Source of the DNA: an uncultured Erysipelotrichaceae bacterium
GTDB taxonomy: Bacteria; Bacillota_I; Bacilli_A; RF39; UBA660
Direction of reading: 5' to 3'
Assembly (NCBI GenBank): GCA_902775285.1
Contig: CACYLI010000007.1
Coordinates: forward strand, 5,533-69,532
Length of the DNA stretch: 64,000 nt
The notes under the pieces were generated by a model that ran no database searches, was not told where the DNA came from, and saw only the letters and a list, made by a program, of their open reading frames with translations. Positions 1 through 64,000 of the stretch are shown piece after piece (position 1 is the stretch's first letter; every line of letters starts with the position of its first letter). The translations under genes were made by a program, and so were the position numbers.

Positions 1-338
1 CTCGTGGTTATGGAGTTAAAATTCATTCAGTTAATTGTCCTAATATTGATTTAGATAGTGAAAGAATAATTGAAGCTAAATGGGAAGAAAATATTGATAA
101 TAGATATACTGCTAAATTAAAAGTATATATTGAAGATGTATCTGATATTTTAATGCAAATAGTAACCATTGCTACTAAACAAGATGTAGTAATTGATTCA
201 ATTAATTTAATAAATAGAAATAAAGAATTATTTTATGATATTACTTGTAAAGTTAAAAATATTAATTCTCTTCATTTATTAATAGATGAAATAAAATTAA
301 TAAGTAGTGTAAAAGAAGTAGAAAGGATATTTATATAA
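1..338 (+). CDS. relA: RelA/SpoT-family (p)ppGpp synthetase/hydrolase, C-terminal fragment (gene begins upstream of window)
   Basis: Frame 3 is open from base 3 (RGYGVKIHSVNCPNIDL...), matching the conserved C-terminal Cys/His and ACT-like end of RelA/SpoT proteins. The relA-dtd adjacency is conserved. The stop overlaps the dtd start (TAATG). Confidence 0.8.
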   Translation, partial: RGYGVKIHSVNCPNIDLDSERIIEAKWEENIDNRYTAKLKVYIEDVSDILMQIVTIATKQDVVIDSINLINRNKELFYDITCKVKNINSLHLLIDEIKLISSVKEVERIFI

Positions 339-793
339 TGAGAGTATTAATACAGAGAAGTAAAGAAAGTAAAGTTACAATTAATGGACTTGCTCATGGT
401 AAAATTGATAAAGGATATGTATTATTAGTTGGATTTACTGATGGTGATAATGAAACTATTATAGATAAAATGATTGATAAAATTGTTAATCTTAGAATAT
501 TTGAAGATGAGAATGAAAAAATGAATTTATCTATTTTAGATGTAGGTGGAAGTATACTTAGTATTTCACAGTTTACTTTGTATGCAAATTGTAAAGAAGG
601 TAGACGTCCTTCATTTACTGAAGCTATGAAACCAGATGAAGCAAGTAGATTATATGATTTATTTAATAAAAAACTAAGTGAAAAAATACATACAGAAACA
701 GGTATTTTTGGAAGTGATATGAAAGTAGAAATATATAATGATGGACCTGTTACTATTATGTTAGATAGTAGTGAAATAGTTAAAGTGAAGTAA
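338..793 (+). CDS. dtd: D-aminoacyl-tRNA deacylase
   Basis: 151 aa. Carries MRVLIQR..., SQFTLYA, GRRPSF and NDGPVT motifs typical of Dtd. Sits directly after relA. Confidence 0.93.
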   Translation: MRVLIQRSKESKVTINGLAHGKIDKGYVLLVGFTDGDNETIIDKMIDKIVNLRIFEDENEKMNLSILDVGGSILSISQFTLYANCKEGRRPSFTEAMKPDEASRLYDLFNKKLSEKIHTETGIFGSDMKVEIYNDGPVTIMLDSSEIVKVK

Positions 794-803
794 GGAGAAA
801 ATA

Positions 804-2390
804 ATGAAAAAAAGTTTATTTGGAATTTCTTTAGTAACAATTACATGTTTGTATGGATTATTAGCTGGAATTGTAATATTAATTGTTTTACTTTGTGGAG
901 GAGAAGTATTATATGCAATTATTGGAAGTATAATTATACTATTTATTCAATTTTTAATATCTCCATGGTTAACTGATATTTCAATGAAATTATTTTATAA
1001 AGCTGATTTTAATGCAAGTATTCCGGATTATTTAAAAGAATTTATTGAAAGAGAATGTAAAAAACATAATGTAGTTTATCCTCGTATAGCAGTTATAAAT
1101 GATGGAGGACCAAATGCATTTACTTATGGAAGAACTAAGAAAGATGCAAGAATTGTTTTAACAAAAGGTATCTTTGACTTGTTAAATGAAAAAGAAGTTA
1201 TAGCAGTAGTTGGTCATGAAATGGGACATATTGTTCATATGGATATGATGGTTATGACTTTTGCACAAATAGTACCATTAGTTTTATATGCTATATATGA
1301 AACATTTACAAGAAATATTAATGATAAAGATGATACTAAAATGGCAGTAGTTGGATATATAGCATATATTCTATATATAATTTGTCAATATATTATTTTA
1401 TGGCTTAGTAGAAGTAGGGAGTACTTTGCTGATAGATTCTCAGTTGAAGAAACAAAAAATCCTAATGCACTTGCTGAAGCTCTTGTTAAAGTAGGATTTG
1501 GATTAAGTACTGCTTCTAGTAATACAAAACACAATATTTCAAAAAAGAATGCTTTAGGTATATTTGATAGTAATACAAGTAAAGCGTTGGCTATTACATC
1601 AATGGATAGTAATAATAAAGTATCAAAAGATAAAATTAAAAATGCAATGAAATGGGAAATGTGGAATCCATGGGCTAAATGGTTTGAATTTAATTCTACA
1701 CATCCATTAATATCTAAAAGATTAGAAGCTATTTCAAATATGGCTAGTGAATATAAAATGGAACCATATATTAGATTTGATTTAGTTAAAGAAGAAAGTT
1801 ATGTAGATGATTTCTTAATTGAAGTACTAATATCTTTTCTTCCATTTATTTCACTTATTATTACAATAGTAATTGCTATATTAACTTTCTCAAGTGAAGA
1901 ATTAAATTTCTTATATTTAGGAATTGGACTATTAGTAACAACAATATTCTCATATATTAAATTTAATAGAAGTCATAAAACTAATTATGAAGAAAGTACT
2001 GTTAGTGATTTACTAGGTGAAGTTAAAGTTTCTCATATAACATCAATTCCATGTATATTAAAAGGAAATATAATTGGAAGAGGAAATCCAGGATGTATAT
2101 TTAATGAAGATTTTATTATTAAAGATAAAACAGGAATTATATTTTTAGATTATAATCAACCATTAAATATTCTTAATAAAATATTTGCAATTTTTAAATC
2201 AAAGAATTATTTTGATAAAGAAGTAACTGTTAAAGGATGGTATAGAAGAAGTCCTGTTCCATATGTAGAAATATATGAATATACAGTTGATAATAAAACT
2301 AAGAAAGTTTATACATATACAGTAAGTAAAGTATTCTATTGTATTTTATTATTTGTATCATTATTTCTAATATATAAAGGAATTATGTAA
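804..2390 (+). CDS. M48-family (HtpX-like) zinc metallopeptidase, polytopic membrane protein with a long C-terminal extension
   Basis: HEMGH zinc motif with a downstream EYFADRFS. Several hydrophobic helices. An extra ~200-aa C-terminal region has 2 more TM helices plus a soluble domain. An RBS (GGAG) lies upstream. Confidence 0.8.
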   Translation: MKKSLFGISLVTITCLYGLLAGIVILIVLLCGGEVLYAIIGSIIILFIQFLISPWLTDISMKLFYKADFNASIPDYLKEFIERECKKHNVVYPRIAVINDGGPNAFTYGRTKKDARIVLTKGIFDLLNEKEVIAVVGHEMGHIVHMDMMVMTFAQIVPLVLYAIYETFTRNINDKDDTKMAVVGYIAYILYIICQYIILWLSRSREYFADRFSVEETKNPNALAEALVKVGFGLSTASSNTKHNISKKNALGIFDSNTSKALAITSMDSNNKVSKDKIKNAMKWEMWNPWAKWFEFNSTHPLISKRLEAISNMASEYKMEPYIRFDLVKEESYVDDFLIEVLISFLPFISLIITIVIAILTFSSEELNFLYLGIGLLVTTIFSYIKFNRSHKTNYEESTVSDLLGEVKVSHITSIPCILKGNIIGRGNPGCIFNEDFIIKDKTGIIFLDYNQPLNILNKIFAIFKSKNYFDKEVTVKGWYRRSPVPYVEIYEYTVDNKTKKVYTYTVSKVFYCILLFVSLFLIYKGIM

Positions 2391-2391
2391 T

Positions 2392-2418
2392 AAAATGAAG
2401 TTTTACTTCATTTTTTTG
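2392..2418 (+). terminator. rho-independent terminator after the M48 peptidase gene
   Basis: AAAATGAAGT-TTT-ACTTCATTTT stem followed by a T-run. Confidence 0.7.
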
Positions 2419-2473
2419 TTTAAAAATTTATTTTTCTTTCACATTTTTTGTGTTTTGTAATATAATAAAAACT

Positions 2474-4999
2474 ATGGAAAGAAAAGATATTAATTTAAAT
2501 GATGTTAGTCCAATGATGAGAGAATACATGAAGACTAAGAGTGAATATGAAGATGTAATATTATTTTATAGATTAGGTGACTTCTATGAAATGTTTTTTG
2601 ATGATGCAATAACTGCATCTCATGAATTAGAACTTACTCTTACTGGAAAACAAGCAGGGCTTAGTGAAAGAATTCCGATGTGTGGAGTTCCTCATCATGC
2701 TGTTAATATCTATTTAGAAAAATTAATTGAAAAAGGATATAAAGTAGCAATTTGTGAACAAATGGAAGACCCTAAAACTGCTAAAGGTATTGTTAAAAGA
2801 GAAGTAATTCAAGTAGTAAGTGCTGGTACAATTACTAATACAGATATGGTTAATGAAAAGGATTTTAATTATATAGCTAGTTTAAGTGATATAAATTATG
2901 CATATATTTTATCTTATGCAGATATGTTAAGTGGAAAAGTATATGCTACTTATATTAGTCATGAAGAAGAAAAAATAATTAGTCATATTGTTAATCTTAA
3001 TATTAAAGAGATTGTTGTTAAAGATAATTTTGATCCAAATTTAATTTATAAATTAAAATCAACTTATAATATATATATTTCTCATTTTAATGATGATAGA
3101 GTATATAAAAGTAATGATGTATTTAAAGGAATTAATGATGAAAAAATAATTAATAATACATCACTAGTATTAAATTATATGGTTAATTCTCTAAAAAGTG
3201 ATTTAAGTCATTTACAAGAGTTAGAGATTGTTGATAATAAATTATTCTTAGAATTAAATAAAGAATGTATTAGAAATTTAGAACTTGTTGAAACTCTTAG
3301 AAATAAAGATAGACAAAATAGTTTACTTGGTTTTATGGATAAAACAAAAACATCTATGGGAAGTAGACTTCTTAAAAGTTATATTATAAGTCCATCAATT
3401 GATAAAAATGAAATAAATAAAAGACATGATTTAGTAAGCAAATTAATAGATAAATTTATGTTAAAAAGTGAACTTAAAACTTTTTTATATGAAATATATG
3501 ACTTAGAAAGACTTACTGGTAAAGTTGCTTGTTCTAATGTTAATGCAAGAGATATATTACAATTAAAAACAAGTTTAAAAGTATTTCCTGATATTAATTT
3601 ATTATTAAAAGAATTAGATTTAGAATTATTACCTGTATTTGATGATTTGGTTAATTTATTAGAAAACTCTATTGTTGAAGATGCTCCGATTACTTTAAAA
3701 GAAGGAGGAATCATAAAGAGTGGATTTAATAGTGAAATTGATGAATTAAGAAATATTAAAAATAATGGAAAAGATTTTATATCTAATTTTGAAAAAGAAG
3801 AAAAATTAAGAACTAATATTAAAGGATTAAAAGTTGGATTTAATAAAGTGTTTGGTTATTACATAGAAGTACCTAAAGGACAAGTTAAAGATGTAAAAGA
3901 AGAATACAATTATGATAGAAAACAAACTCTTGCTAATTGTGAAAGATATATTACACCTTTATTAAAGGAAAAAGAAAATTTAATATTAAATGCAGAAGAT
4001 AAATTAAATAATTTAGAATATGAAGTTTTTTGTAATATAAAAAATGAAATAAAAAAATATATTCCATCGTTACAAAAAGCTAGTGCCTTAGTTTCTTATT
4101 ATGATGTTATGCAATCATTTGCAACTATAGCGGAAGAAAACAATTTTATAAGACCTACAATAAATGAAGAAAATAACTTATATATAATAGGTGGAAGACA
4201 CCCAGTAGTGGAAAGTGTCATAGAATCAGAATATATTGATAATGATGTAATACTTGATAAAGATACAGATATTTTAATTATAACAGGTCCTAATATGAGT
4301 GGTAAAAGTACTTATATGAGACAGACTGCAATAATAGCAATATTAAATCAAATAGGTTCATATGTTCCTGCACTTGAATGTAATATACCTATATTTGATA
4401 AAATATTTACTAGAATTGGTGCTAGTGATGATTTAGTAGGTGGAGAATCAACTTTTATGGTTGAAATGAAAGAAAGTGCATATGCTCTTAAAAATGCTAC
4501 TAAAAATAGTTTGGTTTTATTTGATGAACTTGGAAGAGGTACAAGTACATATGATGGAATGAGTTTAGCAGGTTCTATTATTGAATATATTGCAAGTAAT
4601 ATAAAATGTAAAACATTGTTTTCAACTCATTATCATGAACTTACTGAATTAGAAAATAAATACTCAAATATTAAAAATGTACATGTATCTATAGCAGAAG
4701 AAGCAGGAGATATTACTTTCTTGCATAAAGTAATGGAAGGGTCAGTTGATAAAAGTTATGGTATAAATGTTGCTAAACTTGCATCACTTCCTAATGATGT
4801 TATTAAAAGAGCAAATGAATTATTAGAGATTTATGAATCGAAAGAACATAAAAAAGAAAAAAGAGTTAAACAATTATCACTTGATTTTAATGAACAAAAA
4901 GATGAATTAAGAGAGTTTATAGCAGGTATTAATCCTTTAGAAGTAACACCTATAGAAGCTATAACAATACTTGATCAAATAAAGAAAAAAGCAAATTAA
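2474..4999 (+). CDS. mutS: DNA mismatch repair protein MutS
   Basis: GDFYE mismatch-binding N-terminus, Walker A GPNMSGKSTYMRQ, DELGRGTSTYDG and STHYHEL. I prefer the ATG at 2474 (MERKD...) over the track's GTG at 2450. Confidence 0.95.
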   Translation: MERKDINLNDVSPMMREYMKTKSEYEDVILFYRLGDFYEMFFDDAITASHELELTLTGKQAGLSERIPMCGVPHHAVNIYLEKLIEKGYKVAICEQMEDPKTAKGIVKREVIQVVSAGTITNTDMVNEKDFNYIASLSDINYAYILSYADMLSGKVYATYISHEEEKIISHIVNLNIKEIVVKDNFDPNLIYKLKSTYNIYISHFNDDRVYKSNDVFKGINDEKIINNTSLVLNYMVNSLKSDLSHLQELEIVDNKLFLELNKECIRNLELVETLRNKDRQNSLLGFMDKTKTSMGSRLLKSYIISPSIDKNEINKRHDLVSKLIDKFMLKSELKTFLYEIYDLERLTGKVACSNVNARDILQLKTSLKVFPDINLLLKELDLELLPVFDDLVNLLENSIVEDAPITLKEGGIIKSGFNSEIDELRNIKNNGKDFISNFEKEEKLRTNIKGLKVGFNKVFGYYIEVPKGQVKDVKEEYNYDRKQTLANCERYITPLLKEKENLILNAEDKLNNLEYEVFCNIKNEIKKYIPSLQKASALVSYYDVMQSFATIAEENNFIRPTINEENNLYIIGGRHPVVESVIESEYIDNDVILDKDTDILIITGPNMSGKSTYMRQTAIIAILNQIGSYVPALECNIPIFDKIFTRIGASDDLVGGESTFMVEMKESAYALKNATKNSLVLFDELGRGTSTYDGMSLAGSIIEYIASNIKCKTLFSTHYHELTELENKYSNIKNVHVSIAEEAGDITFLHKVMEGSVDKSYGINVAKLASLPNDVIKRANELLEIYESKEHKKEKRVKQLSLDFNEQKDELREFIAGINPLEVTPIEAITILDQIKKKAN

Positions 5000-5009
5000 T
5001 GGAGGATTT

Positions 5010-5594
5010 ATGAACGAAGAAAATTTTGATTATGATGAATTAAAAGAAATGGTTATGAGTGAATTAAATAAGACTTATACTATAGAAGAGGCTTTAAAAG
5101 AAAAAGAGGAAGAATTAAAAGTAATTAATGAAAGTTTTGAAGTATTATGGAAGAATTTTCATTCTGTTAAAGATACTAGAAAAGAAGCTATTAATAATTT
5201 AATAACTGTAAAATATAAATTAATATTATCAAATCTATTATTAATGATTATTAGATATAGTGTAACAGAAGAAGTAAATAATATAATCAATACTATAAAT
5301 AGTGCTGTTTATGAATTAAAAGATGAAAGACAAATTCTTGATTTAATAGAAGTATCTATTACTAAATTACAAAATCAATATGCTTATTCATGTAATTATG
5401 AATTATCAAATCTATTATCTCTTTTATATGATAAAAATACTGCTATATATAATGGAGTATGTGATAGTGTAAATGCAAGTGCTGCAAGGATTAGAGGTAT
5501 TAATACTCAAGAGTCTAATAGATATTTATTAGAAAAAGAAAGCATTGATGAACAAATTAATGAAAGTACTATTAAACTAGGTTTAAAAAAATAA
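5010..5594 (+). CDS. hypothetical helical/coiled-coil protein occupying the position where mutL is usually found
   Basis: 194-aa ORF with a GGAGG RBS 6 nt upstream, 10 nt after the mutS stop. No family recognised. Confidence 0.55.
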   Translation: MNEENFDYDELKEMVMSELNKTYTIEEALKEKEEELKVINESFEVLWKNFHSVKDTRKEAINNLITVKYKLILSNLLLMIIRYSVTEEVNNIINTINSAVYELKDERQILDLIEVSITKLQNQYAYSCNYELSNLLSLLYDKNTAIYNGVCDSVNASAARIRGINTQESNRYLLEKESIDEQINESTIKLGLKK

Positions 5595-5598
5595 AAAA

Positions 5599-5705
5599 AC
5601 ACTTAGTGGTATAAGTGTTAAAAGTAAAGGTAGATGAATTATTATTCTTTAATTTAATAGGAGTGCATATAGAAGAATTTAAAAATATAAAATATACCAC
5701 TAAGT
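5599..5705 (+). other. structured intergenic segment: local 7-bp hairpin competing with a 12-bp long-range pairing
   Basis: ACACTTA(5599-5605)/TAAGTGT(5612-5618) competes with ACTTAGTGGTAT(5601-5612)/ATACCACTAAGT(5694-5705). A terminator follows at 5732-5774. Confidence 0.3.
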
Positions 5706-5731
5706 AATTAGAAGAATATTATATTTTAAAT

Positions 5732-5774
5732 AACAAGTCAAATGAGTATATTTGTATTATTGACTTGTTTTTTG
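5732..5774 (+). terminator. rho-independent terminator ~140 nt downstream of the 5010 gene
   Basis: AACAAGTCAA-N18-TTGACTTGTT (10 bp) followed by TTTTTT. Confidence 0.65.
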
Positions 5775-5868
5775 TTATAAAAAAATAATTTTTTTTAAAG
5801 AATAATTTAATATTTATCTATAATATTTTTTTAAAAAAATAAAATATATATTTTTTATTTTTTTATTA

Positions 5869-5877
5869 TGATATAAT
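5869..5877 (+). promoter_or_regulatory. extended -10 promoter element (TGaTATAAT) for the LXG-like/hydrolase operon
   Basis: TGATATAAT lies 24 nt upstream of ATG 5901, within a long AT-rich intergenic region. Confidence 0.45.
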
Positions 5878-5900
5878 TTTTATAGAAAGTAGGGATATAG

Positions 5901-6512
5901 ATGTTAAAAATATATGCTTCTGATTTATCATTTGCAAGTCAAGTTTTTAAAAGTGGTTTTGATAGTATAAAAGTAGCTGCTTCTTCAATGCAAACAGAAA
6001 TAGATAAATTTGTAAATAATCCAGAATTAAAGAATAATTTAAAGGGTATAAGTTTTGATACTGCTAGAAGATATATGGACACTTATAAAGATTCTTTTAC
6101 TGGTCTTTCATCTTTATGTGATACATTATCAAGTAATATTGTTTCTGCTAATAATAGTGTTATTTCAGCTATGCAAGGTCATAGTCCAGTTGATATAGAT
6201 TCAGAAGAAGAATTAAAAAGTCAAATCAAAAAACTAAATGATAATATCGCAGCAACAAGGCCTCATTTATATAAAACCAAAAAGACAGTTGATGCTAAAG
6301 GTAGAGTTTGTTTTGTAGAAACAGGAGAAATTAATCAATATTGGTATGATAGAATACAAGAGTATTCTAGAGAAATAAGAGAACTTGACGAACTTATTAA
6401 AATAGTACAGGCTACTAGAGCAGCATATGAAGCAGCAAAAGGTCAAATGAATGGTGAACTTGGAGAAGTATTAAATTCATTTTTAACTAAAACAAGCACA
6501 TTTTTAGGATAG
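5901..6512 (+). CDS. stand-alone LXG-like helical module (paralogous to the C-terminal or middle modules of the 23781 and 59020 proteins)
   Basis: 203 aa and all-helical by composition. LKGISFDTARRYMDTY, PVDIDSEEELKSQIKKLNDNI and LYKTKKTVDAKGRVCFVETGEINQYWY align segment-by-segment with the other two paralogues. Ends in ..FLG, as the 59020 protein ends in ..LLG. Confidence 0.6.
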   Translation: MLKIYASDLSFASQVFKSGFDSIKVAASSMQTEIDKFVNNPELKNNLKGISFDTARRYMDTYKDSFTGLSSLCDTLSSNIVSANNSVISAMQGHSPVDIDSEEELKSQIKKLNDNIAATRPHLYKTKKTVDAKGRVCFVETGEINQYWYDRIQEYSREIRELDELIKIVQATRAAYEAAKGQMNGELGEVLNSFLTKTSTFLG

Positions 6513-6522
6513 GAGTTAAATT

Positions 6523-8187
6523 ATGGAAGAAAAAGAGTTAAATGATAATACTGAATTAGAAGAAAATGGTGAACCTTTAAGATATACAAGTACAGTTACT
6601 ATAGAATACACACATGAAAGAAAAAAATATTCATCTGAAAATTATGAAAATAATAGTAAAGATGGTTTAAATGATGCACTAAATGATATGGGTTTTACTA
6701 GTAATGGAGCGAGTAGAAGTAATACATTAATTATTTATCCTAGAGATTTAGAACCAGGAGAAACACTACCTGTAGTTGTAATGGTTGGTGGAGATAATCA
6801 AAATAGTAGATTTAGGAATGGATATTTTAGAACATATGAGACAGTTAATGGAGAACCATTACCTAGAGCTATTTATGTAGTTAGTGGACCATCAGAAAAT
6901 GAAACACTTGAAGATAACGCTATTCTTGATGCTTATAAATTCTTAGAAAGCCATGGAGTTGATGCTAGTCAAGTAGGCGTAGAAGCATTTAGTGGTGGTG
7001 GAGGAGCAGGACTTATGATTGCTGAACAGGCTGCTCAAGATAATCCAAATATTCCAGTTGTAGTACTTCTTAATGATGCTTCCAAATGGGGACAAGAAGC
7101 TTCTCAAAGTAGACAAGATTATATTAATGGATTAAATCTATATAGTACTGCAAATAGATGTGATAATTTATCAATTGTATATTTTGAGAGTAATGATGAT
7201 AGAGTAACTTCAATGTGGAAAAAAATTAGTGAGAAAGTTGCACAAAGAGCTTATCATGTAACATGGAATTTGAATAGTTATGGTTTTTGCTCACATGCAG
7301 GAGCAAATTATTACTCACAATATTATAATTTTTTATTATCTTTAATGGGTTTAACAGATAATTTAACGGATGAAAAAAATGGTTATAGAGTAAAAAATGG
7401 AGCTGATAATAAAAAAGATTTAGTAGAGTCTATTGGTTCTATGGTATTAGTTGCATATTCTGGTGATTCATTGCAAGAATACTTAAATGGATTCATGACT
7501 CAAATAAATAGTTTTGGATCTGAAGATGCTGGTAGTGCTAGTGGAAATGATCTAATCGAACTTGAAAATAGTATGGCAAATAGTGTTTCTTCTTGTATTT
7601 CAGATATATCTAGTGTTCTATCAATGGATGCATCTTTACTTGCTGGAATTGGTGAAAGTATGGAAGGACTTGATGAAAGACTTAAAAGAATGCAAGATGA
7701 AAATATTTTAGATTTGTTTAAAGATTTTAGTATTCCAGAACATTTAAATAAACCTAATGAAGATATAATTATTGTTGATGATAATGATAGACATATTGAT
7801 TTAGATGATTTAGAAAATGAAGATGATATTCCTATTCAAGATAAACCGGATAGAAATAATTCTCATTCATATACACCACAAAATAGTTTTGACACATCTC
7901 CTATAATAGATTTAAAAAAAGGAGTATATTTACTTGGTGTTAATAATGATGGAGCAAAAGTAATTATAGATTATGATGGTAAAAAAGTAACTAATATGGT
8001 TTATCAATATGATTTTAATGATGCAACTGAAGCACAAACTATAAAGAATATGTATAGTAATTCAAAGTTAGTTAGTGATGTTAAAATATTTAATAATGAT
8101 AAGATAGTAGAAGTTACTTTAAAAAAATCTGTATATTCTAATAAAAGTATAGATGAACTTTCAAAAGGTTTAAATATGTATTCATAA
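6523..8187 (+). CDS. alpha/beta-hydrolase-like (esterase/PHB-depolymerase-like) protein, no signal peptide, with shared helical region and a unique C-terminal domain
   Basis: LPVVVMVGGDNQNS strand, nucleophile-elbow-like AFSGGGG, and a later CSHAG His. Followed by helical region Y shared with the 23781 and 59020 proteins. Starts 10 nt after the LXG-like ORF. Confidence 0.6.
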   Translation: MEEKELNDNTELEENGEPLRYTSTVTIEYTHERKKYSSENYENNSKDGLNDALNDMGFTSNGASRSNTLIIYPRDLEPGETLPVVVMVGGDNQNSRFRNGYFRTYETVNGEPLPRAIYVVSGPSENETLEDNAILDAYKFLESHGVDASQVGVEAFSGGGGAGLMIAEQAAQDNPNIPVVVLLNDASKWGQEASQSRQDYINGLNLYSTANRCDNLSIVYFESNDDRVTSMWKKISEKVAQRAYHVTWNLNSYGFCSHAGANYYSQYYNFLLSLMGLTDNLTDEKNGYRVKNGADNKKDLVESIGSMVLVAYSGDSLQEYLNGFMTQINSFGSEDAGSASGNDLIELENSMANSVSSCISDISSVLSMDASLLAGIGESMEGLDERLKRMQDENILDLFKDFSIPEHLNKPNEDIIIVDDNDRHIDLDDLENEDDIPIQDKPDRNNSHSYTPQNSFDTSPIIDLKKGVYLLGVNNDGAKVIIDYDGKKVTNMVYQYDFNDATEAQTIKNMYSNSKLVSDVKIFNNDKIVEVTLKKSVYSNKSIDELSKGLNMYS

Positions 8188-8188
8188 T

Positions 8189-8218
8189 AAAAAATCCTAA
8201 TTATTTAGGATTTTTTCT
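8189..8218. terminator. bidirectional terminator between convergent 6523 gene and rnhC
   Basis: AAATCCTAA-TTAT-TTAGGATTT, flanked by an A-run on one side and a T-run on the other. Confidence 0.7.
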
Positions 8219-9141
8219 GTATTCTTGAAATTTGTTTTAGCTATTTTATTAAGTTCATTTGCTCCATATTTTTTTACTATTTGTTTTCCAACTTCATCAA
8301 CTTTATCATTTGCACCTTTTAAAATAGGCATATTATATTTTTCTGATAGTTTATCCATTTCATTTAAAAATAAATATCTACTTATAACACTTGCAGCAGC
8401 TACACTAAGGTGAGCACTTTCACCTTTAGTTATAAATGTAATTTTAGTTACTTTTTCTGTAATATTTTCTTGTTTTAAATAACTGAAATAGCTTCTTGGA
8501 GTAGTAAATTGATCAACTATTATTTTATGATAAGCAATACCTTTATTTGATAATTCATAAAGTACTTTATTATGAAGTATTGCTTTTATTTTATTCATAT
8601 TGAAACCTTTTTTAGCAAGCTCATTATATTTTTGATTAGAAAGAGTAAATGTTACATATGGTAGTTTTTTCATTATAATAGGTGCACATCTTCTAATTTT
8701 ATCATCAGTCATTTTTTTAGAATCCATTATTTTTAAATCTTCAAGTAGCTTTCTAGTAGATTTATCTACTAGAGTAGCAGTAACAATAATTGGACCAAAA
8801 TAATCTCCAGTACCAACTTCATCACTTCCAATAGCATCATAATAATAGTATTCTTTATTATTAGTTTTTTCTTCTTTTTGTTTAATTTCTTCATCTATGT
8901 TTCTATTATTAAAGTGACTCTCTAAATCTTTCCACATATTAGCTTCTATATCAGCACCAATTCCTTGGAACATTACTTTACCACTTTCATATAAAGTAAT
9001 AACACAATCAAACTCTTTTACTTGAAAAATACTATATGGTGGTTTAGAAGTAACCATATCTTGATAATGTTCTATCATTTTTTCTTTAATATTGTCACTT
9101 ACTTTAAATACAATAGTTTTTTGTTTATCCACTCTTATCAC
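8197..9141 (-). CDS. rnhC: ribonuclease HIII
   Basis: 314 aa. Has an N-terminal ~85-aa RNase HIII-specific domain followed by the DEVGTGDYFGP RNase H active-site motif. Confidence 0.88.
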   Translation of the reverse strand: MIRVDKQKTIVFKVSDNIKEKMIEHYQDMVTSKPPYSIFQVKEFDCVITLYESGKVMFQGIGADIEANMWKDLESHFNNRNIDEEIKQKEEKTNNKEYYYYDAIGSDEVGTGDYFGPIIVTATLVDKSTRKLLEDLKIMDSKKMTDDKIRRCAPIIMKKLPYVTFTLSNQKYNELAKKGFNMNKIKAILHNKVLYELSNKGIAYHKIIVDQFTTPRSYFSYLKQENITEKVTKITFITKGESAHLSVAAASVISRYLFLNEMDKLSEKYNMPILKGANDKVDEVGKQIVKKYGANELNKIAKTNFKNTEKILNN

Positions 9142-9164
9142 ATCCTATTAATATTTTATCATAA

Positions 9165-10376
9165 TTATTTATCTAATTTAAGTGAATTATTAGAATTATA
9201 TTTATATTCTAATTCTTTAAATACTTCATTAATAAAAATATAAGTGTTAGGGCATTCTAATTTAAATGTATTATCATTATTTAAATATCTTTTAACAGAT
9301 TCTGCGAAGTATTCGTGTTCATCTTTTGTACAATGATCGAATAATCTATATCTTGATAAATCTATTTTTTTAGAATATAGATTATTTGCTTCCATTTGAT
9401 AAATTCTAATAAAATCAAATGATGAACTAATATAATCTAAGTATACATCTATCATATGACCTATTTCATGATAAAAAGAAATAGATATTCCATCTCTATG
9501 TAATATAATGCTTTTTTCATTTTCTAAATACCATCCTCCATCTGGTAGACTATCTACTATATAAAGTTCATGATTAGTATAATAAAATATTTCCTTAATG
9601 TATTCTGGAAGTAATGAAAATAATCTTTCAAAATTAGCTAAAGCAACAATTGTATTGTTTCTTTTATCATCTTTAACACTTCTAAATAATCTTTCATTTT
9701 TATTAAATTTTACAAGCTGTATTTCTTCGTTATCATTTTCTTTAATAACATCAAATTTATTCATAAAATCTTTTTCAATTGTATTATCAAAAGTATAAGT
9801 AGTATCCATTACATGAATAATAGAGTTTTCATAATTATTATCTTCATTAATAAAACCATTAATTCTAGGAGAAATAGTGTATTCTTTTAATTTAGGACAA
9901 TTGAGAATATTTCCAATCCATATAGAATTTGGTGCATGAAGTGATTTTAAATTAGGATTGTTTCTAAAAGCATAATGATCTATTTCTGTAGTATTTGGCG
10001 CATAAACATTTTCAATAAAAGTATTATCTTTAAAACATTCATAATTAATTTTATATACATTTGATGGTACAATTACATTTTTTGTATTTCCATAATAATC
10101 ATATAAAGTGTTTTCTAGAATTATAAAATAAGAAACATTATCAAAATCAGTATTGTTTAATATATTGATACTTGCGTAAGTAAGAGTTTGAAAACTATTT
10201 AAATCATAAATCTTTTTAACATTAAATTCTTCATAATACTTTTTATCTAATTTAATTATAATTGGTCCATTATTTGATACTATTCCAAGAACAAATTTAT
10301 CATTCTCTTTTACTTTAAAACATAAATTATTGTATTTGTAAACAAGACTTTTATATATGTCTATTAATTTTTCCAT
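9165..10376 (-). CDS. anthrax-lethal-factor-like (ATLF/M34-type) zinc metallopeptidase domain fused to BspA-type leucine-rich repeats; no signal peptide
   Basis: HEIGHMID followed by HEYFAES and TYIFINEVF resembles LF HEFGH...EFFAE...TFQFINDQI. The N-terminal half has LRR_5-like repeats (VPSNVYKINYECFKDN..IENVYAPNTTEIDHYAFRNN). The GAGGTG RBS overlaps the track start, so ATG 10376 is preferred. Confidence 0.6.
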   Translation of the reverse strand: MEKLIDIYKSLVYKYNNLCFKVKENDKFVLGIVSNNGPIIIKLDKKYYEEFNVKKIYDLNSFQTLTYASINILNNTDFDNVSYFIILENTLYDYYGNTKNVIVPSNVYKINYECFKDNTFIENVYAPNTTEIDHYAFRNNPNLKSLHAPNSIWIGNILNCPKLKEYTISPRINGFINEDNNYENSIIHVMDTTYTFDNTIEKDFMNKFDVIKENDNEEIQLVKFNKNERLFRSVKDDKRNNTIVALANFERLFSLLPEYIKEIFYYTNHELYIVDSLPDGGWYLENEKSIILHRDGISISFYHEIGHMIDVYLDYISSSFDFIRIYQMEANNLYSKKIDLSRYRLFDHCTKDEHEYFAESVKRYLNNDNTFKLECPNTYIFINEVFKELEYKYNSNNSLKLDK

Positions 10377-10467
10377 AATTAACACCTCAAAATTGCATTA
10401 TATTATAACATTATGTAAAAAAATTATCAATAAAAATTGTTTGGGTATTTTATCTAAAAAATAGTTA

Positions 10468-10476
10468 TGTTATAAT
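10468..10476 (+). promoter_or_regulatory. extended -10 promoter element (TGtTATAAT) for tmk-thyA-folA
   Basis: TGTTATAAT about 85 nt upstream of the tmk ATG. Confidence 0.45.
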
Positions 10477-10494
10477 CAGTGTAGAGGTAATATT

Positions 10495-10543
10495 AATGTT
10501 AAGATAGATTGTATTTAACATGTTTTCCTCATGTTATTTTTTT
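10495..10543 (+). promoter_or_regulatory. candidate transcription attenuator (mutually exclusive hairpins, the second followed by T7) in the tmk leader
   Basis: ATGTTAA(10496-10502)/TTAACAT(10515-10521) competes with AACATG(10517-10522)/CATGTT(10530-10535), which is followed by a TTTTTTT run (10537-10543). Confidence 0.35.
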
Positions 10544-10560
10544 ATATAAGGGAGTGTTTT

Positions 10561-11295
10561 ATGAAAAGAGCAAAAATACTTGTGATTGAAGGAACAGATG
10601 GTTCTGGCAAGGAAACACAAAGTAAAAAATTATTAGAATATTTAGAAAAAAATAATTATAAAGTCAAATGTTATTCTTTTCCAGTTTATAGTAGTCCAAC
10701 TGGTAAAATTGTAGGGGGACCTTACTTAGGAAAAAGTGAAATTAATGAAACATATTTTGAGGAAACAAGTGCTGGAGTAGATCCTCTAGTTAGTAGTTTA
10801 TATTATGCAGCAGATAGAAGATATAATTTTTTAAAAACTATTGAAAGTGAACTTTATAAAAATGATATAGTTATTCTTGATAGATATACAACTTCTAATA
10901 TGGGACATCAAGCAGGTAAAGCAAAAAATATTAAAGAAAGAAACAAAATATTAAAGTTTATTGAAACTCTTGAATTTGACTTATGTGAGTTACCTAGACC
11001 TGATAAAGTTATTTTTTTACATATGCCTTTTGAAGCAGCTAAAGAGTTAAGAAAAGGAAGAGTAAATGGAGATGGTAATGAAAACTCTGAAAGTCATTTA
11101 AGAAATGCTGAAAAAAATTATGTAGATATTGCTAAAATATATGATTGGCATTATATAAATTGTATTAAAACTGAAAAATATAATAGTTTAGAAGATATTA
11201 AAACAATTGATGAGATTAGTGATGAAATTAAAGAAGTGGTAGATACACTTTTAAAAGAAGAAAGTGTTAAAATAAAAAAATTAACAAGATTTTAA
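10561..11295 (+). CDS. tmk: thymidylate kinase
   Basis: P-loop EGTDGSGKETQ and an LDRYTTS (DRY) motif. RBS GGGAG upstream. The track's start at 10531 lies inside a terminator-like hairpin. Confidence 0.88.
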   Translation: MKRAKILVIEGTDGSGKETQSKKLLEYLEKNNYKVKCYSFPVYSSPTGKIVGGPYLGKSEINETYFEETSAGVDPLVSSLYYAADRRYNFLKTIESELYKNDIVILDRYTTSNMGHQAGKAKNIKERNKILKFIETLEFDLCELPRPDKVIFLHMPFEAAKELRKGRVNGDGNENSESHLRNAEKNYVDIAKIYDWHYINCIKTEKYNSLEDIKTIDEISDEIKEVVDTLLKEESVKIKKLTRF

Positions 11296-11307
11296 GGAGG
11301 TAATAGT

Positions 11308-12471
11308 ATGACAGAATGGGATAGAGAATACTTGAAATTATGTAGAGAAATATTGGAAAAAGGAGTAGAAGTAGAAAATAGAACTGGAATTAATACTATT
11401 AAAATACCATCTTATGAATTAAAATTTGACTTATCTAAAGAGTTTCCAATTCTGACAACAAAGCAATTATTTCATAGACAGGCAGTTACAGAAATGCTAT
11501 GGATATGGCAAATGGGCTCTAATAATGTGCGTGAACTTCAAAAAAGAGGAGTACATATTTGGGATGAGTGGATGGTAGATAGTGATGGTATTTATAGAAT
11601 ATATGAGCCATTTGGAGAATATAATCCTGATAAAGAAGTAGAAGTTATTGATCCAAAAAGTGTACCTGTTAATGACCCTTTTGGAAGAACTCATAAGTTT
11701 GAAACTAAAAAAGATAAAAATGGAAATGTTATGAAAGCTAAAAGTATAATACCTGGTAAAACTATTAAAATGGCTAAATGGTATGGTAAAAAATATGCTG
11801 GTACTATAGGGACAGCATATGGTTTTATTACTAATAGATATGAACATGCAAGAAATCTAATAGAAACAATTAAAAAAGATCCAACAGATAGAAGAATGGT
11901 TAAAAGCTTATGGCAAGATGAATATTTAAGAACAGCAGTTTTACCTTCATGTGTTTGGTCAACAGAATGGGATGTAACAGATGGAAAACTAAATCTACTT
12001 GTTCATCAAAGAAGTTGTGATGTTCCACTTGGTCTTCCATTTAATATAACTCAATATGCAACTTTCTTAATGATGATAGCTCAAGTTACTGGATTAAAAC
12101 CTGGAACATATAAACATTCTATTAAAGATGCTCATATATATGTAAATCAAATTGATGGAATTAAAGAACAAATAAGAAGAGAAGAAAGATTTGATGAATT
12201 ATCTAAATTAAATAAAAATGAACTAATAAAATTAAGAGATGAACTTAAAAATAAATTAGATAATATTGAAGATAAAAAGAGTAGTGAATTTAAAAGTATT
12301 GATACAGAAGAAAGAATTGTAGATTTAATACTTGAACCTTCAAAACCTGAAATGTGGTTAAATCCAGAAATAGATGATTTCTTTAAGTTTGATAATTCTA
12401 AAGAGTTAAAAGATGTAAAAGTATTAAATTATAAACATATGGGTAAAATAGAATTCCCAATTGCACAGTAG
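11308..12471 (+). CDS. thyA: thymidylate synthase (ThyA), unusually long with two large insertions
   Basis: NRTGI, IWDEW, catalytic-Cys context LPSCVW, HQRSCDVPLGLPFNITQYA and AHIY. 387 aa compared with ~264-316 aa for characterised enzymes. Confidence 0.9.
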   Translation: MTEWDREYLKLCREILEKGVEVENRTGINTIKIPSYELKFDLSKEFPILTTKQLFHRQAVTEMLWIWQMGSNNVRELQKRGVHIWDEWMVDSDGIYRIYEPFGEYNPDKEVEVIDPKSVPVNDPFGRTHKFETKKDKNGNVMKAKSIIPGKTIKMAKWYGKKYAGTIGTAYGFITNRYEHARNLIETIKKDPTDRRMVKSLWQDEYLRTAVLPSCVWSTEWDVTDGKLNLLVHQRSCDVPLGLPFNITQYATFLMMIAQVTGLKPGTYKHSIKDAHIYVNQIDGIKEQIRREERFDELSKLNKNELIKLRDELKNKLDNIEDKKSSEFKSIDTEERIVDLILEPSKPEMWLNPEIDDFFKFDNSKELKDVKVLNYKHMGKIEFPIAQ

Positions 12472-12478
12472 GTGAATT

Positions 12479-12964
12479 ATGAGTTATTCAATAATTGCCG
12501 CTATTGGTAAAAATAATGAGTTAGGAAAAGATAATGGTTTAATATGGCATTTACCAAATGATTTAAAATTCTTTAAAGAAGTTACAACAGGTAAAACAAT
12601 AATAATGGGAAGACGTACTTTTGAGTCTTTACCAAGAATGCTTCCTAATAGAAAACATGTTGTATTATCTAGTAGTAATGATTTTCCTGATGGTGTATTA
12701 GTGTTTCATTCATTAGAAGAAATACTTGATTATTTTAAAGATTTTAATGAAGAATTATTTGTAATAGGTGGTGCATCTATTTATAAATTATTTTTAGAAT
12801 ATGCGAGTTGTTTATATTTAACTGAAATAGATAAAGAATGTAGTGAAGCAGATGCTTATTTTCCAAAATTTGATAAAAATTTATATGATAAGGAAATAAT
12901 AAAAGAGAATAGTGATAATGGTATTAACTATACTCATGTTTTATACAAAAGAAAAGAGATGTAA
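12479..12964 (+). CDS. folA: dihydrofolate reductase
   Basis: IAAIGKNNELGKDNGLIWHLPNDLKFFKEVT, GRRTFESLP and VIGGASIY. Third gene of a tmk-thyA-folA operon. Confidence 0.92.
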   Translation: MSYSIIAAIGKNNELGKDNGLIWHLPNDLKFFKEVTTGKTIIMGRRTFESLPRMLPNRKHVVLSSSNDFPDGVLVFHSLEEILDYFKDFNEELFVIGGASIYKLFLEYASCLYLTEIDKECSEADAYFPKFDKNLYDKEIIKENSDNGINYTHVLYKRKEM

Positions 12965-12975
12965 ATCTCTTTTTA
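12955..12975. terminator. weak hairpin between convergent folA and the yjcZ-like gene
   Basis: AGAGAT-GTAA-ATCTCT followed by TTTT. Confidence 0.35.
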
Positions 12976-13176
12976 ATTTCCACAACAATGATTTTTAGGA
13001 TTATTGTCAAAATTATTATTGTTTACAAATCCTACTCCAAAAATTATTACTAAAAGAATGAATAATACTAAAATAAATGCAGCTCCATATCCATAGCCAT
13101 TTGAATAATACCCAGGATATGTGTTATACATCATTTGATTATTAGCATATCCACCATTATAACCATAATAATACAT
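12973..13176 (-). CDS. YjcZ-like tiny Gly/Tyr-rich sporulation membrane protein
   Basis: 67 aa. A G/Y/N-rich N-terminus is followed by AAFILVLFILLVIIFG, the pattern of the tiny_TM_bacill/YjcZ family. RBS AGGAGG upstream on the minus strand. Confidence 0.6.
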   Translation of the reverse strand: MYYYGYNGGYANNQMMYNTYPGYYSNGYGYGAAFILVLFILLVIIFGVGFVNNNNFDNNPKNHCCGN

Positions 13177-13290
13177 AATATACCTCCTTTAATATCTATA
13201 ATATTGTATTAAAGTAGTCTTGTTCTTGACACAACTAAAACTATAGTTAATTTACAATTTATAGAATTTGATTTATAATTATGTTATATT

Positions 13291-14502
13291 ATGAAAAAGA
13301 ATAGCAATATAAAAAACTTTTTTAAAGATTTGAATAAGCCAATATTATTCTTGACTCTTTTTTATGCTATAGGAGGGGCTTTCTTAATATTAGATGCATC
13401 TAGTATTTCATCTGTTTTATATTATGGATTAGATACACCTTATTACTTTTTTATAAGACAAATAATTTTTATAGCAGTTGCAATTATTATTTCATTTTTT
13501 GTAATGTTATTTCCAACTAAATATTATAAGGGAGTTTCATTATTTTTATCAGTATTATTTATAGGAGTTTTATTTGTAGTTTATTTAAAAAATGAACTTT
13601 TTAGTACTTCTGTTAGTGATGTAACATTATCTATTGGAAATGGTAAATTTCAACCAGCTGAATTTTTAAAAGTATTTTTAATTATGTATATGGGAGCATA
13701 TTATGGAGCTTGGGCAAATAGAAGTAAACATGCTATTTTATCATTCTCTTTTCCACTTATGTTATGTATAGCATCTGCATTACTTATACTTCTTGGAGGA
13801 GACTTTGGATCTGCTGCTATAATGGTTGCTTTATATGCATTAGTATTTATGAGTGTTCCATCTAAAGAAAAAATAGTAAATACACTAAAAACAATTGCAT
13901 GTATTGGATTAATACTATCTGTGCTCGTATTAAAATTTGCATATAAAGTAATACCGCAAAAAGTACTTGAAAGTGATTATAGAGCTAATAGACTTATATA
14001 TAAAAGCCCTTGTGATAGATATGAAGATAATTCTGGATATCAAGTATGTAATGGATATATAGCGATTGATAATGGAGGACTTACTGGTAGTGGAATAGGA
14101 GAATCAGTTCAAAAATATATGTATTTGCCAGCAAGTCATACTGATTTTATTTTTCCAATTGTTGTTGAAGAATTAGGAGTAATAGCTGGAGTTTTAATTA
14201 TATTTGGATATATGGCTATAATATTCTTTGTATTTAAAGTAGCAACAGAATCATATCAACTTCAAAATTCAATTATTTGTTATGGTATAGCAATATATTT
14301 CATGTTACATATATTTGTTAACCTTGGAGGAGTTTTAGGAATTATTCCTTTAACTGGAGTACCTCTTCCTTTCTTAAGTTATGGTGGAAGTTTTTGTATT
14401 ACTCTTATATGTTCATTTGCTATTGTTCAAAGAATTAATATAGAAAATAGTCGAGAAAAAAGAAATAGACTATTAAGGAGAAAAAATTATGAAAAAGAAT
14501 AA
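13291..14502 (+). CDS. SEDS-family peptidoglycan polymerase (FtsW/RodA/SpoVE family)
   Basis: About 10 TM helices. Contains SHTDFIF and PLTGVPLPFLSYGGS motifs. Confidence 0.88.
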   Translation: MKKNSNIKNFFKDLNKPILFLTLFYAIGGAFLILDASSISSVLYYGLDTPYYFFIRQIIFIAVAIIISFFVMLFPTKYYKGVSLFLSVLFIGVLFVVYLKNELFSTSVSDVTLSIGNGKFQPAEFLKVFLIMYMGAYYGAWANRSKHAILSFSFPLMLCIASALLILLGGDFGSAAIMVALYALVFMSVPSKEKIVNTLKTIACIGLILSVLVLKFAYKVIPQKVLESDYRANRLIYKSPCDRYEDNSGYQVCNGYIAIDNGGLTGSGIGESVQKYMYLPASHTDFIFPIVVEELGVIAGVLIIFGYMAIIFFVFKVATESYQLQNSIICYGIAIYFMLHIFVNLGGVLGIIPLTGVPLPFLSYGGSFCITLICSFAIVQRINIENSREKRNRLLRRKNYEKE

Positions 14503-15247
14503 ACCATTAGAAATATTATTAATTATTTTAGCAATCAGTTTATTAGGATATTTAGTTTACGTTAAAGAATTTAAAAAAGAAAAAGTAAATGATTATGAAA
14601 AGAATGATCCTATTATAAACAATGAAACATCTATTATTAAGTGGAAAGATTTAGAAGATTTTCCAAAAAATGATAATATTAAATTTATTAATTTATCTTA
14701 TGATGAAATTAGATGTGAAGAGGATGATATTAAATATTGTAGTAAGATAGAATTACTTAAAAATAATAATTTATCTTTTAAATTAAATGATATAGATATA
14801 TTATTTAAATGTAGTAAATATGAAGATGATAAATGCAATGAAAATGAAATAACTTTAGATAATAAAATAAAATTTAGTTTTGGTATTAATGATGAATATG
14901 AAGATACAAATACACTAATATATAAAACAGATAATTATTATATAATAAAGCAAGAAAATACTATTTTTGGACAAGGAAAACTTATTATTTATTCTCTTAC
15001 TGGGGAAGTATTAAAAGAAATAAATAATAGTGTTACTGAAATTGACGTAGTAAGTGAAGAAGAAAATGAAAGTTATGAATATATTCCAACTATAAAAGAT
15101 AATAAATTATATATAGTTATGAGTGATTATTTAAATTATGAAAATGGACTAGATAATATTGTTCATTTTGGTTATATAGATTTAAGTAAGTCTTTTGAGT
15201 TTGTTGAATTATATCAAATAAAAGCTATTGTAAGCTTAGGAATATAA
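14489..15247 (+). CDS. hypothetical membrane-anchored protein
   Basis: N-terminal TM helix (ILLIILAISLLGYLVYV). Overlaps the end of the SEDS gene by 14 nt, suggesting translational coupling. No family recognised. Confidence 0.55.
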   Translation: MKKNKPLEILLIILAISLLGYLVYVKEFKKEKVNDYEKNDPIINNETSIIKWKDLEDFPKNDNIKFINLSYDEIRCEEDDIKYCSKIELLKNNNLSFKLNDIDILFKCSKYEDDKCNENEITLDNKIKFSFGINDEYEDTNTLIYKTDNYYIIKQENTIFGQGKLIIYSLTGEVLKEINNSVTEIDVVSEEENESYEYIPTIKDNKLYIVMSDYLNYENGLDNIVHFGYIDLSKSFEFVELYQIKAIVSLGI

Positions 15248-15267
15248 AGAAATGAATTAAAAAAAGC

Positions 15268-15296
15268 TTGATATAAATAGTTTTTTGTGTTATTAT
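15268..15296 (+). promoter_or_regulatory. sigma-A-type promoter of rplS (TTGATA-17-TATTAT with TG)
   Basis: TTGATA at 15268-73, a 17-nt spacer ending in TGT, and TATTAT at 15291-96. Confidence 0.55.
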
Positions 15297-15302
15297 CATA
15301 TT

Positions 15303-15379
15303 GCTTAATCCGATGTATGTACATATTTAGTTGTAAGTTGCATATAAGATTAAATAAAGCACAAAGGAGGATATAGAGT
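15303..15379 (+). ncRNA. rplS 5' leader (possible L19-leader-type autoregulatory element)
   Basis: About 77-nt untranslated leader between the predicted promoter and the RBS. L19 leaders are known in Firmicutes. The structure was not verified here. Confidence 0.3.
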
Positions 15380-15718
15380 ATGAACTTGATTGATAAGATC
15401 AACAAGAAACAAATTAAACCTGACACTCCTAATTTTCAAGTAGGAGATACTGTTAGAGTTGATGTTAAGATTAAAGAAGGTAAGAGAGAAAGAATTCAAG
15501 CTTTTGAAGGAATAGTAACAGCTCGTAAAGGTGGAAGTGTTTCAGAAACTTTTACTGTTAGAAAGAAAAGTGGAAGCATTGGTATTAACAGAGTTTTCCC
15601 AGTTAATAGTCCATTAATTGATAAAATTACTGTTGTTAAAAAAGGAAAAGTTAGAAGAGCTAAACTTAACTTCTTAAAAGATTTAACAGGAAGTTTTAAA
15701 ATTAAAGAAAGAAATTAG
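15380..15718 (+). CDS. rplS: 50S ribosomal protein L19
   Basis: FQVGDTVRVDVKIKEGKRERIQAFEG is typical of L19. RBS AAGGAGG upstream. Confidence 0.95.
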   Translation: MNLIDKINKKQIKPDTPNFQVGDTVRVDVKIKEGKRERIQAFEGIVTARKGGSVSETFTVRKKSGSIGINRVFPVNSPLIDKITVVKKGKVRRAKLNFLKDLTGSFKIKERN

Positions 15719-15737
15719 GTTTTAAACCTAATTTTTA
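15713..15737 (+). terminator. terminator/attenuating hairpin between rplS and lepB
   Basis: ATTAGGTTT/AAACCTAAT palindrome followed by TTTTT. Confidence 0.5.
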
Positions 15738-15759
15738 TTTATAGAAAGGGTGAAAGTAA

Positions 15760-16251
15760 GTGAAATTTTGGAAAGAAGCAAGAGATTATATAATTATAAT
15801 AGTATCAGTTGTATTAATTAGAACTTTTTTAGTCACACCAGCTATTGTAGATGGAGCTAGTATGGACGATACATTAAAAGATGGAAATCTTGTTATTATC
15901 AATAAAATTGTTTATAAAGTAAGTGATATAAAAAGATTTGATGTAGTAGTTGTATCAAATGAAATTAATAATGATAAAATTATTAAAAGAGTTATTGGCA
16001 TGCCTAATGAAACAGTAGAATATAAGAATAATAAATTATATATTAATGATAAAGAAGTTAAAACTAATATTAAATTTAAAGACACTGAAGATTTTATAAG
16101 AACTACTTCTGATAATGAGTATTTAGTTTTAGGTGATAATAGACCTGTATCTAAAGATAGTAGAGTACTTGGAAATTTCACTAAAGAAGATATTATTGGA
16201 AGGGTTAAAATAAGATTATTTCCTTTTAATAAAATTGGTAAAATTGATTAA
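15760..16251 (+). CDS. lepB: signal peptidase I
   Basis: S26 motifs GASMDDTL (Ser), KRVIGMPNE (Lys) and GDNRPVSKDSR. GTG start with an AAGGGTG RBS. Confidence 0.9.
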   Translation: MKFWKEARDYIIIIVSVVLIRTFLVTPAIVDGASMDDTLKDGNLVIINKIVYKVSDIKRFDVVVVSNEINNDKIIKRVIGMPNETVEYKNNKLYINDKEVKTNIKFKDTEDFIRTTSDNEYLVLGDNRPVSKDSRVLGNFTKEDIIGRVKIRLFPFNKIGKID

Positions 16252-16273
16252 GAGTAGTTTTTACTCTTTTTTA
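16250..16273 (+). terminator. terminator after lepB
   Basis: AAGAGTA-GTTTT-TACTCTT followed by TTTT. Confidence 0.6.
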
Positions 16274-16274
16274 A

Positions 16275-16303
16275 TTGAAAAATAATATATTTATCTGTAA
16301 AAT
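16275..16303 (+). promoter_or_regulatory. sigma-A-type promoter of the nfnAB-like operon (TTGAAA-17-TAAAAT)
   Basis: TTGAAA at 16275-80 and TAAAAT at 16298-303. Confidence 0.45.
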
Positions 16304-16326
16304 ATATATAGGATAGGTGAATATAA

Positions 16327-17166
16327 ATGTATAAAGTAATAAGTAACAAGAAAGTTAATTTAAATTCATTTGAAATGGTAATAGAAGCCCCTTCTGTATG
16401 TAAGAATTTTATACCTGGCCAATTTTGTATATTAATGGCAAATGAAGAAAGTGAAAGAGTTCCTTTGACTATATATGATTGTGATAAAGAAAAAGGACTT
16501 ATTTATGTAATATATCAAGTAGTTGGAGCATCTACTTTAGAATTATCTCATGTTAAAAATGAAATATTTAGTATATTAGGTCCGCTTGGAAAACCAAGTG
16601 AAATATGTAAAAATGCACTTGAATATAAGGATAAAAAAATTGTTTATGTTGGTGGAGGAATTGGAATAGCACCTGTTTATCCTCAAGTTAAATATTTAGC
16701 TTCATGTGGAATAAAAGTGGACGTCATATATGGAGCTAGAAGTGCTAATATGTTTATTATTAGAGATAAAATAGAAAGCGTTTGTAATAAAATTAGTTAT
16801 GCTACTGATGATGGCTCTTTTGGAATTAAAGGATTTGTAACAAATATTTTAGAAAAAAATATAGATAAATATGATATTTGTGTAGCTATTGGTCCAGTTA
16901 TTATGATGAAGAATGTTTGTGATGTAACTAAAAAATATAATGTAAAAACTATTGTTAGTATGAATCCAATAATGGTAGATGGTAGTGGAATGTGTGGAGC
17001 TTGTAGATGTGAAATAGAAGGAAAACCTAAATTTGCATGTATTGATGGACCTGAATTTGATGGACATAAAGTTAATTTTGAAAATGCATTAAAAAGAATG
17101 AATATTTATAAAGAAGAAGAAACTAAAAAATATGAAGAAATTAAAAAAAGATTAGGTGAAAAATAA
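16327..17166 (+). CDS. ferredoxin-NADP+ reductase/sulfide dehydrogenase small subunit (NfnA/SudB/PyrK-like FAD, 2Fe-2S protein)
   Basis: GGGIGIAP NAD-binding motif and a C-terminal Cys cluster (CGACRC..C). Paired with a GltD-like subunit. Confidence 0.8.
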   Translation: MYKVISNKKVNLNSFEMVIEAPSVCKNFIPGQFCILMANEESERVPLTIYDCDKEKGLIYVIYQVVGASTLELSHVKNEIFSILGPLGKPSEICKNALEYKDKKIVYVGGGIGIAPVYPQVKYLASCGIKVDVIYGARSANMFIIRDKIESVCNKISYATDDGSFGIKGFVTNILEKNIDKYDICVAIGPVIMMKNVCDVTKKYNVKTIVSMNPIMVDGSGMCGACRCEIEGKPKFACIDGPEFDGHKVNFENALKRMNIYKEEETKKYEEIKKRLGEK

Positions 17167-18536
17167 TGAATGATAAAAGAGTACACGGAAAAATACAAGA
17201 TCCAAATAAAAGAATAAATAATTTTGATGAAGTAGAACTTGGGTTTACTCATGAAGAAGCACTAATGGAAGCCAATAGATGTCTTCAATGTAAGAATCCT
17301 AGATGTGTAACAGGTTGTCCTGTAAATATAAGAATTCCTGAGTTTATCAAATGTATTAAGGAAGATAATGTTAAGGGCGCTTATGAAGTTATAAGTGAAG
17401 ATTCATCTCTTCCAAGTGTATGTGGTAGAGTTTGTCCTCAAGAACGTCAATGTGAAGGATCCTGTATAAAAGGAATTAAAGGTGATGCTATATCTATTGG
17501 TGCACTAGAAAGATATGTAGCAGATGAAGCTATTAAAAATGGTTATTTTGAAATAAAAGATGTTAAAAAGAATGGAAAAAAAGTAGCTATTGTTGGTAGT
17601 GGACCAGCTGGTATTACTTGTGCTAGTGAACTAGTTAAGAATGGATTTGATGTTACAATTTATGAAGTTTTACATAAAACTGGTGGAGTACTTACCTATG
17701 GAATACCTGAATTTAGATTACCTAAAGAAATAGTTAAAAAAGAAGTAGATAATTTAATACGCTTGGGAGTAAAAATTATAACTGATACTCCAGTAGGTAA
17801 TCAGTTTACAATAGAAGAATTAAGAAAAGAATACGATGCAGTTTTTCTTGCTACAGGTGCGGGAATTCCAAAATTTATGGGAATAGAAGGAGAAAATGCT
17901 AATCAAGTATTTTCTGCAAATGAAATACTTACTAGAGTTAATTTAATGGGAAGTTATAAAAGTGAAGCTAGTACTCCTGTAAAAAAAGGACATATTGCTT
18001 ATGTTATTGGTGGAGGAAATGTAGCGATGGATGCAGTTAGAACTCTAAGAAGACTTGGATATGAAGCACATTTAATGTATAGACGTGGTGAAGAAGAATT
18101 ACCTGCTAGACGTTTAGAAGTAAGTCATGCAAAAGAAGAAGGAGTAATATTTGATTTACTTAGAAATCCAGTTAAAATACTTACAGATGAAAATAATAAT
18201 GTAACTGGTATGGAAGTTATTAAAATGAGTCTTAGTGATGTAGGTAGTGATGGAAGAAAAAATATAGAGAAAATAGAAAATTCAAATTATAATGTAAAAT
18301 GTGATATGGTTGTTATGGCTCTTGGAACTCTTCCTAATCATGAAGCATTAAAAGAAAGTGATATAGAATTATCTGATAAAGGATTAATAGTTGTAGACAA
18401 CACTAAAACATCACTTGATAATGTTTATGCAGGAGGAGATGCTACTAGTGGAAGTGCCACAGTAATACTTGCTATGGAAGCTGGGAAAAACGCAGCTAAA
18501 GAAATAAAAAATAATTTATTAAATATTAAGGAGTAA
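17166..18536 (+). CDS. NADPH-dependent glutamate-synthase-beta-like oxidoreductase (NfnB/SudA-like)
   Basis: CLQCKNPRC and CPV Fe-S motifs, VGSGPAG and GGGNVAMD Rossmann motifs. ATGA overlap with the upstream subunit. Confidence 0.88.
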   Translation: MNDKRVHGKIQDPNKRINNFDEVELGFTHEEALMEANRCLQCKNPRCVTGCPVNIRIPEFIKCIKEDNVKGAYEVISEDSSLPSVCGRVCPQERQCEGSCIKGIKGDAISIGALERYVADEAIKNGYFEIKDVKKNGKKVAIVGSGPAGITCASELVKNGFDVTIYEVLHKTGGVLTYGIPEFRLPKEIVKKEVDNLIRLGVKIITDTPVGNQFTIEELRKEYDAVFLATGAGIPKFMGIEGENANQVFSANEILTRVNLMGSYKSEASTPVKKGHIAYVIGGGNVAMDAVRTLRRLGYEAHLMYRRGEEELPARRLEVSHAKEEGVIFDLLRNPVKILTDENNNVTGMEVIKMSLSDVGSDGRKNIEKIENSNYNVKCDMVVMALGTLPNHEALKESDIELSDKGLIVVDNTKTSLDNVYAGGDATSGSATVILAMEAGKNAAKEIKNNLLNIKE

Positions 18537-18549
18537 AACTCCTTTTTTT
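18528..18549 (+). terminator. terminator after the nfnB-like gene
   Basis: AAGGAGT-AAA-ACTCCTT followed by a T6 run. Confidence 0.7.
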
Positions 18550-18726
18550 AATTTTCATTTAATTTTGCACATATATAATGATAATAGAAAGGAAGATGAT
18601 GTTTATTAGAAAATAAGCTATTTAAATGAAGGTAATATTAAAATAATAAAAGAGGTGTTTATATAGATTAAATAAATAAAAGAATAAAAAATATGTTATT
18701 GAGGTGATTATATAGAGTAAAAAATA

Positions 18727-18756
18727 AAAGATAAACTTGTTGTTTATCTTTTTGTG
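18727..18756 (+). terminator. orphan terminator inside the 18.5-18.8 kb intergenic region
   Basis: AAAGATAAAC-TTGTT-GTTTATCTTT followed by TTG. No annotated gene ends here. Confidence 0.5.
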
Positions 18757-18788
18757 TTTTATAATAATTCTAGTAGAAGGGGATTATT

Positions 18789-19121
18789 ATGTTTAAAAAG
18801 AAACTAAAAGGATTTGAATTTGAACAAAAGTGTATTGTATCTAATATGATTAGTGTTGGTGGTTGGAAAGTAGGATATATGTATAGAGAAAAGCCTTCAA
18901 TAAAAGATGATAGTGGATGGAGATTTTTTAAAGGGAATGAAGATGAAAGTTTTACAGAAAACGCAGATAACTTTAGAATATTTACATTATCTTCTTTAAT
19001 AGATATGGATGATAGTGTAGTTGATTATTTACAAATGAATGAAGGTACATCTTTAATTAGAATAGAGAATAATAAATTTATAATTGATGATAAAGAAAAA
19101 GAGATATTTATGACTAAATAA
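18789..19121 (+). CDS. DUF2185/Imm33-like small protein (possible orphan polymorphic-toxin immunity protein)
   Basis: 110 aa. The pattern C.VS..I..GGWKVGYMYRE.P....DSGWRFF.G.ED matches the DUF2185 (Imm33) family as I recall it. Needs an HMM check. Confidence 0.55.
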   Translation: MFKKKLKGFEFEQKCIVSNMISVGGWKVGYMYREKPSIKDDSGWRFFKGNEDESFTENADNFRIFTLSSLIDMDDSVVDYLQMNEGTSLIRIENNKFIIDDKEKEIFMTK

Positions 19122-19137
19122 TAAAGGACGTGGAAGT

Positions 19138-21507
19138 ATGAAAAATGATTATAAAAGTGGTTTATCTAAAAGAGAAGTAGAAGAAAGAATTAGAAATGGA
19201 CAAGTTAATTATAATGATGCTCCAAAAACAAAGACAATTAAAGAAATTATTAGAGATAATGTTTTTACATATTTTAACTTTTTAAATCTTGCTTTAGGAC
19301 TTGCTGTTTTTATTTCTAGTTTAATAAATGGTCAAGCTTTAAATGGACTTAAGAATTGTTTATTTATGGGAGTAATAATAGTTAACTCTATTATTAGTAT
19401 AATTGAAGAAATAATATCTAAAAAGATAATTGATAAATTATCAGTAGTATCTGAATCAAAAGCTATTGTGATTAGAGATGGAGAAGAAGTTAAATTATCA
19501 CTTGAAGATATAGTTTTAGATGATATTATTAAATTATCTTTAGGACATCAAATCGTATCTGATAGTATAGTTTTAGATGGAGAACTTGAAGTTAATGAAT
19601 GTTTAATTACAGGAGAAAGTGACTCAATAAAGAAGAAAAAAGGTGATGAACTTTTAAGTGGATCATTTATTATTTCTGGTAATGCTTATGCAAAAGTAAT
19701 ACATGTTGGTAAAGATAATTATGTATCTAAAATAACAAATGAAGCTAAATATAAAAAAGATGTTAATTCTATAGTAATGGGATCTTTTACTAAAATGTTA
19801 AAAATACTATCTATACTAATTATTCCTATTGGTATAATTATGTTTATTAATCAATATATGGTTACTAAAGTAATATCTGAAAGTATATTTACAACAGTAG
19901 CATCATTAATTGGAATGATACCAGAAGGATTGATTTTATTAACTTCTTCTGTAATGGCTGTAGGAGTAATTAAACTTTATAGAGTAAATGTTCTTGTACA
20001 ACAATTATATGCAATTGAAATACTTGCAAGAGTAGATACTATTTGTTTGGATAAAACTGGTACTTTAACAGAAGGTACTATGGAATATAAAGATGTAATT
20101 GAAACTGAAAAATATAATAAAGAAGAGATAGAAAGATATTTAAGAAAATACACTTTGGCTAGTGAAGATAATAATCAAACTATGGATGCTTTAAAAAAAC
20201 ATTTTAAGGGAGATAAAGAAAATTGTAAAAACAAAATACCTTTTTCTTCAAGTAGAAAGTTTTCTTCAATAGAATTTGATGATTATTCGCTATATCTAGG
20301 TGCTCCAGATGTTGTATTACAAGATAGAGTAAGTGAAGAAGTAAATGCATATGTAGAAGACTATAGAGTACTTTGTCTTGGTATAAAAAAAGGAAAAATT
20401 GATGAAAGTTTAAAAGATATAGAATGTATTGGTTATATTCTAATTGAAGATGTTATTAGACCATCTGCTAAGCAAACTCTTGATTATTTTAGAGATAATA
20501 ATGTAGATGTTAAGATAATATCAGGAGATAATATTAAAACAGTTATGTCTATAGCTAGAAAAGTGGGTCTTGAAAATATTAAAGGACTTGATATTGGTCT
20601 TTTAAGTGATGAAGAATTAAGAGGAGTTATAGATGAATATCAAATATTTGGAAGATGTAAACCAGAACAAAAGAAGGTAATTATTAAATACTTAAAAAGT
20701 AAAGGTCATACAGTTGCCATGACAGGGGATGGAGTTAATGATGTTTTAGCATTAAAAGAAAGTGATTGCGCAATTTCAGTTAAATCAGGAAGTGATGCTG
20801 CAAGAAATGTAAGTCAATTAATACTTTTAGATGATGACTTTAATTCACTTCCTAAAGTAGTAGCAGAAGGTAGACAAACTATAAATAATGTTGAAAGAAG
20901 TGCTTCATTATTACTTGTAAAAACATTATTTACAATGATGTTAATAATATATAGTGTTATATCTTTTCAAAAATATTTCTTTATTCCAATACAACTTACG
21001 TTTATTACAGCATTTACTATTGGAGCTCCTTCATTTATACTAGCACTTGAACCAAATAGTGAATTAGTTAAAGGTAATTTCTTATTTAAAATATTTGCTA
21101 AAAGTTTACCTACAGCATTAATTGTATTATTTAATGTAATGTTAGTATCAGCTTTTTCAAAAATATTTAACATTAGTTATGAAATGCAAAGTACTATTAG
21201 TGTTATATTAACAACAATTACAGGTCTTTATTATTTATTTAAAATATGTCATCCTATTAATTTATATAGAGGATCATTGTTATTTGTAATGACTTGTGGA
21301 TTCTTATTTTGTGTGATTTTTGAACCAGAATTCTTTAATTTAGTTCCTTTAAATAAAATTAGTTTATTAATAACATTTGTACTTTCTTTAGATTCATTCT
21401 ATATTTATAAATTAATTAACTTTATAGTTACATTTATATTTAATAAATTTGATGATACTATAGAAGTTGAAAATAAATTTTATGATTATAAAAAGAAACG
21501 TTCTTAA
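19138..21507 (+). CDS. cation-translocating P-type ATPase (HAD-IC, Ca2+/Mg2+-type)
   Basis: TGESD, DKTGTLT and TGDGVNDVLALKESD motifs, with about 10 TM helices. Confidence 0.9.
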   Translation: MKNDYKSGLSKREVEERIRNGQVNYNDAPKTKTIKEIIRDNVFTYFNFLNLALGLAVFISSLINGQALNGLKNCLFMGVIIVNSIISIIEEIISKKIIDKLSVVSESKAIVIRDGEEVKLSLEDIVLDDIIKLSLGHQIVSDSIVLDGELEVNECLITGESDSIKKKKGDELLSGSFIISGNAYAKVIHVGKDNYVSKITNEAKYKKDVNSIVMGSFTKMLKILSILIIPIGIIMFINQYMVTKVISESIFTTVASLIGMIPEGLILLTSSVMAVGVIKLYRVNVLVQQLYAIEILARVDTICLDKTGTLTEGTMEYKDVIETEKYNKEEIERYLRKYTLASEDNNQTMDALKKHFKGDKENCKNKIPFSSSRKFSSIEFDDYSLYLGAPDVVLQDRVSEEVNAYVEDYRVLCLGIKKGKIDESLKDIECIGYILIEDVIRPSAKQTLDYFRDNNVDVKIISGDNIKTVMSIARKVGLENIKGLDIGLLSDEELRGVIDEYQIFGRCKPEQKKVIIKYLKSKGHTVAMTGDGVNDVLALKESDCAISVKSGSDAARNVSQLILLDDDFNSLPKVVAEGRQTINNVERSASLLLVKTLFTMMLIIYSVISFQKYFFIPIQLTFITAFTIGAPSFILALEPNSELVKGNFLFKIFAKSLPTALIVLFNVMLVSAFSKIFNISYEMQSTISVILTTITGLYYLFKICHPINLYRGSLLFVMTCGFLFCVIFEPEFFNLVPLNKISLLITFVLSLDSFYIYKLINFIVTFIFNKFDDTIEVENKFYDYKKKRS

Positions 21508-21525
21508 AAAATGTTTCTTTTTTAT
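21492..21525 (+). terminator. terminator after the P-type ATPase gene
   Basis: AAGAAAC-N13-GTTTCTT followed by TTTT. Confidence 0.45.
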
Positions 21526-21625
21526 TAAAATTATGTGTAATATTAAATATTGTATTATTATGTGATAGATTTTTATGTAGAGTAGGATAAGACTACAAAA
21601 GATAAGTATATAAGGAGGTAAACTT

Positions 21626-21970
21626 ATGAAGAAAAGAAAAATGGCTATTTTTATTGCAATACTTGTATTAGGTGTAGGATATGCGGCTGTTAGTAATGTA
21701 ACATTAAATTTAAATGGTACTAATATATCAAGTACTTGTTATAATAATGATTATTTGTTTATTTCGGGTTCAAATCAATGGACGATTAATAAATCTAATC
21801 AAGGAAATTCTGTAATATATATATCTAATGGAGGAAAAGCTGTTAGAGGTAATGCAACAAGTTCTTATTATTATAGACCTGCTGTATATTTGAAAAGTAC
21901 AATTAAAATTAAAACTTCTGGCGATGGTAATGGATCTATTAATCATCCTTATGAATTAAGTTCTGACTAA
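21626..21970 (+). CDS. small secreted protein sharing a C-terminal module with the pilin-like protein at 38803
   Basis: Signal peptide or anchor MKKRKMAIFIAILVLGVGYAAV. QWTINKS...VIYISNGG...YRPAVYLKS...GDGNGSINHPYEL aligns with FWTMSP...VIYFDKDG...VIPVISI...GKGTSNNPYIV. Confidence 0.6.
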   Translation: MKKRKMAIFIAILVLGVGYAAVSNVTLNLNGTNISSTCYNNDYLFISGSNQWTINKSNQGNSVIYISNGGKAVRGNATSSYYYRPAVYLKSTIKIKTSGDGNGSINHPYELSSD

Positions 21971-21980
21971 TCAAATTAAA

Positions 21981-22010
21981 TAAAATACTCTTTATGAGTA
22001 TTTTATTTTG
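21981..22010 (+). terminator. terminator after the 21626 gene
   Basis: AAAATACTC-TTTAT-GAGTATTTT followed by ATTTTG. Confidence 0.65.
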
Positions 22011-22019
22011 TGTTATAAT
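22011..22019 (+). promoter_or_regulatory. extended -10 element (TGtTATAAT) upstream of the DUF1003 gene
   Basis: TGTTATAAT lies directly after the upstream terminator, 24 nt before ATG 22043. Confidence 0.45.
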
Positions 22020-22042
22020 ATGTGTGTATCATGGAGGAACTT

Positions 22043-22573
22043 ATGGAAAATAAACAAACTGTAAATAAAAAAGATTTAGTAAAAAAATTATTAAAACAAG
22101 AAATAAGTATTGAAGATGAAAATGATTTAATAGAAATGCTTATAGATAAACCTATTACAATTGATGTTGATAAGCAAGAGGATAAATGTTTAACAAGAGG
22201 GGAAAAGCTAGCTGATAAATTATCAGAAGTAGCTGGTTCTTGGTCTTTTATAATTGGTTTTTCTTTATTTATTGTAATATGGATTATAATAAATTTAATT
22301 ATTATGAGAAATGCTATTGATCCATATCCATTTATTTTACTTAACTTATTATTATCATGTCTTGCATCATTACAGGCTCCAATTATTATGATGAGTCAAA
22401 ATAGACAAGCTAAAAAAGATAGTTTAAGAAATCAAAATGATTATCAAATTGATTTAAAAAGTGAACTTATATTAGAACGTTTACATGAAGAAATACAAGA
22501 AAGTTTAAGAAATGAGAGATTAATTATTAAATTGTTAAAAGGTGAAGAAGAAGAAAACAAAAAAGAAAAATAA
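22043..22573 (+). CDS. DUF1003-family membrane protein
   Basis: GSWSFIIGF...DPYPFILLNLLLSCLASLQAPIIMMSQNRQ is characteristic of the family. A GGAGG lies 5 nt before ATG 22043, so that start is preferred over the track's 22022. Confidence 0.8.
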   Translation: MENKQTVNKKDLVKKLLKQEISIEDENDLIEMLIDKPITIDVDKQEDKCLTRGEKLADKLSEVAGSWSFIIGFSLFIVIWIIINLIIMRNAIDPYPFILLNLLLSCLASLQAPIIMMSQNRQAKKDSLRNQNDYQIDLKSELILERLHEEIQESLRNERLIIKLLKGEEEENKKEK

Positions 22574-22587
22574 AAGGGTGAAGTTAT

Positions 22588-23604
22588 ATGTTATTTAGCA
22601 TAATAGTTTTAATCATTTTAATAATATTAAATGGAATATTTTCATCTAGTGAACTAGCATTTCTTTCGCTTAATAAGATTAAATTAAAAGAAGATATTAA
22701 AAAGAATAATAAAAAAGCAATCTTAATAGATAGAGTAATATCTAACTCTTCTTCATTTTTATCTACTATACAAATAGGTATCACACTTGCAGGTTTTTTA
22801 GCAAGTGCTTTTGCATCAGATTATTTTGCAGATTATTTTATGAAATATATTAATATAACATGTATTTCAAGTAGTATTATTAGAAGCATATTAGTTGTAT
22901 TAATAACAATAGTTCTTTCTTATTTTACTCTTATATTTGGTGAATTAGTACCTAAAAAAGTAGCTATTAACAATCCATATAAAATAGCAAAAAGATATGT
23001 TAAATTAATAAGTATAACTAAAATTATATTTAAACCTCTTGTTATTATTTTAACTAAATCTACAGAGTTTATTTGTAAACTATTTAATATACGTGAAAAC
23101 AATGAAAAATTAAGTGAAGAAGATATTAAAAAAATGATATTACTTGGTAAAGAAGAAGGAATTCTTGAAGAAAAAGAAAAAGAATATATTTTAAATATAT
23201 TTGATTTTAATGATATTAAAGTTGAAAAAGTAATGACTCCTAAAAAAGATGTTACTTTATTAAATGTAGATGATGATATAAAAAAGAATATCCTTATTAT
23301 AAAAGAAACAAAGTATTCTAGATATCCAGTATATAAAGATAACATAGATAATATTATTGGTGTTTTAAATGTAAAAGATTTAATTCTTGTTAAAAAAGAT
23401 AGTGAAGAAATAAATTTGAATGATTTAATTAGACCAATACATAAATTTAGATATAATAAGAAAATAGATGATGTTTTTAGATATATGCAAGAAGAAAATG
23501 AAAGTTTATGTGCAATATATAAAAATGATAAATTTATTGGAATAGTTACTGTAGAAGATGCTGTTGAAGAAATAGTTGGAAACATATATGATGAGTATGA
23601 TTAA
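22588..23604 (+). CDS. CNNM/DUF21 + CBS-pair membrane protein (TlyC/hemolysin-family, putative Mg2+/Co2+ transporter) lacking the CorC_HlyC tail
   Basis: N-terminal DUF21 helices (FSSSELAFLSL, GELVPK) followed by two CBS-like repeats. Confidence 0.8.
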   Translation: MLFSIIVLIILIILNGIFSSSELAFLSLNKIKLKEDIKKNNKKAILIDRVISNSSSFLSTIQIGITLAGFLASAFASDYFADYFMKYINITCISSSIIRSILVVLITIVLSYFTLIFGELVPKKVAINNPYKIAKRYVKLISITKIIFKPLVIILTKSTEFICKLFNIRENNEKLSEEDIKKMILLGKEEGILEEKEKEYILNIFDFNDIKVEKVMTPKKDVTLLNVDDDIKKNILIIKETKYSRYPVYKDNIDNIIGVLNVKDLILVKKDSEEINLNDLIRPIHKFRYNKKIDDVFRYMQEENESLCAIYKNDKFIGIVTVEDAVEEIVGNIYDEYD

Positions 23605-23627
23605 GATAACAATTGTTATCTTTTTTA
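23603..23627 (+). terminator. terminator after the CNNM/CBS gene
   Basis: AAGATAACA-AT-TGTTATCTT followed by TTTT. Confidence 0.6.
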
Positions 23628-23732
23628 ATATATTTTTTTTTAAAGAAATAAAAACTTATTATGAAGAAGATGATATGATTCCAGCTTATATTTATTCAAA
23701 ATATTTGTAAAGAAACAGATATGAAATATAAA

Positions 23733-23761
23733 TTGAAAAAGTAGTTTTTTTTTTATATAAT
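23733..23761 (+). promoter_or_regulatory. sigma-A-type promoter of the 1230-aa gene (TTGAAA-17-TATAAT) with a T10 tract in the spacer
   Basis: TTGAAA at 23733-38, T10 at 23745-54, TATAAT at 23756-61. AGGTG RBS, then ATG 23781. Confidence 0.55.
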
Positions 23762-23780
23762 TTATATAGTAGGTGATTAT

Positions 23781-26700
23781 ATGGCAGATGTGTATATTCC
23801 AAAAACAGCAGAGGAAAAAGTAGATTTTGTTTATGAATTCATGAAAGAAAATGAAAGCTTTTTTGGTAAGAGTGAATCATATAATGTAAAAGCTATTGAA
23901 ACAGAGGATGGAGTAGGAATAGTTGCTGAGTATAAAAGCCCTAATGGTACAGGAGTTAATTATTTATATATAAATCCCAAAACTGATTTTGAAAATATTA
24001 CAATGTTTGAAAATCCAATACCAGATTCTTGCTATAATGGTGATCGTCTTGTATCTTCTACGCCATATGGTACATATGGTAATAGACACAATAGAATATT
24101 AAAGGGAGATTTTTCAAGTGTTCCAGAAAATGCAATAATGATTCCTTCAAGTAAATATGAAACTGGTACAAGCAAAACAGTGTATAGTCCAGATGAAGTT
24201 GCGGTTGCTTTTATTAATAAAGTAGGAAATAAGCCTGAAATGATTGCCACTGTTGGATGTAGTAATGGTGGAGGTGGGTCTTTAAAATCAGGAATTTTTG
24301 AAGCATTAAATCATCCAGGTGTTAAAGTAGAAGCATGGGGATTAGATGGATATTATCAAGAATTTTATCCAGAAAAAATATTGGATTCTCTTAGTGAAGA
24401 AGAAATGGAAACGCTAAGAGAGAATTTAACTTTTGTAAATGTTATTCCAAATGAAAAATGTCAAGGCGGTATTGCTAATGGAAGGCCAAGATATAATTGG
24501 AAAAATGAACATGAAACAAGTCAAACAATGACAAAATATGTTTTGGAATTAGAAAAAAGAGGAATCAAAAATATTATATATACTGCTGATTTTGAAGGAG
24601 TACATGAAAACTGGCATGGAGCACATTTAGATATGTATCAATTTGGATCTAATTTGCCTGATTTTATGCTTCATAATACAGATGAAATCAAATGTAGTGG
24701 TGAATATGGAGTTATAGATGGAGCTTATACTTATGATGGAATTAGAAGAATATTAGTTCCTCTTGGTGTAAAAGATGATATATCTCAAAAAGTAGATTTT
24801 AGTAATATACCAGATTATTCTAAATCTTATATTAAATATGAAAATGAAATTGAATTATTAAATAATATTAGAGACAATTTAGAAATGTTTTCAAATTCTA
24901 ATATGGAAACAAAAGGAAGTGATAGTTTTCCTGGGATACTATTTAGTATGACTAATGGAGTTTCTTCTTCTAATGATTCATTTATTAGTAAAACAAAAGA
25001 AGAAACTAATGCACTTGCATCTGTAATAGGATCTTATATTATATTAGATAAAGAACTTGCAAGTGATGCTGATAATCTAAAAGATAATTTAGGTACTTCT
25101 TTATTTGACTATAATAGAGTCTCAGTAGAAGGGCCAACTTATACGCCATTAACTTTTTCTAATATAAATGGTGAGATAGATTTTAATGAGTTTAATAATA
25201 TGTTTAATGGTACATCTTTATGTGGACCAATCGCATCTTTTATAGGTGAAAATAAACAAAATATAACATCTTTAAAATCATCTTTAACAGCATTAATTGA
25301 TAGTGAATATTATTCTTCACCTGGGCTTGGTTATATAAAGTCTTCAATTGATAGATATTCTATTCTATGTGATTGTAATTTAGAATTATTAGATAGCATG
25401 GAGTCGTCTTTTACAAAAGCTCTAAAAAAAGTTTATGATGCGATGGATGGAAAGAGTATTGATTTAAGCATAGAAGATGAATTAAACGATAAGATATTAA
25501 AATGTACTCAAGATATAGATAATTTGATTGCCGCTAATAGTGAAAAAAGAACAGTTCTAGTAGCAACTCCAGTTACTATACCTGGAAAACAGATAATAGT
25601 TTATGTTCCTAAAAAAGAATATGTTTTATCAGAGTCAGCAAGAGCTGAAAATGAAAGAATAATTGAATCTAATAGAAAAGATATTGAAGATTTTAAAATA
25701 GAATTACAGAGAATTGCTGATGTAAAAGAAGCAATAAAAGAAGCTGAAGAATTAATGGATGATTTAAATATTGAAATCCAACAATATAATTCTAAAGTAG
25801 AACATTTAACCCCAACACCAACTTTAAGTTTATATGATGTTGAGAGATTAAAACGTGGGGAAAATCTTGGATTTAATCCAACTATATATGATGTAGGAGA
25901 TACTAGTAAACCAGAAATAATAGAAACAAATGAAGAAGAATCAAAAGTAGAGCCTTCTGTAACTCCTTCGCCATCTCCAACCCCAACACCAGCTCCTTCT
26001 CCAAAAGTAGAAGAACCATCGAATGTTTCAGAACCTATAGAAAAAGAGACTGAAAAAACTTCAACATCAAGTACAAGTAGTACAGGTTTTGGAAATGGTT
26101 TCTTAGCAGGATATAAGCCTGGAGAAGGAATGAGTGAAAGTAGAATTCCAACTTCTACTGAAAAAGAAGACACTCCACAAGTAGATATAGGTGATAGAGC
26201 ATCTCATGCATTTAGTGGGCCTGATTTTATAACATCTGCTTCTGGAGTACTTGGTAGTGTAGGTGCTACAGCTATAGGAGAAACTTTAAATAATTCTAAA
26301 AGTCCTCAAACAAAAGCTTCTGATACTGGATTTGGAAATAATTTCTTAGCTGGATCTAAACCTGAAATCACACCAAAAGAAGAAACTATTAGTTCTTCGC
26401 AAGTTGTTGAAACAGAAGAAAAACCACAAGTAGATATAGGTGATAGAGCATCTCACGCATTTAGTGGACCAGATTTTGAAAGTAATGATAATAAATCAAT
26501 ACCTGATTTAATAAAAGATTTATTTCCAACAAAAGATAAAGAAGATACATCAAAAGATAGTAATGATATCGGATTTGGAAACAATTTCTTAGCTGGATCT
26601 AAACCTGAAGTCAAATTAAAAGATGAAATACAAAGACCAGTAGTTGAGACGCAAAGGCCACAAGTAGACATAGGTGATAGAGGCTCACATGCATTTAGTG

Positions 26701-27473
26701 GACCAAATTTTGAAAGAACAGATAAAAAAGATCAAACTACTATTAGTACAGAAAAACCTGTTATTAATGAACCAAATGTTGAAGAAATAAAACCAGTTGT
26801 TACTCCACAGAATGTTATACCAAGTGTTGATAATAATCCACATATAGAAGAAAAGACACCAAGTCAACTAACAGGAAGTGTTCCACAATGGCAACCAACT
26901 CCAACACCACAACAACATGATCCAGTTGTTAAAACACCTGAAGTTGAACCAGAAGTTATCATTGATACACCAACTCCAGAAATTGAACCAGAAGTTATTA
27001 TTGAACCACCAACACCGGAAGTTGAACCTGAAATTATTCCTGAACCAATTATAGAACCAGTGGTTATAGTTGATGAACCAACAATTGATCCAACACCAGA
27101 AGTAATAGTAGATACACCAGTAGTTGAGCCAACTCCAGAAAAAGTACCAGAATCAATACAAACTACTCCAAAAACTCCAACTAAACCTACACCACAAGTT
27201 ACTATTCCTTCAAGCCCAATAATAGAAGAACCAATAACAAGTGATATTAATTATGATAATATAGAAATAATAAATGCAGATAATAGTGTTAAACCAGATT
27301 TAACTAATGAAATAATTAATAATACTTTAGAAGATAAAAAAGAGAATAATTCTAATGTATTAAAAGATATTGGTATTATTGCTGGAGTAGGAGCATTAGC
27401 GGGTGCTAGTGCATATGGAATATATAAAGCAAGCGAAAATAAAAAAGATGAAGATGAAGAAAAGACAGAATAA
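23781..27473 (+). CDS. 1230-aa tail-anchored surface-type protein: alpha/beta-hydrolase-like N-domain, LXG-like helical module, 3 tandem ~81-aa repeats, Pro/Glu-rich stalk, C-terminal TM helix; no signal peptide
   Basis: GCSNGGGG nucleophile elbow and a later WHGAH. SPGLGYIKSSIDRY and SIDLSIEDELNDKILKCTQDIDNLI align with the paralogues. Repeats carry GFGNxFLAG and PQVDIGDRxSHAFSGPxF. TPEVEPEVII-type stalk, then IGIIAGVGALAGASAYGIY followed by a charged tail. Confidence 0.75.
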   Translation: MADVYIPKTAEEKVDFVYEFMKENESFFGKSESYNVKAIETEDGVGIVAEYKSPNGTGVNYLYINPKTDFENITMFENPIPDSCYNGDRLVSSTPYGTYGNRHNRILKGDFSSVPENAIMIPSSKYETGTSKTVYSPDEVAVAFINKVGNKPEMIATVGCSNGGGGSLKSGIFEALNHPGVKVEAWGLDGYYQEFYPEKILDSLSEEEMETLRENLTFVNVIPNEKCQGGIANGRPRYNWKNEHETSQTMTKYVLELEKRGIKNIIYTADFEGVHENWHGAHLDMYQFGSNLPDFMLHNTDEIKCSGEYGVIDGAYTYDGIRRILVPLGVKDDISQKVDFSNIPDYSKSYIKYENEIELLNNIRDNLEMFSNSNMETKGSDSFPGILFSMTNGVSSSNDSFISKTKEETNALASVIGSYIILDKELASDADNLKDNLGTSLFDYNRVSVEGPTYTPLTFSNINGEIDFNEFNNMFNGTSLCGPIASFIGENKQNITSLKSSLTALIDSEYYSSPGLGYIKSSIDRYSILCDCNLELLDSMESSFTKALKKVYDAMDGKSIDLSIEDELNDKILKCTQDIDNLIAANSEKRTVLVATPVTIPGKQIIVYVPKKEYVLSESARAENERIIESNRKDIEDFKIELQRIADVKEAIKEAEELMDDLNIEIQQYNSKVEHLTPTPTLSLYDVERLKRGENLGFNPTIYDVGDTSKPEIIETNEEESKVEPSVTPSPSPTPTPAPSPKVEEPSNVSEPIEKETEKTSTSSTSSTGFGNGFLAGYKPGEGMSESRIPTSTEKEDTPQVDIGDRASHAFSGPDFITSASGVLGSVGATAIGETLNNSKSPQTKASDTGFGNNFLAGSKPEITPKEETISSSQVVETEEKPQVDIGDRASHAFSGPDFESNDNKSIPDLIKDLFPTKDKEDTSKDSNDIGFGNNFLAGSKPEVKLKDEIQRPVVETQRPQVDIGDRGSHAFSGPNFERTDKKDQTTISTEKPVINEPNVEEIKPVVTPQNVIPSVDNNPHIEEKTPSQLTGSVPQWQPTPTPQQHDPVVKTPEVEPEVIIDTPTPEIEPEVIIEPPTPEVEPEIIPEPIIEPVVIVDEPTIDPTPEVIVDTPVVEPTPEKVPESIQTTPKTPTKPTPQVTIPSSPIIEEPITSDINYDNIEIINADNSVKPDLTNEIINNTLEDKKENNSNVLKDIGIIAGVGALAGASAYGIYKASENKKDEDEEKTE
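26085..26711 (+). repeat. three in-frame tandem ~243-bp (~81-aa) repeats inside the 1230-aa gene
   Basis: GGxTTTGGAAAyrrTTTCTTAGC starts at 26085, 26328 and 26571. CCACAAGTAGAyATAGGTGATAGAG starts at 26175, 26424 and 26658. Confidence 0.85.
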
Positions 27474-27485
27474 TCTGTCTTTTTA
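27462..27485 (+). terminator. terminator after the 1230-aa gene
   Basis: AAGACAGA-ATAA-TCTGTCTT followed by TTT. Confidence 0.65.
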
Positions 27486-27545
27486 ATTAATTTGAAATAC
27501 AGTAGATTTTTTAATATAATATTTAATGTAAAAGAGGTGATATTA

Positions 27546-28799
27546 TTGAAAAATTGGAGTTTTAAAATTGATAATGATAAATCAATAAATTTAGTTCTAA
27601 ATGGTAAAAAAAATGCTTATTCTTTAAATTATAATGAAAAAGAAATTCCTCAAATTAATGAAGAATCAATAATACACTTTGATAATGAAAAAGATGCTTG
27701 TAAAATTAAAATAATTGATTATAAAATACTAAAGTTTAAAGATGTTACTTTAGATGAAGCTTTATTAGAAGGATATTCATCTTTAGATATATGGAAAAAG
27801 AAATATTTAGATTTATTTAAGAAAACTAATTCTAGTTTTAATGAAGAAAATATAATAATATTTGTTATATTTAAAGTTACAAATAATTTTGTTAAAGAAA
27901 GACTTGAATTAGGGAAAAAAATAGCTAATTTGAATTTAGATTTATTTAATAAAATCGAATCACTTTATGAAATAAATGCTGGATTTAATAATACACTTTT
28001 TAGTGTTAATAATAAATATATTATAAAAGTATGTACTAATACTGAATTAGAGATTAGTTTTGAAAAAGAATATAATTTTTATAAATCAAATTCTTCTAAT
28101 AAAAGTATTCCAAAATTATATAAATATGATAATACTAAAAAAGAAGTGAATTATTTATATGAAATAATTGAAAAACTAAATGGTAATACTTTATATTATT
28201 ATTGGTATAAAATGAATGAAATAGAAAGAGAAGAAACCATTAAAAAACTAATTTCTATAATTAAAAGTTTTCATAATATAAAAGCAAATGAATATGATTG
28301 GGCAAAAGTAATAAAAGAAGAAATACAAAAAAGAATAAAAGACAATAAAGATTTATTTAGTGATGAAGATTATGATATCATAATTAAAAGTCTTAATAAA
28401 TATGATGAAATCTTAAAAGATAATTATTTTGCTTTAATACATAATGATTTACATTTTGATAATATTATTTATGATAATGGAAATATAAAAATAATAGATT
28501 TTAATGATTGTTTAAGTGCCCCAATTGATTTTGAATTTAGACAATTGTATATTTGTCAGTATAAACCATGGAAATGGGCTAATATAGAAATGGATCCTTA
28601 TCAAAAAGAAAAAGATTATAAAAATATTTGGAATTATATTAAAAAGTATTATGATAAATTGAATGATATAAACTATTTAGAAGAAAGAATGATTATATAT
28701 AGAATCTGGAATGATTCAGAGCATTTAAAAAAATACCATTCTAAGGAATTAATAGATAGTGTAGTTGAGAATTCTAAAAAAATATTGGAGTTGAAATGA
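27546..28799 (+). CDS. ASCH domain fused to an aminoglycoside/choline-kinase-like phosphotransferase (APH fold)
   Basis: N-terminal LVLNGKKNAY...FKDVTLDEALLEGYSSLDIWKK is ASCH-like. C-terminal LIHNDLHFDNIIYDNGNIKIIDFND is the APH catalytic loop. A TTG at 27546 follows AAAGAGGTGA and is preferred over the track's TTG at 27492. Confidence 0.7.
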   Translation: MKNWSFKIDNDKSINLVLNGKKNAYSLNYNEKEIPQINEESIIHFDNEKDACKIKIIDYKILKFKDVTLDEALLEGYSSLDIWKKKYLDLFKKTNSSFNEENIIIFVIFKVTNNFVKERLELGKKIANLNLDLFNKIESLYEINAGFNNTLFSVNNKYIIKVCTNTELEISFEKEYNFYKSNSSNKSIPKLYKYDNTKKEVNYLYEIIEKLNGNTLYYYWYKMNEIEREETIKKLISIIKSFHNIKANEYDWAKVIKEEIQKRIKDNKDLFSDEDYDIIIKSLNKYDEILKDNYFALIHNDLHFDNIIYDNGNIKIIDFNDCLSAPIDFEFRQLYICQYKPWKWANIEMDPYQKEKDYKNIWNYIKKYYDKLNDINYLEERMIIYRIWNDSEHLKKYHSKELIDSVVENSKKILELK

Positions 28800-30976
28800 A
28801 AAAAGTAATATTAAAAATAGATGGTATGAGTTGTAGTGCTTGTCAGAATAGAGTTGAAAAGTATTTAAATAAACAAGATGGAGTAAAAGCAAGTGTTAAT
28901 CTAGTTATGGCACAAGCAATGGTTGAATATGATGAAAATAAAGTATCTTTATCTGATTTGGATAGATTTGTTAGTGAATCTGGTTATAAAAGTTTAGGTG
29001 TTTATAATAAAAAAGAAGAAGAAAAAAAAGATAATACTTTAGTTTATTTAATAATACTTGCATTTTTAATTATTTTAATTATGTATATATCAATGTCTCA
29101 TATGCTTTGTTTACCTGTTATTCCTTTTTTACATATGATTAAACATCCAGTGAATTATGGAGTTTGTTTATTCATTTTAACTATACCATTTCTTATATTT
29201 GGTTTTGATATTATTAAAAGTGGAATAATTAAATTAATTCATGCAAGTCCTAATATGGATAGTCTTGTGTCAATTGGAGTGTTATCAAGTTTAATTTATA
29301 GTTTAGTTAATTTAATATTAATAGTTTCGGGTAAAAATATATTGGTAGAACATTTATATTTTGAAAGTTCTTCTATGATATTATATTTTATTAAATTAGG
29401 TAGATTTATAGATAAAAACTCAAAATCTAAAGCCAAAGAAGCTATTAAAGAACTTGTAACTATTACACCAGAAAGTGCTCTTATTAAAATAAATGATAGT
29501 GAAAAAGAAGTAACTATTGATGAAGTAAAAAAAGATGACATATTAATATGCAAACCTGGTATGAAAATAGCGGTAGATGGTATTATTACAAAAGGTAGTA
29601 CTCATATAGATGAATCATTTATTACAGGTGAAAGTATTCCTTGTAATAAAAAAATAAATGATAAAGTAATTGCTGGATCTATTAATATTGATGGAGTTAT
29701 AGAGTATAAAGCACAAAATATTGGCCCTGAATCTACAATATCAGAAATTGTTAGATTAGTAGTAGAAGCAACAAATACAAAAGCTCCTATACAACATTTA
29801 GCAGATATAATATCTAGTTATTTTGTACCTGGTATTATTTTAATATCAATTTTTACTTTAATAATTTATTTAATTCTTGGTAAAAGTTTTAATGAATCTA
29901 TTATATCTTTTGTAACAGTATTAGTTGTATCTTGTCCATGTGCTTTAGGACTAGCAACACCACTTGCTATGGTTGTAAGTATTGGTAAATGTGCTAAAGA
30001 AGGAATTCTTATTAAAACTAGTGAAGTATTAGAAACTATTCATAAAGTTGATACAATAGTATTTGATAAAACAGGTACTCTTACATATGGAACTTTGAAA
30101 GTATCAGAAATTAATAATTATTCAAAATATAAAGATAAAGAATTATTAAGTATTATTTCTAGTATTGAACATAATAGTACTCATCCAATAGCTAATGCTT
30201 TTAAAGAGTATTATGATTCAAATATAAATGTAAATAATTTTAAAAATATTTCTGGAATGGGTTTACATGGAATAATAAATAAAAAAGAAATATATATTGG
30301 AAATAATAGATTATTAAAAAAATTAAATATTGAGAATAAATATAAAGATAAAGAAAATGAATTAGAAGAAAATGGTAATAGCATTGTATATGCAGTTGAA
30401 AATAATAATATAATAGCTTTAATAGGTGTAAAAGATATTATAAGATCTAATGCTAAATCTACAATTAAAGAATTGAAAAGATTAGGAAAAGAAGTTATCA
30501 TGTTATCTGGAGACAATATTAAAACTGCTAATATTATTGCTCATGAAATTGGAATAGATAATGTTAAAGCAAATGTTTTACCAAAAGAAAAAGAAAAATT
30601 TTTACAAGAAAAAATTAAACAAAACCATATAGTTATGATGGTTGGAGATGGAATTAATGATGCAATAGCTCTTTCATGTAGTAATATTGGAATATCTCTA
30701 AATAGTGGAACTGATATAGCTTTTTCATCTTCTGATATAATACTAATGCATGATGATTTATCAAAAATAATAACATTATTAAAATCAAGTAATAAAACAA
30801 TAAGAATTATAAAAGAAAACTTGTTTTGGGCATTTATTTATAATATAATAATGATATTAATTGCTACAGGATTATTAACTCCATATAAAATACATATTAA
30901 TCCAATGATAGCAAGTATTATGATGACTATTAGTAGTTTAACTGTAGTATTTAATTCACTTAGATTAAAAAAATAG
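28796..30976 (+). CDS. copA: copper-translocating P-type ATPase
   Basis: HMA domain GMSCSACQ, CPC motif (SCPCALGLATP), DKTGTLT and GDGINDA. ATGA overlap with the upstream kinase-like gene. Confidence 0.92.
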   Translation: MKKVILKIDGMSCSACQNRVEKYLNKQDGVKASVNLVMAQAMVEYDENKVSLSDLDRFVSESGYKSLGVYNKKEEEKKDNTLVYLIILAFLIILIMYISMSHMLCLPVIPFLHMIKHPVNYGVCLFILTIPFLIFGFDIIKSGIIKLIHASPNMDSLVSIGVLSSLIYSLVNLILIVSGKNILVEHLYFESSSMILYFIKLGRFIDKNSKSKAKEAIKELVTITPESALIKINDSEKEVTIDEVKKDDILICKPGMKIAVDGIITKGSTHIDESFITGESIPCNKKINDKVIAGSINIDGVIEYKAQNIGPESTISEIVRLVVEATNTKAPIQHLADIISSYFVPGIILISIFTLIIYLILGKSFNESIISFVTVLVVSCPCALGLATPLAMVVSIGKCAKEGILIKTSEVLETIHKVDTIVFDKTGTLTYGTLKVSEINNYSKYKDKELLSIISSIEHNSTHPIANAFKEYYDSNINVNNFKNISGMGLHGIINKKEIYIGNNRLLKKLNIENKYKDKENELEENGNSIVYAVENNNIIALIGVKDIIRSNAKSTIKELKRLGKEVIMLSGDNIKTANIIAHEIGIDNVKANVLPKEKEKFLQEKIKQNHIVMMVGDGINDAIALSCSNIGISLNSGTDIAFSSSDIILMHDDLSKIITLLKSSNKTIRIIKENLFWAFIYNIIMILIATGLLTPYKIHINPMIASIMMTISSLTVVFNSLRLKK

Positions 30977-30984
30977 GAGGGTTT

Positions 30985-31389
30985 ATGGACAATAATAGTT
31001 TTATTTATGGTAAGATTCCAACATCTAGTGGAGGAATAAGCAAAACATATCCTGAAAGTATAATAAGACTTATTAGTGAAAATGAAGAAAGACATAATCA
31101 TATAATTTCATATTCTTTATCTAATTATGATAATATTAGAGAAAAATTATACTTAGAAAAGAGTACTAATAATATAGTACTTGAAAGTAAGAGAAATGAT
31201 AATGATTCTTATAAAGAATTAGTTGTTTTAAGTGTTTTTCCATATGGTGGTGTTTCATCTCATGGATATGAATATTTTAGTTATTTAATTGAAGTAATTG
31301 AAAAAGACACTTTATATAGACATTTAAAAGATGAAAGAATGATTATTGAACGAGAATTACAAAATGAACAAAAATTAAGATTAAAGTAG
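30985..31389 (+). CDS. hypothetical protein
   Basis: 134-aa ORF with a GGAGGG RBS, 8 nt after copA, followed by a strong terminator. No family recognised. Confidence 0.5.
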   Translation: MDNNSFIYGKIPTSSGGISKTYPESIIRLISENEERHNHIISYSLSNYDNIREKLYLEKSTNNIVLESKRNDNDSYKELVVLSVFPYGGVSSHGYEYFSYLIEVIEKDTLYRHLKDERMIIERELQNEQKLRLK

Positions 31390-31411
31390 ATTTACTTCTA
31401 CTTTTTTTTTA
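31384..31411 (+). terminator. terminator after the copA operon
   Basis: AAGTAGA-TTTACT-TCTACTT followed by a T8 run. Confidence 0.7.
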
Positions 31412-31442
31412 AAATGAAATAGATGCTATTAAGATAATCATA

Positions 31443-31451
31443 TGATATAAT
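31443..31451 (+). promoter_or_regulatory. extended -10 element (TGaTATAAT) driving a truncated 24-codon gene stub
   Basis: TGATATAAT is followed by an AGAGG RBS and ATG 31467. Confidence 0.4.
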
Positions 31452-31466
31452 CAATACAGAGGTTAT

Positions 31467-31541
31467 ATGAAAAAAGTAGTTGTTGGAATCATAAGCATTT
31501 TATTAGTAGGAACTTTGGGATTTGACATCTTGCACATTTAG
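31467..31541 (+). pseudogene. decapitated 5' stub of a secreted/lipoprotein-type gene (MKKVVVGIISILLVGTLG...), 24 codons
   Basis: A promoter, RBS, ATG and signal-peptide-like sequence end in a stop inside copy A of the repeated leader element. Confidence 0.4.
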
Positions 31542-31670
31542 TATAAAAATATGTTAAAATTGATAAAAATTAGTAAAAAATGACTATTTTTAATGCAAAA
31601 AGTGATAGGAATTATTAAGGTGATTACGCCACCTAATAATAAGAAATAACTTGAATATTGAGGTGATAGT
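31513..31670 (+). repeat. copy A of a ~140-150-bp promoter/leader element (upstream of the ARH gene)
   Basis: Aligns with 32508-32648. Shared blocks: TTTGAMATCTTGCAC, TATAAAAATATGYTAAAA, AAAAAGYGATAGGAATTAKTAAGGTGATTACGCMACCTAATAATAAGAAA and ATTGAGGTGA. Contains a conserved TGnTAAAAT (31552-60). Confidence 0.7.
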
Positions 31671-32435
31671 ATGTATGGGGCTATAGTTGGAGATTTAGCG
31701 GGTAGTATATATGAATTTGACCAATTAAAAAAAGTTCATAGAGTACATATGAATAATTTAATTGAAGATAATGCTTTCTATAGTGATGATACAATTTTAA
31801 CTATTGCTATACTGGATGCGATACTTAATAATAAAGATTATGATTATTATTTACGAAAATATATTCAAGGATATAGTGAGTATAAACCTGATTTTAATCC
31901 GTATTTTAAATCATCATTTTCACCTAACTTGATAAAATGGAGCAAATCAAATGTAATTGGTACTAGTCACGGTAATGGAGCTATGATGAGAATATCTCCT
32001 GTAGGATATATGTTTGATAGTGAAAAAGAAGTAATCGAAAATGCAAGGCTTGCAACTATACCTTCTCATAATTCAAATGAAGCAATTGATTCAGCTACTA
32101 TGGTGGCATTAATAATATATTATTCTAGAAAGGGATATACAAAAGATGAAATATTTAAAATAATGAATATTGAGGTTAAGTATATTCCGTTTAATAAGTT
32201 TAATACAACATGTGAAGAAACTATAGGAAATTGTTTATATGCATTATATAATTCAAATAGTTTTGAAGATGCTATTAGAAAAACATTATTGATGGGTGGA
32301 GATACAGATACAAACTGTGCTATAGTTGGAAGTATGGCTGAAGCAATGTATCGAATTAATAATGAAACCATAGAAAAAGTTAATAAAAAAATTCCTCAAA
32401 AATTTGTTAAAATATTAAGTAGAGCAAGGAGTTGA
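31671..32435 (+). CDS. ADP-ribosylglycohydrolase (ARH/DraG family)
   Basis: MYGAIVGDLAGSIYEF N-terminus, SDDT, GNGAMMR and GGDTDTNCAIVG metal-binding motifs. Confidence 0.85.
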   Translation: MYGAIVGDLAGSIYEFDQLKKVHRVHMNNLIEDNAFYSDDTILTIAILDAILNNKDYDYYLRKYIQGYSEYKPDFNPYFKSSFSPNLIKWSKSNVIGTSHGNGAMMRISPVGYMFDSEKEVIENARLATIPSHNSNEAIDSATMVALIIYYSRKGYTKDEIFKIMNIEVKYIPFNKFNTTCEETIGNCLYALYNSNSFEDAIRKTLLMGGDTDTNCAIVGSMAEAMYRINNETIEKVNKKIPQKFVKILSRARS

Positions 32436-32440
32436 TCCAA

Positions 32441-32469
32441 ATGAATGAGAATAAAACTAATATAAACTG
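32441..32469 (+). pseudogene. 29-nt duplicate of the rbgA 5' end (MNENKTNIN...), heading a 24-codon stub
   Basis: ATGAATGAGAATAAAACTAATATAAACTG compared with rbgA 33221-33249 ATGAACGAAAATAAAACTAATATAAACTG is identical at 27 of 29 positions. Both differences are synonymous. Similarity ends abruptly after nt 29. Confidence 0.7.
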
Positions 32470-32507
32470 TCTGATAACGCTTTTTGCAACACTTTCTAAA
32501 AATAAGG

Positions 32508-32648
32508 CTTTGTGAGATTTGAAATCTTGCACGTTTAATATAAAAATATGCTAAAATAAACAAAAAAATAGATGTTATTAATGTAAAAAGCGATAGGAAT
32601 TAGTAAGGTGATTACGCAACCTAATAATAAGAAAATTGAGGTGAAATA
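32508..32648 (+). repeat. copy B of the promoter/leader element (upstream of the transglutaminase-like gene)
   Basis: See copy A. The conserved TGnTAAAAT is at 32549-57. Confidence 0.7.
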
Positions 32649-33215
32649 ATGAATGATATTAAAACACCAAAAGAATTATTAGACTATATGTCAAATAATA
32701 TTAATTACGGATATTTAGGAAAAAATGGAAGAGTATATCATTATGATGATTTAGATTTTAACTTAGATTGGTATGAACAATATATATTAGAAACAAGTGA
32801 TGATATATTAAATAATTTATGTGGTAATTGCTGGGATCAAGTTGAATTTGAAAGAGATTGGTTTTTAAAAAATGGATATGAAATAAAAACTATTTATGAA
32901 ATGGTTAAACTTGATTATGATAATGTATATCCAACTCATTCCTTTCTTATTTATAAGGATAATAATCACTGGTTTTGGTTTGAAAATTCTGATTTTAATA
33001 ATAGAGGCATACATAAATTTAATTCATTTGATGAATTATTAAATTATCAATATAAAAAGTATGTTGAATTTTTAAAGACATTTAATATAACAGATGAAGA
33101 ATTAGAAAAAATAATTGTAACAGAGTTTGATAAACCAAAAGAACATATTTCTGCTGAGAAATATTTAAATCATGTTATTAATTCACAACAAATTAATAAA
33201 AAACAGAGGAGGTAA
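32649..33215 (+). CDS. hypothetical transglutaminase/papain-like-fold protein (Cys-His-Asp/Asn candidate triad)
   Basis: 188 aa. CGNCWDQVEFERDWF (Cys), THSFLIY (His) and WFENSD in the order expected for a transglutaminase-like cysteine hydrolase. The fold assignment is an inference. Confidence 0.5.
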   Translation: MNDIKTPKELLDYMSNNINYGYLGKNGRVYHYDDLDFNLDWYEQYILETSDDILNNLCGNCWDQVEFERDWFLKNGYEIKTIYEMVKLDYDNVYPTHSFLIYKDNNHWFWFENSDFNNRGIHKFNSFDELLNYQYKKYVEFLKTFNITDEELEKIIVTEFDKPKEHISAEKYLNHVINSQQINKKQRR

Positions 33216-33220
33216 TACTT

Positions 33221-34078
33221 ATGAACGAAAATAAAACTAATATAAACTGGTATCCAGGTCATATGGCTAAGACTAAAAGAGAAATATCATCTATTATTTC
33301 TAATATAGATATTGTAATAGAAGTAATAGATTCAAGAATACCTTTTTCGTCTAGAATACCAGATTTAAAGAAAATAACTAATAACAAAACAAATATAATA
33401 GTATTTAATAAGTATGATTTATGTGATAAAAATGAAACTAATAAGTGGATTATTAAGTATAAAAACGAAGGAAATATAGTAGTAACTACTGATTCTAAAA
33501 ATACAAATGATTATAAAAAGATTATTAGTGAAGTTAATAATATAATGATTAATGTTAATAATAAAAGAAAATCCAAAGGACTTTTACCTAAGAAAGCAAA
33601 ATGTATTGTTATAGGTGTACCAAATGCTGGAAAAAGTACTATTATAAATAGACTTGTTGGAAAAAGTGTACTTGGTGTTGGTAACAAACCAGGAGTTACA
33701 AAACAATTAAACACAATTAGAATAAATGAATATATGGATTTAGTAGATACTCCTGGAATATTATGGCCTAAATTTGATAATCAAACTCTTGCATTAAATC
33801 TTGCTAGTATGACTGCTATTAAAGAAGAGATTCTCTCAATAGAAACAATTGCTATTCATATACTAAAAACTCTAAGTAAATATTATAGTGATATTTTAGA
33901 AAAGAATTTTGGAATAAAAGAATATAGTGATGATAATATTGAAGATTGTTTTGATCAAATATCTAAATTTAAAAATATACCTATTAGAGGAGAAGTTGAT
34001 TATGAAAGAGTATCTCTTTTAATAGTTAATTCTATTAAACAAGAAAAAATAAAGGGTATAACATTTGATAGATTATGA
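33221..34078 (+). CDS. rbgA: ribosome biogenesis GTPase A (YlqF/RbgA), circularly permuted GTPase
   Basis: NWYPGHMAKTKREI. G4 (NKYDL) precedes G1 (GVPNAGKST) and G3 (DTPG). Confidence 0.92.
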   Translation: MNENKTNINWYPGHMAKTKREISSIISNIDIVIEVIDSRIPFSSRIPDLKKITNNKTNIIVFNKYDLCDKNETNKWIIKYKNEGNIVVTTDSKNTNDYKKIISEVNNIMINVNNKRKSKGLLPKKAKCIVIGVPNAGKSTIINRLVGKSVLGVGNKPGVTKQLNTIRINEYMDLVDTPGILWPKFDNQTLALNLASMTAIKEEILSIETIAIHILKTLSKYYSDILEKNFGIKEYSDDNIEDCFDQISKFKNIPIRGEVDYERVSLLIVNSIKQEKIKGITFDRL

Positions 34079-34689
34079 AAAAGTATTTAGAAGGAATTAA
34101 ATTTGGTCTTTTATTACAATTTGCTATTGGACCTATATGTTTAATGGTTTTTAATACAGCAAAAAATTCTGGATTTTTAGTTGCATTTACATTGGTTTTA
34201 GTTGTAGCTTTAGTTGATGCTTTTTATATAACAATTTCTTGTCTTGGAGCTTCTAATTTTTTAAAAAATAAAAAGACTCTTAAATTATTTAAAGCAGTTG
34301 GTTCAATTATACTTGTATTATTTGGTTTAAATATAATATTAAATGTATTTGGAATTAAAATAATACCAGGTTTCTCACTTAATCCAAATTATAAAAACAT
34401 TTTATTACAAGGATTAATAATAGCGCTTTCTAATCCTCTTACAATTATATTTTGGGGGACTATGTTATCAGCAAAAATAATAGAAGATAATTTAAGTAAA
34501 AAAGAATTAATAATATTTTGTATAGGACTTGTTTCAGCAACATTACTATTTTTAACATCAGTATCTCTTATTGGTAGTGTATTTCATTCGTTTATAAATG
34601 AAAAGTTAACGAGTGTATCAAATATACTAGTTGGATTGCTTATAATTTATTATGGGTTTAAACTATATTTTACTAATACAACCAAATAA
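34075..34689 (+). CDS. LysE/ArgO-family amino-acid exporter
   Basis: 204 aa with 6 TM helices and FGLLLQFAIGPICLMVF at the N-terminus. ATGA overlap with rbgA. Confidence 0.7.
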   Translation: MKKYLEGIKFGLLLQFAIGPICLMVFNTAKNSGFLVAFTLVLVVALVDAFYITISCLGASNFLKNKKTLKLFKAVGSIILVLFGLNIILNVFGIKIIPGFSLNPNYKNILLQGLIIALSNPLTIIFWGTMLSAKIIEDNLSKKELIIFCIGLVSATLLFLTSVSLIGSVFHSFINEKLTSVSNILVGLLIIYYGFKLYFTNTTK

Positions 34690-34690
34690 A

Positions 34691-34720
34691 AACATTTGAA
34701 AAACATCAAATGTTTTTTTA
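34691..34720 (+). terminator. terminator after rbgA-lysE
   Basis: AACATTTGA-N6-TCAAATGTT followed by a T6 run. Confidence 0.7.
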
Positions 34721-34822
34721 TCTAAAAAAAGTTATGGTTTTAAAAAATAAATATTTTTTTGATACTAAAAATTGATAAAAAAAACATAAATAAATTTTTT
34801 TGTGAAAATTAGCATTTTAATG

Positions 34823-34851
34823 TTTACTTTTAAATAATTTGCTCTTATAAT
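34823..34851 (+). promoter_or_regulatory. candidate promoter of lon (TTTACT-17-TATAAT)
   Basis: TTTACT at 34823-28 and TATAAT at 34846-51. Confidence 0.4.
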
Positions 34852-34878
34852 ATTAACTCATAAGGCAAGGAGGCAAAC

Positions 34879-37197
34879 ATGATAAAAAGTAATTTACCTG
34901 TTATTTTACTTAAAAACCTTGTATTGTTACCTCATCAAGAAGTGAGAGTAGAAATTAAGAGTAATGTAAGTAAAAAAGTTACTGAAATATCAAAGATGTA
35001 CCACGATAGTGAAGTACTTGTTGTTTGTCCCTTAAATTCTCTTGAAGAAAAACCAGATGCTAGTGATTTGCCTAAAATAGGCGTTGTTGGAAAGATTAAA
35101 AGTGTTATTGAATTACCTAATGGTAATATGAGAATTATTATTTCTGGACTATATAGAGTTAAAGTAATAAGTTATGTAAATTATTCAAATGAAGAAGAAG
35201 TACTTGATAGTATTATTACTAGTATAGATAATAATGAAAGTGAAATAGAAACAACTGCTTATTCTCGTAAATTAATGAGTGAACTAGAAAGTTATGTAAA
35301 TAAGAATCCATTTATAACTAATTCAATTATGTCTCAATTAAAACCAGGTGTTTCTTTAGATAAAATGACTGATTTAATTGGTGGTTTTTTAACTCTTTCT
35401 TTTGAAAAGAAACTATCTTTAATGCTAGATAGTTCACCTATTAGTAGAAGTAAAACATTAATAAAAGAAATTGCTATTGAAAGTGCTGTTATAGATTTAG
35501 AAAGTCATATAGAAACTCAAATTAAAAAAACTTTAGATGATTCTGAAAAAGAATATATTTTGAAAGAAAAATTAAAAGTCATTAAAGATGAACTTGGAGA
35601 AAGTATTAGTAAAGAAGAAGAAGTAATTAATTTAAGAGATAAAGTAAATCTTGGTAATTATCCTGAAAAGATAAAAAAGAAATTATTAAGTGAAATTGAT
35701 AGATATGATTCTTCTAGTGAAATGAGTCCAGATGCTGGTATTATTAGAAACTATATTGAATATTTACTTAGTATTCCTTGGTTAAAATCTACTCGTGATG
35801 AAAAAGATTTAATAAAAATAGAAAAGAAACTTAATTCATCTCATTATGGAATGAATGAAGCTAAAAATAGAATTATTGAATATATAGCAGTAAAAAGTAT
35901 TAGTGATGAAGTTAATAGTCCTATTATTTGTCTAGTAGGTCCTCCTGGTGTTGGAAAAACAACTTTTGCTGAATCAATATCATCTGCTTTGAATAGACAA
36001 TTTGTTAAAATTTCTTTAGGTGGTATGAGTGATTCATCAGAACTTGTTGGACATAGACGTGCATATATTGGTTCAAATCCAGGTAAAATTGTTTCATCAT
36101 TAATAAAATGTGAAAGTAATAATCCAGTATTTTTATTAGATGAAGTTGATAAATTAAAAAAAGATTATAAAGGAGATCCAGCATCTACATTGCTTGATAT
36201 TTTAGATGTTAGTCAAAATAAAAGATTTGTAGATAATTATGTTGATGAAGAAATTGATTTAAGTAAAGTTCTTTTTATTTTAACAGCTAATGATATTTCA
36301 TCTATTCCAATTGCTTTATTAGATAGACTTGAAATAATTAATTTAGAAGGGTATAGTGATGAAGAGAAAGTATTTATTTGTGAAAATTATTTAATACCTA
36401 ATATATTAAAAAAACATGGACTTAAAAATAATACTATAAAGATTGAAACAGAAGCTATTTATAAAATAATAAATGATTATACAAGTGAAGCAGGTGTTAG
36501 AGAACTTGAAAGATCAATAAGTAAAATTATTAGAAAAGTAATTACAGAACATATAAAATCATCAAGAAAAATTGTAAGTATAAGAATACATGAAAATGAT
36601 TTATCTAAATATTTAGATAAAGAATTATATGAAAATAAAAATAAAAGAGAAATTAATCATACAGGAGTTATTCATGCTGTTGCATGTAATAATTTAGGAG
36701 GTGCTACTTTAGATATAGAATGTTCAATGTTTCAAGGCTCTGGAAATGTTACATATACTGGTTCTCTTGGAGATATAACTAAAGAAAGTATTGATGTAGC
36801 AATTAGTTATATAAAAAGCAATTATAAAGAATTTGAAATAGATAATAATATATTTAAAGAAAATGATATTCATATTCATTTTACTGAAGCAGGAGTTAAT
36901 AAAGATGGACCTTCTGCTGGTAGTGCTATTATTACAGTAATCTTATCTCTTATAAAGAATATTAAAATTCCTGATAATATTTCAATGAGTGGAGAAATAT
37001 CATTAAAAGGAGATATATTAAAAGTTGGTGGAATTAAAGAAAAAGCAATAGCTGCTAAAAGAAATAATATTAATAAAATTTTTATTCCAAAAGAAAACTT
37101 AAATGATGTTGAATGGTTAGAACAAAATCTAAAAAATAGTATTGAATTTATTGGAGTATCTAATTATTTAGAAATTTATAAAGAAATATTCTCATAA
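34879..37197 (+). CDS. lon: ATP-dependent Lon protease (LonA)
   Basis: N-terminal LON domain (LPVILLKNLVLLPH), Walker A GPPGVGKTT, and protease Ser in DGPSAG. Confidence 0.95.
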   Translation: MIKSNLPVILLKNLVLLPHQEVRVEIKSNVSKKVTEISKMYHDSEVLVVCPLNSLEEKPDASDLPKIGVVGKIKSVIELPNGNMRIIISGLYRVKVISYVNYSNEEEVLDSIITSIDNNESEIETTAYSRKLMSELESYVNKNPFITNSIMSQLKPGVSLDKMTDLIGGFLTLSFEKKLSLMLDSSPISRSKTLIKEIAIESAVIDLESHIETQIKKTLDDSEKEYILKEKLKVIKDELGESISKEEEVINLRDKVNLGNYPEKIKKKLLSEIDRYDSSSEMSPDAGIIRNYIEYLLSIPWLKSTRDEKDLIKIEKKLNSSHYGMNEAKNRIIEYIAVKSISDEVNSPIICLVGPPGVGKTTFAESISSALNRQFVKISLGGMSDSSELVGHRRAYIGSNPGKIVSSLIKCESNNPVFLLDEVDKLKKDYKGDPASTLLDILDVSQNKRFVDNYVDEEIDLSKVLFILTANDISSIPIALLDRLEIINLEGYSDEEKVFICENYLIPNILKKHGLKNNTIKIETEAIYKIINDYTSEAGVRELERSISKIIRKVITEHIKSSRKIVSIRIHENDLSKYLDKELYENKNKREINHTGVIHAVACNNLGGATLDIECSMFQGSGNVTYTGSLGDITKESIDVAISYIKSNYKEFEIDNNIFKENDIHIHFTEAGVNKDGPSAGSAIITVILSLIKNIKIPDNISMSGEISLKGDILKVGGIKEKAIAAKRNNINKIFIPKENLNDVEWLEQNLKNSIEFIGVSNYLEIYKEIFS

Positions 37198-37214
37198 AAG
37201 AATATTTCTTTTCA
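37181..37214 (+). terminator. hairpin after lon
   Basis: AAGAAATATT-N10-AATATTTCTT (10 bp) followed by TTTC. Confidence 0.5.
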
Positions 37215-37238
37215 TATATTTTAAAGAAAGGAGAATAT

Positions 37239-37925
37239 ATGAAAGAGATTATTCCAATAAAAAAAGATATTATTTTTAAAACTAAAATAGGGGAAATAAC
37301 TAATATTAATTTAGATTTAGATTATAAAATAAACAATGATTTAATTGATGGAAATGTTTTATTAAATGGTACATATAAAATGACAGAGGCAAGTTTACTT
37401 GAAGATGAATTTGATTATAAGATACCATTTGGAGTATCTATATCTAAAAAAGTTGATAAAAATAGCATTAAAATAGAAATAGATGATTTTAAATATAATA
37501 TTTCTAAGGATGTAATGAATGCTAATATTGATTTAGAATTAACTTGTAATGAAGAATCTGAAAAAGAAGAAACAAAAGAAGAAAATGAAATAAATAATAT
37601 AATAGAAGAAAGTAATAATGAAGAAATAAATGATTTATTAGAAAATGATACTTACTTAGAAAATAATTTTTTAGAAGATAATACAACTATAAATGAAGAA
37701 GTAAATAATATAAATATAGAAGAAAATGTTAATAATATAACAAATAATTTTATAAATAATGATAATAAATATTATACATATAAAGTATATATTGTAAGAG
37801 AAGGAGATACTATTGAATCTATATGTAATAAATATAATATTAATGTAGAAGATATAAAAGATTATAATGATTTAAGTGAAATAAATGTAGGAGATAAAAT
37901 AATTATTCCATATTTAAATGACTAA
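37239..37925 (+). CDS. SpoVID-like spore coat morphogenetic protein (N-terminal domain, acidic Asn/Glu-rich linker, C-terminal LysM)
   Basis: C-terminal LysM (YKVYIVREGDTIESICNKYNINVEDIKDYNDL...GDKIIIP). The architecture and the position ahead of a ysxE-like gene mirror B. subtilis spoVID-ysxE. Confidence 0.55.
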   Translation: MKEIIPIKKDIIFKTKIGEITNINLDLDYKINNDLIDGNVLLNGTYKMTEASLLEDEFDYKIPFGVSISKKVDKNSIKIEIDDFKYNISKDVMNANIDLELTCNEESEKEETKEENEINNIIEESNNEEINDLLENDTYLENNFLEDNTTINEEVNNINIEENVNNITNNFINNDNKYYTYKVYIVREGDTIESICNKYNINVEDIKDYNDLSEINVGDKIIIPYLND

Positions 37926-38736
37926 AAGGAAAATAAATAGTATTTTTATTGAAGAAAAAAGTGTCAAAAAGAAAAGAAATGATAAGTTAATAGAATTATA
38001 TAATTTTTTTGATAAAGTAGGATTTGATAATTATCCAAAAATAATTAATTATGATGAAAAATATATTAATAGTGAATATATAGAAAGAAAAAATGTACAT
38101 GAATATAGTGATGGTATAGAACTTATTAAAACTGTTGCCTTATTACATTCAAAAACTACTAGTTTAAAAAAAATAAATAAAAATAAATATAGAAGTGTTT
38201 ATGAAAAAATATCTGGTAATATTGAATATTTAAAGAAATATTATTTATCGTTTGTAAAAGAAATTGAAGATAAAGAATTTATGTCACCAAAAGAGTATTT
38301 ATTTATTCGTCATTATAATGTTTTTGATAGTGCTTTAAAATACTCTCAAAATAGTTTAAAAAAATGGTTTAAAATGGTTGAAAATAAAGAAGAAGAAAGA
38401 GTATGTACAGTACATAATAATTTATCTTTAAATCATTTTATAATAGGGGATAATAATTATTTAATAAGTTTTGATAATTATTTGGTTGATACTCCAGTTC
38501 TTGATTTATATAAATTTTATAAAAAAGATGGATATAAATTAAATTATAATTTATTATTAAAAGAATACAATAATATATTTCCTTTAACAGAAGAAGAAAA
38601 AATACTTCTTAATAGTTTAATAGCTATTCCTCCTAAAATAGAAGTACTTTCTAATGAAATATTAGATTGTAAAAATATAAGAAATACAATTATATATATT
38701 AAAAATGGTATAAAAATAGTTAGTGAAAATAAATAA
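37918..38736 (+). CDS. YsxE/CotS-like kinase-fold spore coat protein
   Basis: VHNNLSLNHFIIGDNNYLISFDN is an APH/CotS-type catalytic loop. Overlaps the end of the spoVID-like gene. Confidence 0.5.
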   Translation: MTKRKINSIFIEEKSVKKKRNDKLIELYNFFDKVGFDNYPKIINYDEKYINSEYIERKNVHEYSDGIELIKTVALLHSKTTSLKKINKNKYRSVYEKISGNIEYLKKYYLSFVKEIEDKEFMSPKEYLFIRHYNVFDSALKYSQNSLKKWFKMVENKEEERVCTVHNNLSLNHFIIGDNNYLISFDNYLVDTPVLDLYKFYKKDGYKLNYNLLLKEYNNIFPLTEEEKILLNSLIAIPPKIEVLSNEILDCKNIRNTIIYIKNGIKIVSENK

Positions 38737-38768
38737 TCTACTTGTTGTAGATTTTTATTTTTTTTTGT
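38735..38768 (+). terminator. terminator after the ysxE-like gene
   Basis: AATCTAC-TTGTT-GTAGATT followed by a long T-rich run. Confidence 0.65.
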
Positions 38769-38802
38769 TATATAATTATATACAGAATAAGGAGTTTTTA
38801 AT

Positions 38803-40101
38803 ATGGAAAAGAATAAAAATGGATTTATTTCAATGACGCTTGTATATACATTTTTAATAGTATTCTTATTTTTAATGTTAGCAATTTTAACAGCATATAT
38901 ACAAAAAGATAAATTTATGGAAACAATAGATAGTAAAATATCAGAAGATATTGGTTATGATAAACAAACAAAAACAACGGTATTAAATACTATAATATCT
39001 GATAACACACCTGTTTCAATAGATAATGAGAAAAATAATATATATTTATTTGATATAGCAAATGCAGATTTTGGCAATGGAAATGGACTTTATTACACAA
39101 CAAAAGTAGAAATATCTGATGAAAATAATGATGGAGTATCATCAAGAATGTATTTTTTTAGAGGGACTGTTGAAAATAATCATTTGATATTTGCAAAAAA
39201 ATGTTGGAGAATTGTAAGAACAAATGAAAATGGAAGTATAAGACTTAGATATAATGGAGAACCAATATATCTTAATAATACACCAAATTGTCCAACAGTA
39301 GATATGTTAAAAGATTATGCAGCAGGACCTAATTATAAACAAAGTGATGTGAGTAATGCAAGTAGTGAAACTGATAAAGATAAAGGAGTAGCAGTATTTA
39401 CAAATGGAGGATTACAAGATAAAGCATATCATTATGCTTCAATAGGAAAAGCAAAATTTAATGAAAATTCAAGTAGTAATTTAGGACTTAAATATGTAAA
39501 CGATTCAAATACATTTAGTCCAACTAAGGCAATTCTAGATACATGGTTTGTAAATAATTTAAAAAATTATATGGATTATATATCACCATCATCATTTTGT
39601 AATGATTATGAAAAACAAAATTCAAAATCAATAGTACCTGTTGCAACACCAGGAAGTAGTAAAAACAAATATAAAAAATCAGATTGGACAAATACAGTTA
39701 GTTTAAAATGCTCTAATAATGAAAATTATACGACAACATTGGATATAACTGGAAACAAACAATTATACTATCCAATTGGATTATTAAGTGCTCAAGAAAT
39801 AGCTTTAGCAGGAGGATATTTAACAAATGGAACTGATCAATATAAAGGTGGTGTATATGGAATTGATAATAAAAACTTTTATTTATATACAGGAACATCT
39901 TTTTGGACAATGAGTCCATATGAATCTAATGAAACTGGTGCAAAAGTTATATATTTTGATAAAGATGGATATATGCAAGGGGATAAAAGCGCTGCATTAG
40001 TTAGTAATTCATATGATGTAATACCAGTAATATCAATAAATGGTAATAGTGTAATATCAAGTGGAAAAGGTACATCAAATAATCCATATATAGTGAGGTG
40101 A
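38803..40101 (+). CDS. large prepilin-like (class III signal-like) secreted protein lacking Glu+5
   Basis: MEKNKNG|FISMTLVYTFLIVFLFLMLAIL N-terminus. The C-terminal FWTMSP...VIPVISI...GKGTSNNPYIV module is shared with the 21626 and 46907 proteins. Confidence 0.6.
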   Translation: MEKNKNGFISMTLVYTFLIVFLFLMLAILTAYIQKDKFMETIDSKISEDIGYDKQTKTTVLNTIISDNTPVSIDNEKNNIYLFDIANADFGNGNGLYYTTKVEISDENNDGVSSRMYFFRGTVENNHLIFAKKCWRIVRTNENGSIRLRYNGEPIYLNNTPNCPTVDMLKDYAAGPNYKQSDVSNASSETDKDKGVAVFTNGGLQDKAYHYASIGKAKFNENSSSNLGLKYVNDSNTFSPTKAILDTWFVNNLKNYMDYISPSSFCNDYEKQNSKSIVPVATPGSSKNKYKKSDWTNTVSLKCSNNENYTTTLDITGNKQLYYPIGLLSAQEIALAGGYLTNGTDQYKGGVYGIDNKNFYLYTGTSFWTMSPYESNETGAKVIYFDKDGYMQGDKSAALVSNSYDVIPVISINGNSVISSGKGTSNNPYIVR

Positions 40102-40106
40102 AACAA

Positions 40107-41360
40107 ATGAAAAAAAATGGTTTTGTATTTGTTGAAAGTATAGTGGTATTAATGGTAGTAGCTTTATCAGTAGCAATGCTCATAGCAAGTTATTCACTAG
40201 TATCAAGAAAAACAAAAGAAAAAGAAAATTACGATAAAGCAAGTGATAGATACTTATTATATTCAATAAGTAATTTAGGAGCAAGCGATAATTGTAATTA
40301 TGCTACTGCCAGTACGACAATAGATGAATGTAATAAACTAAATATAGAAGTAAATATAAATAATTGTGAAAGTAGTAAAACTGGATATTTAATGAAAGAT
40401 TGTAAGAAAGTATTTGAAGATACAAATCTTAAAAATTTATATGTAGTACAAAATGTAAGAAATACATTAAATGATCTTGATAATGAAGGTAATAAAATAA
40501 CAAATGGACAATCTGCTGTAGAAAAATATACACCTGGAACAATAGAATATATGAAAACCTTAAAAAAATGTAATGATTTAAATGAATATTATGAAGATCC
40601 AGAAACAGGTAAAATTACATATATTAATAAAAATAAATCAACAGATATTTGTCAAAATCCAATAACATATATGATAGGAGAATTTGAAAGAGGAGGAGAA
40701 TATTATTATGCATCTATTGAACTAGGTGAAATAACTTTAGATTCTACTTCAAATTCTACTTCAAAAAAAGTTGGATGGGTAATAGAAGGATCTTTATATC
40801 CAATTAATAAACAAAAGTGGTATTTTTATGATGACAATGGTGTAAGATTAACCGGAGGCCCTTGGTATCTAACAGCTCACACTCCTAGAATAGGAAATTT
40901 TGACAACAATATAAATGGTTCTGGTTATTATCATGTAAATGGATTAAATGAGTATTATTTTGATGAATATGGAGTAATGTATACAGGATGGAAAAAAGTT
41001 GGAAATGAAATGAAATATTTTAAGAATGTTGATACAGATGGTGCCAAAGGAGTAGATGGTGGAACTGTTAGTGGTTTTGTAACAATGCAAGATGGAAAGA
41101 TTTATTATTTTACTTCTTTGCAAATTCCAAATATAACTTTTGGTTCTATTAAAACTACAGTGTACACTACTGATAAATGTTATGTATGTCCTGATGATAA
41201 ATATGATGCAAGTAAATGTACAGAACCATGCCCTGATACATTAACTGGAACTGAAGTTATTAGAAGTATTATTAGAAATACTGATGGAAAAGGTGTTTTA
41301 TTTGATAATGAAGGTAATTGTATTGAAGGAACTTGTAACTTCTATAAGAAAATAAATTAA
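40107..41360 (+). CDS. prepilin-type N-terminal cleavage/methylation protein with C-terminal choline-binding-type cell-wall repeats and Cys-rich tail
   Basis: MKKNG|FVFVESIVVL is the canonical G/FxxxE motif. GAGGTG lies 6 nt before ATG 40107. CW_binding-like repeats (GWVIEG..KWYFYDDNGVRLTG, EYYFDEYGVMYTGWKKVG, DGKIYYF). Confidence 0.7.
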   Translation: MKKNGFVFVESIVVLMVVALSVAMLIASYSLVSRKTKEKENYDKASDRYLLYSISNLGASDNCNYATASTTIDECNKLNIEVNINNCESSKTGYLMKDCKKVFEDTNLKNLYVVQNVRNTLNDLDNEGNKITNGQSAVEKYTPGTIEYMKTLKKCNDLNEYYEDPETGKITYINKNKSTDICQNPITYMIGEFERGGEYYYASIELGEITLDSTSNSTSKKVGWVIEGSLYPINKQKWYFYDDNGVRLTGGPWYLTAHTPRIGNFDNNINGSGYYHVNGLNEYYFDEYGVMYTGWKKVGNEMKYFKNVDTDGAKGVDGGTVSGFVTMQDGKIYYFTSLQIPNITFGSIKTTVYTTDKCYVCPDDKYDASKCTEPCPDTLTGTEVIRSIIRNTDGKGVLFDNEGNCIEGTCNFYKKIN

Positions 41361-42248
41361 AGCTAATAATAAAATAAATAATAAAGAGAATAATAGTTTA
41401 GTAATTATTATTCTTTTTTTATTTATATTATAGTCACTAAGTATTGAAAAAGATTGAAATAGAATAGATAAACTACTAATAGTAAGACTAAATAAAGTTA
41501 ATATAAATTTTAAATGTATATTATTTATAGTACTTATTATATTTATAGCATTTGTTATTTCAATTGTTGAATAAATAATTGATTTTAAAATAATGTTTAT
41601 TTTTGTATATTTATTTATTATATTTAATATAATAGTAAAAAATATTAAGTTGCCTAAAATTATAGATAATGTATTAAATGCTTTTAATATAGATTTTTTT
41701 AAGATTATAAATAGATTATTATCTTTTATAATATTAACTTTTTCTAATTGATTTGATTTATCTTTTCTTAAAAATAATCCAATTAATATATTATTTAAAA
41801 GAGTTAAAAAATATAATAATAGTCCAATTTTAAAACTATTAAATATAGTTAATCCTATAGTACCAATTACAAAAGAAATAGATGGAAAATAAGTAAAACA
41901 TAATAGTTTATTAGCTGTATTAATATCTATTATTTTTTTATCTAATAAATCTTTTATATATAATGAATTACATGGTTGACTAGTTAAAATACTAAGTATA
42001 AAAACAATAGTTGTATTTTTATCTATATTAAATAATTTTGAAATTGTTTTTCCAAAAATTTTATTTAAAAAAATATGATAATCATAATAAATTAATATGT
42101 CACTTAATATAATAAATGGAAAAATTGTTACAAATAATTTATTAAAGAATAATATAGTTGCATCTTTCGTTGATGATATTACTATATCCAAGTTTATAAT
42201 AAATACAATAAATATTATTGTAATGATTATATATTTTAATCTTTTCAT
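41298..42248 (-). CDS. YlbJ-like sporulation integral membrane protein (nucleoside-recognition/Gate domain)
   Basis: 316 aa and polytopic. The N-terminus (ATILFFNKLFVTIFPFIILSDIL...) resembles YlbJ. Neighbours a ylbL-like gene as in Bacillus. Confidence 0.6.
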   Translation of the reverse strand: MKRLKYIIITIIFIVFIINLDIVISSTKDATILFFNKLFVTIFPFIILSDILIYYDYHIFLNKIFGKTISKLFNIDKNTTIVFILSILTSQPCNSLYIKDLLDKKIIDINTANKLLCFTYFPSISFVIGTIGLTIFNSFKIGLLLYFLTLLNNILIGLFLRKDKSNQLEKVNIIKDNNLFIILKKSILKAFNTLSIILGNLIFFTIILNIINKYTKINIILKSIIYSTIEITNAINIISTINNIHLKFILTLFSLTISSLSILFQSFSILSDYNINKKRIIITKLLFSLLFILLLALIYFLIEVTSSFNTITFIIK

Positions 42249-42292
42249 ATGTTTTCCTATCTGTGATATAATATTAATGAGGTAATAAAAAT

Positions 42293-43294
42293 ATGATTAA
42301 AAAAATTATTAATATAATAAAAGAAGAACTTAAAAATAATTATAGATTTTATTTAATTATTTTATTTTTTATAATTATTTTTTCTATTAAATTTGATTAT
42401 TATATATATTCACCTGGAAGTTTAGTAGATTTAACAGATAGAATTGAAGTTGAAAATAGTAATGAATCAAAGGGTAGTTTTAATTTAACTTATGTTACTG
42501 CTAGAAATGGAACTATTCCAAATATAATACTTTCTTATATTATTCCTTCATGGGATTTAGAATCTTTAGATAATATGAGAATTGAAAATGAAAATGAAAA
42601 AGAAATAGTAGCAAGAGATAAAGTTTATTTAAAAGAAACTAGTTATGATGCAATAATCGCAGCATTTAGTGAAGCTGGTATTGAATATGAAGTAAAAGAT
42701 ATAGATGTTAGTGTTACTGTTGTATATGATATATCAGATACAGACTTAAAAGCAGGGGATATAATTAAAAAAGTTAATAATGAAGAAGTAAATAATTTTG
42801 ATGAATTAAAAAGAATTATTTCTAATTATAAAGAAAATGATAGAATTAATATTAGTGTTTTAAGAAATGGAAAAGAAGTTGAATGTTATAGTGTTTTAAA
42901 AAAGGAAAATGATAGAGTAATAATTGGTGTGTCTCTTGCAGAATTAAAAAATGTTATAACTACTCCTAAAGTTAATTATGTATTTAAAGATAATGAAAGT
43001 GGCTCATCAAGAGGACTTATGTGTGCTTTAGATATTTATAATAAAATAACTGAATTTGATTTAACAAAGGGTAGAAAAATATCTGGTACTGGAAGTATTG
43101 ATGAAAATGGTAAAGTAGGAGCAATATCAGGAGTTAAATATAAATTAATTGGAGCAGTTAAAAAGAATGCAGATATTTTTATAGTACCAAGTGATAATTA
43201 TGAAGAAGCAATTAATTTAAAGAAAAAAAATAATTATGATATTGAAATAATTGAAGCAGATAATTTACATAATGTAATTGAAAAATTAAAATAA
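42293..43294 (+). CDS. YlbL/SepM-like membrane-anchored PDZ + Lon-C-terminal serine protease
   Basis: N-terminal TM helix, a PDZ segment (AGDIIKKVNNEEVNNFDELKRII) and a Lon_C-like region (SGSSRGLMCALDIYNKI...GTGSID..G.VGAISGVKYK). Confidence 0.75.
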   Translation: MIKKIINIIKEELKNNYRFYLIILFFIIIFSIKFDYYIYSPGSLVDLTDRIEVENSNESKGSFNLTYVTARNGTIPNIILSYIIPSWDLESLDNMRIENENEKEIVARDKVYLKETSYDAIIAAFSEAGIEYEVKDIDVSVTVVYDISDTDLKAGDIIKKVNNEEVNNFDELKRIISNYKENDRINISVLRNGKEVECYSVLKKENDRVIIGVSLAELKNVITTPKVNYVFKDNESGSSRGLMCALDIYNKITEFDLTKGRKISGTGSIDENGKVGAISGVKYKLIGAVKKNADIFIVPSDNYEEAINLKKKNNYDIEIIEADNLHNVIEKLK

Positions 43295-43336
43295 ATATAA
43301 AGTGTTTTTATAATTTATAACCAATAATATTAATGG

Positions 43337-44566
43337 GTGATAATATTGAATTATAATATAAAAAACACTTTATTATTTATTAATGAAAATTTTGATATGG
43401 AATATGATAAATGGAATAAAAATGATAAATATGGTAGTTTTTTACTAGGAGAATCAAGTGAATCTTTTTTATCTATTGGTTTATCTAAAAGAAAAGTAAT
43501 TATTGATAAATCTAAAGTAATAAAAATACTTAATAAACATAAAAGTATGTCTAATGATATTATTAAAAAAATACCATTAATATTAAGTAATCCATTATTG
43601 ATTATGAAATCTAAAACAGTAAGTGGAAGAATAGTTGTATTTGGAGAAGTTTTTGATGAACTTAAAACTCCTGTTATGATAGCTTTAGAATTAAATCCAT
43701 ATGAAAATAAATATAATAGTGAAAAAATATATAAAGTAGCTAGTGCTTATGGAAAAGAAAGCTTAAAAAAGTATTTTGAAGTTTGTGAAGATATTATCTA
43801 TGTTGGGAATAAGAATAGAATAAATGAATGGTTGGATGAAACAGGATATAAGTTAGCTTTAAATAAAAGTAATAATGTTAAAATAAAAGATATTATTGAA
43901 AGTGAAAGACCTAGAGAAAGAGCTATTAAGTATGGTGTTGAGAATTTATCAAATGAAGAGTTACTTGCTATTATACTTAAAACTGGTACTAAAGAGTTAA
44001 ATGTAAAAGAATTATCAAATAAAATACTTAGTAAAATAAAAAATATACAAGATTTAAAAAACGTTACTTCTTCTTTTTTAATGCAAATTAAGGGAATTGG
44101 TAAAGTAAAAGCAATTACTTTGTTATCTTCTTTAGAACTTGGTAAAAGAGTATATTATAGTGTAGTAAAAGAAAGCATTAGATTAAATAATTCTTCTAAA
44201 GTATATGATTATTTTAAAGATTTATTTATTAATGAAAAACAAGAATATTTTTATGCTATATATTTAGATTCTAAATCTAAACTTATATCATATAAGCTAT
44301 TATTTAAAGGAACTATTAATACTTCTTGTGTTCATCCAAGAGAAGTATTTAAATATGCTTTTTTAGAAAGTGCTGTATCTATAATTGTTATACATAATCA
44401 TCCATCTGGAGACCCTACACCTAGTATTCAAGATAAGGAAGTAACTTCTTCACTTTTTGAAATAGGGAAAATTATGTCACTTCCAGTAGTTGATCATATA
44501 GTATTTGGTGATAATAAATATTTTAGTTTTTATGAATATATTAATAATAAAGAGAATAATATTTAA
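43337..44566 (+). CDS. radC: RadC (JAB/MPN) protein with an extra ~185-aa N-terminal domain
   Basis: The C-terminal half is canonical RadC (ERPRERAIKYG..LSNEELLAIILKTG, GIGKVKA, HNHPSGDPTPSIQD). The N-terminal extension is unrelated to RadC. The start is uncertain (GTG 43337 or ATG 43397). Confidence 0.8.
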   Translation: MIILNYNIKNTLLFINENFDMEYDKWNKNDKYGSFLLGESSESFLSIGLSKRKVIIDKSKVIKILNKHKSMSNDIIKKIPLILSNPLLIMKSKTVSGRIVVFGEVFDELKTPVMIALELNPYENKYNSEKIYKVASAYGKESLKKYFEVCEDIIYVGNKNRINEWLDETGYKLALNKSNNVKIKDIIESERPRERAIKYGVENLSNEELLAIILKTGTKELNVKELSNKILSKIKNIQDLKNVTSSFLMQIKGIGKVKAITLLSSLELGKRVYYSVVKESIRLNNSSKVYDYFKDLFINEKQEYFYAIYLDSKSKLISYKLLFKGTINTSCVHPREVFKYAFLESAVSIIVIHNHPSGDPTPSIQDKEVTSSLFEIGKIMSLPVVDHIVFGDNKYFSFYEYINNKENNI

Positions 44567-44567
44567 T

Positions 44568-45119
44568 ATGACATATGAAGAATATAAAAATAGTAAAAAT
44601 AAAAATACAAAGACAAGTATAATCAAAAAATTGCTAAGTAAGATTTTTTCTTTAATTATTTTTACATTAATAATAATGACTATATGTAATTTTTCTCCTA
44701 AATTTAAAAATTTCATTATTAATAATGTTCTAGATAGTACAATGGATTTTAGCAAGTTTAATAATTTAATGGATAATTTTAGCTCTACTTTTAAAAAAGA
44801 AAAATTACAAAGTGTATCTAAAACAGAAGTTAAGAATAAAGAAAAATATTTAGATGGTGTTAAATATTTTGTTCATGAAAATGAAAATGTTTATTTAAAA
44901 GATAGTGGAATAGTAACTTTTATTGGACAAAAAGATGGATATAATAATACTATAATTATACAGCAAAGTAATGGTTATTATGCTTGGTATGGAAATATTA
45001 AAGAAAGTGTTAAATTATATGATTATGTAGAAAAGGGAAGTATTCTTGGAACTGCATCAAATGAATATTATTATGTATTATTAAAAAATGATAAAGTGAT
45101 AAATTTAGATGAAAGTTAA
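44568..45119 (+). CDS. SpoIVFA-like membrane protein with degenerate M23/LytM domain
   Basis: TM helix followed by C-terminal GIVTFIGQKDGYNNTIIIQQSNGYYAWYGNI..V..GSILG (M23-like, no clear HxxxD/HxH). Directly upstream of, and overlapping, the spoIVFB-like gene. Confidence 0.55.
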   Translation: MTYEEYKNSKNKNTKTSIIKKLLSKIFSLIIFTLIIMTICNFSPKFKNFIINNVLDSTMDFSKFNNLMDNFSSTFKKEKLQSVSKTEVKNKEKYLDGVKYFVHENENVYLKDSGIVTFIGQKDGYNNTIIIQQSNGYYAWYGNIKESVKLYDYVEKGSILGTASNEYYYVLLKNDKVINLDES

Positions 45120-45843
45120 TGTACATGACTTAACATATATATTTTTATTATTATCATTTCTTTCTGGTTATTTTGAATATATGTATTTATTTTTACTTAT
45201 CATTTTTATTCATGAAAGCGGTCATTATTTCTTTTCAAAAATAATTGGATTTAAGTATTCAGAGATAATAATATATCCTTTTGGCGGATTAACTCTTTAT
45301 AATGAAGATTTAAATGTTAACACTAATAAAGAATTATTTTCATTATTAGGAGGAATAATATTTCAATTGTTATTCTATCTTTTAGTTCTTAGATTATTTA
45401 ATTTAGGTTATATAACCATTCATGTATTTAATATTATTAAAAGAATAAATTTTATATTAATTTCATTTAATTTTATGCCTATTTTACCTTTAGATGGAGG
45501 TAAATTAATAAATATAATGTTAGATAAAATATTTTCTTATAAGTTATCTAATATTGTAAGTATAATAATATCTATAATATTTATTATTATTTTTATTATA
45601 TTTGATAGAAGCATTTTTGGTATAGTTTTATCTATTTTTTTAATTAAATGTATTTATTTAGAAATAATCAATATAAAGTATAAATTTAATAAATTTATAT
45701 TAGAAAGATATTTAAATAATTATAATTTTAAAAAAATAAGAATTGTAAATAGTATTAATAAGTTTAAAAGAGACCATATACATATTATTAATAATGAATT
45801 AGAAAGTACTTTTTTAAATAAATTGTTTGACAGAAAGTATTAG
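45109..45843 (+). CDS. spoIVFB: M50B site-2 metalloprotease, SpoIVFB-like
   Basis: HESGHYF (HExxH) in a TM helix and NFMPILPLDGG. Position upstream of rplU as in Bacillus. Confidence 0.75.
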   Translation: MKVNVHDLTYIFLLLSFLSGYFEYMYLFLLIIFIHESGHYFFSKIIGFKYSEIIIYPFGGLTLYNEDLNVNTNKELFSLLGGIIFQLLFYLLVLRLFNLGYITIHVFNIIKRINFILISFNFMPILPLDGGKLINIMLDKIFSYKLSNIVSIIISIIFIIIFIIFDRSIFGIVLSIFLIKCIYLEIINIKYKFNKFILERYLNNYNFKKIRIVNSINKFKRDHIHIINNELESTFLNKLFDRKY

Positions 45844-45855
45844 TTATGCTAAAAT
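45827..45855 (+). promoter_or_regulatory. strong sigma-A promoter of rplU-prp-rpmA (TTGACA-17-TAAAAT with TG)
   Basis: TTGACA at 45827-32 (inside the end of spoIVFB), a 17-nt spacer ending in TGC, and TAAAAT at 45850-55. Confidence 0.65.
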
Positions 45856-45861
45856 ACTTAT

Positions 45862-45950
45862 GTTTGTAGAAATCTTTCTCTACAACCGCATCTTATTTAG
45901 GTCAAAAATAAAGATTAATCTTTTACCTAATAGAGCGAGTCTTTTTGAAG
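45862..45950 (+). ncRNA. rplU 5' leader (L21-leader-like structured element)
   Basis: About 100-nt leader with a GTAGA-N8-TCTAC hairpin between the promoter and the RBS. L21 leaders are known upstream of rplU in Firmicutes. Not verified by covariance model. Confidence 0.4.
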
Positions 45951-45960
45951 GAGGAATATA

Positions 45961-46260
45961 ATGAAAGCAATATTTGTTACAGGTGGAAAACAATATATGG
46001 TTGAAGAAGGTCAAGAACTATATGTTGAAAAATTAGATAACGAAGTAGATAGCGAAGTTGTTTTTGATGAAGTTTTATATGTTGATGGTAAAGTAGGTAC
46101 TCCTACTGTTAAGGGAGCTCGTGTTACTGCTAAAGTTTTAAAGCATGGTAAACAAAAGAAAGTTCTTGTATTTAAATATAAACCAAAGAAAAAATATAGA
46201 AAAACTCAAGGACATAGACAACCTTATACTAAGATACTTATTAAATCAATTACAAAATAA
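45961..46260 (+). CDS. rplU: 50S ribosomal protein L21
   Basis: [18 protein letters not shown]..., [16 protein letters not shown]. Confidence 0.95.
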
Positions 46261-46574
46261 TGATTAAGGTAAGAATATCAAAAAATAATAATTTTATTGA
46301 ACGTATTCATTGTAGTGGGCATGCATTGTATGATGATTATGGAAAAGATATAGTTTGTTCATCTTTTAGTACAATGGTAATTACTACTATTAATGCAATA
46401 TTAGAATTTGATAAAAATGCTATTAGTTATACTGATACTAATAATCTAGAAATTATTAATATTAAGAAAGATAATATAACTAATAAGTTACTTGATAATT
46501 TAGTTGATATGATGTATCAATTAAGAGATAGTTATGATAAAAATATTAATATTAAGGAGGAAAACCATGAATAA
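46260..46574 (+). CDS. prp: ribosomal-processing cysteine protease Prp (YsxB)
   Basis: GHA...DIVCSSFS motif between rplU and rpmA. The L27 here carries the cleavable N-terminal extension. Confidence 0.85.
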
Positions 46575-46851
46575 AATGAATTTAAATATACAATTATTCG
46601 CATCTAAAAAAGGTGTAGGTTCTACAAAAAACGGTAGAGATTCAGCTGGTCGTAGACTTGGTGCTAAACTTAGCGATGGACAAGTAGCTAAAGCTGGAGC
46701 TATTATTTATCGTCAAAGAGGAACTAAAATTTATCCAGGTACTAATACAGGAATGGGTAAAGATCATACTTTATATGCTAAAGTTAGTGGTGTAGTTAAG
46801 TATGAAAGAAAAGGAAAAGATAAAAAACAAGTTAGTGTTTATGAGAACTAG
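46567..46851 (+). CDS. rpmA: 50S ribosomal protein L27 (with Prp-cleaved N-terminal propeptide)
   Basis: [33 protein letters not shown] lies 6 nt before ATG 46567, so the track start at 46534 is rejected. Confidence 0.93.
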
Positions 46852-46870
46852 AAATAGTTCTTTTTTTTTA
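46844..46870 (+). terminator. terminator after rpmA
   Basis: AGAACTA-GAAA-TAGTTCT followed by a T9 run. Confidence 0.75.
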
Positions 46871-46881
46871 ATTTAAAATAT

Positions 46882-46889
46882 TGTATAAT
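46882..46889 (+). promoter_or_regulatory. extended -10 element (TGTATAAT) upstream of the 46907 gene
   Basis: TTGTATAAT 18 nt before ATG 46907. Confidence 0.4.
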
Positions 46890-46906
46890 TATAATAGGTG
46901 AATAAT

Positions 46907-47587
46907 ATGAAAAATATAAAAAAACTTTTATTATTATTAATAATACTTTTAATACCAATATTTATAAGTGCTAAAACAGATACATATGAGAGTTCTGTAA
47001 GTAAAGCAAACCAATATATATTTAATAGTGTATTTGAAAGTAGAAGTAAATATTTGTATTATGATAATCCATTATATGGAGTAGATAATAGTGGAAATGT
47101 AATGACATCTCTTGGATATACAACTGGAGGAATGCTAAATGCATATGAATATGAAGTGAGCTTGAAAAATGGATTTAGTTATTTAGTAATACCTAATAAG
47201 TTTTGGACAATGAGCATAAGTGATAATAATTTACCTTATTATTTAGATGGAAAAGGAATTGCACTAAATAATCCATGGGAATTTGTGAATGCAAATTATG
47301 CAATACTTACAACAAGTGATATAAATTTAGGTTATTTTTGTAGTGATAATAATGAATGTAGTGGAGGAAATAGAAAAGCAAGAGAAGAAAAAGTAATAAA
47401 TAGTGATAAAAGTGTAACATTTGATATCTTTGTAAAGAAAGGATATGAAAATGATACAAGTGATGGATGTAAACTTATTAAAGTTAGTTCAACACCATTT
47501 ACATCTACTGAAAAAACAACATATAAAATAGAAAATATTAATGGAGATTATAATTGTGTAGTTAAATTAAAGCAAAAACATACATGA
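46907..47587 (+). CDS. secreted protein with FWTMS module; possibly the detached N-terminal part of the downstream repeat protein
   Basis: Signal peptide KKLLLLLIILLIPIFISAKT and an FWTMSISDNN motif as in the 38803 protein. AGGTG lies 6 nt before ATG 46907. The stop overlaps the next start (ATGA). Confidence 0.6.
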   Translation: MKNIKKLLLLLIILLIPIFISAKTDTYESSVSKANQYIFNSVFESRSKYLYYDNPLYGVDNSGNVMTSLGYTTGGMLNAYEYEVSLKNGFSYLVIPNKFWTMSISDNNLPYYLDGKGIALNNPWEFVNANYAILTTSDINLGYFCSDNNECSGGNRKAREEKVINSDKSVTFDIFVKKGYENDTSDGCKLIKVSSTPFTSTEKTTYKIENINGDYNCVVKLKQKHT

Positions 47588-49311
47588 TAACATATAATAA
47601 AAATACAACAGATACTGTAAGTAATATGCCAGTAAATCAATCAAAAACACATGGAACAAATATTACATTAAGTAATAGTACACCAACTAGAACAGGATAT
47701 ACATTTGATGGATGGTATGAATATTCTAGTTGTACTGGAACAATGTATTCTCAAGGTGGAAATTATACAAATAATTCTAATGTAACTTTATATGCAAAAT
47801 GGAAAATAAATTCACATGTTATAACATTTAATGCTAATGGTGGAAAATTTAGTAATGGAACAGATACATTTAAAATAACACAAAATTATGGTACGTCTAT
47901 TACAAAACCCGCAGATCCAACAAGAATAGGACATACATTTAAAGGTTGGGATAAAGAAGTACCTTCAACAATGCCAGATCAAGATATAACTATAACAGCA
48001 AAAGAATGGCAAATAAATCAATATACAATAACATTTGATACAAAAGGTGGAAGTACAATATCACCAATAACACAAAACTATGGTACCTCTATTACAAAAC
48101 CTGCAAATCCAACAAAAACAGGTTATACATTTGCTGGATGGGATAAAACAATACCATCAACTATGCCAGCTCAAAGCATGACAATAACTGCAAAAAATTG
48201 GACTCCAAAAACAGTAAAAGTAACATTTAATAGAAATACAAGTTCAAGTGATACGACAACTTTAAGTCAAACATTTACATATGCAGCATCAGGAAATAAA
48301 TTTGGATATAATACTAATGGAAATCCAACATGGGCTCAAACAGGACAATTTGGTGGATGGGATAGAACAGGTTATAAATTACTTGGTTGGTCAACTGATA
48401 AAAATGCTACTACAGCAACATATAGTGTATATTCTGGAGTTAATGATAGTTGGATTAACTCAAATTCTCCATCAGTTACATTGTATGCTATATGGCAAAT
48501 AAATCAATATACAATAACATTTGATACAAAAGGTGGAAGTACAATATCACCAATAACACAAAACTATGGTACATCTATTACAAAACCTGCAAATCCAACA
48601 AAAACAGGGTATACATTTACAGGATGGGATAAAACAATACCATCAACTATGCCAGCTCAAAGCATGACAGTAATTGCTCAATGGAAAATAATTGATAAAC
48701 CTGTGTATATCTATTATAATCCAAATAGTGGAACTGTTGGAGGAACATATAAAACATATAATGGTTGGGTATCAAGCAATGGTTCAAGTTATTTTAGACA
48801 GACAGTACAAAAAGGAGATTCAACTGATTTATATAATTATGAAACATTTTCAATTACTAGAAGTGGATATAAAGTATATGGAGGTAATGAGTGGTGTATT
48901 AATATAAGTTCTCAACCAACATGTTTTAATCAAGATACAAAATATACTTATAATGATTATAAAAGTTTTGCAACTGAAAAAACTGATCATTACGAATTAA
49001 ATTTATACCTTAATTGGCAACAATTAGTCACATGTTGTTGGTATGATAGTATAAAACATGGTGGAGCTGGTTGTGGTGGAACTGATCAAAAATGGGTTAG
49101 AGATGGTTCAAATGCTTTCTGCTACTGGTATAATCAAACATCTTGTCCTGCAAATTGGGCTCCACTCGAAACACAGGGGTGTTATAATTTCTTCGAACAT
49201 CAATATGCTCCAATTACAGGCGGTGATGGAGGTAAATGTAAATGTATACTATATAAAGTAATTACCGGTGTTGGTCGAATTTGCGATGGATGTGATTGTG
49301 TTCCATGTTAA
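47584..49311 (+). CDS. Listeria-Bacteroides (Flg_new-type) repeat protein with Cys-rich C-terminal domain; no signal peptide of its own
   Basis: At least 5 repeats of the type T(R/K)xGYTFxGW...MPxxxxT(I/L)xAxW. The last ~95 aa contain 13 Cys (CCWYD...CGG...CDGCDCVPC). Confidence 0.75.
   Translation: MITYNKNTTDTVSNMPVNQSKTHGTNITLSNSTPTRTGYTFDGWYEYSSCTGTMYSQGGNYTNNSNVTLYAKWKINSHVITFNANGGKFSNGTDTFKITQNYGTSITKPADPTRIGHTFKGWDKEVPSTMPDQDITITAKEWQINQYTITFDTKGGSTISPITQNYGTSITKPANPTKTGYTFAGWDKTIPSTMPAQSMTITAKNWTPKTVKVTFNRNTSSSDTTTLSQTFTYAASGNKFGYNTNGNPTWAQTGQFGGWDRTGYKLLGWSTDKNATTATYSVYSGVNDSWINSNSPSVTLYAIWQINQYTITFDTKGGSTISPITQNYGTSITKPANPTKTGYTFTGWDKTIPSTMPAQSMTVIAQWKIIDKPVYIYYNPNSGTVGGTYKTYNGWVSSNGSSYFRQTVQKGDSTDLYNYETFSITRSGYKVYGGNEWCINISSQPTCFNQDTKYTYNDYKSFATEKTDHYELNLYLNWQQLVTCCWYDSIKHGGAGCGGTDQKWVRDGSNAFCYWYNQTSCPANWAPLETQGCYNFFEHQYAPITGGDGGKCKCILYKVITGVGRICDGCDCVPC
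48007..48191 (+). repeat. copy 1 of a near-identical 185-bp intragenic direct repeat (Flg_new repeat unit)
   Basis: Matches 48493-48677 with 6 mismatches by my count. The offset of 486 bp equals 162 codons. Confidence 0.85.
48493..48677 (+). repeat. copy 2 of the 185-bp intragenic direct repeat
   Basis: See copy 1. Confidence 0.85.
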
Positions 49312-49327
49312 AAGGAGTAATTAATAA

Positions 49328-49855
49328 ATGAATAAAAAAATTAAATACATATTACTAATATTACTCATAATATTTATAACATTGTCAATAGTATTCTTTT
49401 CTAAAAATAAACATAATAATTCTAAAAAGAATGAAAAAGTTTTATATGATGAATATATTTATTCAATTCCAGAAGGTTTTAGTTATCGTATTTTTGAAGA
49501 TAATGGAAGAGAAATGATAGATATTAGTAATGAAGAAAAAAAGATATCAGCATTTATAGTAACTCAAGATAAGAACTTCTTTGATTATGATATTTTTAAA
49601 GAATATAATAAACTTGAAAATACATTAAAAGATTTAGAAAATACATTTGATAAAACTGATATTAGAACTTACAAAAATCACAATGTTTTAACTTTTGAAA
49701 CTCATCATGAATCTGGAGTAAGTTTACTAACATATACTGAAGCTGCTGATGATAAATTATATATAATTAGTTTAATTAGTGAAGATAAAACTCCTAATTA
49801 TGATAATTTATATTCAATTATTGATATTCTAATGGCTGCTAAGAAAAATAATTAA
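49328..49855 (+). CDS. hypothetical membrane-anchored protein
   Basis: N-terminal TM helix (ILLILLIIFITLSIVFF). 175 aa. A terminator follows. Confidence 0.55.
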   Translation: MNKKIKYILLILLIIFITLSIVFFSKNKHNNSKKNEKVLYDEYIYSIPEGFSYRIFEDNGREMIDISNEEKKISAFIVTQDKNFFDYDIFKEYNKLENTLKDLENTFDKTDIRTYKNHNVLTFETHHESGVSLLTYTEAADDKLYIISLISEDKTPNYDNLYSIIDILMAAKKNN

Positions 49856-49860
49856 TAATA

Positions 49861-49890
49861 AAATATGTTCTTTAGAAGAACATATTTTTA
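49861..49890 (+). terminator. terminator after the 49328 gene
   Basis: AAATATGTTCTT-TAG-AAGAACATATTT followed by TT. Confidence 0.7.
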
Positions 49891-50041
49891 ATTTGCAAAA
49901 AGAATATTTAAGTTTTTTACATCTATTTTGTAATATTTAAGTTATTTATAATATAATTATTTAATTTTATGTTATAATATTCATACAAAAAGCAAAAAAT
50001 TGCTTTTTAATATATATAAATGGGGAAATAGGGTGTATATA

Positions 50042-50722
50042 ATGAAAGAAAAGGAATTAGATATTATAATAGATAATACTATTACTTTTGCTGGTATTAA
50101 AAAGTATATCTATTTGTTTATTAAAAGATTATTTGATATTATTTTTTCTTTTATTGGAATTATTTTTTTAATTCCTGTTTATTTATGTGTAAAAATAGCT
50201 TATGTTCTATCTCATGATTATAGTAGTATTTTTTATTATCAGGAAAGAATTGGTTTAAATGGAAAAATATTTAAATTATTTAAATTTAGAAGTATGATAC
50301 CTAATGCTGAAGAAGAACTTACTAAAATACTAAAAAATAATGAAGAATTAAGAAATGAATATGAAGAAAATAAAAAAATAGTCAATGATCCTAGAATTAC
50401 TAAAGTTGGTAAATTTATAAGAAGATTTTCAATAGATGAATTACCACAGTTTATTAATGTATTTATTGGTAATATGACTTTAATTGGAAATAGACCATAT
50501 TTAGTTAGTGAAAAGAAAGATATGGGGACATATTACAAATATATTGTTAAAACTAAACCTGGTATAACAGGATACTGGCAAATTAGTGGTAGAAGTGATG
50601 TTAGTTTTAGAAAACGTTTACAACTTGAAAAGTATTATTCACTTAATCAATCATTAAAATTAGATTTAAAAATATTCTTTAAGACATTTAGAGTTGTTTT
50701 ATGTGGAAGAGGTGCTAAATAA
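50042..50722 (+). CDS. initiating undecaprenyl-phosphate sugar phosphotransferase (bacterial sugar transferase family)
   Basis: KRLFDIIFSFIGIIFLIP TM helix, KFRSM, DELPQFINV and GNRP motifs. ATG 50042 is preferred over the track's TTG at 50000. Confidence 0.88.
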   Translation: MKEKELDIIIDNTITFAGIKKYIYLFIKRLFDIIFSFIGIIFLIPVYLCVKIAYVLSHDYSSIFYYQERIGLNGKIFKLFKFRSMIPNAEEELTKILKNNEELRNEYEENKKIVNDPRITKVGKFIRRFSIDELPQFINVFIGNMTLIGNRPYLVSEKKDMGTYYKYIVKTKPGITGYWQISGRSDVSFRKRLQLEKYYSLNQSLKLDLKIFFKTFRVVLCGRGAK

Positions 50723-51504
50723 TGAAAAATATTAAGGTTATAGTAGCAACTCATAAAGAATATAAAATGAGTAATGATGAATTATATTTACCTATGCAAG
50801 TTGGGGCAGCAAATTCTCCTGATTTGGGAATTTTGAAGGATTCAACTAAAGATAATATTTCTAAAAAAAATCCTTATTTTTGTGAGCTTACAGCTCTTTA
50901 TTTTGCTTATAAAAATTTAGATTATGATTATATTGGTTTATGTCATTATAGAAGATATTTTAAAGGTAATAAGAAAGTAGATAAGAAAGATAAATTTAAT
51001 AGTGTTTTAACTTTAAAAGAAGCGCAAGAGTTATTAAAAAATACTGATATAATTTTACCTAAGAAAAGACGTTATTATATTGAAAATTTATATGATCATT
51101 ATAAGCATACGATGTATATAGAACCACTTGATGAAACTAGAAATATTATTAAAGAAAAATATAGCAAATATTTAGAAGAGTTTGATAAATTAAAGAAAAG
51201 AAAAAGTGCTCATATGTTTAATATGTTTATAATGAAAAAAAATATATTAGATGATTATTCAAAGTGGTTATTTGATATTTTATTTGAGTTAGAAAGTAGA
51301 ATGAAAAATAAAAAATATGATAAATTTCATTCTAGATTTTATGGAAGAATATCAGAGTTATTATTAGATGTTTATATTAATACTAATAAGCTAAAATACA
51401 CAGAAATTGGTTTTATTGATATGGAAAATATCAATTGGGTTAAGAAAGGAAGTAGTTTTTTAAAAGCTAAGTTTTTAAATAAAAAATATGATAAAAGTTT
51501 TTAA
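50722..51504 (+). CDS. DUF4422-family glycosyltransferase (galactofuranosyltransferase-like)
   Basis: KVIVATHKEYKMSNDELYLPMQVGAA...NISKKNPYFCELTALYFAYKNLDYDYIGLCHYRRYF is the DUF4422 signature. Confidence 0.8.
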   Translation: MKNIKVIVATHKEYKMSNDELYLPMQVGAANSPDLGILKDSTKDNISKKNPYFCELTALYFAYKNLDYDYIGLCHYRRYFKGNKKVDKKDKFNSVLTLKEAQELLKNTDIILPKKRRYYIENLYDHYKHTMYIEPLDETRNIIKEKYSKYLEEFDKLKKRKSAHMFNMFIMKKNILDDYSKWLFDILFELESRMKNKKYDKFHSRFYGRISELLLDVYINTNKLKYTEIGFIDMENINWVKKGSSFLKAKFLNKKYDKSF

Positions 51505-51518
51505 AAAATATTATTATT

Positions 51519-52961
51519 ATGGGTCATTCAGTAAAGAAAAATTATTTATATAATTTAATATATCAAGTTATTATAATTTTAATACCTTTAATTACAACAC
51601 CATATGTATCTAGAGTATTAACTTCTAGTGGAGTAGGACTTTATAGTTATACTAATTCTATAGCTACATATTTTATATTATTTGGTTCACTTGGTATATC
51701 ATTATATGCTCAAAGAGAAATTGCTTATTTAAGAGATAATAAACAAAAAAGAAGTAATACTTTTTTCGAATTATTTATTCTTAGATTAATAACAATGACA
51801 ATTTCGATTTTAGTATATTATTTTGTTATAGTTAGAAATAGTACATATCATTTATTTTATTTAATATTCATTATTGAACTAATCGCAACTATATTTGATA
51901 TTAGTTGGTTTTTTCAAGGCCTTGAAGAGTTTAAAAAGACAGTTTTAAGACAATTAATTACTAAAATAATTAGTGTTATTTGTATATTTGTTTTTGTTAA
52001 AAAAGCAAGTGATTTAAATATATATATTTTAATTTACGTTTTATCTACTTTAGTAGGAAATTTATCATTATGGTTTTATTTACCTAAATATATTGATGTT
52101 AAATCATTAAAAGAATTAAATATAACTAAACATATAAAACCAACTCTTTCATTATTTATACCTCAAATAGCTATGCAGATATATTTAGTTTTAGATAAAA
52201 CAATGATTGGAAGAATTATTAATGATATGAGTGAAGTAGGAAATTATGAACAATCTCAAAAAATAATTAAATTATCTTTAACTATTGTTACAGCTTTAGG
52301 AACTGTACTTGCTCCTAGAATTGCTAATAAAATTGCTAATAAAGAAAGTGATTCAATTAAAAAATATCTGCAAAAATCATTTAGATTTACTTTATTTTTA
52401 TCTATCCCTTTATGTTTTGGAATAATGGGAATTTCTGATAATTTGATACCTTGGTTTTTGGGAGATGGGTATGAAAAATCTATTGTATTACTTAAAGTTG
52501 GTTCTTTATTAATACTAGCTATATCTTTAAGTAATGTAACAGGCATACAATATTTAATTCCAGCAAGTAAACAAGATACTTTTACTAAATCTGTTGTTAT
52601 TGGAGCAATATGTAATGTAATATTAAATGCTATTTTAATACCTGCATATGCTTCTATTGGCGCAATAATAGCATCTGTTATATCTGAAATTATTATATTT
52701 ATTATTCAATTATATAGTATTAAAGATATTATTCCTTTAAATAATATTTTTAATAATACATATAAAAATGTAATTTCTAGTATTGTTATGTTTATAGTTG
52801 TTTACTATTTAAGTATAAAATTAGTTCCAAGTATTCTTAATACCTTTATTATTATTGCTATTGGTGTTATAATTTATATAGTAATGGTATTACTTTTTAA
52901 AGATGAAACATTTAACGATATAATAAAGACTTTAAAAAAGAGTATTTTAGGAGGTAGGTAA
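51519..52961 (+). CDS. wzx: Wzx-type oligosaccharide flippase (MOP superfamily)
   Basis: 480 aa with about 12-14 TM helices. The N-terminus NLIYQVIIILIPLITTPYVSRVL is typical of polysaccharide flippases. Confidence 0.8.
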   Translation: MGHSVKKNYLYNLIYQVIIILIPLITTPYVSRVLTSSGVGLYSYTNSIATYFILFGSLGISLYAQREIAYLRDNKQKRSNTFFELFILRLITMTISILVYYFVIVRNSTYHLFYLIFIIELIATIFDISWFFQGLEEFKKTVLRQLITKIISVICIFVFVKKASDLNIYILIYVLSTLVGNLSLWFYLPKYIDVKSLKELNITKHIKPTLSLFIPQIAMQIYLVLDKTMIGRIINDMSEVGNYEQSQKIIKLSLTIVTALGTVLAPRIANKIANKESDSIKKYLQKSFRFTLFLSIPLCFGIMGISDNLIPWFLGDGYEKSIVLLKVGSLLILAISLSNVTGIQYLIPASKQDTFTKSVVIGAICNVILNAILIPAYASIGAIIASVISEIIIFIIQLYSIKDIIPLNNIFNNTYKNVISSIVMFIVVYYLSIKLVPSILNTFIIIAIGVIIYIVMVLLFKDETFNDIIKTLKKSILGGR

Positions 52962-54050
52962 ATGTATGATTATTTAATCGTTGGATCAGGATTATTTGGT
53001 TCAACTATAGCTTATAGACTAAAGAAACTTAATAAAAAAGTATTAGTTATTGATAAAAGAAATCATATTGGAGGAAATGTATATACTGAAAATATAGAAG
53101 GAATAAATGTTCATAAATATGGTGCTCATATATTTCATACAGATTATAAAGATGTTTGGGATTTTGTTAATTCATTAGTACCATTTAATAGATTTACTAA
53201 TAGTCCTATCGCTAGATATAAAGATGAAATATATAATTTACCATTTAATATGAATACTTTTTCTAAAATATGGAGTGATGTAATAACACCAGATGATGCT
53301 TTAAGACATATTAATGAAGAAAAAAAATGTATGGAAGGAAAAACTCCTAATAATTTAGAAGAACAAGCTATCTCATTAGTAGGGACTACAATATATGAAA
53401 AATTAATAAAAGGTTATACAGAGAAACAATGGAATAGAAGTTGTAAAGAATTACCTGCTTTTATAATTAAAAGATTACCAGTAAGACTTACATATGATAA
53501 TAATTATTTTAATGATTTATATCAAGGTATTCCAATAGGTGGTTATACAAAATTAATAGAAAAGCTATTAGATGGTGTTGAGGTAAAATTAAATTCAAAC
53601 TTTTTTGATAAAATAGATGAATATAAAAAGATTAGTAAAAAGATTATTTATACTGGTCCAATAGATGAATACTTTGAATATAAATATGGACATCTTGAAT
53701 ATAGAAGTCTAGAGTTTGATACTAAAGTGTTAGATACTAGTAATTTTCAAGGAAATGCGGTTGTTAATTATACTGGTAATGAAGTTAAATATACAAGAGT
53801 AATAGAGCATAAACATTTTGAAAATAGTAATAGTGATAAAACTGTAGTTACATATGAATATCCAAGGGATTATAAAGATGGAATGGAAGCATATTATGTA
53901 ATTAATGATGAAAAGAATAACAAAATACTCGAAAAATATAATAAATTAAAAGAAAAAGAAAGAAATGTTATTTTTGGTGGAAGACTTGCAGATTATAAAT
54001 ATTATGATATGGATGATGTTATTAAAAATGCATTAGATATAGATTTATAG
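52962..54050 (+). CDS. glf: UDP-galactopyranose mutase
   Basis: YDYLIVGSGLFGS..., IGGNVYTE and GAHIFHT motifs. 362 aa. Confidence 0.93.
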   Translation: MYDYLIVGSGLFGSTIAYRLKKLNKKVLVIDKRNHIGGNVYTENIEGINVHKYGAHIFHTDYKDVWDFVNSLVPFNRFTNSPIARYKDEIYNLPFNMNTFSKIWSDVITPDDALRHINEEKKCMEGKTPNNLEEQAISLVGTTIYEKLIKGYTEKQWNRSCKELPAFIIKRLPVRLTYDNNYFNDLYQGIPIGGYTKLIEKLLDGVEVKLNSNFFDKIDEYKKISKKIIYTGPIDEYFEYKYGHLEYRSLEFDTKVLDTSNFQGNAVVNYTGNEVKYTRVIEHKHFENSNSDKTVVTYEYPRDYKDGMEAYYVINDEKNNKILEKYNKLKEKERNVIFGGRLADYKYYDMDDVIKNALDIDL

Positions 54051-54058
54051 GAGGATTT

Positions 54059-55102
54059 ATGAGTTTTAAAGAAATAGTAATATCAATTATAGTTTCAGTT
54101 GTTATAATATTAGGTATTTTATTTGTACCAAAATTATTAAAGAAAGAAGAAGCAAAACCTGAAGTTAAAGAAGAACCTACAAAGCAAGAAGAAGTAGTAA
54201 AAGAAAGTGAATTTAAAATATTTAATACTTTATCTAAAAATAGACCTTATGCAGTGTCTATAAATAATACTCCTGTTGCGGTTAAAGTACAAGAAGGATT
54301 AAATAAAGCATATCTTGTTTATGAATTACCTACTGAAGGTAGTACTTCAAGATTACTTGCTTTATTTCAAGACCAAAAAGATTTAACTATTGGAACAATT
54401 CGTAGTGCTAGACATAATTTTATAGATTATGCTAATGAAAGTGATGCTATATTTGTATGTTTTGGATGGAGTCATTATGCTCAAGCTGAATTATATAAAG
54501 GTTCTATTGAATATTTAAATGGAAATGAAAAAACATGGAAAAGTGCATTTTATAGAAATAATCCAGAAAAATTAGCTACAGAACATACAGCATATACAAC
54601 AACAACTAGGTTAGATAATTATGTAGCTAAGAATGGATATAGATTAGAAAGTGATAATACATTGCTTTTAAATTATTCTAAAGAAGAAGTAAATCTTGAT
54701 AATATTGAAGGAGTAAAAAATGCTAATAAAGTGACTCTTCCTTATGGAAATATTACAACTATTTTTAAGTATAATAGTGAAACTAAAGAATATACTAAAA
54801 TAGTAAATAATAAAGAAATAAAAGATCATAATACTAAAGAAAAAATCACTACAAAAAATATAATAGTGGTAAAAATAAAACATAAAATGGCTGCTGATAA
54901 ATATTATTGGGATTTATATACTACAGGTAGTGGTGATGGATATTATATTACTAATGGTAAAAGTGTACCAATTAAATGGAGTAAACCAAGTAGAAATGCT
55001 AAAAGTACATATACTTATTTAAATGGTGAAAAGATTAATGTTAATGATGGAAGAACATATATAGAAGTACACTCAACTAAGAAAAAAGTTACTATTGAAT
55101 AA
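54059..55102 (+). CDS. DUF3048 (YerB-like) membrane-anchored protein
   Basis: N-terminal TM helix, RPYAVSINNTP...YLVYELPTEGSTSRLLALFQ, and a C-terminal DUF3048_C-like region. Confidence 0.7.
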   Translation: MSFKEIVISIIVSVVIILGILFVPKLLKKEEAKPEVKEEPTKQEEVVKESEFKIFNTLSKNRPYAVSINNTPVAVKVQEGLNKAYLVYELPTEGSTSRLLALFQDQKDLTIGTIRSARHNFIDYANESDAIFVCFGWSHYAQAELYKGSIEYLNGNEKTWKSAFYRNNPEKLATEHTAYTTTTRLDNYVAKNGYRLESDNTLLLNYSKEEVNLDNIEGVKNANKVTLPYGNITTIFKYNSETKEYTKIVNNKEIKDHNTKEKITTKNIIVVKIKHKMAADKYYWDLYTTGSGDGYYITNGKSVPIKWSKPSRNAKSTYTYLNGEKINVNDGRTYIEVHSTKKKVTIE

Positions 55103-55142
55103 TTATTTTATTATGTTAAAATTATAAAGGTGGTAGATAATC

Positions 55143-56594
55143 ATGAAGAAAAAGAATAAGAAGAAAATAAGAACTTTTAGTAGAGTGTGGTGTTCTTTAG
55201 CTTTAATTATATTAGTATTATTTTGCTTATATTTATATAAAGTAAATGTATTACCTATCAAGTATTTCATAGCTATATCATTTATATTAGGATTTTTAGA
55301 ATTTATATATATTCTTTTTGCATTTAATAAAAGAATCAAAGTTGGATTTCTAATTTTTATGAATATTGTTGCATTTTTAGTAATACTTGTGGAATGTTTT
55401 GCTTCATATAAGTTATATCAAACATATAATTTTATTGATAATGAAATGAAAGTAGAAGAAACTAAAGATATTTATTATTTAGTAGTCAATAGTGAAAGTA
55501 AATACTCTAAACTAGAAGAAATAGAAAATAAAATAGTTTATTTTTATAATGATACTGATGAAATAGATAAATTAAAACAATGTGTTACGAATAAAGTAAA
55601 TGTAATATTTAGTGAGGTTGAAAATTACTCTGAACTAACGTCTGATTTAAAAGATAATAAAGAAAAAATAATACTAATTAGCCAGGGTAGTTATGATGCT
55701 TATATAGAAACAAATGAAGAAGAAAAAGATTTATTTAAGAAGCTTGATGAAGTAGAGCTTGTTAAAGAAGTAGAAGTGACTGATTCAAAAGAAGATATTA
55801 CTAAAAAACCATTTACATTCTATATTAGTGGAATTGATACAAGAACAAATTCTATGCCTTCTAGAAGTTTAAGTGATGTTAATATGTTTATTGTAGTAAA
55901 TCCTCAAAAAAGAACAATTTTAATGGTTAATACTCCAAGAGATTATTATGTTCAATTACATGGCACTAAAGGATATAAAGATAAATTAACTCATGCTGGT
56001 ATAGTTGGAGGGTTAAAATTATCTAAAGCTACTGTTGAAGATATTTTAGGAACTGAAGCAGAATATTATGCTAGAGTTAACTTTAATGCAGTAATAAAAT
56101 TAGTTGATGCTGTAGGTGGATTAACTATATATAATGATCAAAAAAGATCATTTAGATGTTGGACAGATAGAAGTTGTGTATTTAAACCAGGTAATAATAA
56201 AGTAAATGGAAAATGTGCATTAGCATTTGCTAGAGAAAGACATGCATATGTTACAGGAGATAGACATAGAGGAGAAAATCAACAACAAGTAATAAAATTA
56301 CTTATAGATAAACTATCTTCATCTAAGAGTTTAATTACAAATTATGATAAAATATTAAAAGCTTTAAATGGATCATTTGAAACAAATTTAAGTACAGCTA
56401 ATATTACATCATTAGTTCAATTTCAATTAAATGATATGAGAGGTTGGACATTTACTACATCTAATTTAGATGGTACTACAGGAAACTCACCAACTTATTC
56501 TTATCCAAAATCTAGTTTATCTGTAATGTATCCAAATGAGAAAACAATAAAAGAAGCTAAACAAAAAATTGAAGAAGCTTTAAAAGTGGACTAG
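55143..56594 (+). CDS. LytR-CpsA-Psr (LCP) family glycopolymer-peptidoglycan ligase
   Basis: N-terminal TM helices followed by SDVNMFIVVNPQKRTILMVNTPRDYYV, FARERH and RGENQQQV motifs. Confidence 0.85.
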   Translation: MKKKNKKKIRTFSRVWCSLALIILVLFCLYLYKVNVLPIKYFIAISFILGFLEFIYILFAFNKRIKVGFLIFMNIVAFLVILVECFASYKLYQTYNFIDNEMKVEETKDIYYLVVNSESKYSKLEEIENKIVYFYNDTDEIDKLKQCVTNKVNVIFSEVENYSELTSDLKDNKEKIILISQGSYDAYIETNEEEKDLFKKLDEVELVKEVEVTDSKEDITKKPFTFYISGIDTRTNSMPSRSLSDVNMFIVVNPQKRTILMVNTPRDYYVQLHGTKGYKDKLTHAGIVGGLKLSKATVEDILGTEAEYYARVNFNAVIKLVDAVGGLTIYNDQKRSFRCWTDRSCVFKPGNNKVNGKCALAFARERHAYVTGDRHRGENQQQVIKLLIDKLSSSKSLITNYDKILKALNGSFETNLSTANITSLVQFQLNDMRGWTFTTSNLDGTTGNSPTYSYPKSSLSVMYPNEKTIKEAKQKIEEALKVD

Positions 56595-56610
56595 AAATAG
56601 TCCTTTTATT
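56587..56610 (+). terminator. terminator after the LCP gene
   Basis: GGACTA-GAAA-TAGTCC followed by TTTTATT. Confidence 0.6.
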
Positions 56611-56644
56611 GTGTTAGAATAATATTTACTTTCAGGGAGGAATT

Positions 56645-57847
56645 ATGATTTATTATAAAGGTGTTAGAGAAGAAATAAGTAATTTAGAAGATTTTATATA
56701 TATAGGAACAAATATAAATAAATATGGTAAAAGAATATCTTATGATTTTGAAAAAAGATTTACATCTCTTGAAAATCCAAATGAATTTTATGACTATTTA
56801 GCAGGACTTAGAAGTAGTAATCCATTTGGTTATGAAATTGAGATTACTTCTATGGATAAAAGAAGAAGTGTATTTAATCTTGGAATAGATATTAAAAAAA
56901 ATGTAAATATAGAATTTGATTATGATATAATTTATACTAAAGTTAAAGATATTAATGGATATGAATATGCTAAAGAATTAAAAACAGGTTTAATATTTCC
57001 ATTATATAATTCTAAAAACTATATGACTCATATATATTTAACTTCATATCCAACTTATGAAAGAGATAAAGATGATGCTAATAATAGTATTTATTCTTTA
57101 TATTTATGTACTAAAGAAATAAATCCAACTATTTTAAAAAGTGGAGTAGTAGTTTATGGAGATAAAATAGCAACTCAAAATGATATAGAAGATTATGATG
57201 TTGATTTAGATGATTTAACATATGATTATAAAGAAAATGTATTTAATAATTTACAATTACAAAAAGAAGTAAATCTTAATCAAAGTGAAGAAATGTCAAT
57301 AATCTCACATATTGTATATTATTTATCTCTTATAAAAAATATAAATGAAGATGATTATAAAGTTTTAAATGAAAAATATAGATTTATATTAGATAATTAT
57401 GAAAATAAAAATAATAATATTACGTTAAATATAGATGATTTAAATAGACTTAAAAGAAGTGTAGAATTTATATATTTATTTAATAGAAATAATAAAAGCG
57501 GAATATATAAGAAATTAAAAGAAAATATTAATAATTCTAATGATGAAAGTAGTATAAATGAAGTAGATTATTTATATGAATTGTTTTTAGAAAATAAAGA
57601 TTATTTTACTTTAAAAGAACAAGATGAATTACTTAAATATTTCTCAATATTTTATATATTATTTATTAAAAATACTAGAGTAGATTTTGATAGTATTATA
57701 AATACATATTTTAGTGATTTGAAATTTTATATATTATCTTTAATAAATTCAAGTAATAAAAATAATATTAGTAATCCAAAAGATGTATATGATTTAATTA
57801 ATAATGAAGAAATGTATGAAGAAATAAAATTATTATTAGGTAAATAG
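56645..57847 (+). CDS. hypothetical protein
   Basis: 400-aa ORF with a GGGAGG RBS. No signal peptide or recognisable motifs. Confidence 0.5.
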   Translation: MIYYKGVREEISNLEDFIYIGTNINKYGKRISYDFEKRFTSLENPNEFYDYLAGLRSSNPFGYEIEITSMDKRRSVFNLGIDIKKNVNIEFDYDIIYTKVKDINGYEYAKELKTGLIFPLYNSKNYMTHIYLTSYPTYERDKDDANNSIYSLYLCTKEINPTILKSGVVVYGDKIATQNDIEDYDVDLDDLTYDYKENVFNNLQLQKEVNLNQSEEMSIISHIVYYLSLIKNINEDDYKVLNEKYRFILDNYENKNNNITLNIDDLNRLKRSVEFIYLFNRNNKSGIYKKLKENINNSNDESSINEVDYLYELFLENKDYFTLKEQDELLKYFSIFYILFIKNTRVDFDSIINTYFSDLKFYILSLINSSNKNNISNPKDVYDLINNEEMYEEIKLLLGK

Positions 57848-57909
57848 TGTAACTAAAAATAAATATAATTCATAACTTATTAATGAAATTAGATAAAGGA
57901 GTGAATTAT

Positions 57910-58335
57910 ATGTGTAATAACAATAATAATGAATGTAATAATTGTATTATGGAAATATTACAAGTTATTAATGTACTTCAATCAAATGCTTGTCCAGATA
58001 ACTGTCTTCTTTCTTGTGATAGACCTGCTTTAGGAGGAGGACCAAATTGCGTTATATGTAATACTAGACCAATAATGTTATATACTTGCGCTGGTAATGG
58101 TACACCTCTTTCAATGCCTACTACAAGAGTAGAAACATCTGCTACTACAAGTAGTGTATTTAGAGTAGAAAAGGTTAGTGGATGTTGTTGTACATTTAGA
58201 GTACTTGCACCAAATCCAGATACAACATCTACTTATCCATATGTAGCTACTGATTCATTGTTTACAATGGATACTAATTGTTTATGTGCAGTTAGATGTT
58301 TAAATGACACATTTGTTGAATGCACAACATTATAA
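57910..58335 (+). CDS. CotZ/CotY-like cysteine-rich spore coat/exosporium protein
   Basis: Cys-rich (NECNNCIMEILQVINVLQ..., CCCTFRV, CLCAVRC), resembling the CotY/CotZ family. AAAGGAGTG precedes ATG 57910. Confidence 0.65.
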   Translation: MCNNNNNECNNCIMEILQVINVLQSNACPDNCLLSCDRPALGGGPNCVICNTRPIMLYTCAGNGTPLSMPTTRVETSATTSSVFRVEKVSGCCCTFRVLAPNPDTTSTYPYVATDSLFTMDTNCLCAVRCLNDTFVECTTL

Positions 58336-58357
58336 GAGTTCATTTGAACTCTTTTTA
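58334..58357 (+). terminator. terminator after the cotZ-like gene
   Basis: AAGAGTTCA-TT-TGAACTCTT followed by TTT. Confidence 0.65.
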
Positions 58358-58397
58358 ATTTGTTTAATTTTTGATATACTAAATAAAGAGTGATAAT

Positions 58398-59000
58398 ATG
58401 AAAGAATATGAAAATGAATTATATAGTAAAGGAATTAAATATATAGCAGGAATTGATGAAGTGGGTAGAGGTCCTTTAGTTGGCCCAGTTGTGACATGTG
58501 CAGTTATTTTACCAATTGATTTTTACGATGAAAGAATAAATGATTCTAAAAAATTAAGTGAGAAAAAAAGAGAATTATTATATGATGTTATTATGGAAAA
58601 TGCTATAAGTGTTGGAATTGGAATGTCTAGTGAAGAAGTAATTGATGAAATAAACATTTTAGAAGCAACTAAGAAAGCTATGTTAGAAGCAATTGATAAT
58701 CTAAGTGTTAAACCAGAACATTTATTAATTGATGCTGTTAAATTAGATACATCTATTCCACAGACTTCTATTATTAAAGGAGACCAAAAAAGTTTAAGTA
58801 TTGCATCTGCATCTATTATAGCTAAAGTTACAAGAGATAGAATGATGATAGAACTTGATAAAAAGCATCCCGAATATGATTTTATTCATAATAAAGGATA
58901 TGGAACAAAAAAACACATAGAAGCTTTATATAAATATGGAGCATTAAAAGAACATAGAAAAACATTTGAACCAGTTTCTAGTATTATAAATAATAATTAG
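58398..59000 (+). CDS. rnhB: ribonuclease HII
   Basis: [23 protein letters not shown] and [10 protein letters not shown] motifs. Confidence 0.93.
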
Positions 59001-59019
59001 TTTTAAGTGAGATGATATT

Positions 59020-61059
59020 ATGGAAGTAATTAAAAATTCAAGTGGTGAAATAGACGCACAAAAAGGATATGGAGTTATTGTAGGAGAAGATAATCAAACT
59101 CACATATTTTGTAAAGAAAATGATGATTCTATTACTGAATATATTTTAACTCCAGGACAAAATAAAATAACTTATGAAGGTGGTACTATTTATTTAAATA
59201 TGCCAGAAATAGATGAAAACACATCATTTTTAGCAGTAGGAAATGGAAACTCTGATTGGAGTGAAGCTTTATTAAATGGTACAGATTATAGTGTTGGTTT
59301 AAGTTCAATTGAAACACCAAATAGTAATAGAGTTTATGGGTATATTAGAGGTGGTCAAACTACAACAACTGGATATGAAAAAGTAATAGGATTATTTAAA
59401 GATATTGCTAGTGCTAATGGAATAGAAAACCCTAATATTGCAACATCTGGATTTAGTGGTTCAGGACCTGCAGCACACAGTAGTGCAAGAAGTATAGAGG
59501 GAGTGAGTGTTTGCTTAGAAGCAGACCCATGTTCACCTAATTCAAGAGGAAAAGAAAAAGATTATAAGTCAGATGAAAATGTTTATACAATTTCTGTAGC
59601 ATGTGGACCAATTAGCGCTAAAAATAAAACTGAAGATACAGTAAGTATGAGAGATAATCAAATAAAAAATACTTTAATAATTGAATTAGATGCTAATAGA
59701 AGTCGTTATCATGCTAGTACTATTGAAGTATTATCTACTTCTGGTTTAACGGATTTTATAGATGATCATATAGATATAAATGAAGTTATAGATAAAATAA
59801 ATAAAGATGGATTTAAGGTAAGTAAAGTAGTCTTAATTGATGAAAATGGAAATATAATTGAAGATGATTATGAAAAAACTCAAGAATTTTTAGATAAAGC
59901 GTATATTGAAATTTCAAGTAGTAGAGATGGTAGTAAAGTATTATCTTATGATTTTTCATCAGATGAAGAAAAAAGTATATATTATTTATTAAATAAAAAA
60001 ACAAATCTTAAAAAGTACTTGTCTGATGAAAAAATATCAGTAAATTATAATGATGCTTTTGATGGAATAGAAAGTATCATAAACTTTTCAACTTCTCATA
60101 ATTATTTAAATGATAAAAATATAAATTTACCTGTAGGAAATAATAAAGTTAATTCTTTTTTTAATCAATCTAAACCATTTTTAGAATCTTCTAGTATTCT
60201 AGATTATAAAGTTAAAGAAACACTAACTGCTATGTCTATACAGCTTATTAATATGGCAAGAACTGAAAGTGGACTTCAGCAAATTGCAGAAAGTGACTTA
60301 AATACTGCGCATGGTATATTTGATTATAATAGTAGTGAATTAAAAGAGTTTTTTAATAATAGTATAGATGTGTATACTAAACAGTTTAATTTAGGAATAA
60401 TAGAAAACTTTGAAAATGGTAAAACAGGACTTGTTGATATAAATCAAATAGATAGTTTTTTTGATAGTGCTTTATTATCACAAATATCTAGTCAAAAAGA
60501 TATGGCAAAAGATACAAAAGAATTAATAAGTTCTTTAAAGGAAAGTGGTAGTTATGAAGGAGAAGCATTTAAAGATTTTAATCTTTTATTAGATAATTAT
60601 AATACATTTATGGATTTAAGATATAATTCTGCTGATTTATTAGATACTGTATATACAAGTTCTTTAGATAAAATGAAAACATTTTTCACATCAAAAGGAA
60701 TTAGTTCAATAAATGATGAAAATTATCAAGCAACACTAGACCAAATAGAAAAAAATAATCTTTTAATATCAGATTGGGAAGCAAAAGCAAAAGAATACTA
60801 TAAAGAACCTATATATAAAACATTTAATTTAGGTAAAAAAAGCTTTGATATAATAATAGGTTATGAAAAAATATATCCATATAAAGATGATGCTAATAAA
60901 GCTATTCAAGAACTAAATGATATGAATAGAGAATTACAAACATATGTAGATTTAGTAGAAGAGTGGACGAGTATTTTAAATGAATGTACACAAAGTATTA
61001 ATGAAGCTAATGAAATAGTTAAAAATAATTTTAGTAGTCAAGTAAGTTTATTAGGATAA
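59020..61059 (+). CDS. alpha/beta-hydrolase-like protein with C-terminal LXG-like helical module (reverse arrangement); no signal peptide
   Basis: GFSGSG nucleophile elbow and a later RYHAS. C-terminal SYEGEAFKDFNLLLDNY, SSINDENYQATLDQIEKNNLLI and YKEPIYKTFNLGKKSFDIIIGYEKIYPY align with the 5901 and 23781 modules. Confidence 0.7.
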   Translation: MEVIKNSSGEIDAQKGYGVIVGEDNQTHIFCKENDDSITEYILTPGQNKITYEGGTIYLNMPEIDENTSFLAVGNGNSDWSEALLNGTDYSVGLSSIETPNSNRVYGYIRGGQTTTTGYEKVIGLFKDIASANGIENPNIATSGFSGSGPAAHSSARSIEGVSVCLEADPCSPNSRGKEKDYKSDENVYTISVACGPISAKNKTEDTVSMRDNQIKNTLIIELDANRSRYHASTIEVLSTSGLTDFIDDHIDINEVIDKINKDGFKVSKVVLIDENGNIIEDDYEKTQEFLDKAYIEISSSRDGSKVLSYDFSSDEEKSIYYLLNKKTNLKKYLSDEKISVNYNDAFDGIESIINFSTSHNYLNDKNINLPVGNNKVNSFFNQSKPFLESSSILDYKVKETLTAMSIQLINMARTESGLQQIAESDLNTAHGIFDYNSSELKEFFNNSIDVYTKQFNLGIIENFENGKTGLVDINQIDSFFDSALLSQISSQKDMAKDTKELISSLKESGSYEGEAFKDFNLLLDNYNTFMDLRYNSADLLDTVYTSSLDKMKTFFTSKGISSINDENYQATLDQIEKNNLLISDWEAKAKEYYKEPIYKTFNLGKKSFDIIIGYEKIYPYKDDANKAIQELNDMNRELQTYVDLVEEWTSILNECTQSINEANEIVKNNFSSQVSLLG

Positions 61060-61089
61060 ATTTTTACAAAAAAATATTGTGTTTTTTTG

Positions 61090-61118
61090 TTGAATTTTTA
61101 AAAAAAATATTATATTAT
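61090..61118 (+). promoter_or_regulatory. candidate promoter (TTGAAT-17-TATTAT) lying upstream of a terminator and the tandem-MPE gene
   Basis: TTGAAT at 61090-95 and TATTAT at 61113-18. May be fortuitous in AT-rich DNA. Confidence 0.3.
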
Positions 61119-61142
61119 TATCATAGTAAGAGAATAAGAAAG

Positions 61143-61189
61143 GGCGTAACAAAATATTTGTTTGTATTTGTGTTATGCCTATTTTTTTT
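61143..61189 (+). terminator. strong terminator between the 59020 gene and the tandem-MPE gene
   Basis: GGCGTAACA...TGTTATGCC (9 bp including one G-U pair) followed by A and a T8 run. Ends 2 nt before the GGAGGG RBS. Confidence 0.7.
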
Positions 61190-61198
61190 GGAGGGAAT

Positions 61199-63391
61199 AT
61201 GGTAGATAATGGTTTATTTGATAATAATGATATAGCAAGTGAAGAAGTAAGTGATGTTCCTAGTGATCCTGAATTTATTGAATATGAAAAAGAACATAAA
61301 AATGAATTCATTGAAATTACAGAAGATAATCTAAAAGAATTTGCTGATCAATTACAATTTGATACTTTAACTCAAGAATGTATAGCAGAAGATTTATGTA
61401 AATCATATAATATTACAAAAGAGGATATGTTTATACTTATACATGAACTTAAAAAACGTGGAAATAATATTGTAACCATTAATACTTCTGCATATAAAGA
61501 AAATGATGAAAAAGAAGATAAAGTACAAGTAACTCTTATTAGAAATTTTGGACATGAAGCATTAATAAATGATTTATCTTATGAAATAGTAGATAATGAT
61601 GAAAATGTTAAAATAATGCTTATCTCAGATACTAGATTTGGAAGTATATATCAACAAACAAGTATTTTAAATGATTTATATTATAAAGCTAAACAAATGG
61701 GTGTAAAATATGTATTCTTAACTGGAGATGTTGTAGAAGGAATGTATACTGGCGTTAAAAATATATATAATACGACATTACATAAGACTGGATATGAAGA
61801 TCAAGCTGATTTAGTAGCTGCATGTTTTCCAAGAGTTGAAGGAATTACCACTTATTTTTTAACTGGAGAGCATGACTTAACATTCTTAAAAACAAAAGAT
61901 AAAATTGATATAGGAAAACTAATTTCTGAAAAAAGAGAAGATATGATTTATTTAGGGCCTAGACGTAAAAAAGTATCTTTTGTTACAGATGATAATAGAA
62001 GGAGTGGAAATATTTCTTTATATTTACAACATGCTAAGGGAAATGTTCCATATACAGTATCATATAAACCACAACAAAAAATAGCATCAATGAGAAATGA
62101 AGATAAAACAGATATATTAGTTACTTCACACTTCGCAGCATGTGATTCATTTTTAAGAAGAGGAGTTCGTTCTTATCAAGTTCCAACAGTTGTTGCTACA
62201 ACAGATGAAATGAAAGATGCTAGTACTCCAGTATATAATACAGTAGGTGGATGGGTAGTAAATTTAGAAAGAGATAAAAAAGGAAATTTAAAAAATACTA
62301 CTCAAATGTGGATACCTTATTATGACACTATTAAGGATGACTATAAAACTGCTAAAGCACTATATTTAACAGATGATAAAAAAGTATTCATGCCACAACA
62401 AGTAGAAAAAGATGAAAAAGATAAAATGTTTTCACAATTAAGAAATGGTGAAACACTATCAAATGCACTTGAAAAATTAAACATCAGTAAATTAAAATTT
62501 GGAGGTCTCTTAGAAGAATTTCTACTTAAAGGGTATGATATATATATAGATGAAAAAGATGGTAAACAAATAATTGTTAAAAAGAAAAATAAAATTTCAA
62601 ATAAACCGATTAAACCAGAAATAGATGAACTTACTAAAATAAGTCAAACTTGGATTAGTGATACTCATTTATGTAATGAAGCTCAACAATTACACATGAT
62701 AAATGAAATCTATAAAGAAACTGAAAAAAGAGGAATAGATACAGTTATTCATTTTGGAGATTTAACAGATGGAGATTATCAAAATAGACCAGATCATAGA
62801 TATGAATTGTTTAGATTAGGCGCTCAAAGACAAGCTGAATATGTAGCTGCTTATTATCCTCATATAGATGGAATTACAACATATGTTTTAGGTGGTAATC
62901 ATGATGATTCACATAACAAAAATGGTGGAATTGAAATATGCAAAATGATTTGTAATATGAGAAGTGAAGATATGGTTTATTTAGGAAGTGAACATGCTAT
63001 GTTTAAGCCTAAAGAAAGTCCAAAAACAACCGAAGAAATATACCATCCAGGTGGTGGATGTGCATCAAGTCTTTCATATAAGCCTCAAAAATATATTGAT
63101 AAAATGGAACCAGGAAACAAACCAAATGCTGGTGGAATGGGACATTTTCATCAAAGTGAATTCTTAGCTTATAGAAATGTTATATTACTTTTAGTTCCTT
63201 GTTTAACTGCTAAAAGTCCATTTGCTGTAAGACAAGGACTTGAAAATACCATGGGAGCATATTTTATAAATATGTATGTTAATTCAAAAGGTGAAATAGA
63301 AATGTTTGAATTTGAAGAAAAGAGATTTACAAACAAAGATGTTAAAAAAGATGATTTCTTAAAAACAAAACAACTAATATTAAAAAAATAA
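61199..63391 (+). CDS. tandem calcineurin-like metallophosphoesterase; N-terminal copy degenerate, C-terminal copy intact; acidic N-terminus
   Basis: Copy 2 has SDTHL, GDLTDGD, GGNHDD and GMGHFH (a full MPE motif set). Copy 1 has SDTRF, GDVVEG, GEHD and SHFA (ligands lost). GGAGGG precedes ATG 61199, and the track start at 61175 lies inside a terminator hairpin. Confidence 0.7.
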   Translation: MVDNGLFDNNDIASEEVSDVPSDPEFIEYEKEHKNEFIEITEDNLKEFADQLQFDTLTQECIAEDLCKSYNITKEDMFILIHELKKRGNNIVTINTSAYKENDEKEDKVQVTLIRNFGHEALINDLSYEIVDNDENVKIMLISDTRFGSIYQQTSILNDLYYKAKQMGVKYVFLTGDVVEGMYTGVKNIYNTTLHKTGYEDQADLVAACFPRVEGITTYFLTGEHDLTFLKTKDKIDIGKLISEKREDMIYLGPRRKKVSFVTDDNRRSGNISLYLQHAKGNVPYTVSYKPQQKIASMRNEDKTDILVTSHFAACDSFLRRGVRSYQVPTVVATTDEMKDASTPVYNTVGGWVVNLERDKKGNLKNTTQMWIPYYDTIKDDYKTAKALYLTDDKKVFMPQQVEKDEKDKMFSQLRNGETLSNALEKLNISKLKFGGLLEEFLLKGYDIYIDEKDGKQIIVKKKNKISNKPIKPEIDELTKISQTWISDTHLCNEAQQLHMINEIYKETEKRGIDTVIHFGDLTDGDYQNRPDHRYELFRLGAQRQAEYVAAYYPHIDGITTYVLGGNHDDSHNKNGGIEICKMICNMRSEDMVYLGSEHAMFKPKESPKTTEEIYHPGGGCASSLSYKPQKYIDKMEPGNKPNAGGMGHFHQSEFLAYRNVILLLVPCLTAKSPFAVRQGLENTMGAYFINMYVNSKGEIEMFEFEEKRFTNKDVKKDDFLKTKQLILKK

Positions 63392-63418
63392 CCTAACTTA
63401 TGTTAGATTATTTTTTTG
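63389..63418 (+). terminator. terminator after the tandem-MPE gene
   Basis: TAACCTAAC-TTAT-GTTAGATTA (one mismatch) followed by a T7 run. Confidence 0.55.
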
Positions 63419-63435
63419 ACTTTTTTTATAAAATA

Positions 63436-63444
63436 TGATATAAT
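63436..63444 (+). promoter_or_regulatory. extended -10 element (TGaTATAAT) for the last, partial gene
   Basis: TGATATAAT 32 nt upstream of ATG 63476. Confidence 0.45.
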
Positions 63445-63475
63445 CAATAAGCTTTAAAAAGAGGGGTTGTTGGTT

Positions 63476-64000
63476 ATGAAAAAAACATATTACACATTAG
63501 AAGTAGTTTGCCACAAAGATAATTGTAAAGATACTAGACTCGCTTTTAATCAAAATAATTATTTTTGTGCTCCACTTTCAAGAAAAGTATTTGTAAGCAA
63601 TGAAGGGCCAAGTGCAAGATATGATAAACAAAGTGTTAATTTGTTTAGTTTAAAAAATATAAGTGAATTAAAATTACCACAAGATATTGATTCTTATTCA
63701 CTTGTTTTATTTAAGAAAACTAATTATATAAGTAATAATTCTACTATTACAATGATTGATAGTGAAAAAGAAATTGTAAAAGTTGGATCTAATTTGTTTA
63801 TATATGACGCAAAATGTGATATAGTTAATCTTACGGGTAAAAATGAATATAATTTATTACTTAATAAATATGCATCAATGATAAGACTATATATGTTAAA
63901 ACAAGAAAAGAAAAAAATAAAAGAAATAAGTGAGATAGAGTTAGAAAGTATAAGTGTTCTAAATAATAATGAATATTTTGAAAAAGAGAAATCATTAAAA
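63476..64000 (+). CDS. hypothetical protein, 5' part (runs off window end)
   Basis: ATG 63476 follows GAGGGG and an extended -10 (TGATATAAT). The frame is open for 175 codons to the window end. No family recognised. Confidence 0.5.
   Translation, partial: MKKTYYTLEVVCHKDNCKDTRLAFNQNNYFCAPLSRKVFVSNEGPSARYDKQSVNLFSLKNISELKLPQDIDSYSLVLFKKTNYISNNSTITMIDSEKEIVKVGSNLFIYDAKCDIVNLTGKNEYNLLLNKYASMIRLYMLKQEKKKIKEISEIELESISVLNNNEYFEKEKSLK

Follow-up and report, generated by a model that had tools for sequence, protein, structure and literature searches.

How might a protein reach the cell surface that ends like a wall-spanning surface protein but begins without a signal peptide? This question is raised by a 1230-aa protein encoded in the window, that is, the whole stretch of 64,000 nucleotides which we analyzed and which stems from an uncultured gut or rumen bacterium. 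An earlier note on this DNA had described the open reading frame. The frame is real, and every string quoted in the note is present. An identical copy of the protein (P0001) is encoded on 4-5 metagenome contigs, and it has homologues; we therefore discount a chance open reading frame. The start of the protein is well supported (Table 1). Promoter-like sites are also present, their count in this region being not above the shuffled expectation. The N-terminus (MADVYIPKTAEEKVDFVYEF, from aa 1) is hydrophilic as had been claimed and lacks a hydrophobic core, with a maximal Kyte-Doolittle value of 0.54 over 10 residues compared to 3.4 for genuine signal peptides of the window. About 12 codons 5′ of the ATG the frame is closed by a stop. 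Thus, a hidden signal peptide cannot be added, and a missed upstream start, named earlier as a possible refutation, is excluded.

Table 1. Positions of the features of the 1230-aa protein, its gene and its relatives in the window.
Feature	Position	Strand	Basis or remark
Promoter-like site TTGAAA-17-TATAAT	23733..23761	+	11/12 positions agree; consensus match only
Ribosome-binding site AGGTGA	23771..23776	+	4 nt 5′ of ATG
CDS of the 1230-aa protein	23781..27473, stop codon included	+	translation
α/β serine-hydrolase-like N-domain, aa ~5-310	23793..24710	+	phmmer matches to P0003, P0004 over aa 5-308
X1, aa ~345-435, two helices, one of ~50 aa	24813..25085	+	HMM positions 2-~100
X2, aa 464-690, LXG-like helical bundle	25170..25850	+	family HMM, AF2, stand-alone homologues
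Pro/Thr/Ser linker SVTPSPSPTPTPAPSP, aa 726-741	25956..26003	+	translation
Three ~80-aa repeats, aa 769-977	26085..26711	+	translation
Pro/Glu/Val/Ile/Thr-rich stalk, aa ~996-1196	26766..27368	+	composition
Gly/Ala-rich hydrophobic segment IGIIAGVGALAGASAYGIY, aa 1197-1215, putative membrane anchor	27369..27425	+	
Charged tail KASENKKDEDEEKTE, aa 1216-1230	27426..27470	+	Lys-rich beside anchor, then acidic
Terminator-like hairpin	27459..27484	+	overlaps stop codon of the 1230-aa protein
Stand-alone X2 (LXG-like) protein, 203 aa	5901..6512	+	HMM E = 6e-9
Paralogue-like protein, 554 aa	6523..8187	+	weak X1 match, HMM positions 18-92, E = 2.2
Paralogue, 679 aa	59020..61059	+	module X HMM E = 7e-34 over aa 335-676

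The protein shares the anatomy of its family: an N-terminal serine-hydrolase-like α/β domain, a helical module of about 340 aa, here called module X, and a variable C-terminus. A signal peptide is absent in all of the about 25 members which we inspected. We searched 1.84 billion representative proteins exhaustively and obtained 11 relatives; the family is accordingly very rare, and it is without annotation.

The N-domain carries a nucleophile elbow, VGCSNGGGG, at aa 158-166. Its Ser161 (codon 24261-24263, in G-C-S-N-G) is invariant across an alignment of seven sequences, in which the candidate catalytic residues Asp189 and His275/279 are mostly conserved. AF2 models an α/β domain with a pLDDT of 65-88, and in Foldseek the best matches are esterases (3fcx, E = 6.7e-3, probability 0.90, TM-score 0.3). 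We found neither a Pfam match, lipase families included, nor a PDB sequence match for this domain. The invariant serine and the weak esterase matches support the earlier reading as a hydrolase: the domain appears serine-hydrolase-like with a conserved catalytic-type serine and may be an active enzyme. A recognizable wall-hydrolase domain is not present in the protein itself.

The protein had also been called a paralogue, which is true at the profile level only: tblastn found no paralogue, and the HMM of module X retrieves the 679-aa and the 203-aa proteins of Table 1. The 679-aa protein consists of a hydrolase-like N-domain (SGFSGSGP) and module X, ends right behind the module and has no Pfam match; by its domain order it is the minimal "reverse" architecture. 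Module X is likewise C-terminal in P0004, P0005 and P0009. The 203-aa protein begins with MLKIYASDLS, carries an L-K-G motif and is 31% identical (E = 2e-18) to a protein which adjoins EssC in the nearest relative (L106:4751-5359, see below). The 554-aa protein has a hydrolase-like N-domain (EAFSGGGGAG) and a C-terminal domain in common with L048 and L053.

Module X (aa 345-690) lies behind the enzyme domain, matches the family HMM with E = 1e-109 and consists of two parts. In X1 the AF2 helices span aa 354-368 and aa 383-432. X1 occurs without X2 in the 554-aa protein and in the anchor-bearing proteins of two loci, L105 and L106, of the MAG RUG10929. X2 opens with the most conserved motif of the module, GEIDFNEFNNMFNGTSLCGP, and its helices are modeled with a pLDDT of 75-90, the mean for the whole protein being 61, that is, moderate confidence. 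[quoted passage not shown] One of these (L106:113-793) matches the family HMM with E = 6e-38 and Pfam LXG with E = 0.0016 (18.8 bits, sub-threshold), its aa 28-133 being colinear with LXG 26-134. For module X of the 1230-aa protein the match to LXG (PF04740) is not significant (E = 0.27-0.35, 11 bits compared to a gathering score of 26.5). Among the 11 modules of the family, an LXG match with E ≤ 1 is obtained for only two (lowest E, 0.018), and for the 1230-aa protein searches of NCBIfam, PDB profiles and structures gave no significant match to LXG or WXG100. At the position of L-x-G the protein reads S-S-P-G (aa 512-515), whereas the stand-alone X2 proteins, P0002 and P0006 have L-(K/Q)-G at the aligned position; the AF2 model is too weak for placing the turn. 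The layout also differs from that of the LXG type, where LXG is N-terminal and the toxin C-terminal, because here the module is internal and the enzyme N-terminal. The best reading of these comparisons is that X2 represents a diverged LXG-like domain within a proposed targeting module. The internal LXG-like export module suggested in the earlier note finds support in the X2 relatives at a T7SS locus, but not in the protein's own match to LXG.

X2 further contains a hydrophobic beta-hairpin (aa 590-613), whose hydrophobicity (KD 1.35) is exceeded in this protein by that of the putative anchor alone. This raises the idea that module X is the body of a ClyA/XaxA-type alpha-pore-forming toxin with the hairpin as its membrane-inserting tongue. 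In line with it are a weak NCBIfam match to alpha-xenorhabdolysin subunit A (E = 4.9e-4) and weak Foldseek matches to AhlB and PaxB (E about 0.1). The NCBIfam model (NF033928), however, has a cut-off of 125 bits, of which the protein reaches 19.5, BAR domains do equally well in Foldseek, so that the signal is generic to long helices, and the counterpart of the hairpin is hydrophilic in every other family member. We regard a pore-forming toxin as extremely improbable.

The closest relative is RUG10929, which is of a different species (Lon 82% identical) and was the sole match when we scanned a DNA pattern of the C-terminal anchor motif across 185,579 species genomes. RUG10929 encodes two anchor-bearing hydrolases, one of which (L106) lies between two WXG100 genes and the gene of an EssC/YukB ATPase. 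The gene order in L106 is a stand-alone X2 protein, a small helical protein, a WXG100-like protein (E = 0.0023), a WXG100 protein (PF06013, E = 1.7e-10, above the gathering score; PDB 3gvm, E = 3e-6), a 916-aa anchor protein, a second stand-alone X2 protein, another small helical protein and the EssC/YukB homologue (PDB 9qks, E = 6e-40). The 916-aa protein is built from the hydrolase domain, X1, a peptidoglycan glucosaminidase (PF01832, E = 6.8e-10), stalk and anchor. The stand-alone X2 proteins start with M-x-I-Y-x-S-D-L and have their L-(K/Q)-G at about residue 47. By sequence comparison, X2 and the anchor are homologous to genes inside this type VIIb (T7SSb) locus. With X2 copies and an anchor-bearing hydrolase beside WXG100 genes and EssC, the family appears linked to T7SS. 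In RUG10929 the module is split over two genes: the cargo carries X1, whereas X2 is a separate LXG-like protein. If T7SSb export of such anchored proteins is true, a free X2 adaptor could target LXG-less membrane-anchored cargo in trans.

The C-terminal part begins with the linker and the three repeats. A repeat unit consists of GFGN(N/G)FLAG(S/Y)KP and PQVDIGDR(A/G)SHAFSGP(D/N)F, in this order and with about 25 aa between them. Counterparts are found in P0010, L049 and P0011 (GGTFLGD... VDIGDAGKNALSGAE); Pfam has no match for the repeats. The stalk contains 37 Pro, 24 Glu, 21 Val, 21 Ile and 20 Thr among 165 residues, and its TPEVEPEVII... part begins at aa 1052. TRF detects 39-nt tandem repeats at 26933-27047 and 27066-27140, which encode units of the type TPEVEPEVIIEPP. 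The Pro/Thr/Ser segment and the Pro/Glu/Val/Ile stalk are thus both present as described earlier, and so is the short charged tail.

The segment between stalk and tail had been taken for a single TM helix. No other 19-mer of the protein is more hydrophobic, yet it is marginal: its KD19 is 1.56 compared to 2.0-3.1 for real TM helices of the same genome, and its summed Hessa dG is +3.2 kcal/mol compared to -4.7 to +1.0. This is too weakly hydrophobic for a confident call of a TM helix. Its sequence is nevertheless conserved: the motif AG[VI]G..GA.AYG[VI] recurs in four relatives, namely P0007, P0010 and the anchor proteins of L105 and L106. The segment shows small-xxx-small, glycine-zipper-like faces. 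Directly N-terminal to the anchor, all five anchor-bearing proteins have an S/T/P-rich stalk of 200-500 aa. The earlier note had proposed to look for the anchor together with module X in homologues, and the two do occur together in relatives. We also considered a sortase-type sorting signal and rejected it: there is no LPXTG-type motif before aa 1197, the tail carries a net negative charge, a signal peptide is absent, and NCBIfam has no sorting-domain match at E ≤ 1.

Which side of the membrane would the bulk of the protein face? The simplest account of the absent signal peptide is a classical tail-anchored protein whose 1190-residue bulk stays in the cytoplasm, nothing being exported. The hydrophobic segment ends 15 residues from the C-terminus, within the last 30 or so in which the TM helix of such a protein is expected; its hydrophobicity is marginal. 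No secretion genes are nearby. Cytoplasmic homologues exist for domain types attached in this family, such as AmpD-type Amidase_2 and the C39 domain of ABC exporters. Against this account stand the family parts within a T7SS locus, the long mucin-like or Pro-rich stalks and the tails of the relatives, which are 35-65 aa long and strongly acidic and disfavor post-translational translocation. The glucosaminidase of the L106 protein lies N-terminal to the anchor, between X1 and stalk, where P0007 has a C39-like peptidase region; both argue for the N-terminal side of the anchor being turned towards the wall. Lys/Arg residues cluster directly after the hydrophobic segment and, together with the acidic tails of the relatives, which are unlikely to be translocated, favor a C-in orientation. 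A cytoplasmic bulk is in our view rather improbable.

A second possibility is that the protein is a released T7SS toxin, leaving the cell entirely, and the Gly/Ala zipper not a co-translocational anchor but a weapon or docking element which inserts from outside into membranes of the target or the producer, as in TspA or TelE. Marginal hydrophobicity, small-xxx-small faces and a conserved sequence are typical less of a generic anchor than of helices which self-associate or form channels, and the link to T7SS speaks equally for this reading and for a tethered substrate. There is a precedent in TspA, which has predicted C-terminal TM segments and is nevertheless peripheral (urea-extractable) and extracellular (PMC7456083). 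The long Pro/Ser/Thr stalk and the long acidic tail, however, resemble a wall-spanning tether with a cytoplasmic tail, and none of the five anchor-bearing genes is followed by an immunity gene. A released toxin is therefore unlikely.

The genomic surroundings do not point to a secretion system. EssC, WXG100 and Lap-like genes are found neither in the 64-kb window or the 10 kb upstream (about 74 kb of contig) nor beside any fused-type homologue. A T7SS in this genome is thus an assumption taken over from RUG10929, which counts against a T7SSb substrate. The gene is flanked by a CNNM/CBS transporter and an ASCH-APH protein; a small helical ORF is not among its neighbors, and the window holds no homologues of the WXG100 and small helical proteins of RUG10929. 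A conserved immunity-type gene is absent downstream across the family loci, which also counts against a T7SSb substrate.

Some wall hydrolases without signal peptide are released via lysis/holin-type routes. The protein could likewise leave the cell without a dedicated system, through lysis or a holin or as a spore-surface protein made by the mother cell, and bind the envelope by its repeats or anchor. Sporulation-type genes are present in the lineage (a CotZ-like ORF at 57883..58335, Pfam E = 1.8e-14, and a SpoIVA-like ORF in L105, recognized by eye), and a holin-family gene is located two genes downstream of P0010. Neither holin nor sporulation neighbors are conserved across the family loci, though, the family has no matches in phage or viral collections, and its specific association is with WXG100 and EssC. 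Such a route seems very doubtful.

We favor, with a probability of roughly 0.55, that the protein is an orphan T7SSb substrate which is tethered to the membrane of its producer after export. What we infer of its export, export route, N-out/C-in topology, activity and role is the following. The protein would be synthesized without a signal peptide. Module X (X1 and X2) could then serve as a rod-like targeting element recognized by the EssC ATPase. Serine hydrolase, module X and the three repeats would be exported, the stalk of about 200 aa would span the wall, and the Gly/Ala-rich helix would stay in the membrane with the Lys-then-acidic tail in the cytoplasm. The outcome would be an esterase/lipase-type enzyme on the tip of a stalk, for contact-dependent attack on neighbors or for processing of envelope or nutrients. 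We know of no mechanism by which a T7SS releases a C-terminal helix into the bilayer, which counts against tethering. Accepting that T7SSb exports a multidomain protein of 1200 residues and leaves its C-terminal helix in the membrane, as a stalked surface enzyme or a tethered toxin, is tentative, at slightly less than even odds. Of the membrane-anchored, non-Sec-exported hydrolase proposed earlier, the missing signal peptide, the hydrolase-like domain and the T7SS-linked relatives stand; the LXG match of the protein itself and the marginal TM segment do not support it.

The author of the earlier note was further not aware that such a protein had been described. The literature searched did not mention any T7SS substrate with a stalk and a C-terminal anchor, and a C-tail-anchored substrate with a mid-chain targeting module would be a class unreported there. 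Substrates combining an enzyme with an LXG-like domain are known, however, and so is a substrate on the outer face of the membrane. The CHAP peptidoglycan hydrolase EssH, whose gene belongs to the T7SS locus of Staphylococcus aureus (PMC10765036), resembles the glucosaminidase-bearing L106 relative as a wall hydrolase within a T7SS locus, but showed no relation to the family in any comparison made. In Tat-dependent tail-anchored proteins a translocase which handles folded proteins exports the folded N-terminal bulk, and a single C-terminal helix stays in the membrane (PMC10924467), as would be the case here. Those proteins use their own or a piggy-backed twin-arginine signal peptide, which our protein lacks. 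TspA of S. aureus, a membrane-depolarizing T7SS substrate, is located on the extracellular side of the producer's membrane, and its gene lies at a distance from the ess locus (PMC7456083, PMC10765036). It shares with our protein the predicted C-terminal membrane segment(s) and the absence of a nearby ess locus; it differs by its N-terminal LXG and adjacent immunity gene and has neither stalk nor enzyme head. The LXG toxins with Lap partners are resembled by the stand-alone X2 relatives in length, start, L-(K/Q)-G motif and WXG100, small helical and EssC neighbors, partner genes which are present at L106 and not beside our gene; the 1230-aa protein departs from these toxins in the points given above.

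The closest parallel is offered by the T7SSb lipases TslA (Tsl1) and TslM (Tsl2) of S. aureus, in which an N-terminal enzyme is followed by an LXG-like domain (PMC10730906, PMC13560087). Profile-level comparison via Pfam, NCBIfam and PDB detected no similarity to our protein. Its helical module is larger, is followed by another 540 residues (repeats, stalk, anchor and tail) and is thus not C-terminal, and adjacent Tla/WXG100 partner or Til-type immunity genes are absent. Common to both are the lack of a signal peptide, an N-terminal domain of the GxSxG α/β hydrolase type, putative in our protein, followed by a helical LXG-like domain which serves, or here would serve, for targeting, and several paralogues per genome. 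The two-domain layout of Tsl1/Tsl2 is matched exactly by the 679-aa paralogue of the window.

The open reading frame at 23781..27473 (+) encodes a protein of 1230 amino acids in which we found all strings quoted in the earlier note (at residue 1, residues 726-741, 1052 onwards, 1197-1215 and 1216-1230). Its ATG lies 4 nt downstream of AGGTGA and is preceded by a TTGAAA-17-TATAAT site at 23733-23761; a hairpin resembling a terminator overlaps the stop codon. As had been noted, the protein has no N-terminal signal peptide. There is no hydrophobic core in the first 50 residues, where KD over 10 residues peaks at 0.54 versus 3.4 for the real signal peptides of the window. A stop codon is found in frame about 12 codons upstream of the ATG and therefore no other start can supply a signal peptide. 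The protein is strongly acidic (211 Asp+Glu versus 112 Lys+Arg) and is composed of a head, a conserved module (module X), repeats, a stalk, a putative anchor and a tail. The stalk is rich in P, E, V, I and T and is encoded by DNA with 39-nt tandem repeats. Concerning the proposed single C-terminal transmembrane helix, a hydrophobic segment is indeed present, but its strength as a membrane helix is marginal (KD19 1.56, summed Hessa dG +3.2 kcal/mol) compared with bona fide transmembrane helices and signal peptides of the same genome (KD19 2.0-3.1, dG -4.7 to +1.0 kcal/mol). A sortase or other C-terminal sorting signal was rejected after an NCBIfam search and inspection of anchor and tail.

An exhaustive phmmer search with residues 1-720 against 1.84 billion representative proteins retrieved only 11 relatives. 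A further family locus came from the 185,579 species genomes and ten more from JGI metagenomes, and no members were found in viral, phage and plasmid collections. The family is very rare and unannotated, numbering some 25 sequences in roughly 15 billion proteins. Word-index homology searches returned only the protein itself when queried with the full-length sequence and nothing with an alignment or the repeat region, probably due to swamping by low-complexity words; a related-locus search with the single protein also found nothing. The protein has no significant match in Pfam or NCBIfam. Its repeats match no known domain and have recognisable counterparts (GGTFLGD..., VDIGDAGKNALSGAE) in the distant family members P0010, L049 and P0011.

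The N-terminal α/β domain (residues ~5-310) carries an invariant Ser161 in a GxSxG-like elbow, and in the alignment an Asp and a His are mostly conserved. AF2 gave an overall moderate model from a 12-sequence alignment (pLDDT 65-88 for this domain) and an unusable one from the single sequence (pLDDT 37). The top Foldseek matches of the domain are esterases, although weak (3fcx, E=6.7e-3), and nothing was found against the PDB at E<=1e-3. Module X (residues ~345-690, thus ~340 residues) is helical with strongly conserved motifs. PDB sequence and profile searches with the N-terminal domain, module X and its second part X2 returned coiled-coil noise only. We consider a ClyA-like pore-former hardly credible and count an alpha-pore-forming toxin among the rejected hypotheses.

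Family members have a polymorphic architecture, starting with a variable hydrolase-like head or, in P0006, an Amidase_2 remnant, followed by module X and then by one of four endings: none, a C39-like peptidase, a small α/β domain, or an S/T/P-rich region with anchor and acidic tail. The tail anchor thus does co-occur with module X, as P0007 (1221 aa) and P0010 (1465 aa) end with an S/T/P-rich region, the same Gly/Ala hydrophobic segment and an acidic tail. It is conceivable that this Gly/Ala zipper belongs to a released toxin and acts on membranes from outside. The marginal helix would suit such a toxin, the conserved succession of stalk, segment and tail rather suits a tether, and we judge a released toxin unlikely. 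As a separate observation, the X2 hairpin that joins the final two long helices shows a CX4C...CX3C four-cysteine pattern in P0008, P0012 and P0010, suggestive of a zinc knuckle or a disulphide staple; at the same place the hairpin of our protein (residues 590-613) is hydrophobic.

The earlier note had called the protein a paralogue. The module X profile does find family paralogues in the window which BLAST had missed. Besides the gene under study, the 64-kb window encodes three more family members, two of them as a split pair (Table). Each of the two paralogue loci has an RNase H gene as direct neighbour (8197..9141, 58398..59000). A 709-aa tandem paralogue (L003:791-2917, module X E=2e-29) is also found immediately upstream of the gene for the anchor-bearing P0010.

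Because the anchor has a conserved sequence motif, AG[VI]G...GA.AYG[VI], we looked for the corresponding DNA pattern in every species genome. It was found in two places only, both in the metagenome-assembled genome (MAG) RUG10929, which is the closest relative when Lon proteins are compared. The first locus, L105, encodes a 705-aa head-X1-stalk-anchor protein followed by a stand-alone X2 gene; the tail of this protein is 49% identical over 37 aa to the tail of our protein. The second locus, L106, is a type VIIb secretion (T7SSb) locus (Table). Judged from this relative, the genome under study presumably has a type VII secretion system (T7SS) as well. The stand-alone X2 proteins start exactly at the most conserved module X motif (M-x-I-Y-x-S-D-L), and their L-(K/Q)-G aligns with S-S-P-G of our protein. 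Module X is thus composed of two fused units, X1, which the cargo carries, and the LXG-like X2, which occurs free in the T7SSb locus. The proposed internal LXG-like module is thus supported by its free kin in RUG10929, although the module of our protein itself has no significant LXG match.

Table. Family features in the window and genes of locus L106 of RUG10929 (window positions unless prefixed by L106)
Feature	Position	Description	Match
Stand-alone X2 (split pair)	5901..6512	203 aa, second half of module X alone; adjoins 6523..8187	module X profile
Split-pair partner	6523..8187	554 aa; head, weak X1 match, C-terminal domain common to loci L048 and L053	
Repeats of the 1230-aa protein	26085..26711 (aa 769-977)	three, ~80 aa each, with GFGNNFLAGSKPE then PQVDIGDRASHAFSGPDF	
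Paralogue	59020..61059	679 aa, head and module X only	module X profile
Stand-alone X2	L106:113-793	226 aa	module X HMM E=6e-38; Pfam LXG E=0.0016, colinear register from residue 28
Small helical protein	L106:805-1173	122 aa	no family match
WXG100-like	L106:1270-1581	103 aa	Pfam E=0.0023
WXG100	L106:1596-1907	103 aa	PF06013 E=1.7e-10, 41 bits, above gathering score; PDB 3gvm E=3e-6
Anchor-bearing protein	L106:2001-4751	916 aa, without signal peptide; hydrolase-like head, X1, peptidoglycan glucosaminidase, stalk of TPSPTP and PEPV, anchor motif, acidic tail	PF01832 E=6.8e-10
Second stand-alone X2	L106:4751-5359	202 aa	31% identity to window ORF 5901..6512, E=2e-18
Small helical protein	L106:5443-5811	122 aa	related to L106:805-1173 (E=2.6e-10)
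EssC/YukB homologue	L106:5819 to locus end	ORF of at least 717 aa	B. subtilis YukB/EssC (PDB 9qks, E=6e-40) and EccC3

The source organism is a low-GC firmicute with a cell wall. The window has a G+C content of ~24% and housekeeping genes (MutS, L19, signal peptidase, FtsW/RodA, Lon, LytR-CpsA-Psr, polysaccharide synthesis), and its Lon shares 74-82% identity with that of uncultured MAGs from gut and rumen that go by various labels (Bacilli, Tenericutes, Erysipelotrichaceae, Clostridium sp. CAG:524 and CAG:1000). The window has a CotZ-like ORF of the spore coat (57883..58335, Pfam E=1.8e-14) and the nearest relative an ORF judged by eye to be SpoIVA-like (L105:16-1113); they hint at possible sporulation in these MAGs, which bear the label 'Tenericutes/Bacilli'. 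The window further encodes an unusual 409-aa fusion of a phage MuF C-terminal domain, UPF0758 and a RadC-like JAB domain (43337..44566) and two surface-type repeat proteins without own signal peptide. These are a BspA-type LRR protein (9165..10385 (-), 406 aa) and a Flg_new protein (46898..49311, 575 aa), whose ORF shares 4 nt with an ORF of 229 aa upstream that does encode a signal peptide.

The gene under study is flanked by a CNNM/CBS transporter and an ASCH-APH protein. Small helical ORFs and partner or immunity genes do not adjoin it. The genes around other fused-type homologues are unrelated housekeeping genes which differ at every locus compared, so that no conserved operon partner was found. 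We rejected a phage, plasmid or ICE origin (zero matches in IMG/VR, INPHARED and PLSDB; housekeeping neighbours) and also orthologues at the same chromosomal site, as module X is absent within 10 kb in 42 related species. The block of ~18700..33200 around the gene has no synteny in these species and looks like a variable region, because the relatives keep only GTPase-Lon-LysM. It contains Imm33, two P-type ATPases, DUF1003, CNNM and ASCH-APH and ends at an ADP-ribosylglycohydrolase. The orphan Imm33 immunity-family gene (18789..19121, Pfam E=1.4e-26) lies 4.6 kb upstream without an adjacent toxin gene. The G+C content of the gene and its paralogues is slightly higher (0.28-0.29 versus 0.21-0.25). 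Prepilin-type (N_methyl) genes adjoin three of the five anchor-bearing genes (L002:5339-6649, L003:7408-7896, L105:2013-2480). The adjacency may be fortuitous or reflect a true link; we do not draw a functional link because such genes are very common in the lineage, in which pilin-like proteins of unusually large size (150-436 aa) are numerous and in part carry choline-binding repeats (window 38803..41360; L059:2874-4821).

The most economical reading is that the family members would be T7SSb substrates with X1 and X2 as targeting rod. The 1230-aa protein would be a fused 'orphan' whose gene lies apart from those for secretion. Anchor-bearing members would adopt an N-out/C-in topology, with an exported head on a stalk and the C-terminal helix as tether. 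We favour this topology because the wall-hydrolase domain lies N-terminal to the anchor, the stalks are long and S/T/P-rich, Lys/Arg directly follow the hydrophobic segment, and an acidic tail of 35-65 aa does not lend itself to translocation. An N-in tail-anchored protein residing in the cytoplasm would need no signal peptide, but the same four features speak for the opposite orientation and we regard it as improbable. Signal peptides are absent from all family members. Release by lysis or a role at the spore surface would also agree with this, and next to the secretion genes of L106 we consider both quite improbable. For the T7SSb-exported and C-terminally anchored protein we estimate a probability of about 0.55.

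If this is true, the position of the signal within the chain is flexible, as N-terminal, C-terminal and internal placements all occur, and a split LXG-like module would be trans-acting. The question bears on how T7SSb handles large cargo and whether membrane proteins can be delivered. Poorly known reduced-genome gut and rumen Bacilli would then use the T7SS beyond diffusible toxins. The unannotated domain of ~340 aa and the conserved anchor motif are candidates for domain databases and T7SS effector searches.

The T7SSb substrates described in the literature we found are soluble toxins or small helical proteins, and we found no description, in the literature searched, of a stalk and a conserved C-terminal membrane anchor together with an LXG-like module that is internal or split. 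A T7SS substrate with reverse arrangement, on the other hand, is of an already known kind. In placing the enzyme first, the family is like TslA and TslM, the 'reverse' lipase toxins (PMC10730906, PMC13560087). Like TspA of S. aureus, a T7SS substrate encoded apart from the secretion genes (PMC7456083, PMC10765036), our protein would be an orphan. Finally, if a T7SS can build tethered surface structures by means of a wall-spanning stalk and a membrane anchor, these would be akin to CDI-like display and to the Tat-dependent tail-anchored proteins, whose C-terminal helix can stay in the membrane after export by a translocase for folded proteins (PMC10924467).

What the first reader, a model, noticed from the sequence alone, without database searches (positions are those of the whole stretch)
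31441..33249. Two adjacent accessory genes each behind a copy of the same ~140-bp promoter/leader element, with truncated gene stubs (one a 29-nt duplicate of the rbgA start) at the junctions
Segments 31513-31670 and 32508-32648 are clearly homologous; most positions are identical in a by-eye alignment with a few small indels. Each contains a conserved TGnTAAAAT extended -10. Each also has a conserved downstream block, AAAAAGYGATAGGAATTAKTAAGGTGATTACGCMACCTAATAATAAGAAA, which in copy A can form an imperfect AUUAUUAAGGUG/CACCUAAUAAU hairpin. Each ends in ATTGAGGTGA followed by the start codon of a different gene, an ADP-ribosylglycohydrolase (31671) or a transglutaminase/papain-like protein (32649).

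Immediately upstream of each copy is a dead 24-codon stub. Stub A has its own promoter, RBS and a signal-peptide-like MKKVVVGIISILLVGTLG. Stub B repeats the first 29 nt of rbgA (27 of 29 identical, both changes synonymous) and then diverges. The real rbgA starts 780 bp further on, directly after the second cassette.

This pattern looks like serial insertion of promoter-plus-gene cassettes into the 5' ends of resident genes, with regeneration of the target start. No recombinase is present in the window. Alternatively, the element may be a shared riboregulator or operator for a functionally linked ARH and cysteine-hydrolase pair, possibly reversing ADP-ribosylation.
Basis: seen in the sequence. 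Interest (0 to 1): 0.65.

Follow-up and report, generated by a model that had tools for sequence, protein, structure and literature searches.

The report
Gene-cassette array anchored at rbgA start
The two repeated "promoter plus stub" segments are the joints of a small array of mobile single-gene cassettes inserted into the tenth codon of the essential gene rbgA; the same system, probably driven by large serine recombinases, forms integron-like arrays of up to 16 cassettes in at least 89 uncultured gut and rumen Bacilli genomes and seems not to have been described.

Summary
The window holds two homologous promoter/leader segments and a duplicate of the rbgA ribosome-binding site plus its first 29 nt.

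Relatives show what it is. At least 119 stretches from 89 gut and rumen Bacilli MAGs carry the same junction. I counted 325 cassette junctions and 24 rbgA junctions, with a median spacing of 932 bp. In 223 of 228 cassettes the main ORF points toward rbgA. The 228 cargo proteins fall into 136 families, and no two families are neighbours in more than one locus.

Each cassette runs from one TG to the next TG of the Trp-10 codon of rbgA. Its 3' end carries a replacement RBS and ten codons for rbgA. The window has one complete cassette (the transglutaminase-fold gene, 780 bp) and one left-truncated cassette (ARH).

The window's leader hairpin is an optional 5' module. It occurs at 20 of 288 junctions, before at least 15 different genes, and shows no covariation.

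The only recombinases found near these sites are tandem large serine recombinases. They sit directly upstream of rbgA in 10 metagenome loci, next to a near-palindromic site centred on the same TG. The window itself has no recombinase.

This is an analogue of integrons and SCC elements but a member of neither. No mobility was observed directly.

The parts
31467..31541 (+). Stub A. A 24-codon ORF with a signal-peptide-like start that forms the left boundary of the array. It is not an rbgA-type junction, and its origin is unexplained.
   Evidence: The ORF is listed. No core motif is present here. The region has no homolog in about 180 fetched loci.
31516..31670 (+). 5' expression module of the ARH cassette: the conserved ATCTTGCA block with -35/-10-like hexamers, then the leader, then the RBS. 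The R half-site that normally precedes it is missing, so this cassette is truncated on the left.
   Evidence: Alignment and repeats. Comparison with the L001 and L056 ARH cassettes.
31522..31550 (+). Promoter-like site: TTGACA, 17 nt, AAAAAT. The TGTTAAAAT motif lies just downstream.
   Evidence: This is the best-scoring site in the scan (10/12). The block sits at a fixed offset in 152/289 junctions. It is not distinguishable from controls by consensus score alone.
31596..31646 (+). Leader block A (AAAAAGTGATAGGAATTATTAAGGTGATTACGCCACCTAATAATAAGAAA). It contains an SD-like AAGGTG and an anti-SD-like CACCT.
31671..32435 (+). Cargo gene 1, an ADP-ribosylglycohydrolase. Its stop codon TGA lies inside the conserved L half-site (AGGAGTTGA).
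   Evidence: PF03747 and phrog_6572. Sequence read.
32427..32469 (+). L half-site at the end of the ARH cassette: RBS plus the codons for MNENKTNIN plus TG. The inferred crossover dinucleotide TG is at 32468-32469.
   Evidence: D18; core at 32450; linkage to the right flank starts at +20.
32470..33249 (+). The complete 780-bp cassette, from TG to TG: R half-site, expression module, cargo gene 2 and L half-site.
   Evidence: The spacing of 780 bp is (D18). In L056 the ARH cassette end joins rbgA directly at TG, with no cassette in between.
32470..32512 (+). R half-site of the cassette, of the TCTGATAACGCTTTTTGCAACAC type. It is followed by a degenerate CTTATAAAATAAGG-like block.
   Evidence: The same R type is found in L016, L091, L102, L107 and L110 before different genes. 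Consensus.
32513..32648 (+). 5' expression module of the second cassette: TTGAAA, 17 nt, AAAAAT at 32519-32547, then the leader block and the RBS ATTGAGGTGA.
32649..33215 (+). Cargo gene 2, a 188-aa protein with a transglutaminase/papain-like fold. Cys61 and His97 are invariant.
   Evidence: No Pfam, NCBIfam or PHROG match. 273 homologs. Invariant columns. AF2 model with pLDDT 93. Best PDB match is the CPR-C4 cysteine protease (TM 0.57), followed by arylamine N-acetyltransferases and PNGase.
33207..33249 (+). L half-site of the second cassette, fused to rbgA. It supplies the present RBS and codons 1-10 of rbgA. TG is at 33248-33249.
   Evidence: searches (D18; core at 33230), and the sequence.
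33221..34078 (+). rbgA (ylqF), the anchor gene. It starts 5 nt after the stop of cargo gene 2, so transcription from cassette promoters is inferred.
   Evidence: TIGR03596, 304 bits. Coordinates.

Best explanation
**What the segment is.** Window 31516-33249 is a two-cassette array of a site-specific cassette system. The system uses the 5' end of the essential ribosome-assembly GTPase gene rbgA as its attachment site.

**Anatomy of a cassette.** A cassette is the DNA between two successive TG dinucleotides of '...AATATAAAYTG|G'. This TG belongs to the codon of the conserved Trp that opens the WYPGHM motif of RbgA. In order, a cassette contains:
- an R half-site of about 25-45 nt (GTTGATnACnATTTA and variants);
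- usually a positioned promoter-like block and a 5' leader of about 100 nt;
- one ORF pointing toward rbgA;
- an L half-site consisting of an RBS, an ATG and about nine codons.

**How integration works (inferred).** Integration at TG places the cassette's L half-site in front of the rest of rbgA, so the essential gene keeps an RBS and an N-terminus. The previous L half-site is left behind as a short 'stub' ORF. Because the fused site again looks like the target, further cassettes can be added and arrays grow. The cassette's own promoter, the absence of a terminator and the uniform orientation would keep rbgA transcribed.

**The recombinase (inferred).** The enzyme is most likely a large serine recombinase module of two full-length genes plus one short resolvase-domain gene, supplied in trans. 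It would cut at the central TG of an imperfectly palindromic site. The window's genome segment has no such gene, so its array is at present a passive remnant.

**The leader.** The repeated 140-bp promoter/leader is one interchangeable expression module of such cassettes, not a specific riboswitch.

**Shown and inferred.** Shown: the anatomy, the exact boundary, the spread across genomes, the shuffling of cassettes and the association with the recombinase. Inferred: actual excision and integration, the identity of the enzyme, the TG cleavage and promoter activity.
For: **Array statistics.**
- 325 cassette-type and 24 rbgA-type junctions, with a median spacing of 932 bp.
- Up to 16 junctions in 16 kb of one contig (L017 plus L020).
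- In 223 of 228 cassettes the longest ORF lies on the rbgA strand. The 25th percentile of ORF end to core is 14 nt, which is the distance from the TGA of AGGAGTTGA in the L half-site, as in ARH (sequence).
- 228 cargo proteins fall into 136 families, 91 of them singletons.
- No adjacent pair of families recurs in two loci.

**Boundary.**
- Pairs of junctions that share the downstream cassette become identical from position +20. Pairs that share the upstream cassette are identical up to about +10.
- ARH|rbgA in L056 compared with ARH|780-bp cassette|rbgA in the window places the break exactly at TG.
- Dyad symmetry of the 289 junctions peaks at T|G: 8.47 of 16, the best of 20 centres tried.

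**Recombinase.**
- L132 carries three tandem serine recombinase genes: two with Resolvase + Recombinase + Zn_ribbon_recom and one with Resolvase only. They are followed by an L half-site and the palindrome GTCGGAATTAAC-TG-GTAAGTTCCGAC.
- In 10 metagenome loci a relative of the last recombinase (99% identical in L134, 63-70% in most others) lies directly upstream of rbgA, with only the L half-site between them.
- Left ends of such elements abut window-type L half-sites in L145, L179, L182 and L024.
- Recombinase homologs also occur in the array loci L024, L025, L088, L091 and L094.

**Tyrosine recombinases.** A motif search found none in the array loci or in the window.

**Leader.** The leader occurs at 20 of 288 junctions and precedes at least 15 different genes.
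Against: - No circular cassette, empty site within one species, or any other direct sign of movement was seen.
- The recombinase is linked to the site only by position. Most array loci (8-kb blocks) show none, and the window has none within 64 kb.
- The elements that carry the recombinase use a variant L half-site, and their ends differ from those of the small cassettes.
- The polymorphic third-codon positions +11, +14 and +17, just left of TG, are unlinked to both flanks. A clean 2-bp serine-recombinase crossover does not predict this. An overlap region 7-9 bp long would fit it better.
- A cassette site whose left half equals the target's left half is not the textbook attP x attB arrangement for large serine recombinases.
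- Promoter activity is not shown. Consensus scores at the conserved block are no better than in control segments.
- The left end of the window's array (stub A) does not fit the model.
Confidence: 0.7

Rival explanations
1. The cassette array is the same, but a tyrosine recombinase encoded elsewhere in the genome moves the cassettes. Strand exchange would occur at the two ends of a 7-9-bp overlap region (about ATMAAYTG), as for the streptococcal ICEs that integrate into the 5' end of rbgA.
For: Streptococcal ICEs target the rbgA 5' end with tyrosine integrases and keep the protein's N-terminus (PMC4701971). Positions +11, +14 and +17 of the core are unlinked to both flanks, whereas -10..+10 follow the left cassette and +20 onward follows the right one. 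Heteroduplex in an overlap region would produce exactly this pattern.
Against: Among 1354 ORFs of at least 150 aa, only two have a tyrosine-recombinase motif. Both are in LSR-derived metagenome loci and lie about 10 kb from the site. None is in an array locus or in the window. This is a regex test and therefore weak. The only recombinases physically next to the site are serine recombinases. The dyad centre falls on TG.
Confidence: 0.15
2. There is no dedicated site-specific system. The window's pattern arose by local tandem duplication or by homologous recombination between conserved 5' (leader) and 3' (rbgA start) flanks, and the arrays elsewhere are products of ordinary recombination among repeats.
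For: The junctions provide 45-135 bp of near-identical repeats, which could support homologous exchange. In one search, linkage to the left cassette decays gradually between -30 and +14.
Against: The right boundary is sharp at one nucleotide position across hundreds of junctions. Cargo families are unrelated and never keep the same neighbours. R half-sites, leaders and genes are mosaic. Recombinase-bearing elements end at the same TG, with a palindromic site. Homologous recombination cannot explain how unrelated genes acquire the two half-sites.
Confidence: 0.07
3. The repeated 140-bp element is chiefly a cis-regulatory RNA (riboswitch or attenuator) or an operator that co-regulates a functionally linked ARH and cysteine-hydrolase pair.
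For: The leader is highly conserved. It contains an SD-like AAGGUG and an anti-SD-like CACCU that could pair either with each other or with the true RBS. RNAalifold proposes GGUG-AUUA-CGCC plus ACCU:AGGU.
Against: There is no Rfam hit at the gathering threshold, and none on the leader at E<=10 beyond a 16-bit SAM-II match (E=9.3) across the copy-B promoter block. The consensus fold is only -4 kcal/mol with 0 compensatory pairs. The leader precedes at least 15 unrelated cargo genes. ARH occurs without it in L056. ARH and the hydrolase are independent cassettes with different neighbours elsewhere.
Confidence: 0.05

Closest known systems
Integrons, especially sedentary chromosomal integrons and CALIN arrays
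   Same: Both have arrays of many small, mostly single-ORF, co-oriented cassettes bounded by a recurring recombination site. Cargo is very diverse and shuffled: GNAT acetyltransferases, NUDIX, MazG, HD, methyltransferases and many unknowns. The recombinase acts in trans, and arrays without a nearby recombinase exist.
   Different: No IntI-type tyrosine recombinase was found. The junctions do not fold as single-strand hairpins the way attC does (z = -1.0 to +1.8). Sequence rather than structure is conserved. Most cassettes carry their own promoter-like block instead of relying on Pc. The acceptor site lies inside an essential gene, and each cassette rebuilds that gene's start. Complete integrons are absent from Firmicutes and Tenericutes genomes (PMC4889954).
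Staphylococcal cassette chromosome (SCC/SCCmec) elements with CcrAB/CcrC
   Same: From general knowledge of SCC: large serine recombinase genes in tandem, integration into the end of a conserved ribosome-related housekeeping gene that stays intact, direct repeats containing the gene end at every boundary, and tandem composites that include recombinase-less elements mobilised in trans.
   Different: The target is the 5' end of rbgA, not the 3' end of rlmH. The units are about 0.9 kb with one gene, not 20-60 kb. Arrays reach 16 or more units. The recombinases are far below the Ccr equivalog cut-offs (105-119 bits against 900), and the nearest solved relative is TnpX.
Streptococcal ICEs and IMEs integrated in the 5' end of rbgA; accretion of recombinase-less elements at one att site
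   Same: The target gene and the target end are the same. The N-terminus of RbgA is preserved, and the direct repeats extend into the upstream intergenic region (PMC4701971).
   Different: Those elements are large conjugative elements that use tyrosine integrases. No arrays of single-gene cassettes are described there. In that survey, triplets of serine integrases target other genes (mutT, traG, hsdM) and disrupt them.
TnpX/TndX-type large serine recombinase transposons of clostridia (Tn4451, Tn5397)
   Same: The closest solved relative of the recombinase is the N-terminal domain of TnpX (E = 4e-31). The domain set is the same, including a sub-threshold DUF4368 hit (24.3 vs 25 bits). The crossover is inferred to fall at a central dinucleotide.
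   Different: From general knowledge, those are autonomous elements of several kilobases that carry a single recombinase gene and do not form cassette arrays.

Membership tests
Integron | IntI-type tyrosine recombinase gene next to the array | tested here: not met
   Motif searches found no tyrosine recombinase in the window or in any array locus. This is a regex test, not a profile search.
Integron | attC sites: imperfect inverted repeats that fold as single-stranded hairpins, with structure conserved more than sequence | tested here: not met
   Eight 101-nt strands from four cassette junctions, folded as ssDNA, give z = -1.0 to +1.8 against shuffles. The junction is conserved in sequence instead.
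Integron | Array of co-oriented, mostly single-ORF cassettes with diverse, shuffled cargo | tested here: met
   223/228 are co-oriented, the median unit is 932 bp, there are 136 families in 228 cassettes, and no neighbour pair recurs.
Integron | Promoterless cassettes expressed from a common Pc promoter at the attI end | tested here: not met
   152/289 junctions carry a conserved promoter-like block at a fixed offset of +85..89. A minority are short and lack it, for example ARH in L056. Promoter activity itself was not tested.
SCC-type element (Ccr large serine recombinases) | ccrAB or ccrC recombinase genes | tested here: not met
   The associated recombinases score 75-119 bits on the CcrA, CcrB and CcrC models, against cut-offs of 700-900. 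They belong to the same superfamily but are not equivalogs.
SCC-type element (Ccr large serine recombinases) | Integration into the 3' end of rlmH (orfX), with direct repeats holding the gene end | tested here: not met
   The target is the 5' end of rbgA. The principle of direct repeats that hold the gene end is shared.
Large-serine-recombinase attachment site | Imperfect dyad symmetry around a central crossover dinucleotide | tested here: met
   Symmetry peaks at T|G (8.47/16, the best of 20 centres). The site beside the recombinase genes is a 26-bp near-perfect palindrome centred on TG. The cassette boundary maps to the same place.
Large-serine-recombinase attachment site | A recombinase with Resolvase + Recombinase + Zn-ribbon domains encoded next to the site | tested here: inconclusive
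   This is met in relatives: L132 and L133, 10 metagenome loci, and 5 array loci. It is not met in the window, which has none in 64 kb.
Riboswitch or other cis-regulatory RNA leader | Match to a described RNA family | tested here: not met
   Rfam at the gathering threshold over the whole window, and at E<=10 over 31380-33300, gives nothing credible on the leader; the only overlap is a 16-bit SAM-II match (E=9.3) at 32508-32564.
Riboswitch or other cis-regulatory RNA leader | Conserved secondary structure supported by covariation | tested here: inconclusive
   With 17 copies, the consensus fold is -4.05 kcal/mol, and 0 of 8 pairs show compensatory change. The sequences are too similar to give the test any power.
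Riboswitch or other cis-regulatory RNA leader | Association with one functional class of downstream genes | tested here: not met
   The leader precedes at least 15 unrelated genes, including ARH, MazG-like, HD-type, HAD-type and kinase-like genes, membrane proteins and unknowns.
ICE/IME integrated at the rbgA 5' end (Streptococcus type) | Tyrosine integrase and conjugation or mobilisation module inside the element | tested here: not met
   The cassettes hold a single cargo gene. No tyrosine integrase was found. Conjugation genes were not searched for systematically.

The most novel reading that the evidence does not exclude
Uncultured gut and rumen Bacilli with small genomes possess a functional analogue of the integron built on large serine recombinases. 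Single-gene cassettes that carry their own promoter are captured one after another at a TG inside the tenth codon of the essential gene rbgA. Each cassette supplies a new ribosome-binding site and N-terminus for that gene. This creates a shuffled, expressed gene bank in a phylum that lacks integrons.
Probability: 0.55. Interest if true: 0.85.

Novelty: new variant of a known kind. Interest (0 to 1): 0.8.

Why it matters
**A cassette system where integrons are absent.** Integrons are the textbook system for capturing, storing and expressing gene cassettes, and complete integrons are absent from Firmicutes and Tenericutes (PMC4889954). If confirmed, this would be an independently evolved system with different chemistry (serine rather than tyrosine recombinase, double-stranded sequence-specific sites rather than folded attC) and a different expression logic (each cassette has its own promoter, and an essential gene sits at the end of the array as an anchor).

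**What it would explain.** It would account for a large share of strain-level gene variation in abundant but uncultured rumen and gut Bacilli.

**What it would provide.**
- A catalogue of more than 130 small accessory gene families that are probably under selection, including acetyltransferases, nucleotide-modifying enzymes and enzymes of ADP-ribose metabolism.
- New large serine recombinase and att-site pairs that tolerate serial integration, which is of interest for genome engineering.

**Annotation.** The short 'MNENKTNINW...' ORFs and the variable N-termini of RbgA in these genomes are footprints of the system, not genes.

Tried and rejected
- **Rfam.** The gathering search over the whole window and the E<=10 search over the region found no credible RNA family match on the element; only a 16-bit SAM-II match (E=9.3) overlaps it.
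- **RNAalifold.** On 17 leader copies the structure is weak and shows no covariation.
- **First recombinase regex.** It found nothing because the serine pattern was too strict. tblastn with the L132 proteins superseded it.
- **Viral-contig scan with the cassette-specific pattern.** 0 hits. The looser core pattern gave 3 hits, one of which (L132) turned out to be the key recombinase contig.
- **Stub A.** blastn against all fetched loci found nothing, so its origin stays open.
- **Look-up of the window's exact RbgA.** It returned only the same arrangement, so there is no within-species variant to compare.
- **Sigma-70 consensus scoring.** Scores for the conserved block are not better than for control segments in this AT-rich DNA. 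The promoter claim therefore rests on conserved position and sequence only.
- **ssDNA folding of junctions.** This tested attC-likeness and was negative.
- **Search for A-C-B versus A-B cassette triplets among protein-family arrays.** None was found. The ARH|rbgA comparison with L056 came from inspecting the junction list instead.
- **Sequence search of cargo gene 2 against PDB.** It was uninformative. Structure prediction was needed.
- **Literature.** Searches for any description of such arrays or of serine recombinases targeting rbgA/ylqF found none.

Full report
**1. The observation**

- Window 31516-31670 and 32513-32648 are homologous, with 82% identical columns and two indels (families D5 and D9).
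- The 18-nt leader core occurs only at these two places in 64 kb, even with three mismatches allowed, against 0.02 expected.
- 32427-32469 repeats 33207-33249 at 84% (D18). The duplicated piece starts at the AGGAG ribosome-binding site and ends 29 nt into rbgA. Its two differences inside the coding part are synonymous.
- The downstream genes are an ADP-ribosylglycohydrolase (PF03747) and a 188-aa protein with no family match.
- rbgA is a clear YlqF (TIGR03596, 304 bits).
- There is no credible Rfam match on the element.

**2. What relatives show**

The 188-aa protein has 273 homologs in uncultured 'Bacilli bacterium' MAGs. Their genomic contexts gave the key. The gene sits among runs of small same-strand accessory genes. 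In L007 such a run ends at rbgA-rnhB.

Reading the intergenic DNA and a repeat search showed that every unit in L007 ends with AAAGGAGTTGATCCAAATGAATGAAAATAAAACTAATATAAAYTGG. This is the RBS and first ten codons of rbgA. It is followed by TTGATnnn..., whereas the last copy continues as the real rbgA (TATCCAGGTCATATGG).

**3. Extent of the system**

They come from 89 assemblies, almost all rumen or gut MAGs titled Bacilli, Erysipelotrichaceae, Tenericutes or similar.

With three mismatches allowed, I counted 325 cassette-type and 24 rbgA-type junctions in 121 loci, with a median spacing of 932 bp. Two adjacent blocks of one contig (L017 plus L020) hold 16 junctions in 16 kb.

Further statistics:
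- In 223 of 228 cassettes the longest ORF is on the rbgA strand.
- The ORF starts a median of 191 nt after the junction core and ends a median of 24 nt before the next core.
- A quarter of ORFs end within 14 nt of the next core, the distance from the TGA of AGGAGTTGA in the L half-site, as ARH does in the window (sequence).
- The 228 cargo proteins fall into 136 families, 91 of them singletons.
- Recurrent families include several GNAT acetyltransferases, peptidase S51, RhuM, NUDIX, HD, methyltransferases, NADAR, PnuC-type transporter, histidine phosphatase, HAD, radical SAM and queuosine salvage.
- No pair of neighbouring families is seen in two loci. A family with seven members has six different followers.

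**4. The junction and the cassette boundary**

Information content is high from about -24 (AAAGGAG) to about +45 (GTTGATnACnATTTAnTC). There are further conserved blocks near +55-70 (CTTATAAAATAAGG) and +85-110.

Pairs of junctions that share the downstream cassette but not the upstream one become identical from position +20, the base after TG. Pairs that share the upstream cassette are identical up to about +10.

The window and L056 provide a natural experiment. The last 140 nt of the ARH cassette, including its L half-site, are 133/140 identical in the two genomes. In L056 they join rbgA directly at TG. In the window a 780-bp cassette (32470-33249) lies between them.

The cassette boundary is therefore the TG of the Trp codon (AAY TGG) that precedes the conserved YPGHM of RbgA.

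Dyad symmetry of the 289 cassette junctions is maximal exactly at T|G, with 8.47 of 16 positions complementary, the best of 20 centres tried. rbgA-type junctions show no such peak.

**5. The recombinase**

The window has no recombinase.

A scan of viral contigs with the core found L132. It carries three tandem serine recombinase genes of 155, 550 and 544 aa. The two long ones have Resolvase + Recombinase + Zn_ribbon_recom.

The L132 recombinase genes are followed by:
- a variant L half-site (MEKSNNNEKLTKVGINW);
- a 26-bp near-perfect palindrome, GTCGGAATTAAC-TG-GTAAGTTCCGAC;
- three GNAT cassettes with typical junctions.

Searching metagenomes with the 544-aa protein gave 52 loci. In L134-L137, L139, L140, L142, L145, L177, L178 and L182 the recombinase gene lies directly upstream of rbgA, separated only by the L half-site. 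L178 and L182 also show left ends at '...AACTG|GTAAG...'. In L145, L179 and L182 the left end abuts a window-type MNENKTNINW half-site. L024 shows the same.

Homologs also occur in the array loci L024, L025, L088, L091 and L094. In L025 and L091 they follow the last visible cassette.

The proteins are distant from the Ccr equivalogs. Their nearest solved relative is TnpX.

A motif search for tyrosine recombinases found two hits among 1354 ORFs. Both are in metagenome loci about 10 kb from the site, and none is in an array locus.

Large serine recombinases acting at the central TG are therefore the best-supported enzyme. The support is from association and site geometry only.

**6. The 140-bp promoter/leader element**

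The block ATCTTGCA sits at a fixed offset (+85 to +89) in 152 of 289 junctions. In the window it lies in the spacer of TTGACA, 17 nt, AAAAAT, which is the top hit of the scan.

In this AT-rich DNA, however, consensus scores are no higher at the block than in control segments. Promoter function is therefore inferred from conserved position and sequence, not shown.

The leader hairpin block is rarer. It occurs at 20 of 288 junctions and precedes at least 15 unrelated genes. The ARH cassette in L056 lacks both promoter and leader, with only 45 nt between TG and ATG.

RNAalifold on 17 copies proposes a 4-bp hairpin (GGUG-AUUA-CGCC) and ACCU pairing with the AGGU of the RBS. The energy is -4 kcal/mol and there is no compensatory change. 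The copies are too alike for a real test.

I read the element as an interchangeable expression module. A modest translational role for the SD-like and anti-SD-like pair is possible but unsupported.

rbgA starts 5 nt after the stop of the second cargo gene. This gives a rationale for co-orientation, cassette-borne promoters and the lack of terminators: the essential gene must stay transcribed and translated after every insertion.

**7. The cargo of the window**

The AF2 model of the 188-aa protein is confident (pLDDT 93). It matches transglutaminase/papain-like cysteine hydrolases:
- the CPR-C4 protease, with TM 0.57;
- arylamine N-acetyltransferases;
- PNGase.

Cys61 and His97 are invariant in 25 homologs.

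Nothing links this protein functionally to the ARH. Elsewhere the two are independent cassettes, or the hydrolase is not cassette-borne at all (L004).

**8. What does not fit**

- Stub A and the left end. The ARH cassette lacks an R half-site. Instead a 24-codon ORF with its own promoter-like site, RBS and signal-peptide-like start runs into the expression module. It has no relative in any fetched locus.
- The third-codon positions +11, +14 and +17 of the core differ in 26-53% of junction pairs whose upstream 70 nt are at least 97% identical, and at +14 and +17 also in 24-59% of pairs with the same downstream cassette. These positions are therefore unlinked to both sides. A 2-bp crossover does not predict this. 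It is the main argument for the tyrosine-recombinase rival or for frequent short conversion among L half-sites.
- Cassette junctions have the target's own left half. This is not the classical attP x attB arrangement.

**9. Comparison with known systems**

- Integron: not a member. No IntI was found. The junctions do not fold as ssDNA hairpins (z = -1.0 to +1.8). Most cassettes carry their own promoter-like block. Complete integrons are absent from Firmicutes and Tenericutes.
- SCC element: not a member. The target and the recombinase clade differ. It works most like one, though: tandem serine recombinases, a housekeeping gene end rebuilt by the element, repeats at every boundary, and recombinase-less units in tandem.
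- Streptococcal ICEs: the 5' end of rbgA is a known target for these, but with tyrosine integrases and without cassette arrays.
- Literature: six searches found no description of such arrays.

**10. Verdict**

The feature is one small, recombinase-less instance of a widespread and apparently undescribed cassette system anchored in rbgA.

My confidence is high (about 0.9) in the cassette-array reading, about 0.6 in the serine-recombinase/TG mechanism, and 0.7 overall. Mobility itself remains to be shown.

Noticed in passing
window core positions 32461/32464/32467 and 33241/33244/33247; all junctions in L009-L127: The third-codon positions of Asn-Ile-Asn just left of the TG (+11, +14, +17 of the core) are polymorphic and statistically unlinked to both the upstream and the downstream cassette. 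All variants are synonymous for the RbgA N-terminus, even in stubs that are not attached to rbgA.
   Followed up: partly
window 31384-31410: An AT-rich hairpin (AGTAGA-TTTACT-TCTACT) followed by nine T lies directly after the 134-aa ORF that follows copA. It looks like an intrinsic terminator that insulates the array from the copA operon. The scan tool did not call it because it has too few G-C pairs.
   Followed up: no
window 15380-16251, 33221-34078, 58398-59000: rplS-lepB, rbgA and rnhB lie 17 kb and 24 kb apart, whereas L007 has rbgA-rnhB adjacent. From my own knowledge, B. subtilis has rplS-ylqF-rnhB together. The neighbourhood of rbgA appears to have been rearranged in this genome.
   Followed up: no
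L178:264-8532 and L182:3551-11060: Larger islands bounded by the same TG sites carry RhuM-like and Bro-N genes, an OLD-family ATPase/TOPRIM nuclease, an acyltransferase and a truncated serine recombinase. The site therefore also collects defence-like islands, not only single-gene cassettes.
   Followed up: partly
L007:2634-2954 versus L007:6043-6209: A truncated second copy of the transglutaminase-fold gene (81-96% identical pieces) lies inside another cassette position of the same array. This indicates decay and duplication of cassettes within arrays.
   Followed up: no
L132:700-960, L091:6290-6600, L025 (reverse strand) 1350-1590: Several other 5' leader types recur, for example one that translates as '...RVLACNMPTH(F/L)IFIKRGE' before GNAT and uracil-DNA-glycosylase-like genes. 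Cassette leaders therefore come in a small number of families that were not analysed.
   Followed up: no
window 45874-45952: Ribosomal protein L21 leader (RF00559, 42.8 bits). This is the only Rfam family found in the window at the gathering threshold.
   Followed up: no
window 26078-27118 and 47814-48677: Tandem and dispersed in-frame repeats (243-nt, 39-nt and 186-nt units) lie inside two large putative surface proteins (23781-27473 and 47584-49311).
   Followed up: no
window 27492-28799: A fused ASCH + aminoglycoside-phosphotransferase-like protein lies just upstream of copA. ASCH domains are also frequent next to the cassettes in relatives (L001, L007).
   Followed up: no

Follow-up and report, generated by a model that had tools for sequence, protein, structure and literature searches.

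Predicted hydrolases with a recurrent helical module and no signal peptide in uncultured Bacilli, and their possible relation to type VII secretion cargo

[quoted passage not shown] The helical domain of TslA carries a reversed G-x-L motif (PMC10730906). Reverse T7SS lipases are themselves already known, and they extend beyond TslA, since the literature also reports Tsl2/TslM and, at T7SSe/g loci, further lipases of this type (PMC13560087, PMC11217815); the view of the first-pass annotation of this DNA that TslA is the only precedent for an enzyme-then-helical order is thus outdated. A second point of comparison is provided by the LXG toxins (PF04740, WXG superfamily, YobL-type), in which a constant helical module of ~200 aa is joined to variable enzymatic domains.

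The gene under study, W3, lies in a window of 64,000 nucleotides (the whole stretch of DNA that was analyzed) from an uncultured Erysipelotrichaceae bacterium, and we know of no T7SS documented in this lineage. The reading frame is uninterrupted, starts with ATG and encodes 679 aa; because the frame opens at 59011, it leaves no room for a 5' extension. An identical copy of the protein was found on five metagenome contigs. The open reading frame (ORF) at 59020-61059 and all the motifs previously quoted for it, namely, GFSGSG (aa 144 to 149), RYHAS (aa 229 to 233), SYEGEAF (aa 511 to 517) and the hairpin (aa 596 to 621), proved correct. The features of the gene are as follows.

59020..61059, + strand: W3, the target gene, 679 aa, from the ORF list; head, region Y and module X, with no signal peptide
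59047..59919, + strand: N-terminal domain, aa 10 to 300, head class A, very probably an alpha/beta-hydrolase (Foldseek, AF2 model)
59449..59466, + strand: nucleophile elbow G144-F-S146-G-S-G, with Ser146 as the predicted nucleophile (model and alignment)
59524..59526, + strand: Asp169, predicted triad acid, in EADP at the end of strand 162-170; D169-P170 invariant
59710..59712, + strand: His231, predicted triad base, in RYHAS after strand 218-223; invariant in 4/4 full-length class A sequences
59905..60420, + strand: region Y, helical, aa 296 to 467, conserved among short-form relatives, with a conserved LDYKVKE at aa 394 to 400
60421..61056, + strand: module X, aa 468 to 679, AF2 pLDDT ~90, the conserved module that defines the family
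60550..60570, + strand: SYEGEAF, a forward [L/I/Y]-x-G-x-x-[F/W] turn motif between two model helices; alignment column at least 90% G
60799..60873, + strand: amphipathic beta-hairpin insert (DSSP strands 594-604 and 607-618) with a conserved Y-P-[YF] at its end

The AF2 model of W3 had a mean pLDDT of 74 and of ~85 in the head. When the head was compared to the PDB with Foldseek, 105 matches were obtained at E<=1e-3, and the best 50 of these 105 were all alpha/beta-hydrolases; the matches listed were PETase/cutinase-type enzymes and DPP4/FAP (best E, 8.5e-5; TM-score, ~0.5 on the target). In the model, Ser146 occupies the elbow position, at the end of strand 140-146 and followed by helix 148-158. 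Heads homologous to that of W3 (class A) are found in P0003, P0006, P0007 and P0009, and G144, S146, S148 and G149 are invariant in the five class A sequences. The earlier reading of the N-terminal domain as a Ser-His alpha/beta-hydrolase was therefore borne out for W3 by Foldseek, the model and the invariant triad, and its N-terminal half very probably adopts this fold with a conserved Ser-Asp-His layout. For the heads of the two other proteins of the window discussed below, W2 and W1b, motifs and weak profile links suggest the same fold.

The W3 head shares fold, strand-helix elbow and Ser-Asp-His order with hydrolases of the cutinase/PETase/dienelactone-hydrolase type (IsPETase 6EQE, 5XG0). 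However, it is only ~12% identical to the cutinase/PETase-type enzymes, its elbow reads G-x-S-x-S-G, it has an extra N-terminal beta-sheet subdomain (aa 17 to 61), and it lacks both a signal peptide and a match to any hydrolase model in Pfam or NCBIfam. It also differs from TslA, which is reported to have a fungal class 3 lipase fold, whereas the W3 head is of the cutinase/PETase/DPP4 type. From fold and triad, the most likely activity of W3 is that of an esterase or lipase.

The remaining ~385 aa of W3 comprise region Y and module X. Region Y is conserved in P0002, P0004, P0008 and P0010 to P0012 and is limited to the short form of the family; it was modelled with reduced confidence, with aa 425 to 467 disordered. 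Module X runs in the AF2 model through helix 484-508, the [Y]-E-G turn 512-514, helix 515-559, helix 569-590, the beta-hairpin 594-618 and helix 622-677. No Pfam or NCBIfam profile covers Y+X, searches of PDB sequences gave no match for either the single proteins or a Y+X profile, and neither heads nor tails of the window proteins and their relatives matched any family significantly in Pfam, NCBIfam, PHROGs or PADLOC. Foldseek comparison of Y+X to the PDB and BFVD gave nothing below E 0.03, the non-significant matches being to coiled-coil, BAR, prefoldin, ClyA-type and tape-measure proteins. We consider it probable that module X is a non-catalytic targeting or assembly module.

The ClyA-type matches bear on a reading in which module X would be a membrane-inserting bundle like those of ClyA, Nhe and XaxA, with the beta-hairpin as a tongue delivering or positioning the hydrolase. 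Module X does resemble the ClyA family (NheA, SmhA, MakA, XaxA) in combining an elongated bundle of helices with a beta-hairpin insert; SmhA, NheA and MakA were among the best Foldseek PDB matches, at a non-significant E of 0.12 to 0.5, and aa 542 to 676 of W2 matched the NCBIfam XaxA model with E 4.9e-4 and 19.5 bits, against a cut-off of 125. On the other hand, TM-scores were ~0.15 with an rmsd of >30 A, other members gave no such profile matches, partner-component genes were absent, and the hairpins are amphipathic to polar across members (mean Kyte-Doolittle [KD] hydropathy, -0.7 to +0.3). With a mean hydropathy of -0.3, the hairpin of W3 therefore forms no hydrophobic membrane tongue, and a hydrophobic "beta-tongue" in module X was ruled out on this ground. 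This reading is accordingly very improbable.

The first-pass annotation had assigned one architecture, including region Y, to three proteins of the window (59020-61059, 23781-27473 and 6523-8187). Direct BLASTP among the three remained near noise (E 0.04 to 0.5). When a hidden Markov model (HMM) of the C-terminal region was run against the 171 window ORFs, 23781-27473 (18 bits) and 5901-6512 (15 bits) were the sole non-self matches, the next ORF scoring 2.7. The features at these two loci are as follows.

23781..27473, + strand: W2, long-form paralogue, 1230 aa, class C head (head versus P0008 head, E 1e-14)
25206..25853, + strand: module X of W2, aa 476 to 691 (HMM alignment to C-terminal profile positions 175 to 385; hhalign)
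5901..6512, + strand: W1a, 203 aa, module X as a protein of its own; leads an operon of two genes, the second being W1b
6523..8187, + strand: W1b, probable hydrolase, 554 aa, directly 3' of W1a, with AFSGGG at aa 155 to 160 and CSHAG at aa 256 to 260

Module X of W2 was matched by hhalign with a probability of 88% (P 3e-6). W1a matched a broader X profile, built without 5901-6512, with a probability of 89% (P 2e-6; next ORF, 0.057), reached E 4e-8 among 9,637 ORFs when HMMER was used with a profile of the same type, and matched W2 by BLASTP at E 7e-4. Module X thus recurs at the three loci beyond chance, as had been proposed, but at the locus of 6523-8187 it resides in a separate gene and not at the C terminus of the hydrolase. 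W1b itself contained neither module X nor region Y detectable by profile comparison, and region Y was likewise undetected in W2 and P0007, so that neither the single architecture nor a region Y common to the three proteins could be upheld. In W2, the class C head is followed by unrelated helices, an internal module X, Pro/Thr-rich repeats and a C-terminal Gly-zipper hydrophobic segment (aa 1197 to 1215; KD value, 1.56). W1a, which lies upstream of W1b, has an AT-rich region of its own on its 5' side and is preceded by a hairpin terminator. The two genes are in different frames, and we rejected their origin by frameshift because W1b has a ribosome-binding site (AGGAG, 7 nt before the W1b ATG and overlapped by the W1a TAG stop) and the same arrangement is kept on at least five contigs.

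This modularity extends to the family: its members resemble each other in the C-terminal region (E 1e-18 to 1e-66) but carry no fewer than five types of hydrolase head, which show hardly any relation to one another. The heads of W3, W2 and W1b are only marginally related to each other (hhalign P 2e-4 to 7e-3), that of W1b reaching only about 2e-4 to 6e-4 against classes A, C and D. One head class is found in short and long forms alike, and the long forms carry module X internally, followed by 500 to 700 aa and a hydrophobic tail. Paralogues are several per genome: the window contains three X modules, and L004 and L098 show tandem pairs. None of the members has an N-terminal hydrophobic segment (maximum 15-mer Kyte-Doolittle value, <0.8 over the first 45 aa), confirming for the whole family the absence of a Sec signal noted earlier for the window proteins.

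Module X had been taken to be LXG-like. Pfam LXG was indeed the sole family matched by more than one member, but all matches were sub-threshold: the best were P0007 (E 0.0046, 17.3 bits) and W2 (E 0.92, 9.8 bits), W3 and the other members gave none, and the curated PF04740 cut-off of 26.5 bits was reached by no member. The P0007 match was not repeated in its close relatives (long protein of L098). As genuine LXG domains we used the N-terminal domains of eight proteins of a plasmid collection annotated "T7SS effector LXG polymorphic toxin" (L088 to L095), fetched by probing with a B. subtilis YobL-type N terminus. Comparison of module X (11 sequences) to these eight domains by hhalign gave a probability of 0.1% (E 0.48) and paired only the SYEGEAF-type L-x-G turn with the F-x-G-K-G-A motif of LXG, which was not significant. 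HMMER searches in both directions gave at best 6.3 bits in a non-colinear alignment, with E-values from databases of 8 and 17 sequences. In the Foldseek comparison of Y+X to the PDB, the best match had E 0.07 and no LXG, Esx or TslA structure was among the top 50; the PDB is thin in LXG structures, and a sequence search with a genuine LXG domain brought up no chain there.

These results do not establish module X as a member of the LXG family; the likeness left is that two long helices (484-508 and 515-559) flank a forward [L/I/Y]-x-G turn, as seen in the predicted structure only. Like LXG domains, module X has a hydrophobic-x-Gly turn within a helix-turn-helix, with x-x-[A/F/W]-x-x-x-K after it, and it shares with them the joining of a constant helical module to variable enzymatic domains. 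Unlike in LXG toxins, it is C-terminal (W3), internal (W2) or free-standing (W1a), never N-terminal, and it carries a beta-hairpin insert, which is not a described LXG feature.

With TslA and Tsl2, W3 shares general architecture only, an N-terminal alpha/beta-hydrolase-type enzyme followed by a helical domain without a Sec signal; polymorphic enzyme heads and multiple paralogues per genome are further likenesses. The differences are that the turn motif of the family is a forward L/I/Y-x-G and not the reversed G-x-L of TslA, that region Y and the beta-hairpin are added, that long forms carry module X internally and then a membrane anchor, and that an adjacent immunity gene of the TilA or DUF1433 type, which in the Tsl systems often comes in several copies at the toxin-domain end, is lacking. 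No sequence similarity was detected between the family and any PDB chain, and these searches revealed no homology to TslA. To our knowledge, an internal module followed by 500 to 700 aa and a hydrophobic tail is not a layout found in T7SS substrates.

Scans of the window ORFs agreed with the earlier statement that the window is devoid of T7SS and immunity genes: EssC, EsxA, Lap and immunity-type genes were absent from the 64 kb, no ORF exceeded 1230 aa, and the scanned ORFs lacked FtsK/SpoIIIE domains. Such genes were also absent beside W3 and beside eight relatives (P0002, P0003, P0007, P0008, P0010, P0011, P0012 and the L103 member). The neighbors are housekeeping genes that differ at each locus: the start of W3 lies 19 nt behind rnhB and no terminator separates the two genes, and the genes upstream of relatives include those for tRNA synthetase, DHH phosphoesterase and Na/Ca exchanger. 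Two genes upstream of W3 is an ORF (57883-58335) that is rich in Cys and matches Pfam Spore-coat_CotZ. Among the proteins of the organism are some for surface display (Flg_new repeats, BspA LRR and weak dockerin matches). PHROGs and PADLOC scans led us to reject a phage or defense-system reading. Three small genes 3' of a neighboring phosphoesterase gene (L001) were considered as WXG-type hairpins and discarded, being unlike these by eye and without a Pfam match.

While a Lap/WXG100 neighbor, as seen with TslA and Tsl2, is thus usually absent, the relative in L098/L099 is an exception. There, P0004, which is 31% identical to W3 across Y+X, is followed by two genes of ~100 aa and then by a long paralogue, and in TslA likewise tlaA1 and tlaA2 lie 3' of tslA. 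The 106-aa product of one of the two genes matched three WXG100 models over its full length (E 9.5e-5, 1.4e-4 and 2.4e-3); the other could be assigned to no family. Homologues of these two small genes were found neither in the window nor in all fetched loci nor in GTDB. The position of a WXG100-like gene between two family members lends indirect support to a link of the family to T7SS/WXG proteins.

The location of the loci inside housekeeping operons, as with W3 behind rnhB, and the lack of secretion genes nearby would also fit a reading in which nothing is exported. The long forms would then be tail-anchored on the inner membrane face via the C-terminal Gly-zipper segment, with the Pro/Thr-rich stretch as a flexible linker, and module X would be a coiled-coil oligomerizer tying short forms or W1a-type adaptors to the long forms, the substrates being membrane lipids or cytoplasmic esters. 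The absence of signal peptides and of immunity genes, the pairs of short and long forms with the same head, and the lack of a significant relation of module X to LXG all speak for such intracellular membrane-associated hydrolases. Nevertheless, rapid head swapping and divergent paralogues are typical of exported, conflict-related proteins, the long forms have Pro/Thr-rich stalks and repeats of the kind usual in wall-spanning regions, the cutinase/PETase-like fold is one characteristic of secreted esterases, and the WXG100-like neighbor in L098 does not fit either. We regard an intracellular function as somewhat unlikely.

Another way to account for the occurrence of module X, and of no other module, in the short, the long and the stand-alone versions alike is that the hydrolases are released by a holin-like system, lysis or some other non-T7SS exporter and that module X anchors them at the surface by binding long paralogues or a wall polymer, in a dockerin/cohesin-like division of labor. 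That short and long forms have heads in common, and that this organism displays proteins at its surface (Flg_new, BspA LRR, weak dockerin matches), is in line with this proposal. It has to contend with the absence of a holin or other exporter beside any member, with the purely hypothetical nature of X-X binding, and with a large N-terminal region that must cross the membrane without a signal, making it quite improbable. A deposition of the enzymes in the spore coat or by the mother cell, with the helical module assembling into a proteinaceous layer, is suggested by the CotZ-like ORF near W3 and by the fact that coat proteins lack signal peptides. However, the CotZ-like neighbor occurs at one locus only, other members lie in unrelated contexts, no sporulation genes were seen, and the Pro/Thr-rich stalk and hydrophobic tail of the long forms do not fit, so that we give this proposal the slimmest chance of all.

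The account that we prefer, albeit tentatively, is that of a signal-less hydrolase payload joined to a constant Y+X part and exported via a T7SS-type route. The payload would be the N-terminal 300 aa, a cutinase/PETase-like alpha/beta-hydrolase with an intact predicted triad (Ser146-Asp169-His231). The constant part would be a non-enzymatic, elongated helical bundle made of a helix, the [L/I/Y]-x-G turn, a further helix and the beta-hairpin insert, joined in evolution to at least five hydrolase heads, with module X also placed internally in long membrane-anchored forms and free-standing near a hydrolase gene. Module X would serve in targeting and partner binding, much as helical domains of the WXG/LXG type form composite export signals, and the proteins would leave the cell without a Sec signal through a type VII-like route to act as extracellular or surface hydrolases. 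We count in favor of this account the fold and triad, the head/tail modularity, the separable module X of the W1a operon, the missing signal peptide, the conserved turn glycine, the Pfam LXG matches, the L098 context and the several paralogues per genome. Against its T7SS component stand the Pfam scores below cut-off, the hhalign probability of 0.1%, the Foldseek comparison without a significant match (in a PDB poor in LXG structures), the absence of T7SS neighbors, the L098 small genes without a window homologue and the internal module X of the long forms. Export of the family by a T7SS-type route thus appears possible but less than probable.

A bolder form of this proposal is that the proteins are a new class of signal-less exported hydrolases in which a forward LXG-like module, whether C-terminal, internal or separate, is the signal for a divergent type VII-like pathway, and in which each head comes in a soluble short form and a long form with a Pro/Thr-rich stalk and Gly-zipper anchor. 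We consider this unlikely; if true, it would widen the rules for the position of T7SS targeting domains and imply that a lineage not known to have such machinery possesses a T7SS-like system. Should module X be a type VII-style targeting domain, such domains would be functional at the C terminus while running forward, in the interior of a protein or as a subunit of their own; in addition, little-studied Bacilli lineages of gut and rumen would export esterases or lipases by this means, and polymorphic hydrolase effectors would occur in this Bacilli lineage. Even without a T7SS role, Y+X is conserved, confidently modelled, ~385 aa long, free of Pfam and NCBIfam profiles and repeatedly joined to different heads, and is therefore a clean candidate for a new domain family.

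Overall, the proteins constitute an uncharacterized modular hydrolase family that is lineage-restricted, multi-copy and known so far only from uncultured low-GC gut and rumen Bacilli. Its practical value is modest, as no more than 11 Y+X clusters occur in 1.84 billion representatives, which makes it very rare, and as its hosts have not been cultured. A word-index homologue search returned only the W3 protein itself and two fragments, and pattern scans of GTDB genomes and JGI metagenomes found no short form. One long-form member was found by pattern scan in a "Tenericutes" metagenome-assembled genome.

The target gene, W3, encodes a protein of 679 amino acids and starts 19 nt past rnhB, in a reading frame that opens at 59011, so that an upstream extension hiding a signal peptide is not possible. 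Five metagenome contigs carry an identical W3 protein, and the one hairpin here that resembles a terminator is located 5' of rnhB. The genes concerned are as follows:

5901-6512, + strand: W1a, first gene of locus 1
6523-8187, + strand: W1b, second gene of locus 1
8197-9141, - strand: RNase HIII-like gene, convergent with W1b
23781-27473, + strand: W2
58398-59000, + strand: rnhB, directly upstream of W3
59020-61059, + strand: W3

RNase H genes adjoin two of the three family loci, probably by coincidence. The window (GC ~24%) carries almost all genes on the + strand, mostly housekeeping ones (dtd, M48 peptidase, mutS, thyA, ftsW/rodA, two P-type ATPases, lon, radC, a capsule/LytR cluster and rnhB). 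Its MutS shares no more than 64% identity with the proteins of uncultured rumen/gut MAGs that carry the label Erysipelotrichaceae, Bacilli or "Tenericutes". Across positions 1-64000 the GC skew is strongly positive; together with the strand bias, this would fit one leading-strand replichore segment. Two genes 5' of W3, a Cys-rich 150-aa ORF (57883-58335) has a Pfam Spore-coat_CotZ match on record, and the 400-aa ORF beside it (56645-57847) belongs to no family. The RadC/JAB protein encoded at 43337-44566 is unusual in being fused, at its N-terminus, to a phage MuF_C domain (Pfam E 1e-17).

Searches of Pfam, NCBIfam and PDB sequences with W3 gave no match, and exhaustive HMMER against 1.84 billion cluster representatives returned a rare but conserved family of 11 clusters, all of whose loci have a GC content of 24-30%. 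Six relatives (P0002, P0004, P0008, P0010, P0011 and P0012) match W3 only at aa ~300-679 (E 1e-18 to 1e-66) and differ in their N-termini. Four others (P0003, P0006, P0007 and P0009) match its N-terminal 300 aa; among these, P0003 also has a diverged module X, and the C-terminal part of P0007 is longer than and different from that of W3. All-against-all BLASTP tied W2 to the family, since its head resembles that of P0008 (E 1e-14), whose tail is W3-like (E 4e-43). We distinguished at least five head classes, A (W3), B, C (W2), D and E (W1b), whose mutual kinship reached only hhalign P values of 2e-4 to 0.3. The family is modular, with two fused forms:

Short form, 673-727 aa: head, region Y and module X (W3, P0002-4, P0008, P0010-12)
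Long form, 950-1420 aa: head, other helices, module X, Pro/Thr-rich repeats and a C-terminal Gly-zipper hydrophobic segment (W2, P0007, P0013, a 1417-aa protein on contig L098 and a 970-aa protein on L103)

One head class can occur in both forms, as in class A (short W3, long P0007), class C (short P0008, long W2) and class D (short P0004, long L098 protein, heads 54% identical). In the long forms, V-D-I-G-D-R is a conserved motif of the three ~80-aa repeats that make up part of the Pro/Thr-rich region (W2 aa 700-1190; motif at aa 801, 884 and 962), and a "FLAG/FLG" motif goes with it; VDIGDR recurs in the long L098 protein (12824-17077). Contig L004 bears tandem long-form paralogues (3332-6187 and 6277-8250) with ~48% identical tails and diverged heads.

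An AF2 model of W3, computed from a 12-sequence family alignment, had a mean pLDDT of 74, and ~85 across aa 10-300. Foldseek against the PDB gave 105 matches at E<=1e-3, the best 50 of which were all alpha/beta-hydrolases, in agreement with the fold that the first-pass annotation had proposed for this domain; the top matches were IsPETase/cutinase-type enzymes and DPP4/FAP (E 8.5e-5, TM ~0.5 on target). In the model, the nucleophile elbow G144-F-S146-G-S-G closes strand 140-146 and leads into helix 148-158, strand 162-170 precedes D169, and strand 218-223 precedes H231. Given this fold and the invariance of S146, D169 and H231 across class A, the W3 head is predicted to be a catalytically intact Ser-Asp-His hydrolase; its fold neighbours suggest an esterase/lipase. 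In every head class, a G/A-x-S-x-G/S-G elbow is readable, followed further on by Asp and His, by structure model for W3 and by sequence for the others.

A profile of the C-terminal region, run against the 171 window ORFs, detected W2 (aa 476-691, 18 bits) and W1a (15 bits), the next-best ORF scoring 2.7 bits. A broader X profile built without W1a recovered it with an hhalign probability of 89% (P 2e-6; next ORF P 0.057) and a HMMER E of 4e-8 among 9,637 ORFs. Module X is thus shared, at profile level, by the three loci, as had been claimed, but the single shared architecture had to be corrected: at locus 1, X is a separate gene and not a C-terminal domain, and region Y, also thought common, was not detectable in W2, W1b or P0007. 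W1a and W1b lie in different frames, the TAG stop of W1a overlaps an AGGAG site 7 nt 5' of the W1b ATG, and at least five contigs from different samples show identical gene calls for the pair; locus 1 is therefore a two-gene operon in which a stand-alone module X gene precedes a hydrolase gene. A 194-aa all-helical ORF without family (5010-5594), unrelated to module X or LXG, starts 10 nt past mutS, a position commonly taken by mutL, and its conservation on other contigs goes along with that of W1a/W1b.

A second model, of W3 aa 296-679 (pLDDT 74.6, pTM 0.63; module X ~90), predicted the following tail:

Region Y: helical, LDYKVKE motif conserved
Y-X linker: disordered
Module X: helix 484-508; S-Y-E-G-E-A-F turn, aa 511-517; helix 515-559; short strand; helix 569-590; beta-hairpin 594-618 ending Y-P-Y; helix 622-677

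The turn motif is [L/I/Y]-x-G-x-x-[F/W]-x-x-x-K, its Gly present in at least 90% of sequences. The first-pass annotation had likened module X to LXG (PF04740), the only Pfam family matched by at least two members, in no case above threshold (P0007 aa 457-542 against model positions 4-84, E 0.0046, 17 bits; W2, E 0.92; no match for the P0007-like L098 protein). Against the N-terminal domains of eight genuine LXG proteins, encoded on Bacillus and Priestia plasmids and annotated "T7SS effector LXG polymorphic toxin", hhalign gave a probability of 0.1% (E 0.48), its sole local alignment pairing the two L-x-G motifs. The module profile matched nothing among PDB sequences. The structural comparison that had been proposed, Foldseek of the tail, found no LXG, Esx or TslA entry among the best 50 PDB matches (best E 0.07; BAR, prefoldin and ClyA-type matches) and was likewise empty in BFVD, the PDB negative being weak because a genuine LXG domain itself matches no PDB chain by sequence. 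A ClyA-like membrane module is a minor and disfavored alternative, as the hairpin is polar. Membership of PF04740 is thus not supported, and the surviving resemblance is one of topology and motif, the L-x-G turn between helices. Since TslA is reported to evade such profile methods (PMC10730906), these negatives lower the case that X is an LXG domain more than the case that it works like one.

TslA had been named as the only precedent for an LXG-like module behind the enzyme, a view now outdated: besides TslA (2023; PMC10730906), Tsl2/TslM (2026) and lipases at T7SSe/g loci are established as reverse-architecture T7SS lipases (PMC13560087, PMC11217815), so that the concept is not new. The W3 family has no detectable homology to TslA/Tsl2. 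It differs from these lipases in further respects: its head resembles cutinases and not class 3 lipases, its turn motif runs forward instead of being reversed, region Y and a hairpin are additional, X also occurs internally and as a free-standing protein, immunity genes are absent, and no T7SS has been documented in the host lineage. Should a putative T7SS link hold, the family would be a variant on reverse T7SS lipases.

No family member has an N-terminal hydrophobic segment, bearing out the reported lack of a Sec signal. Scans of the window also confirmed that it contains neither an EssC-size ORF nor a small ORF of WXG100 type, and no evident immunity gene; among the ORFs scanned, no FtsK/SpoIIIE protein was present. 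Relatives occur as single genes among unrelated housekeeping genes (uvrB, cysS, rny, guanylate kinase, priA, Na/Ca exchanger and others). The main rival explanation, that the hydrolases stay inside the cell as a membrane-tethered system and that X serves for oligomerization, is rather unlikely, and another export or assembly route or a role as spore-coat enzymes carries less weight. The single exception in context is found on L098/L099, where two small helical genes separate P0004 from the long class D paralogue (L098 12152-12457, 101 aa, and 12468-12788, 106 aa; L099 3161-3797). Three independent WXG100 models match the 106-aa protein over its full length as top hits, all below curated cut-offs (NF035934, E 9.5e-5; TIGR03930, E 1.4e-4; PF06013, E 2.4e-3); the 101-aa gene matches no family, and neither has homologues in the window or GTDB representatives. 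This WXG100-like gene, from one organism only, is the best evidence linking the family to WXG/T7SS. Module X is probably a targeting or partner-binding module, and its action as a WXG/LXG-type helical signal toward a type VII-like route is the likeliest mechanism, albeit a tentative one.

P0012 (class B head; L101 10001-12085) comes from contigs of the window organism's two samples, ERZ1029112 and ERR3224577, at an equal GC of 24.9%, and may be a fourth paralogue in its genome. In the organism of P0003/P0004, a 1165-aa protein with Listeria-Bacteroides repeats and PT-HINT (pretoxin Hint) domains (L096 1764-5261) is followed by a 194-aa ORF, a classical polymorphic-toxin layout.
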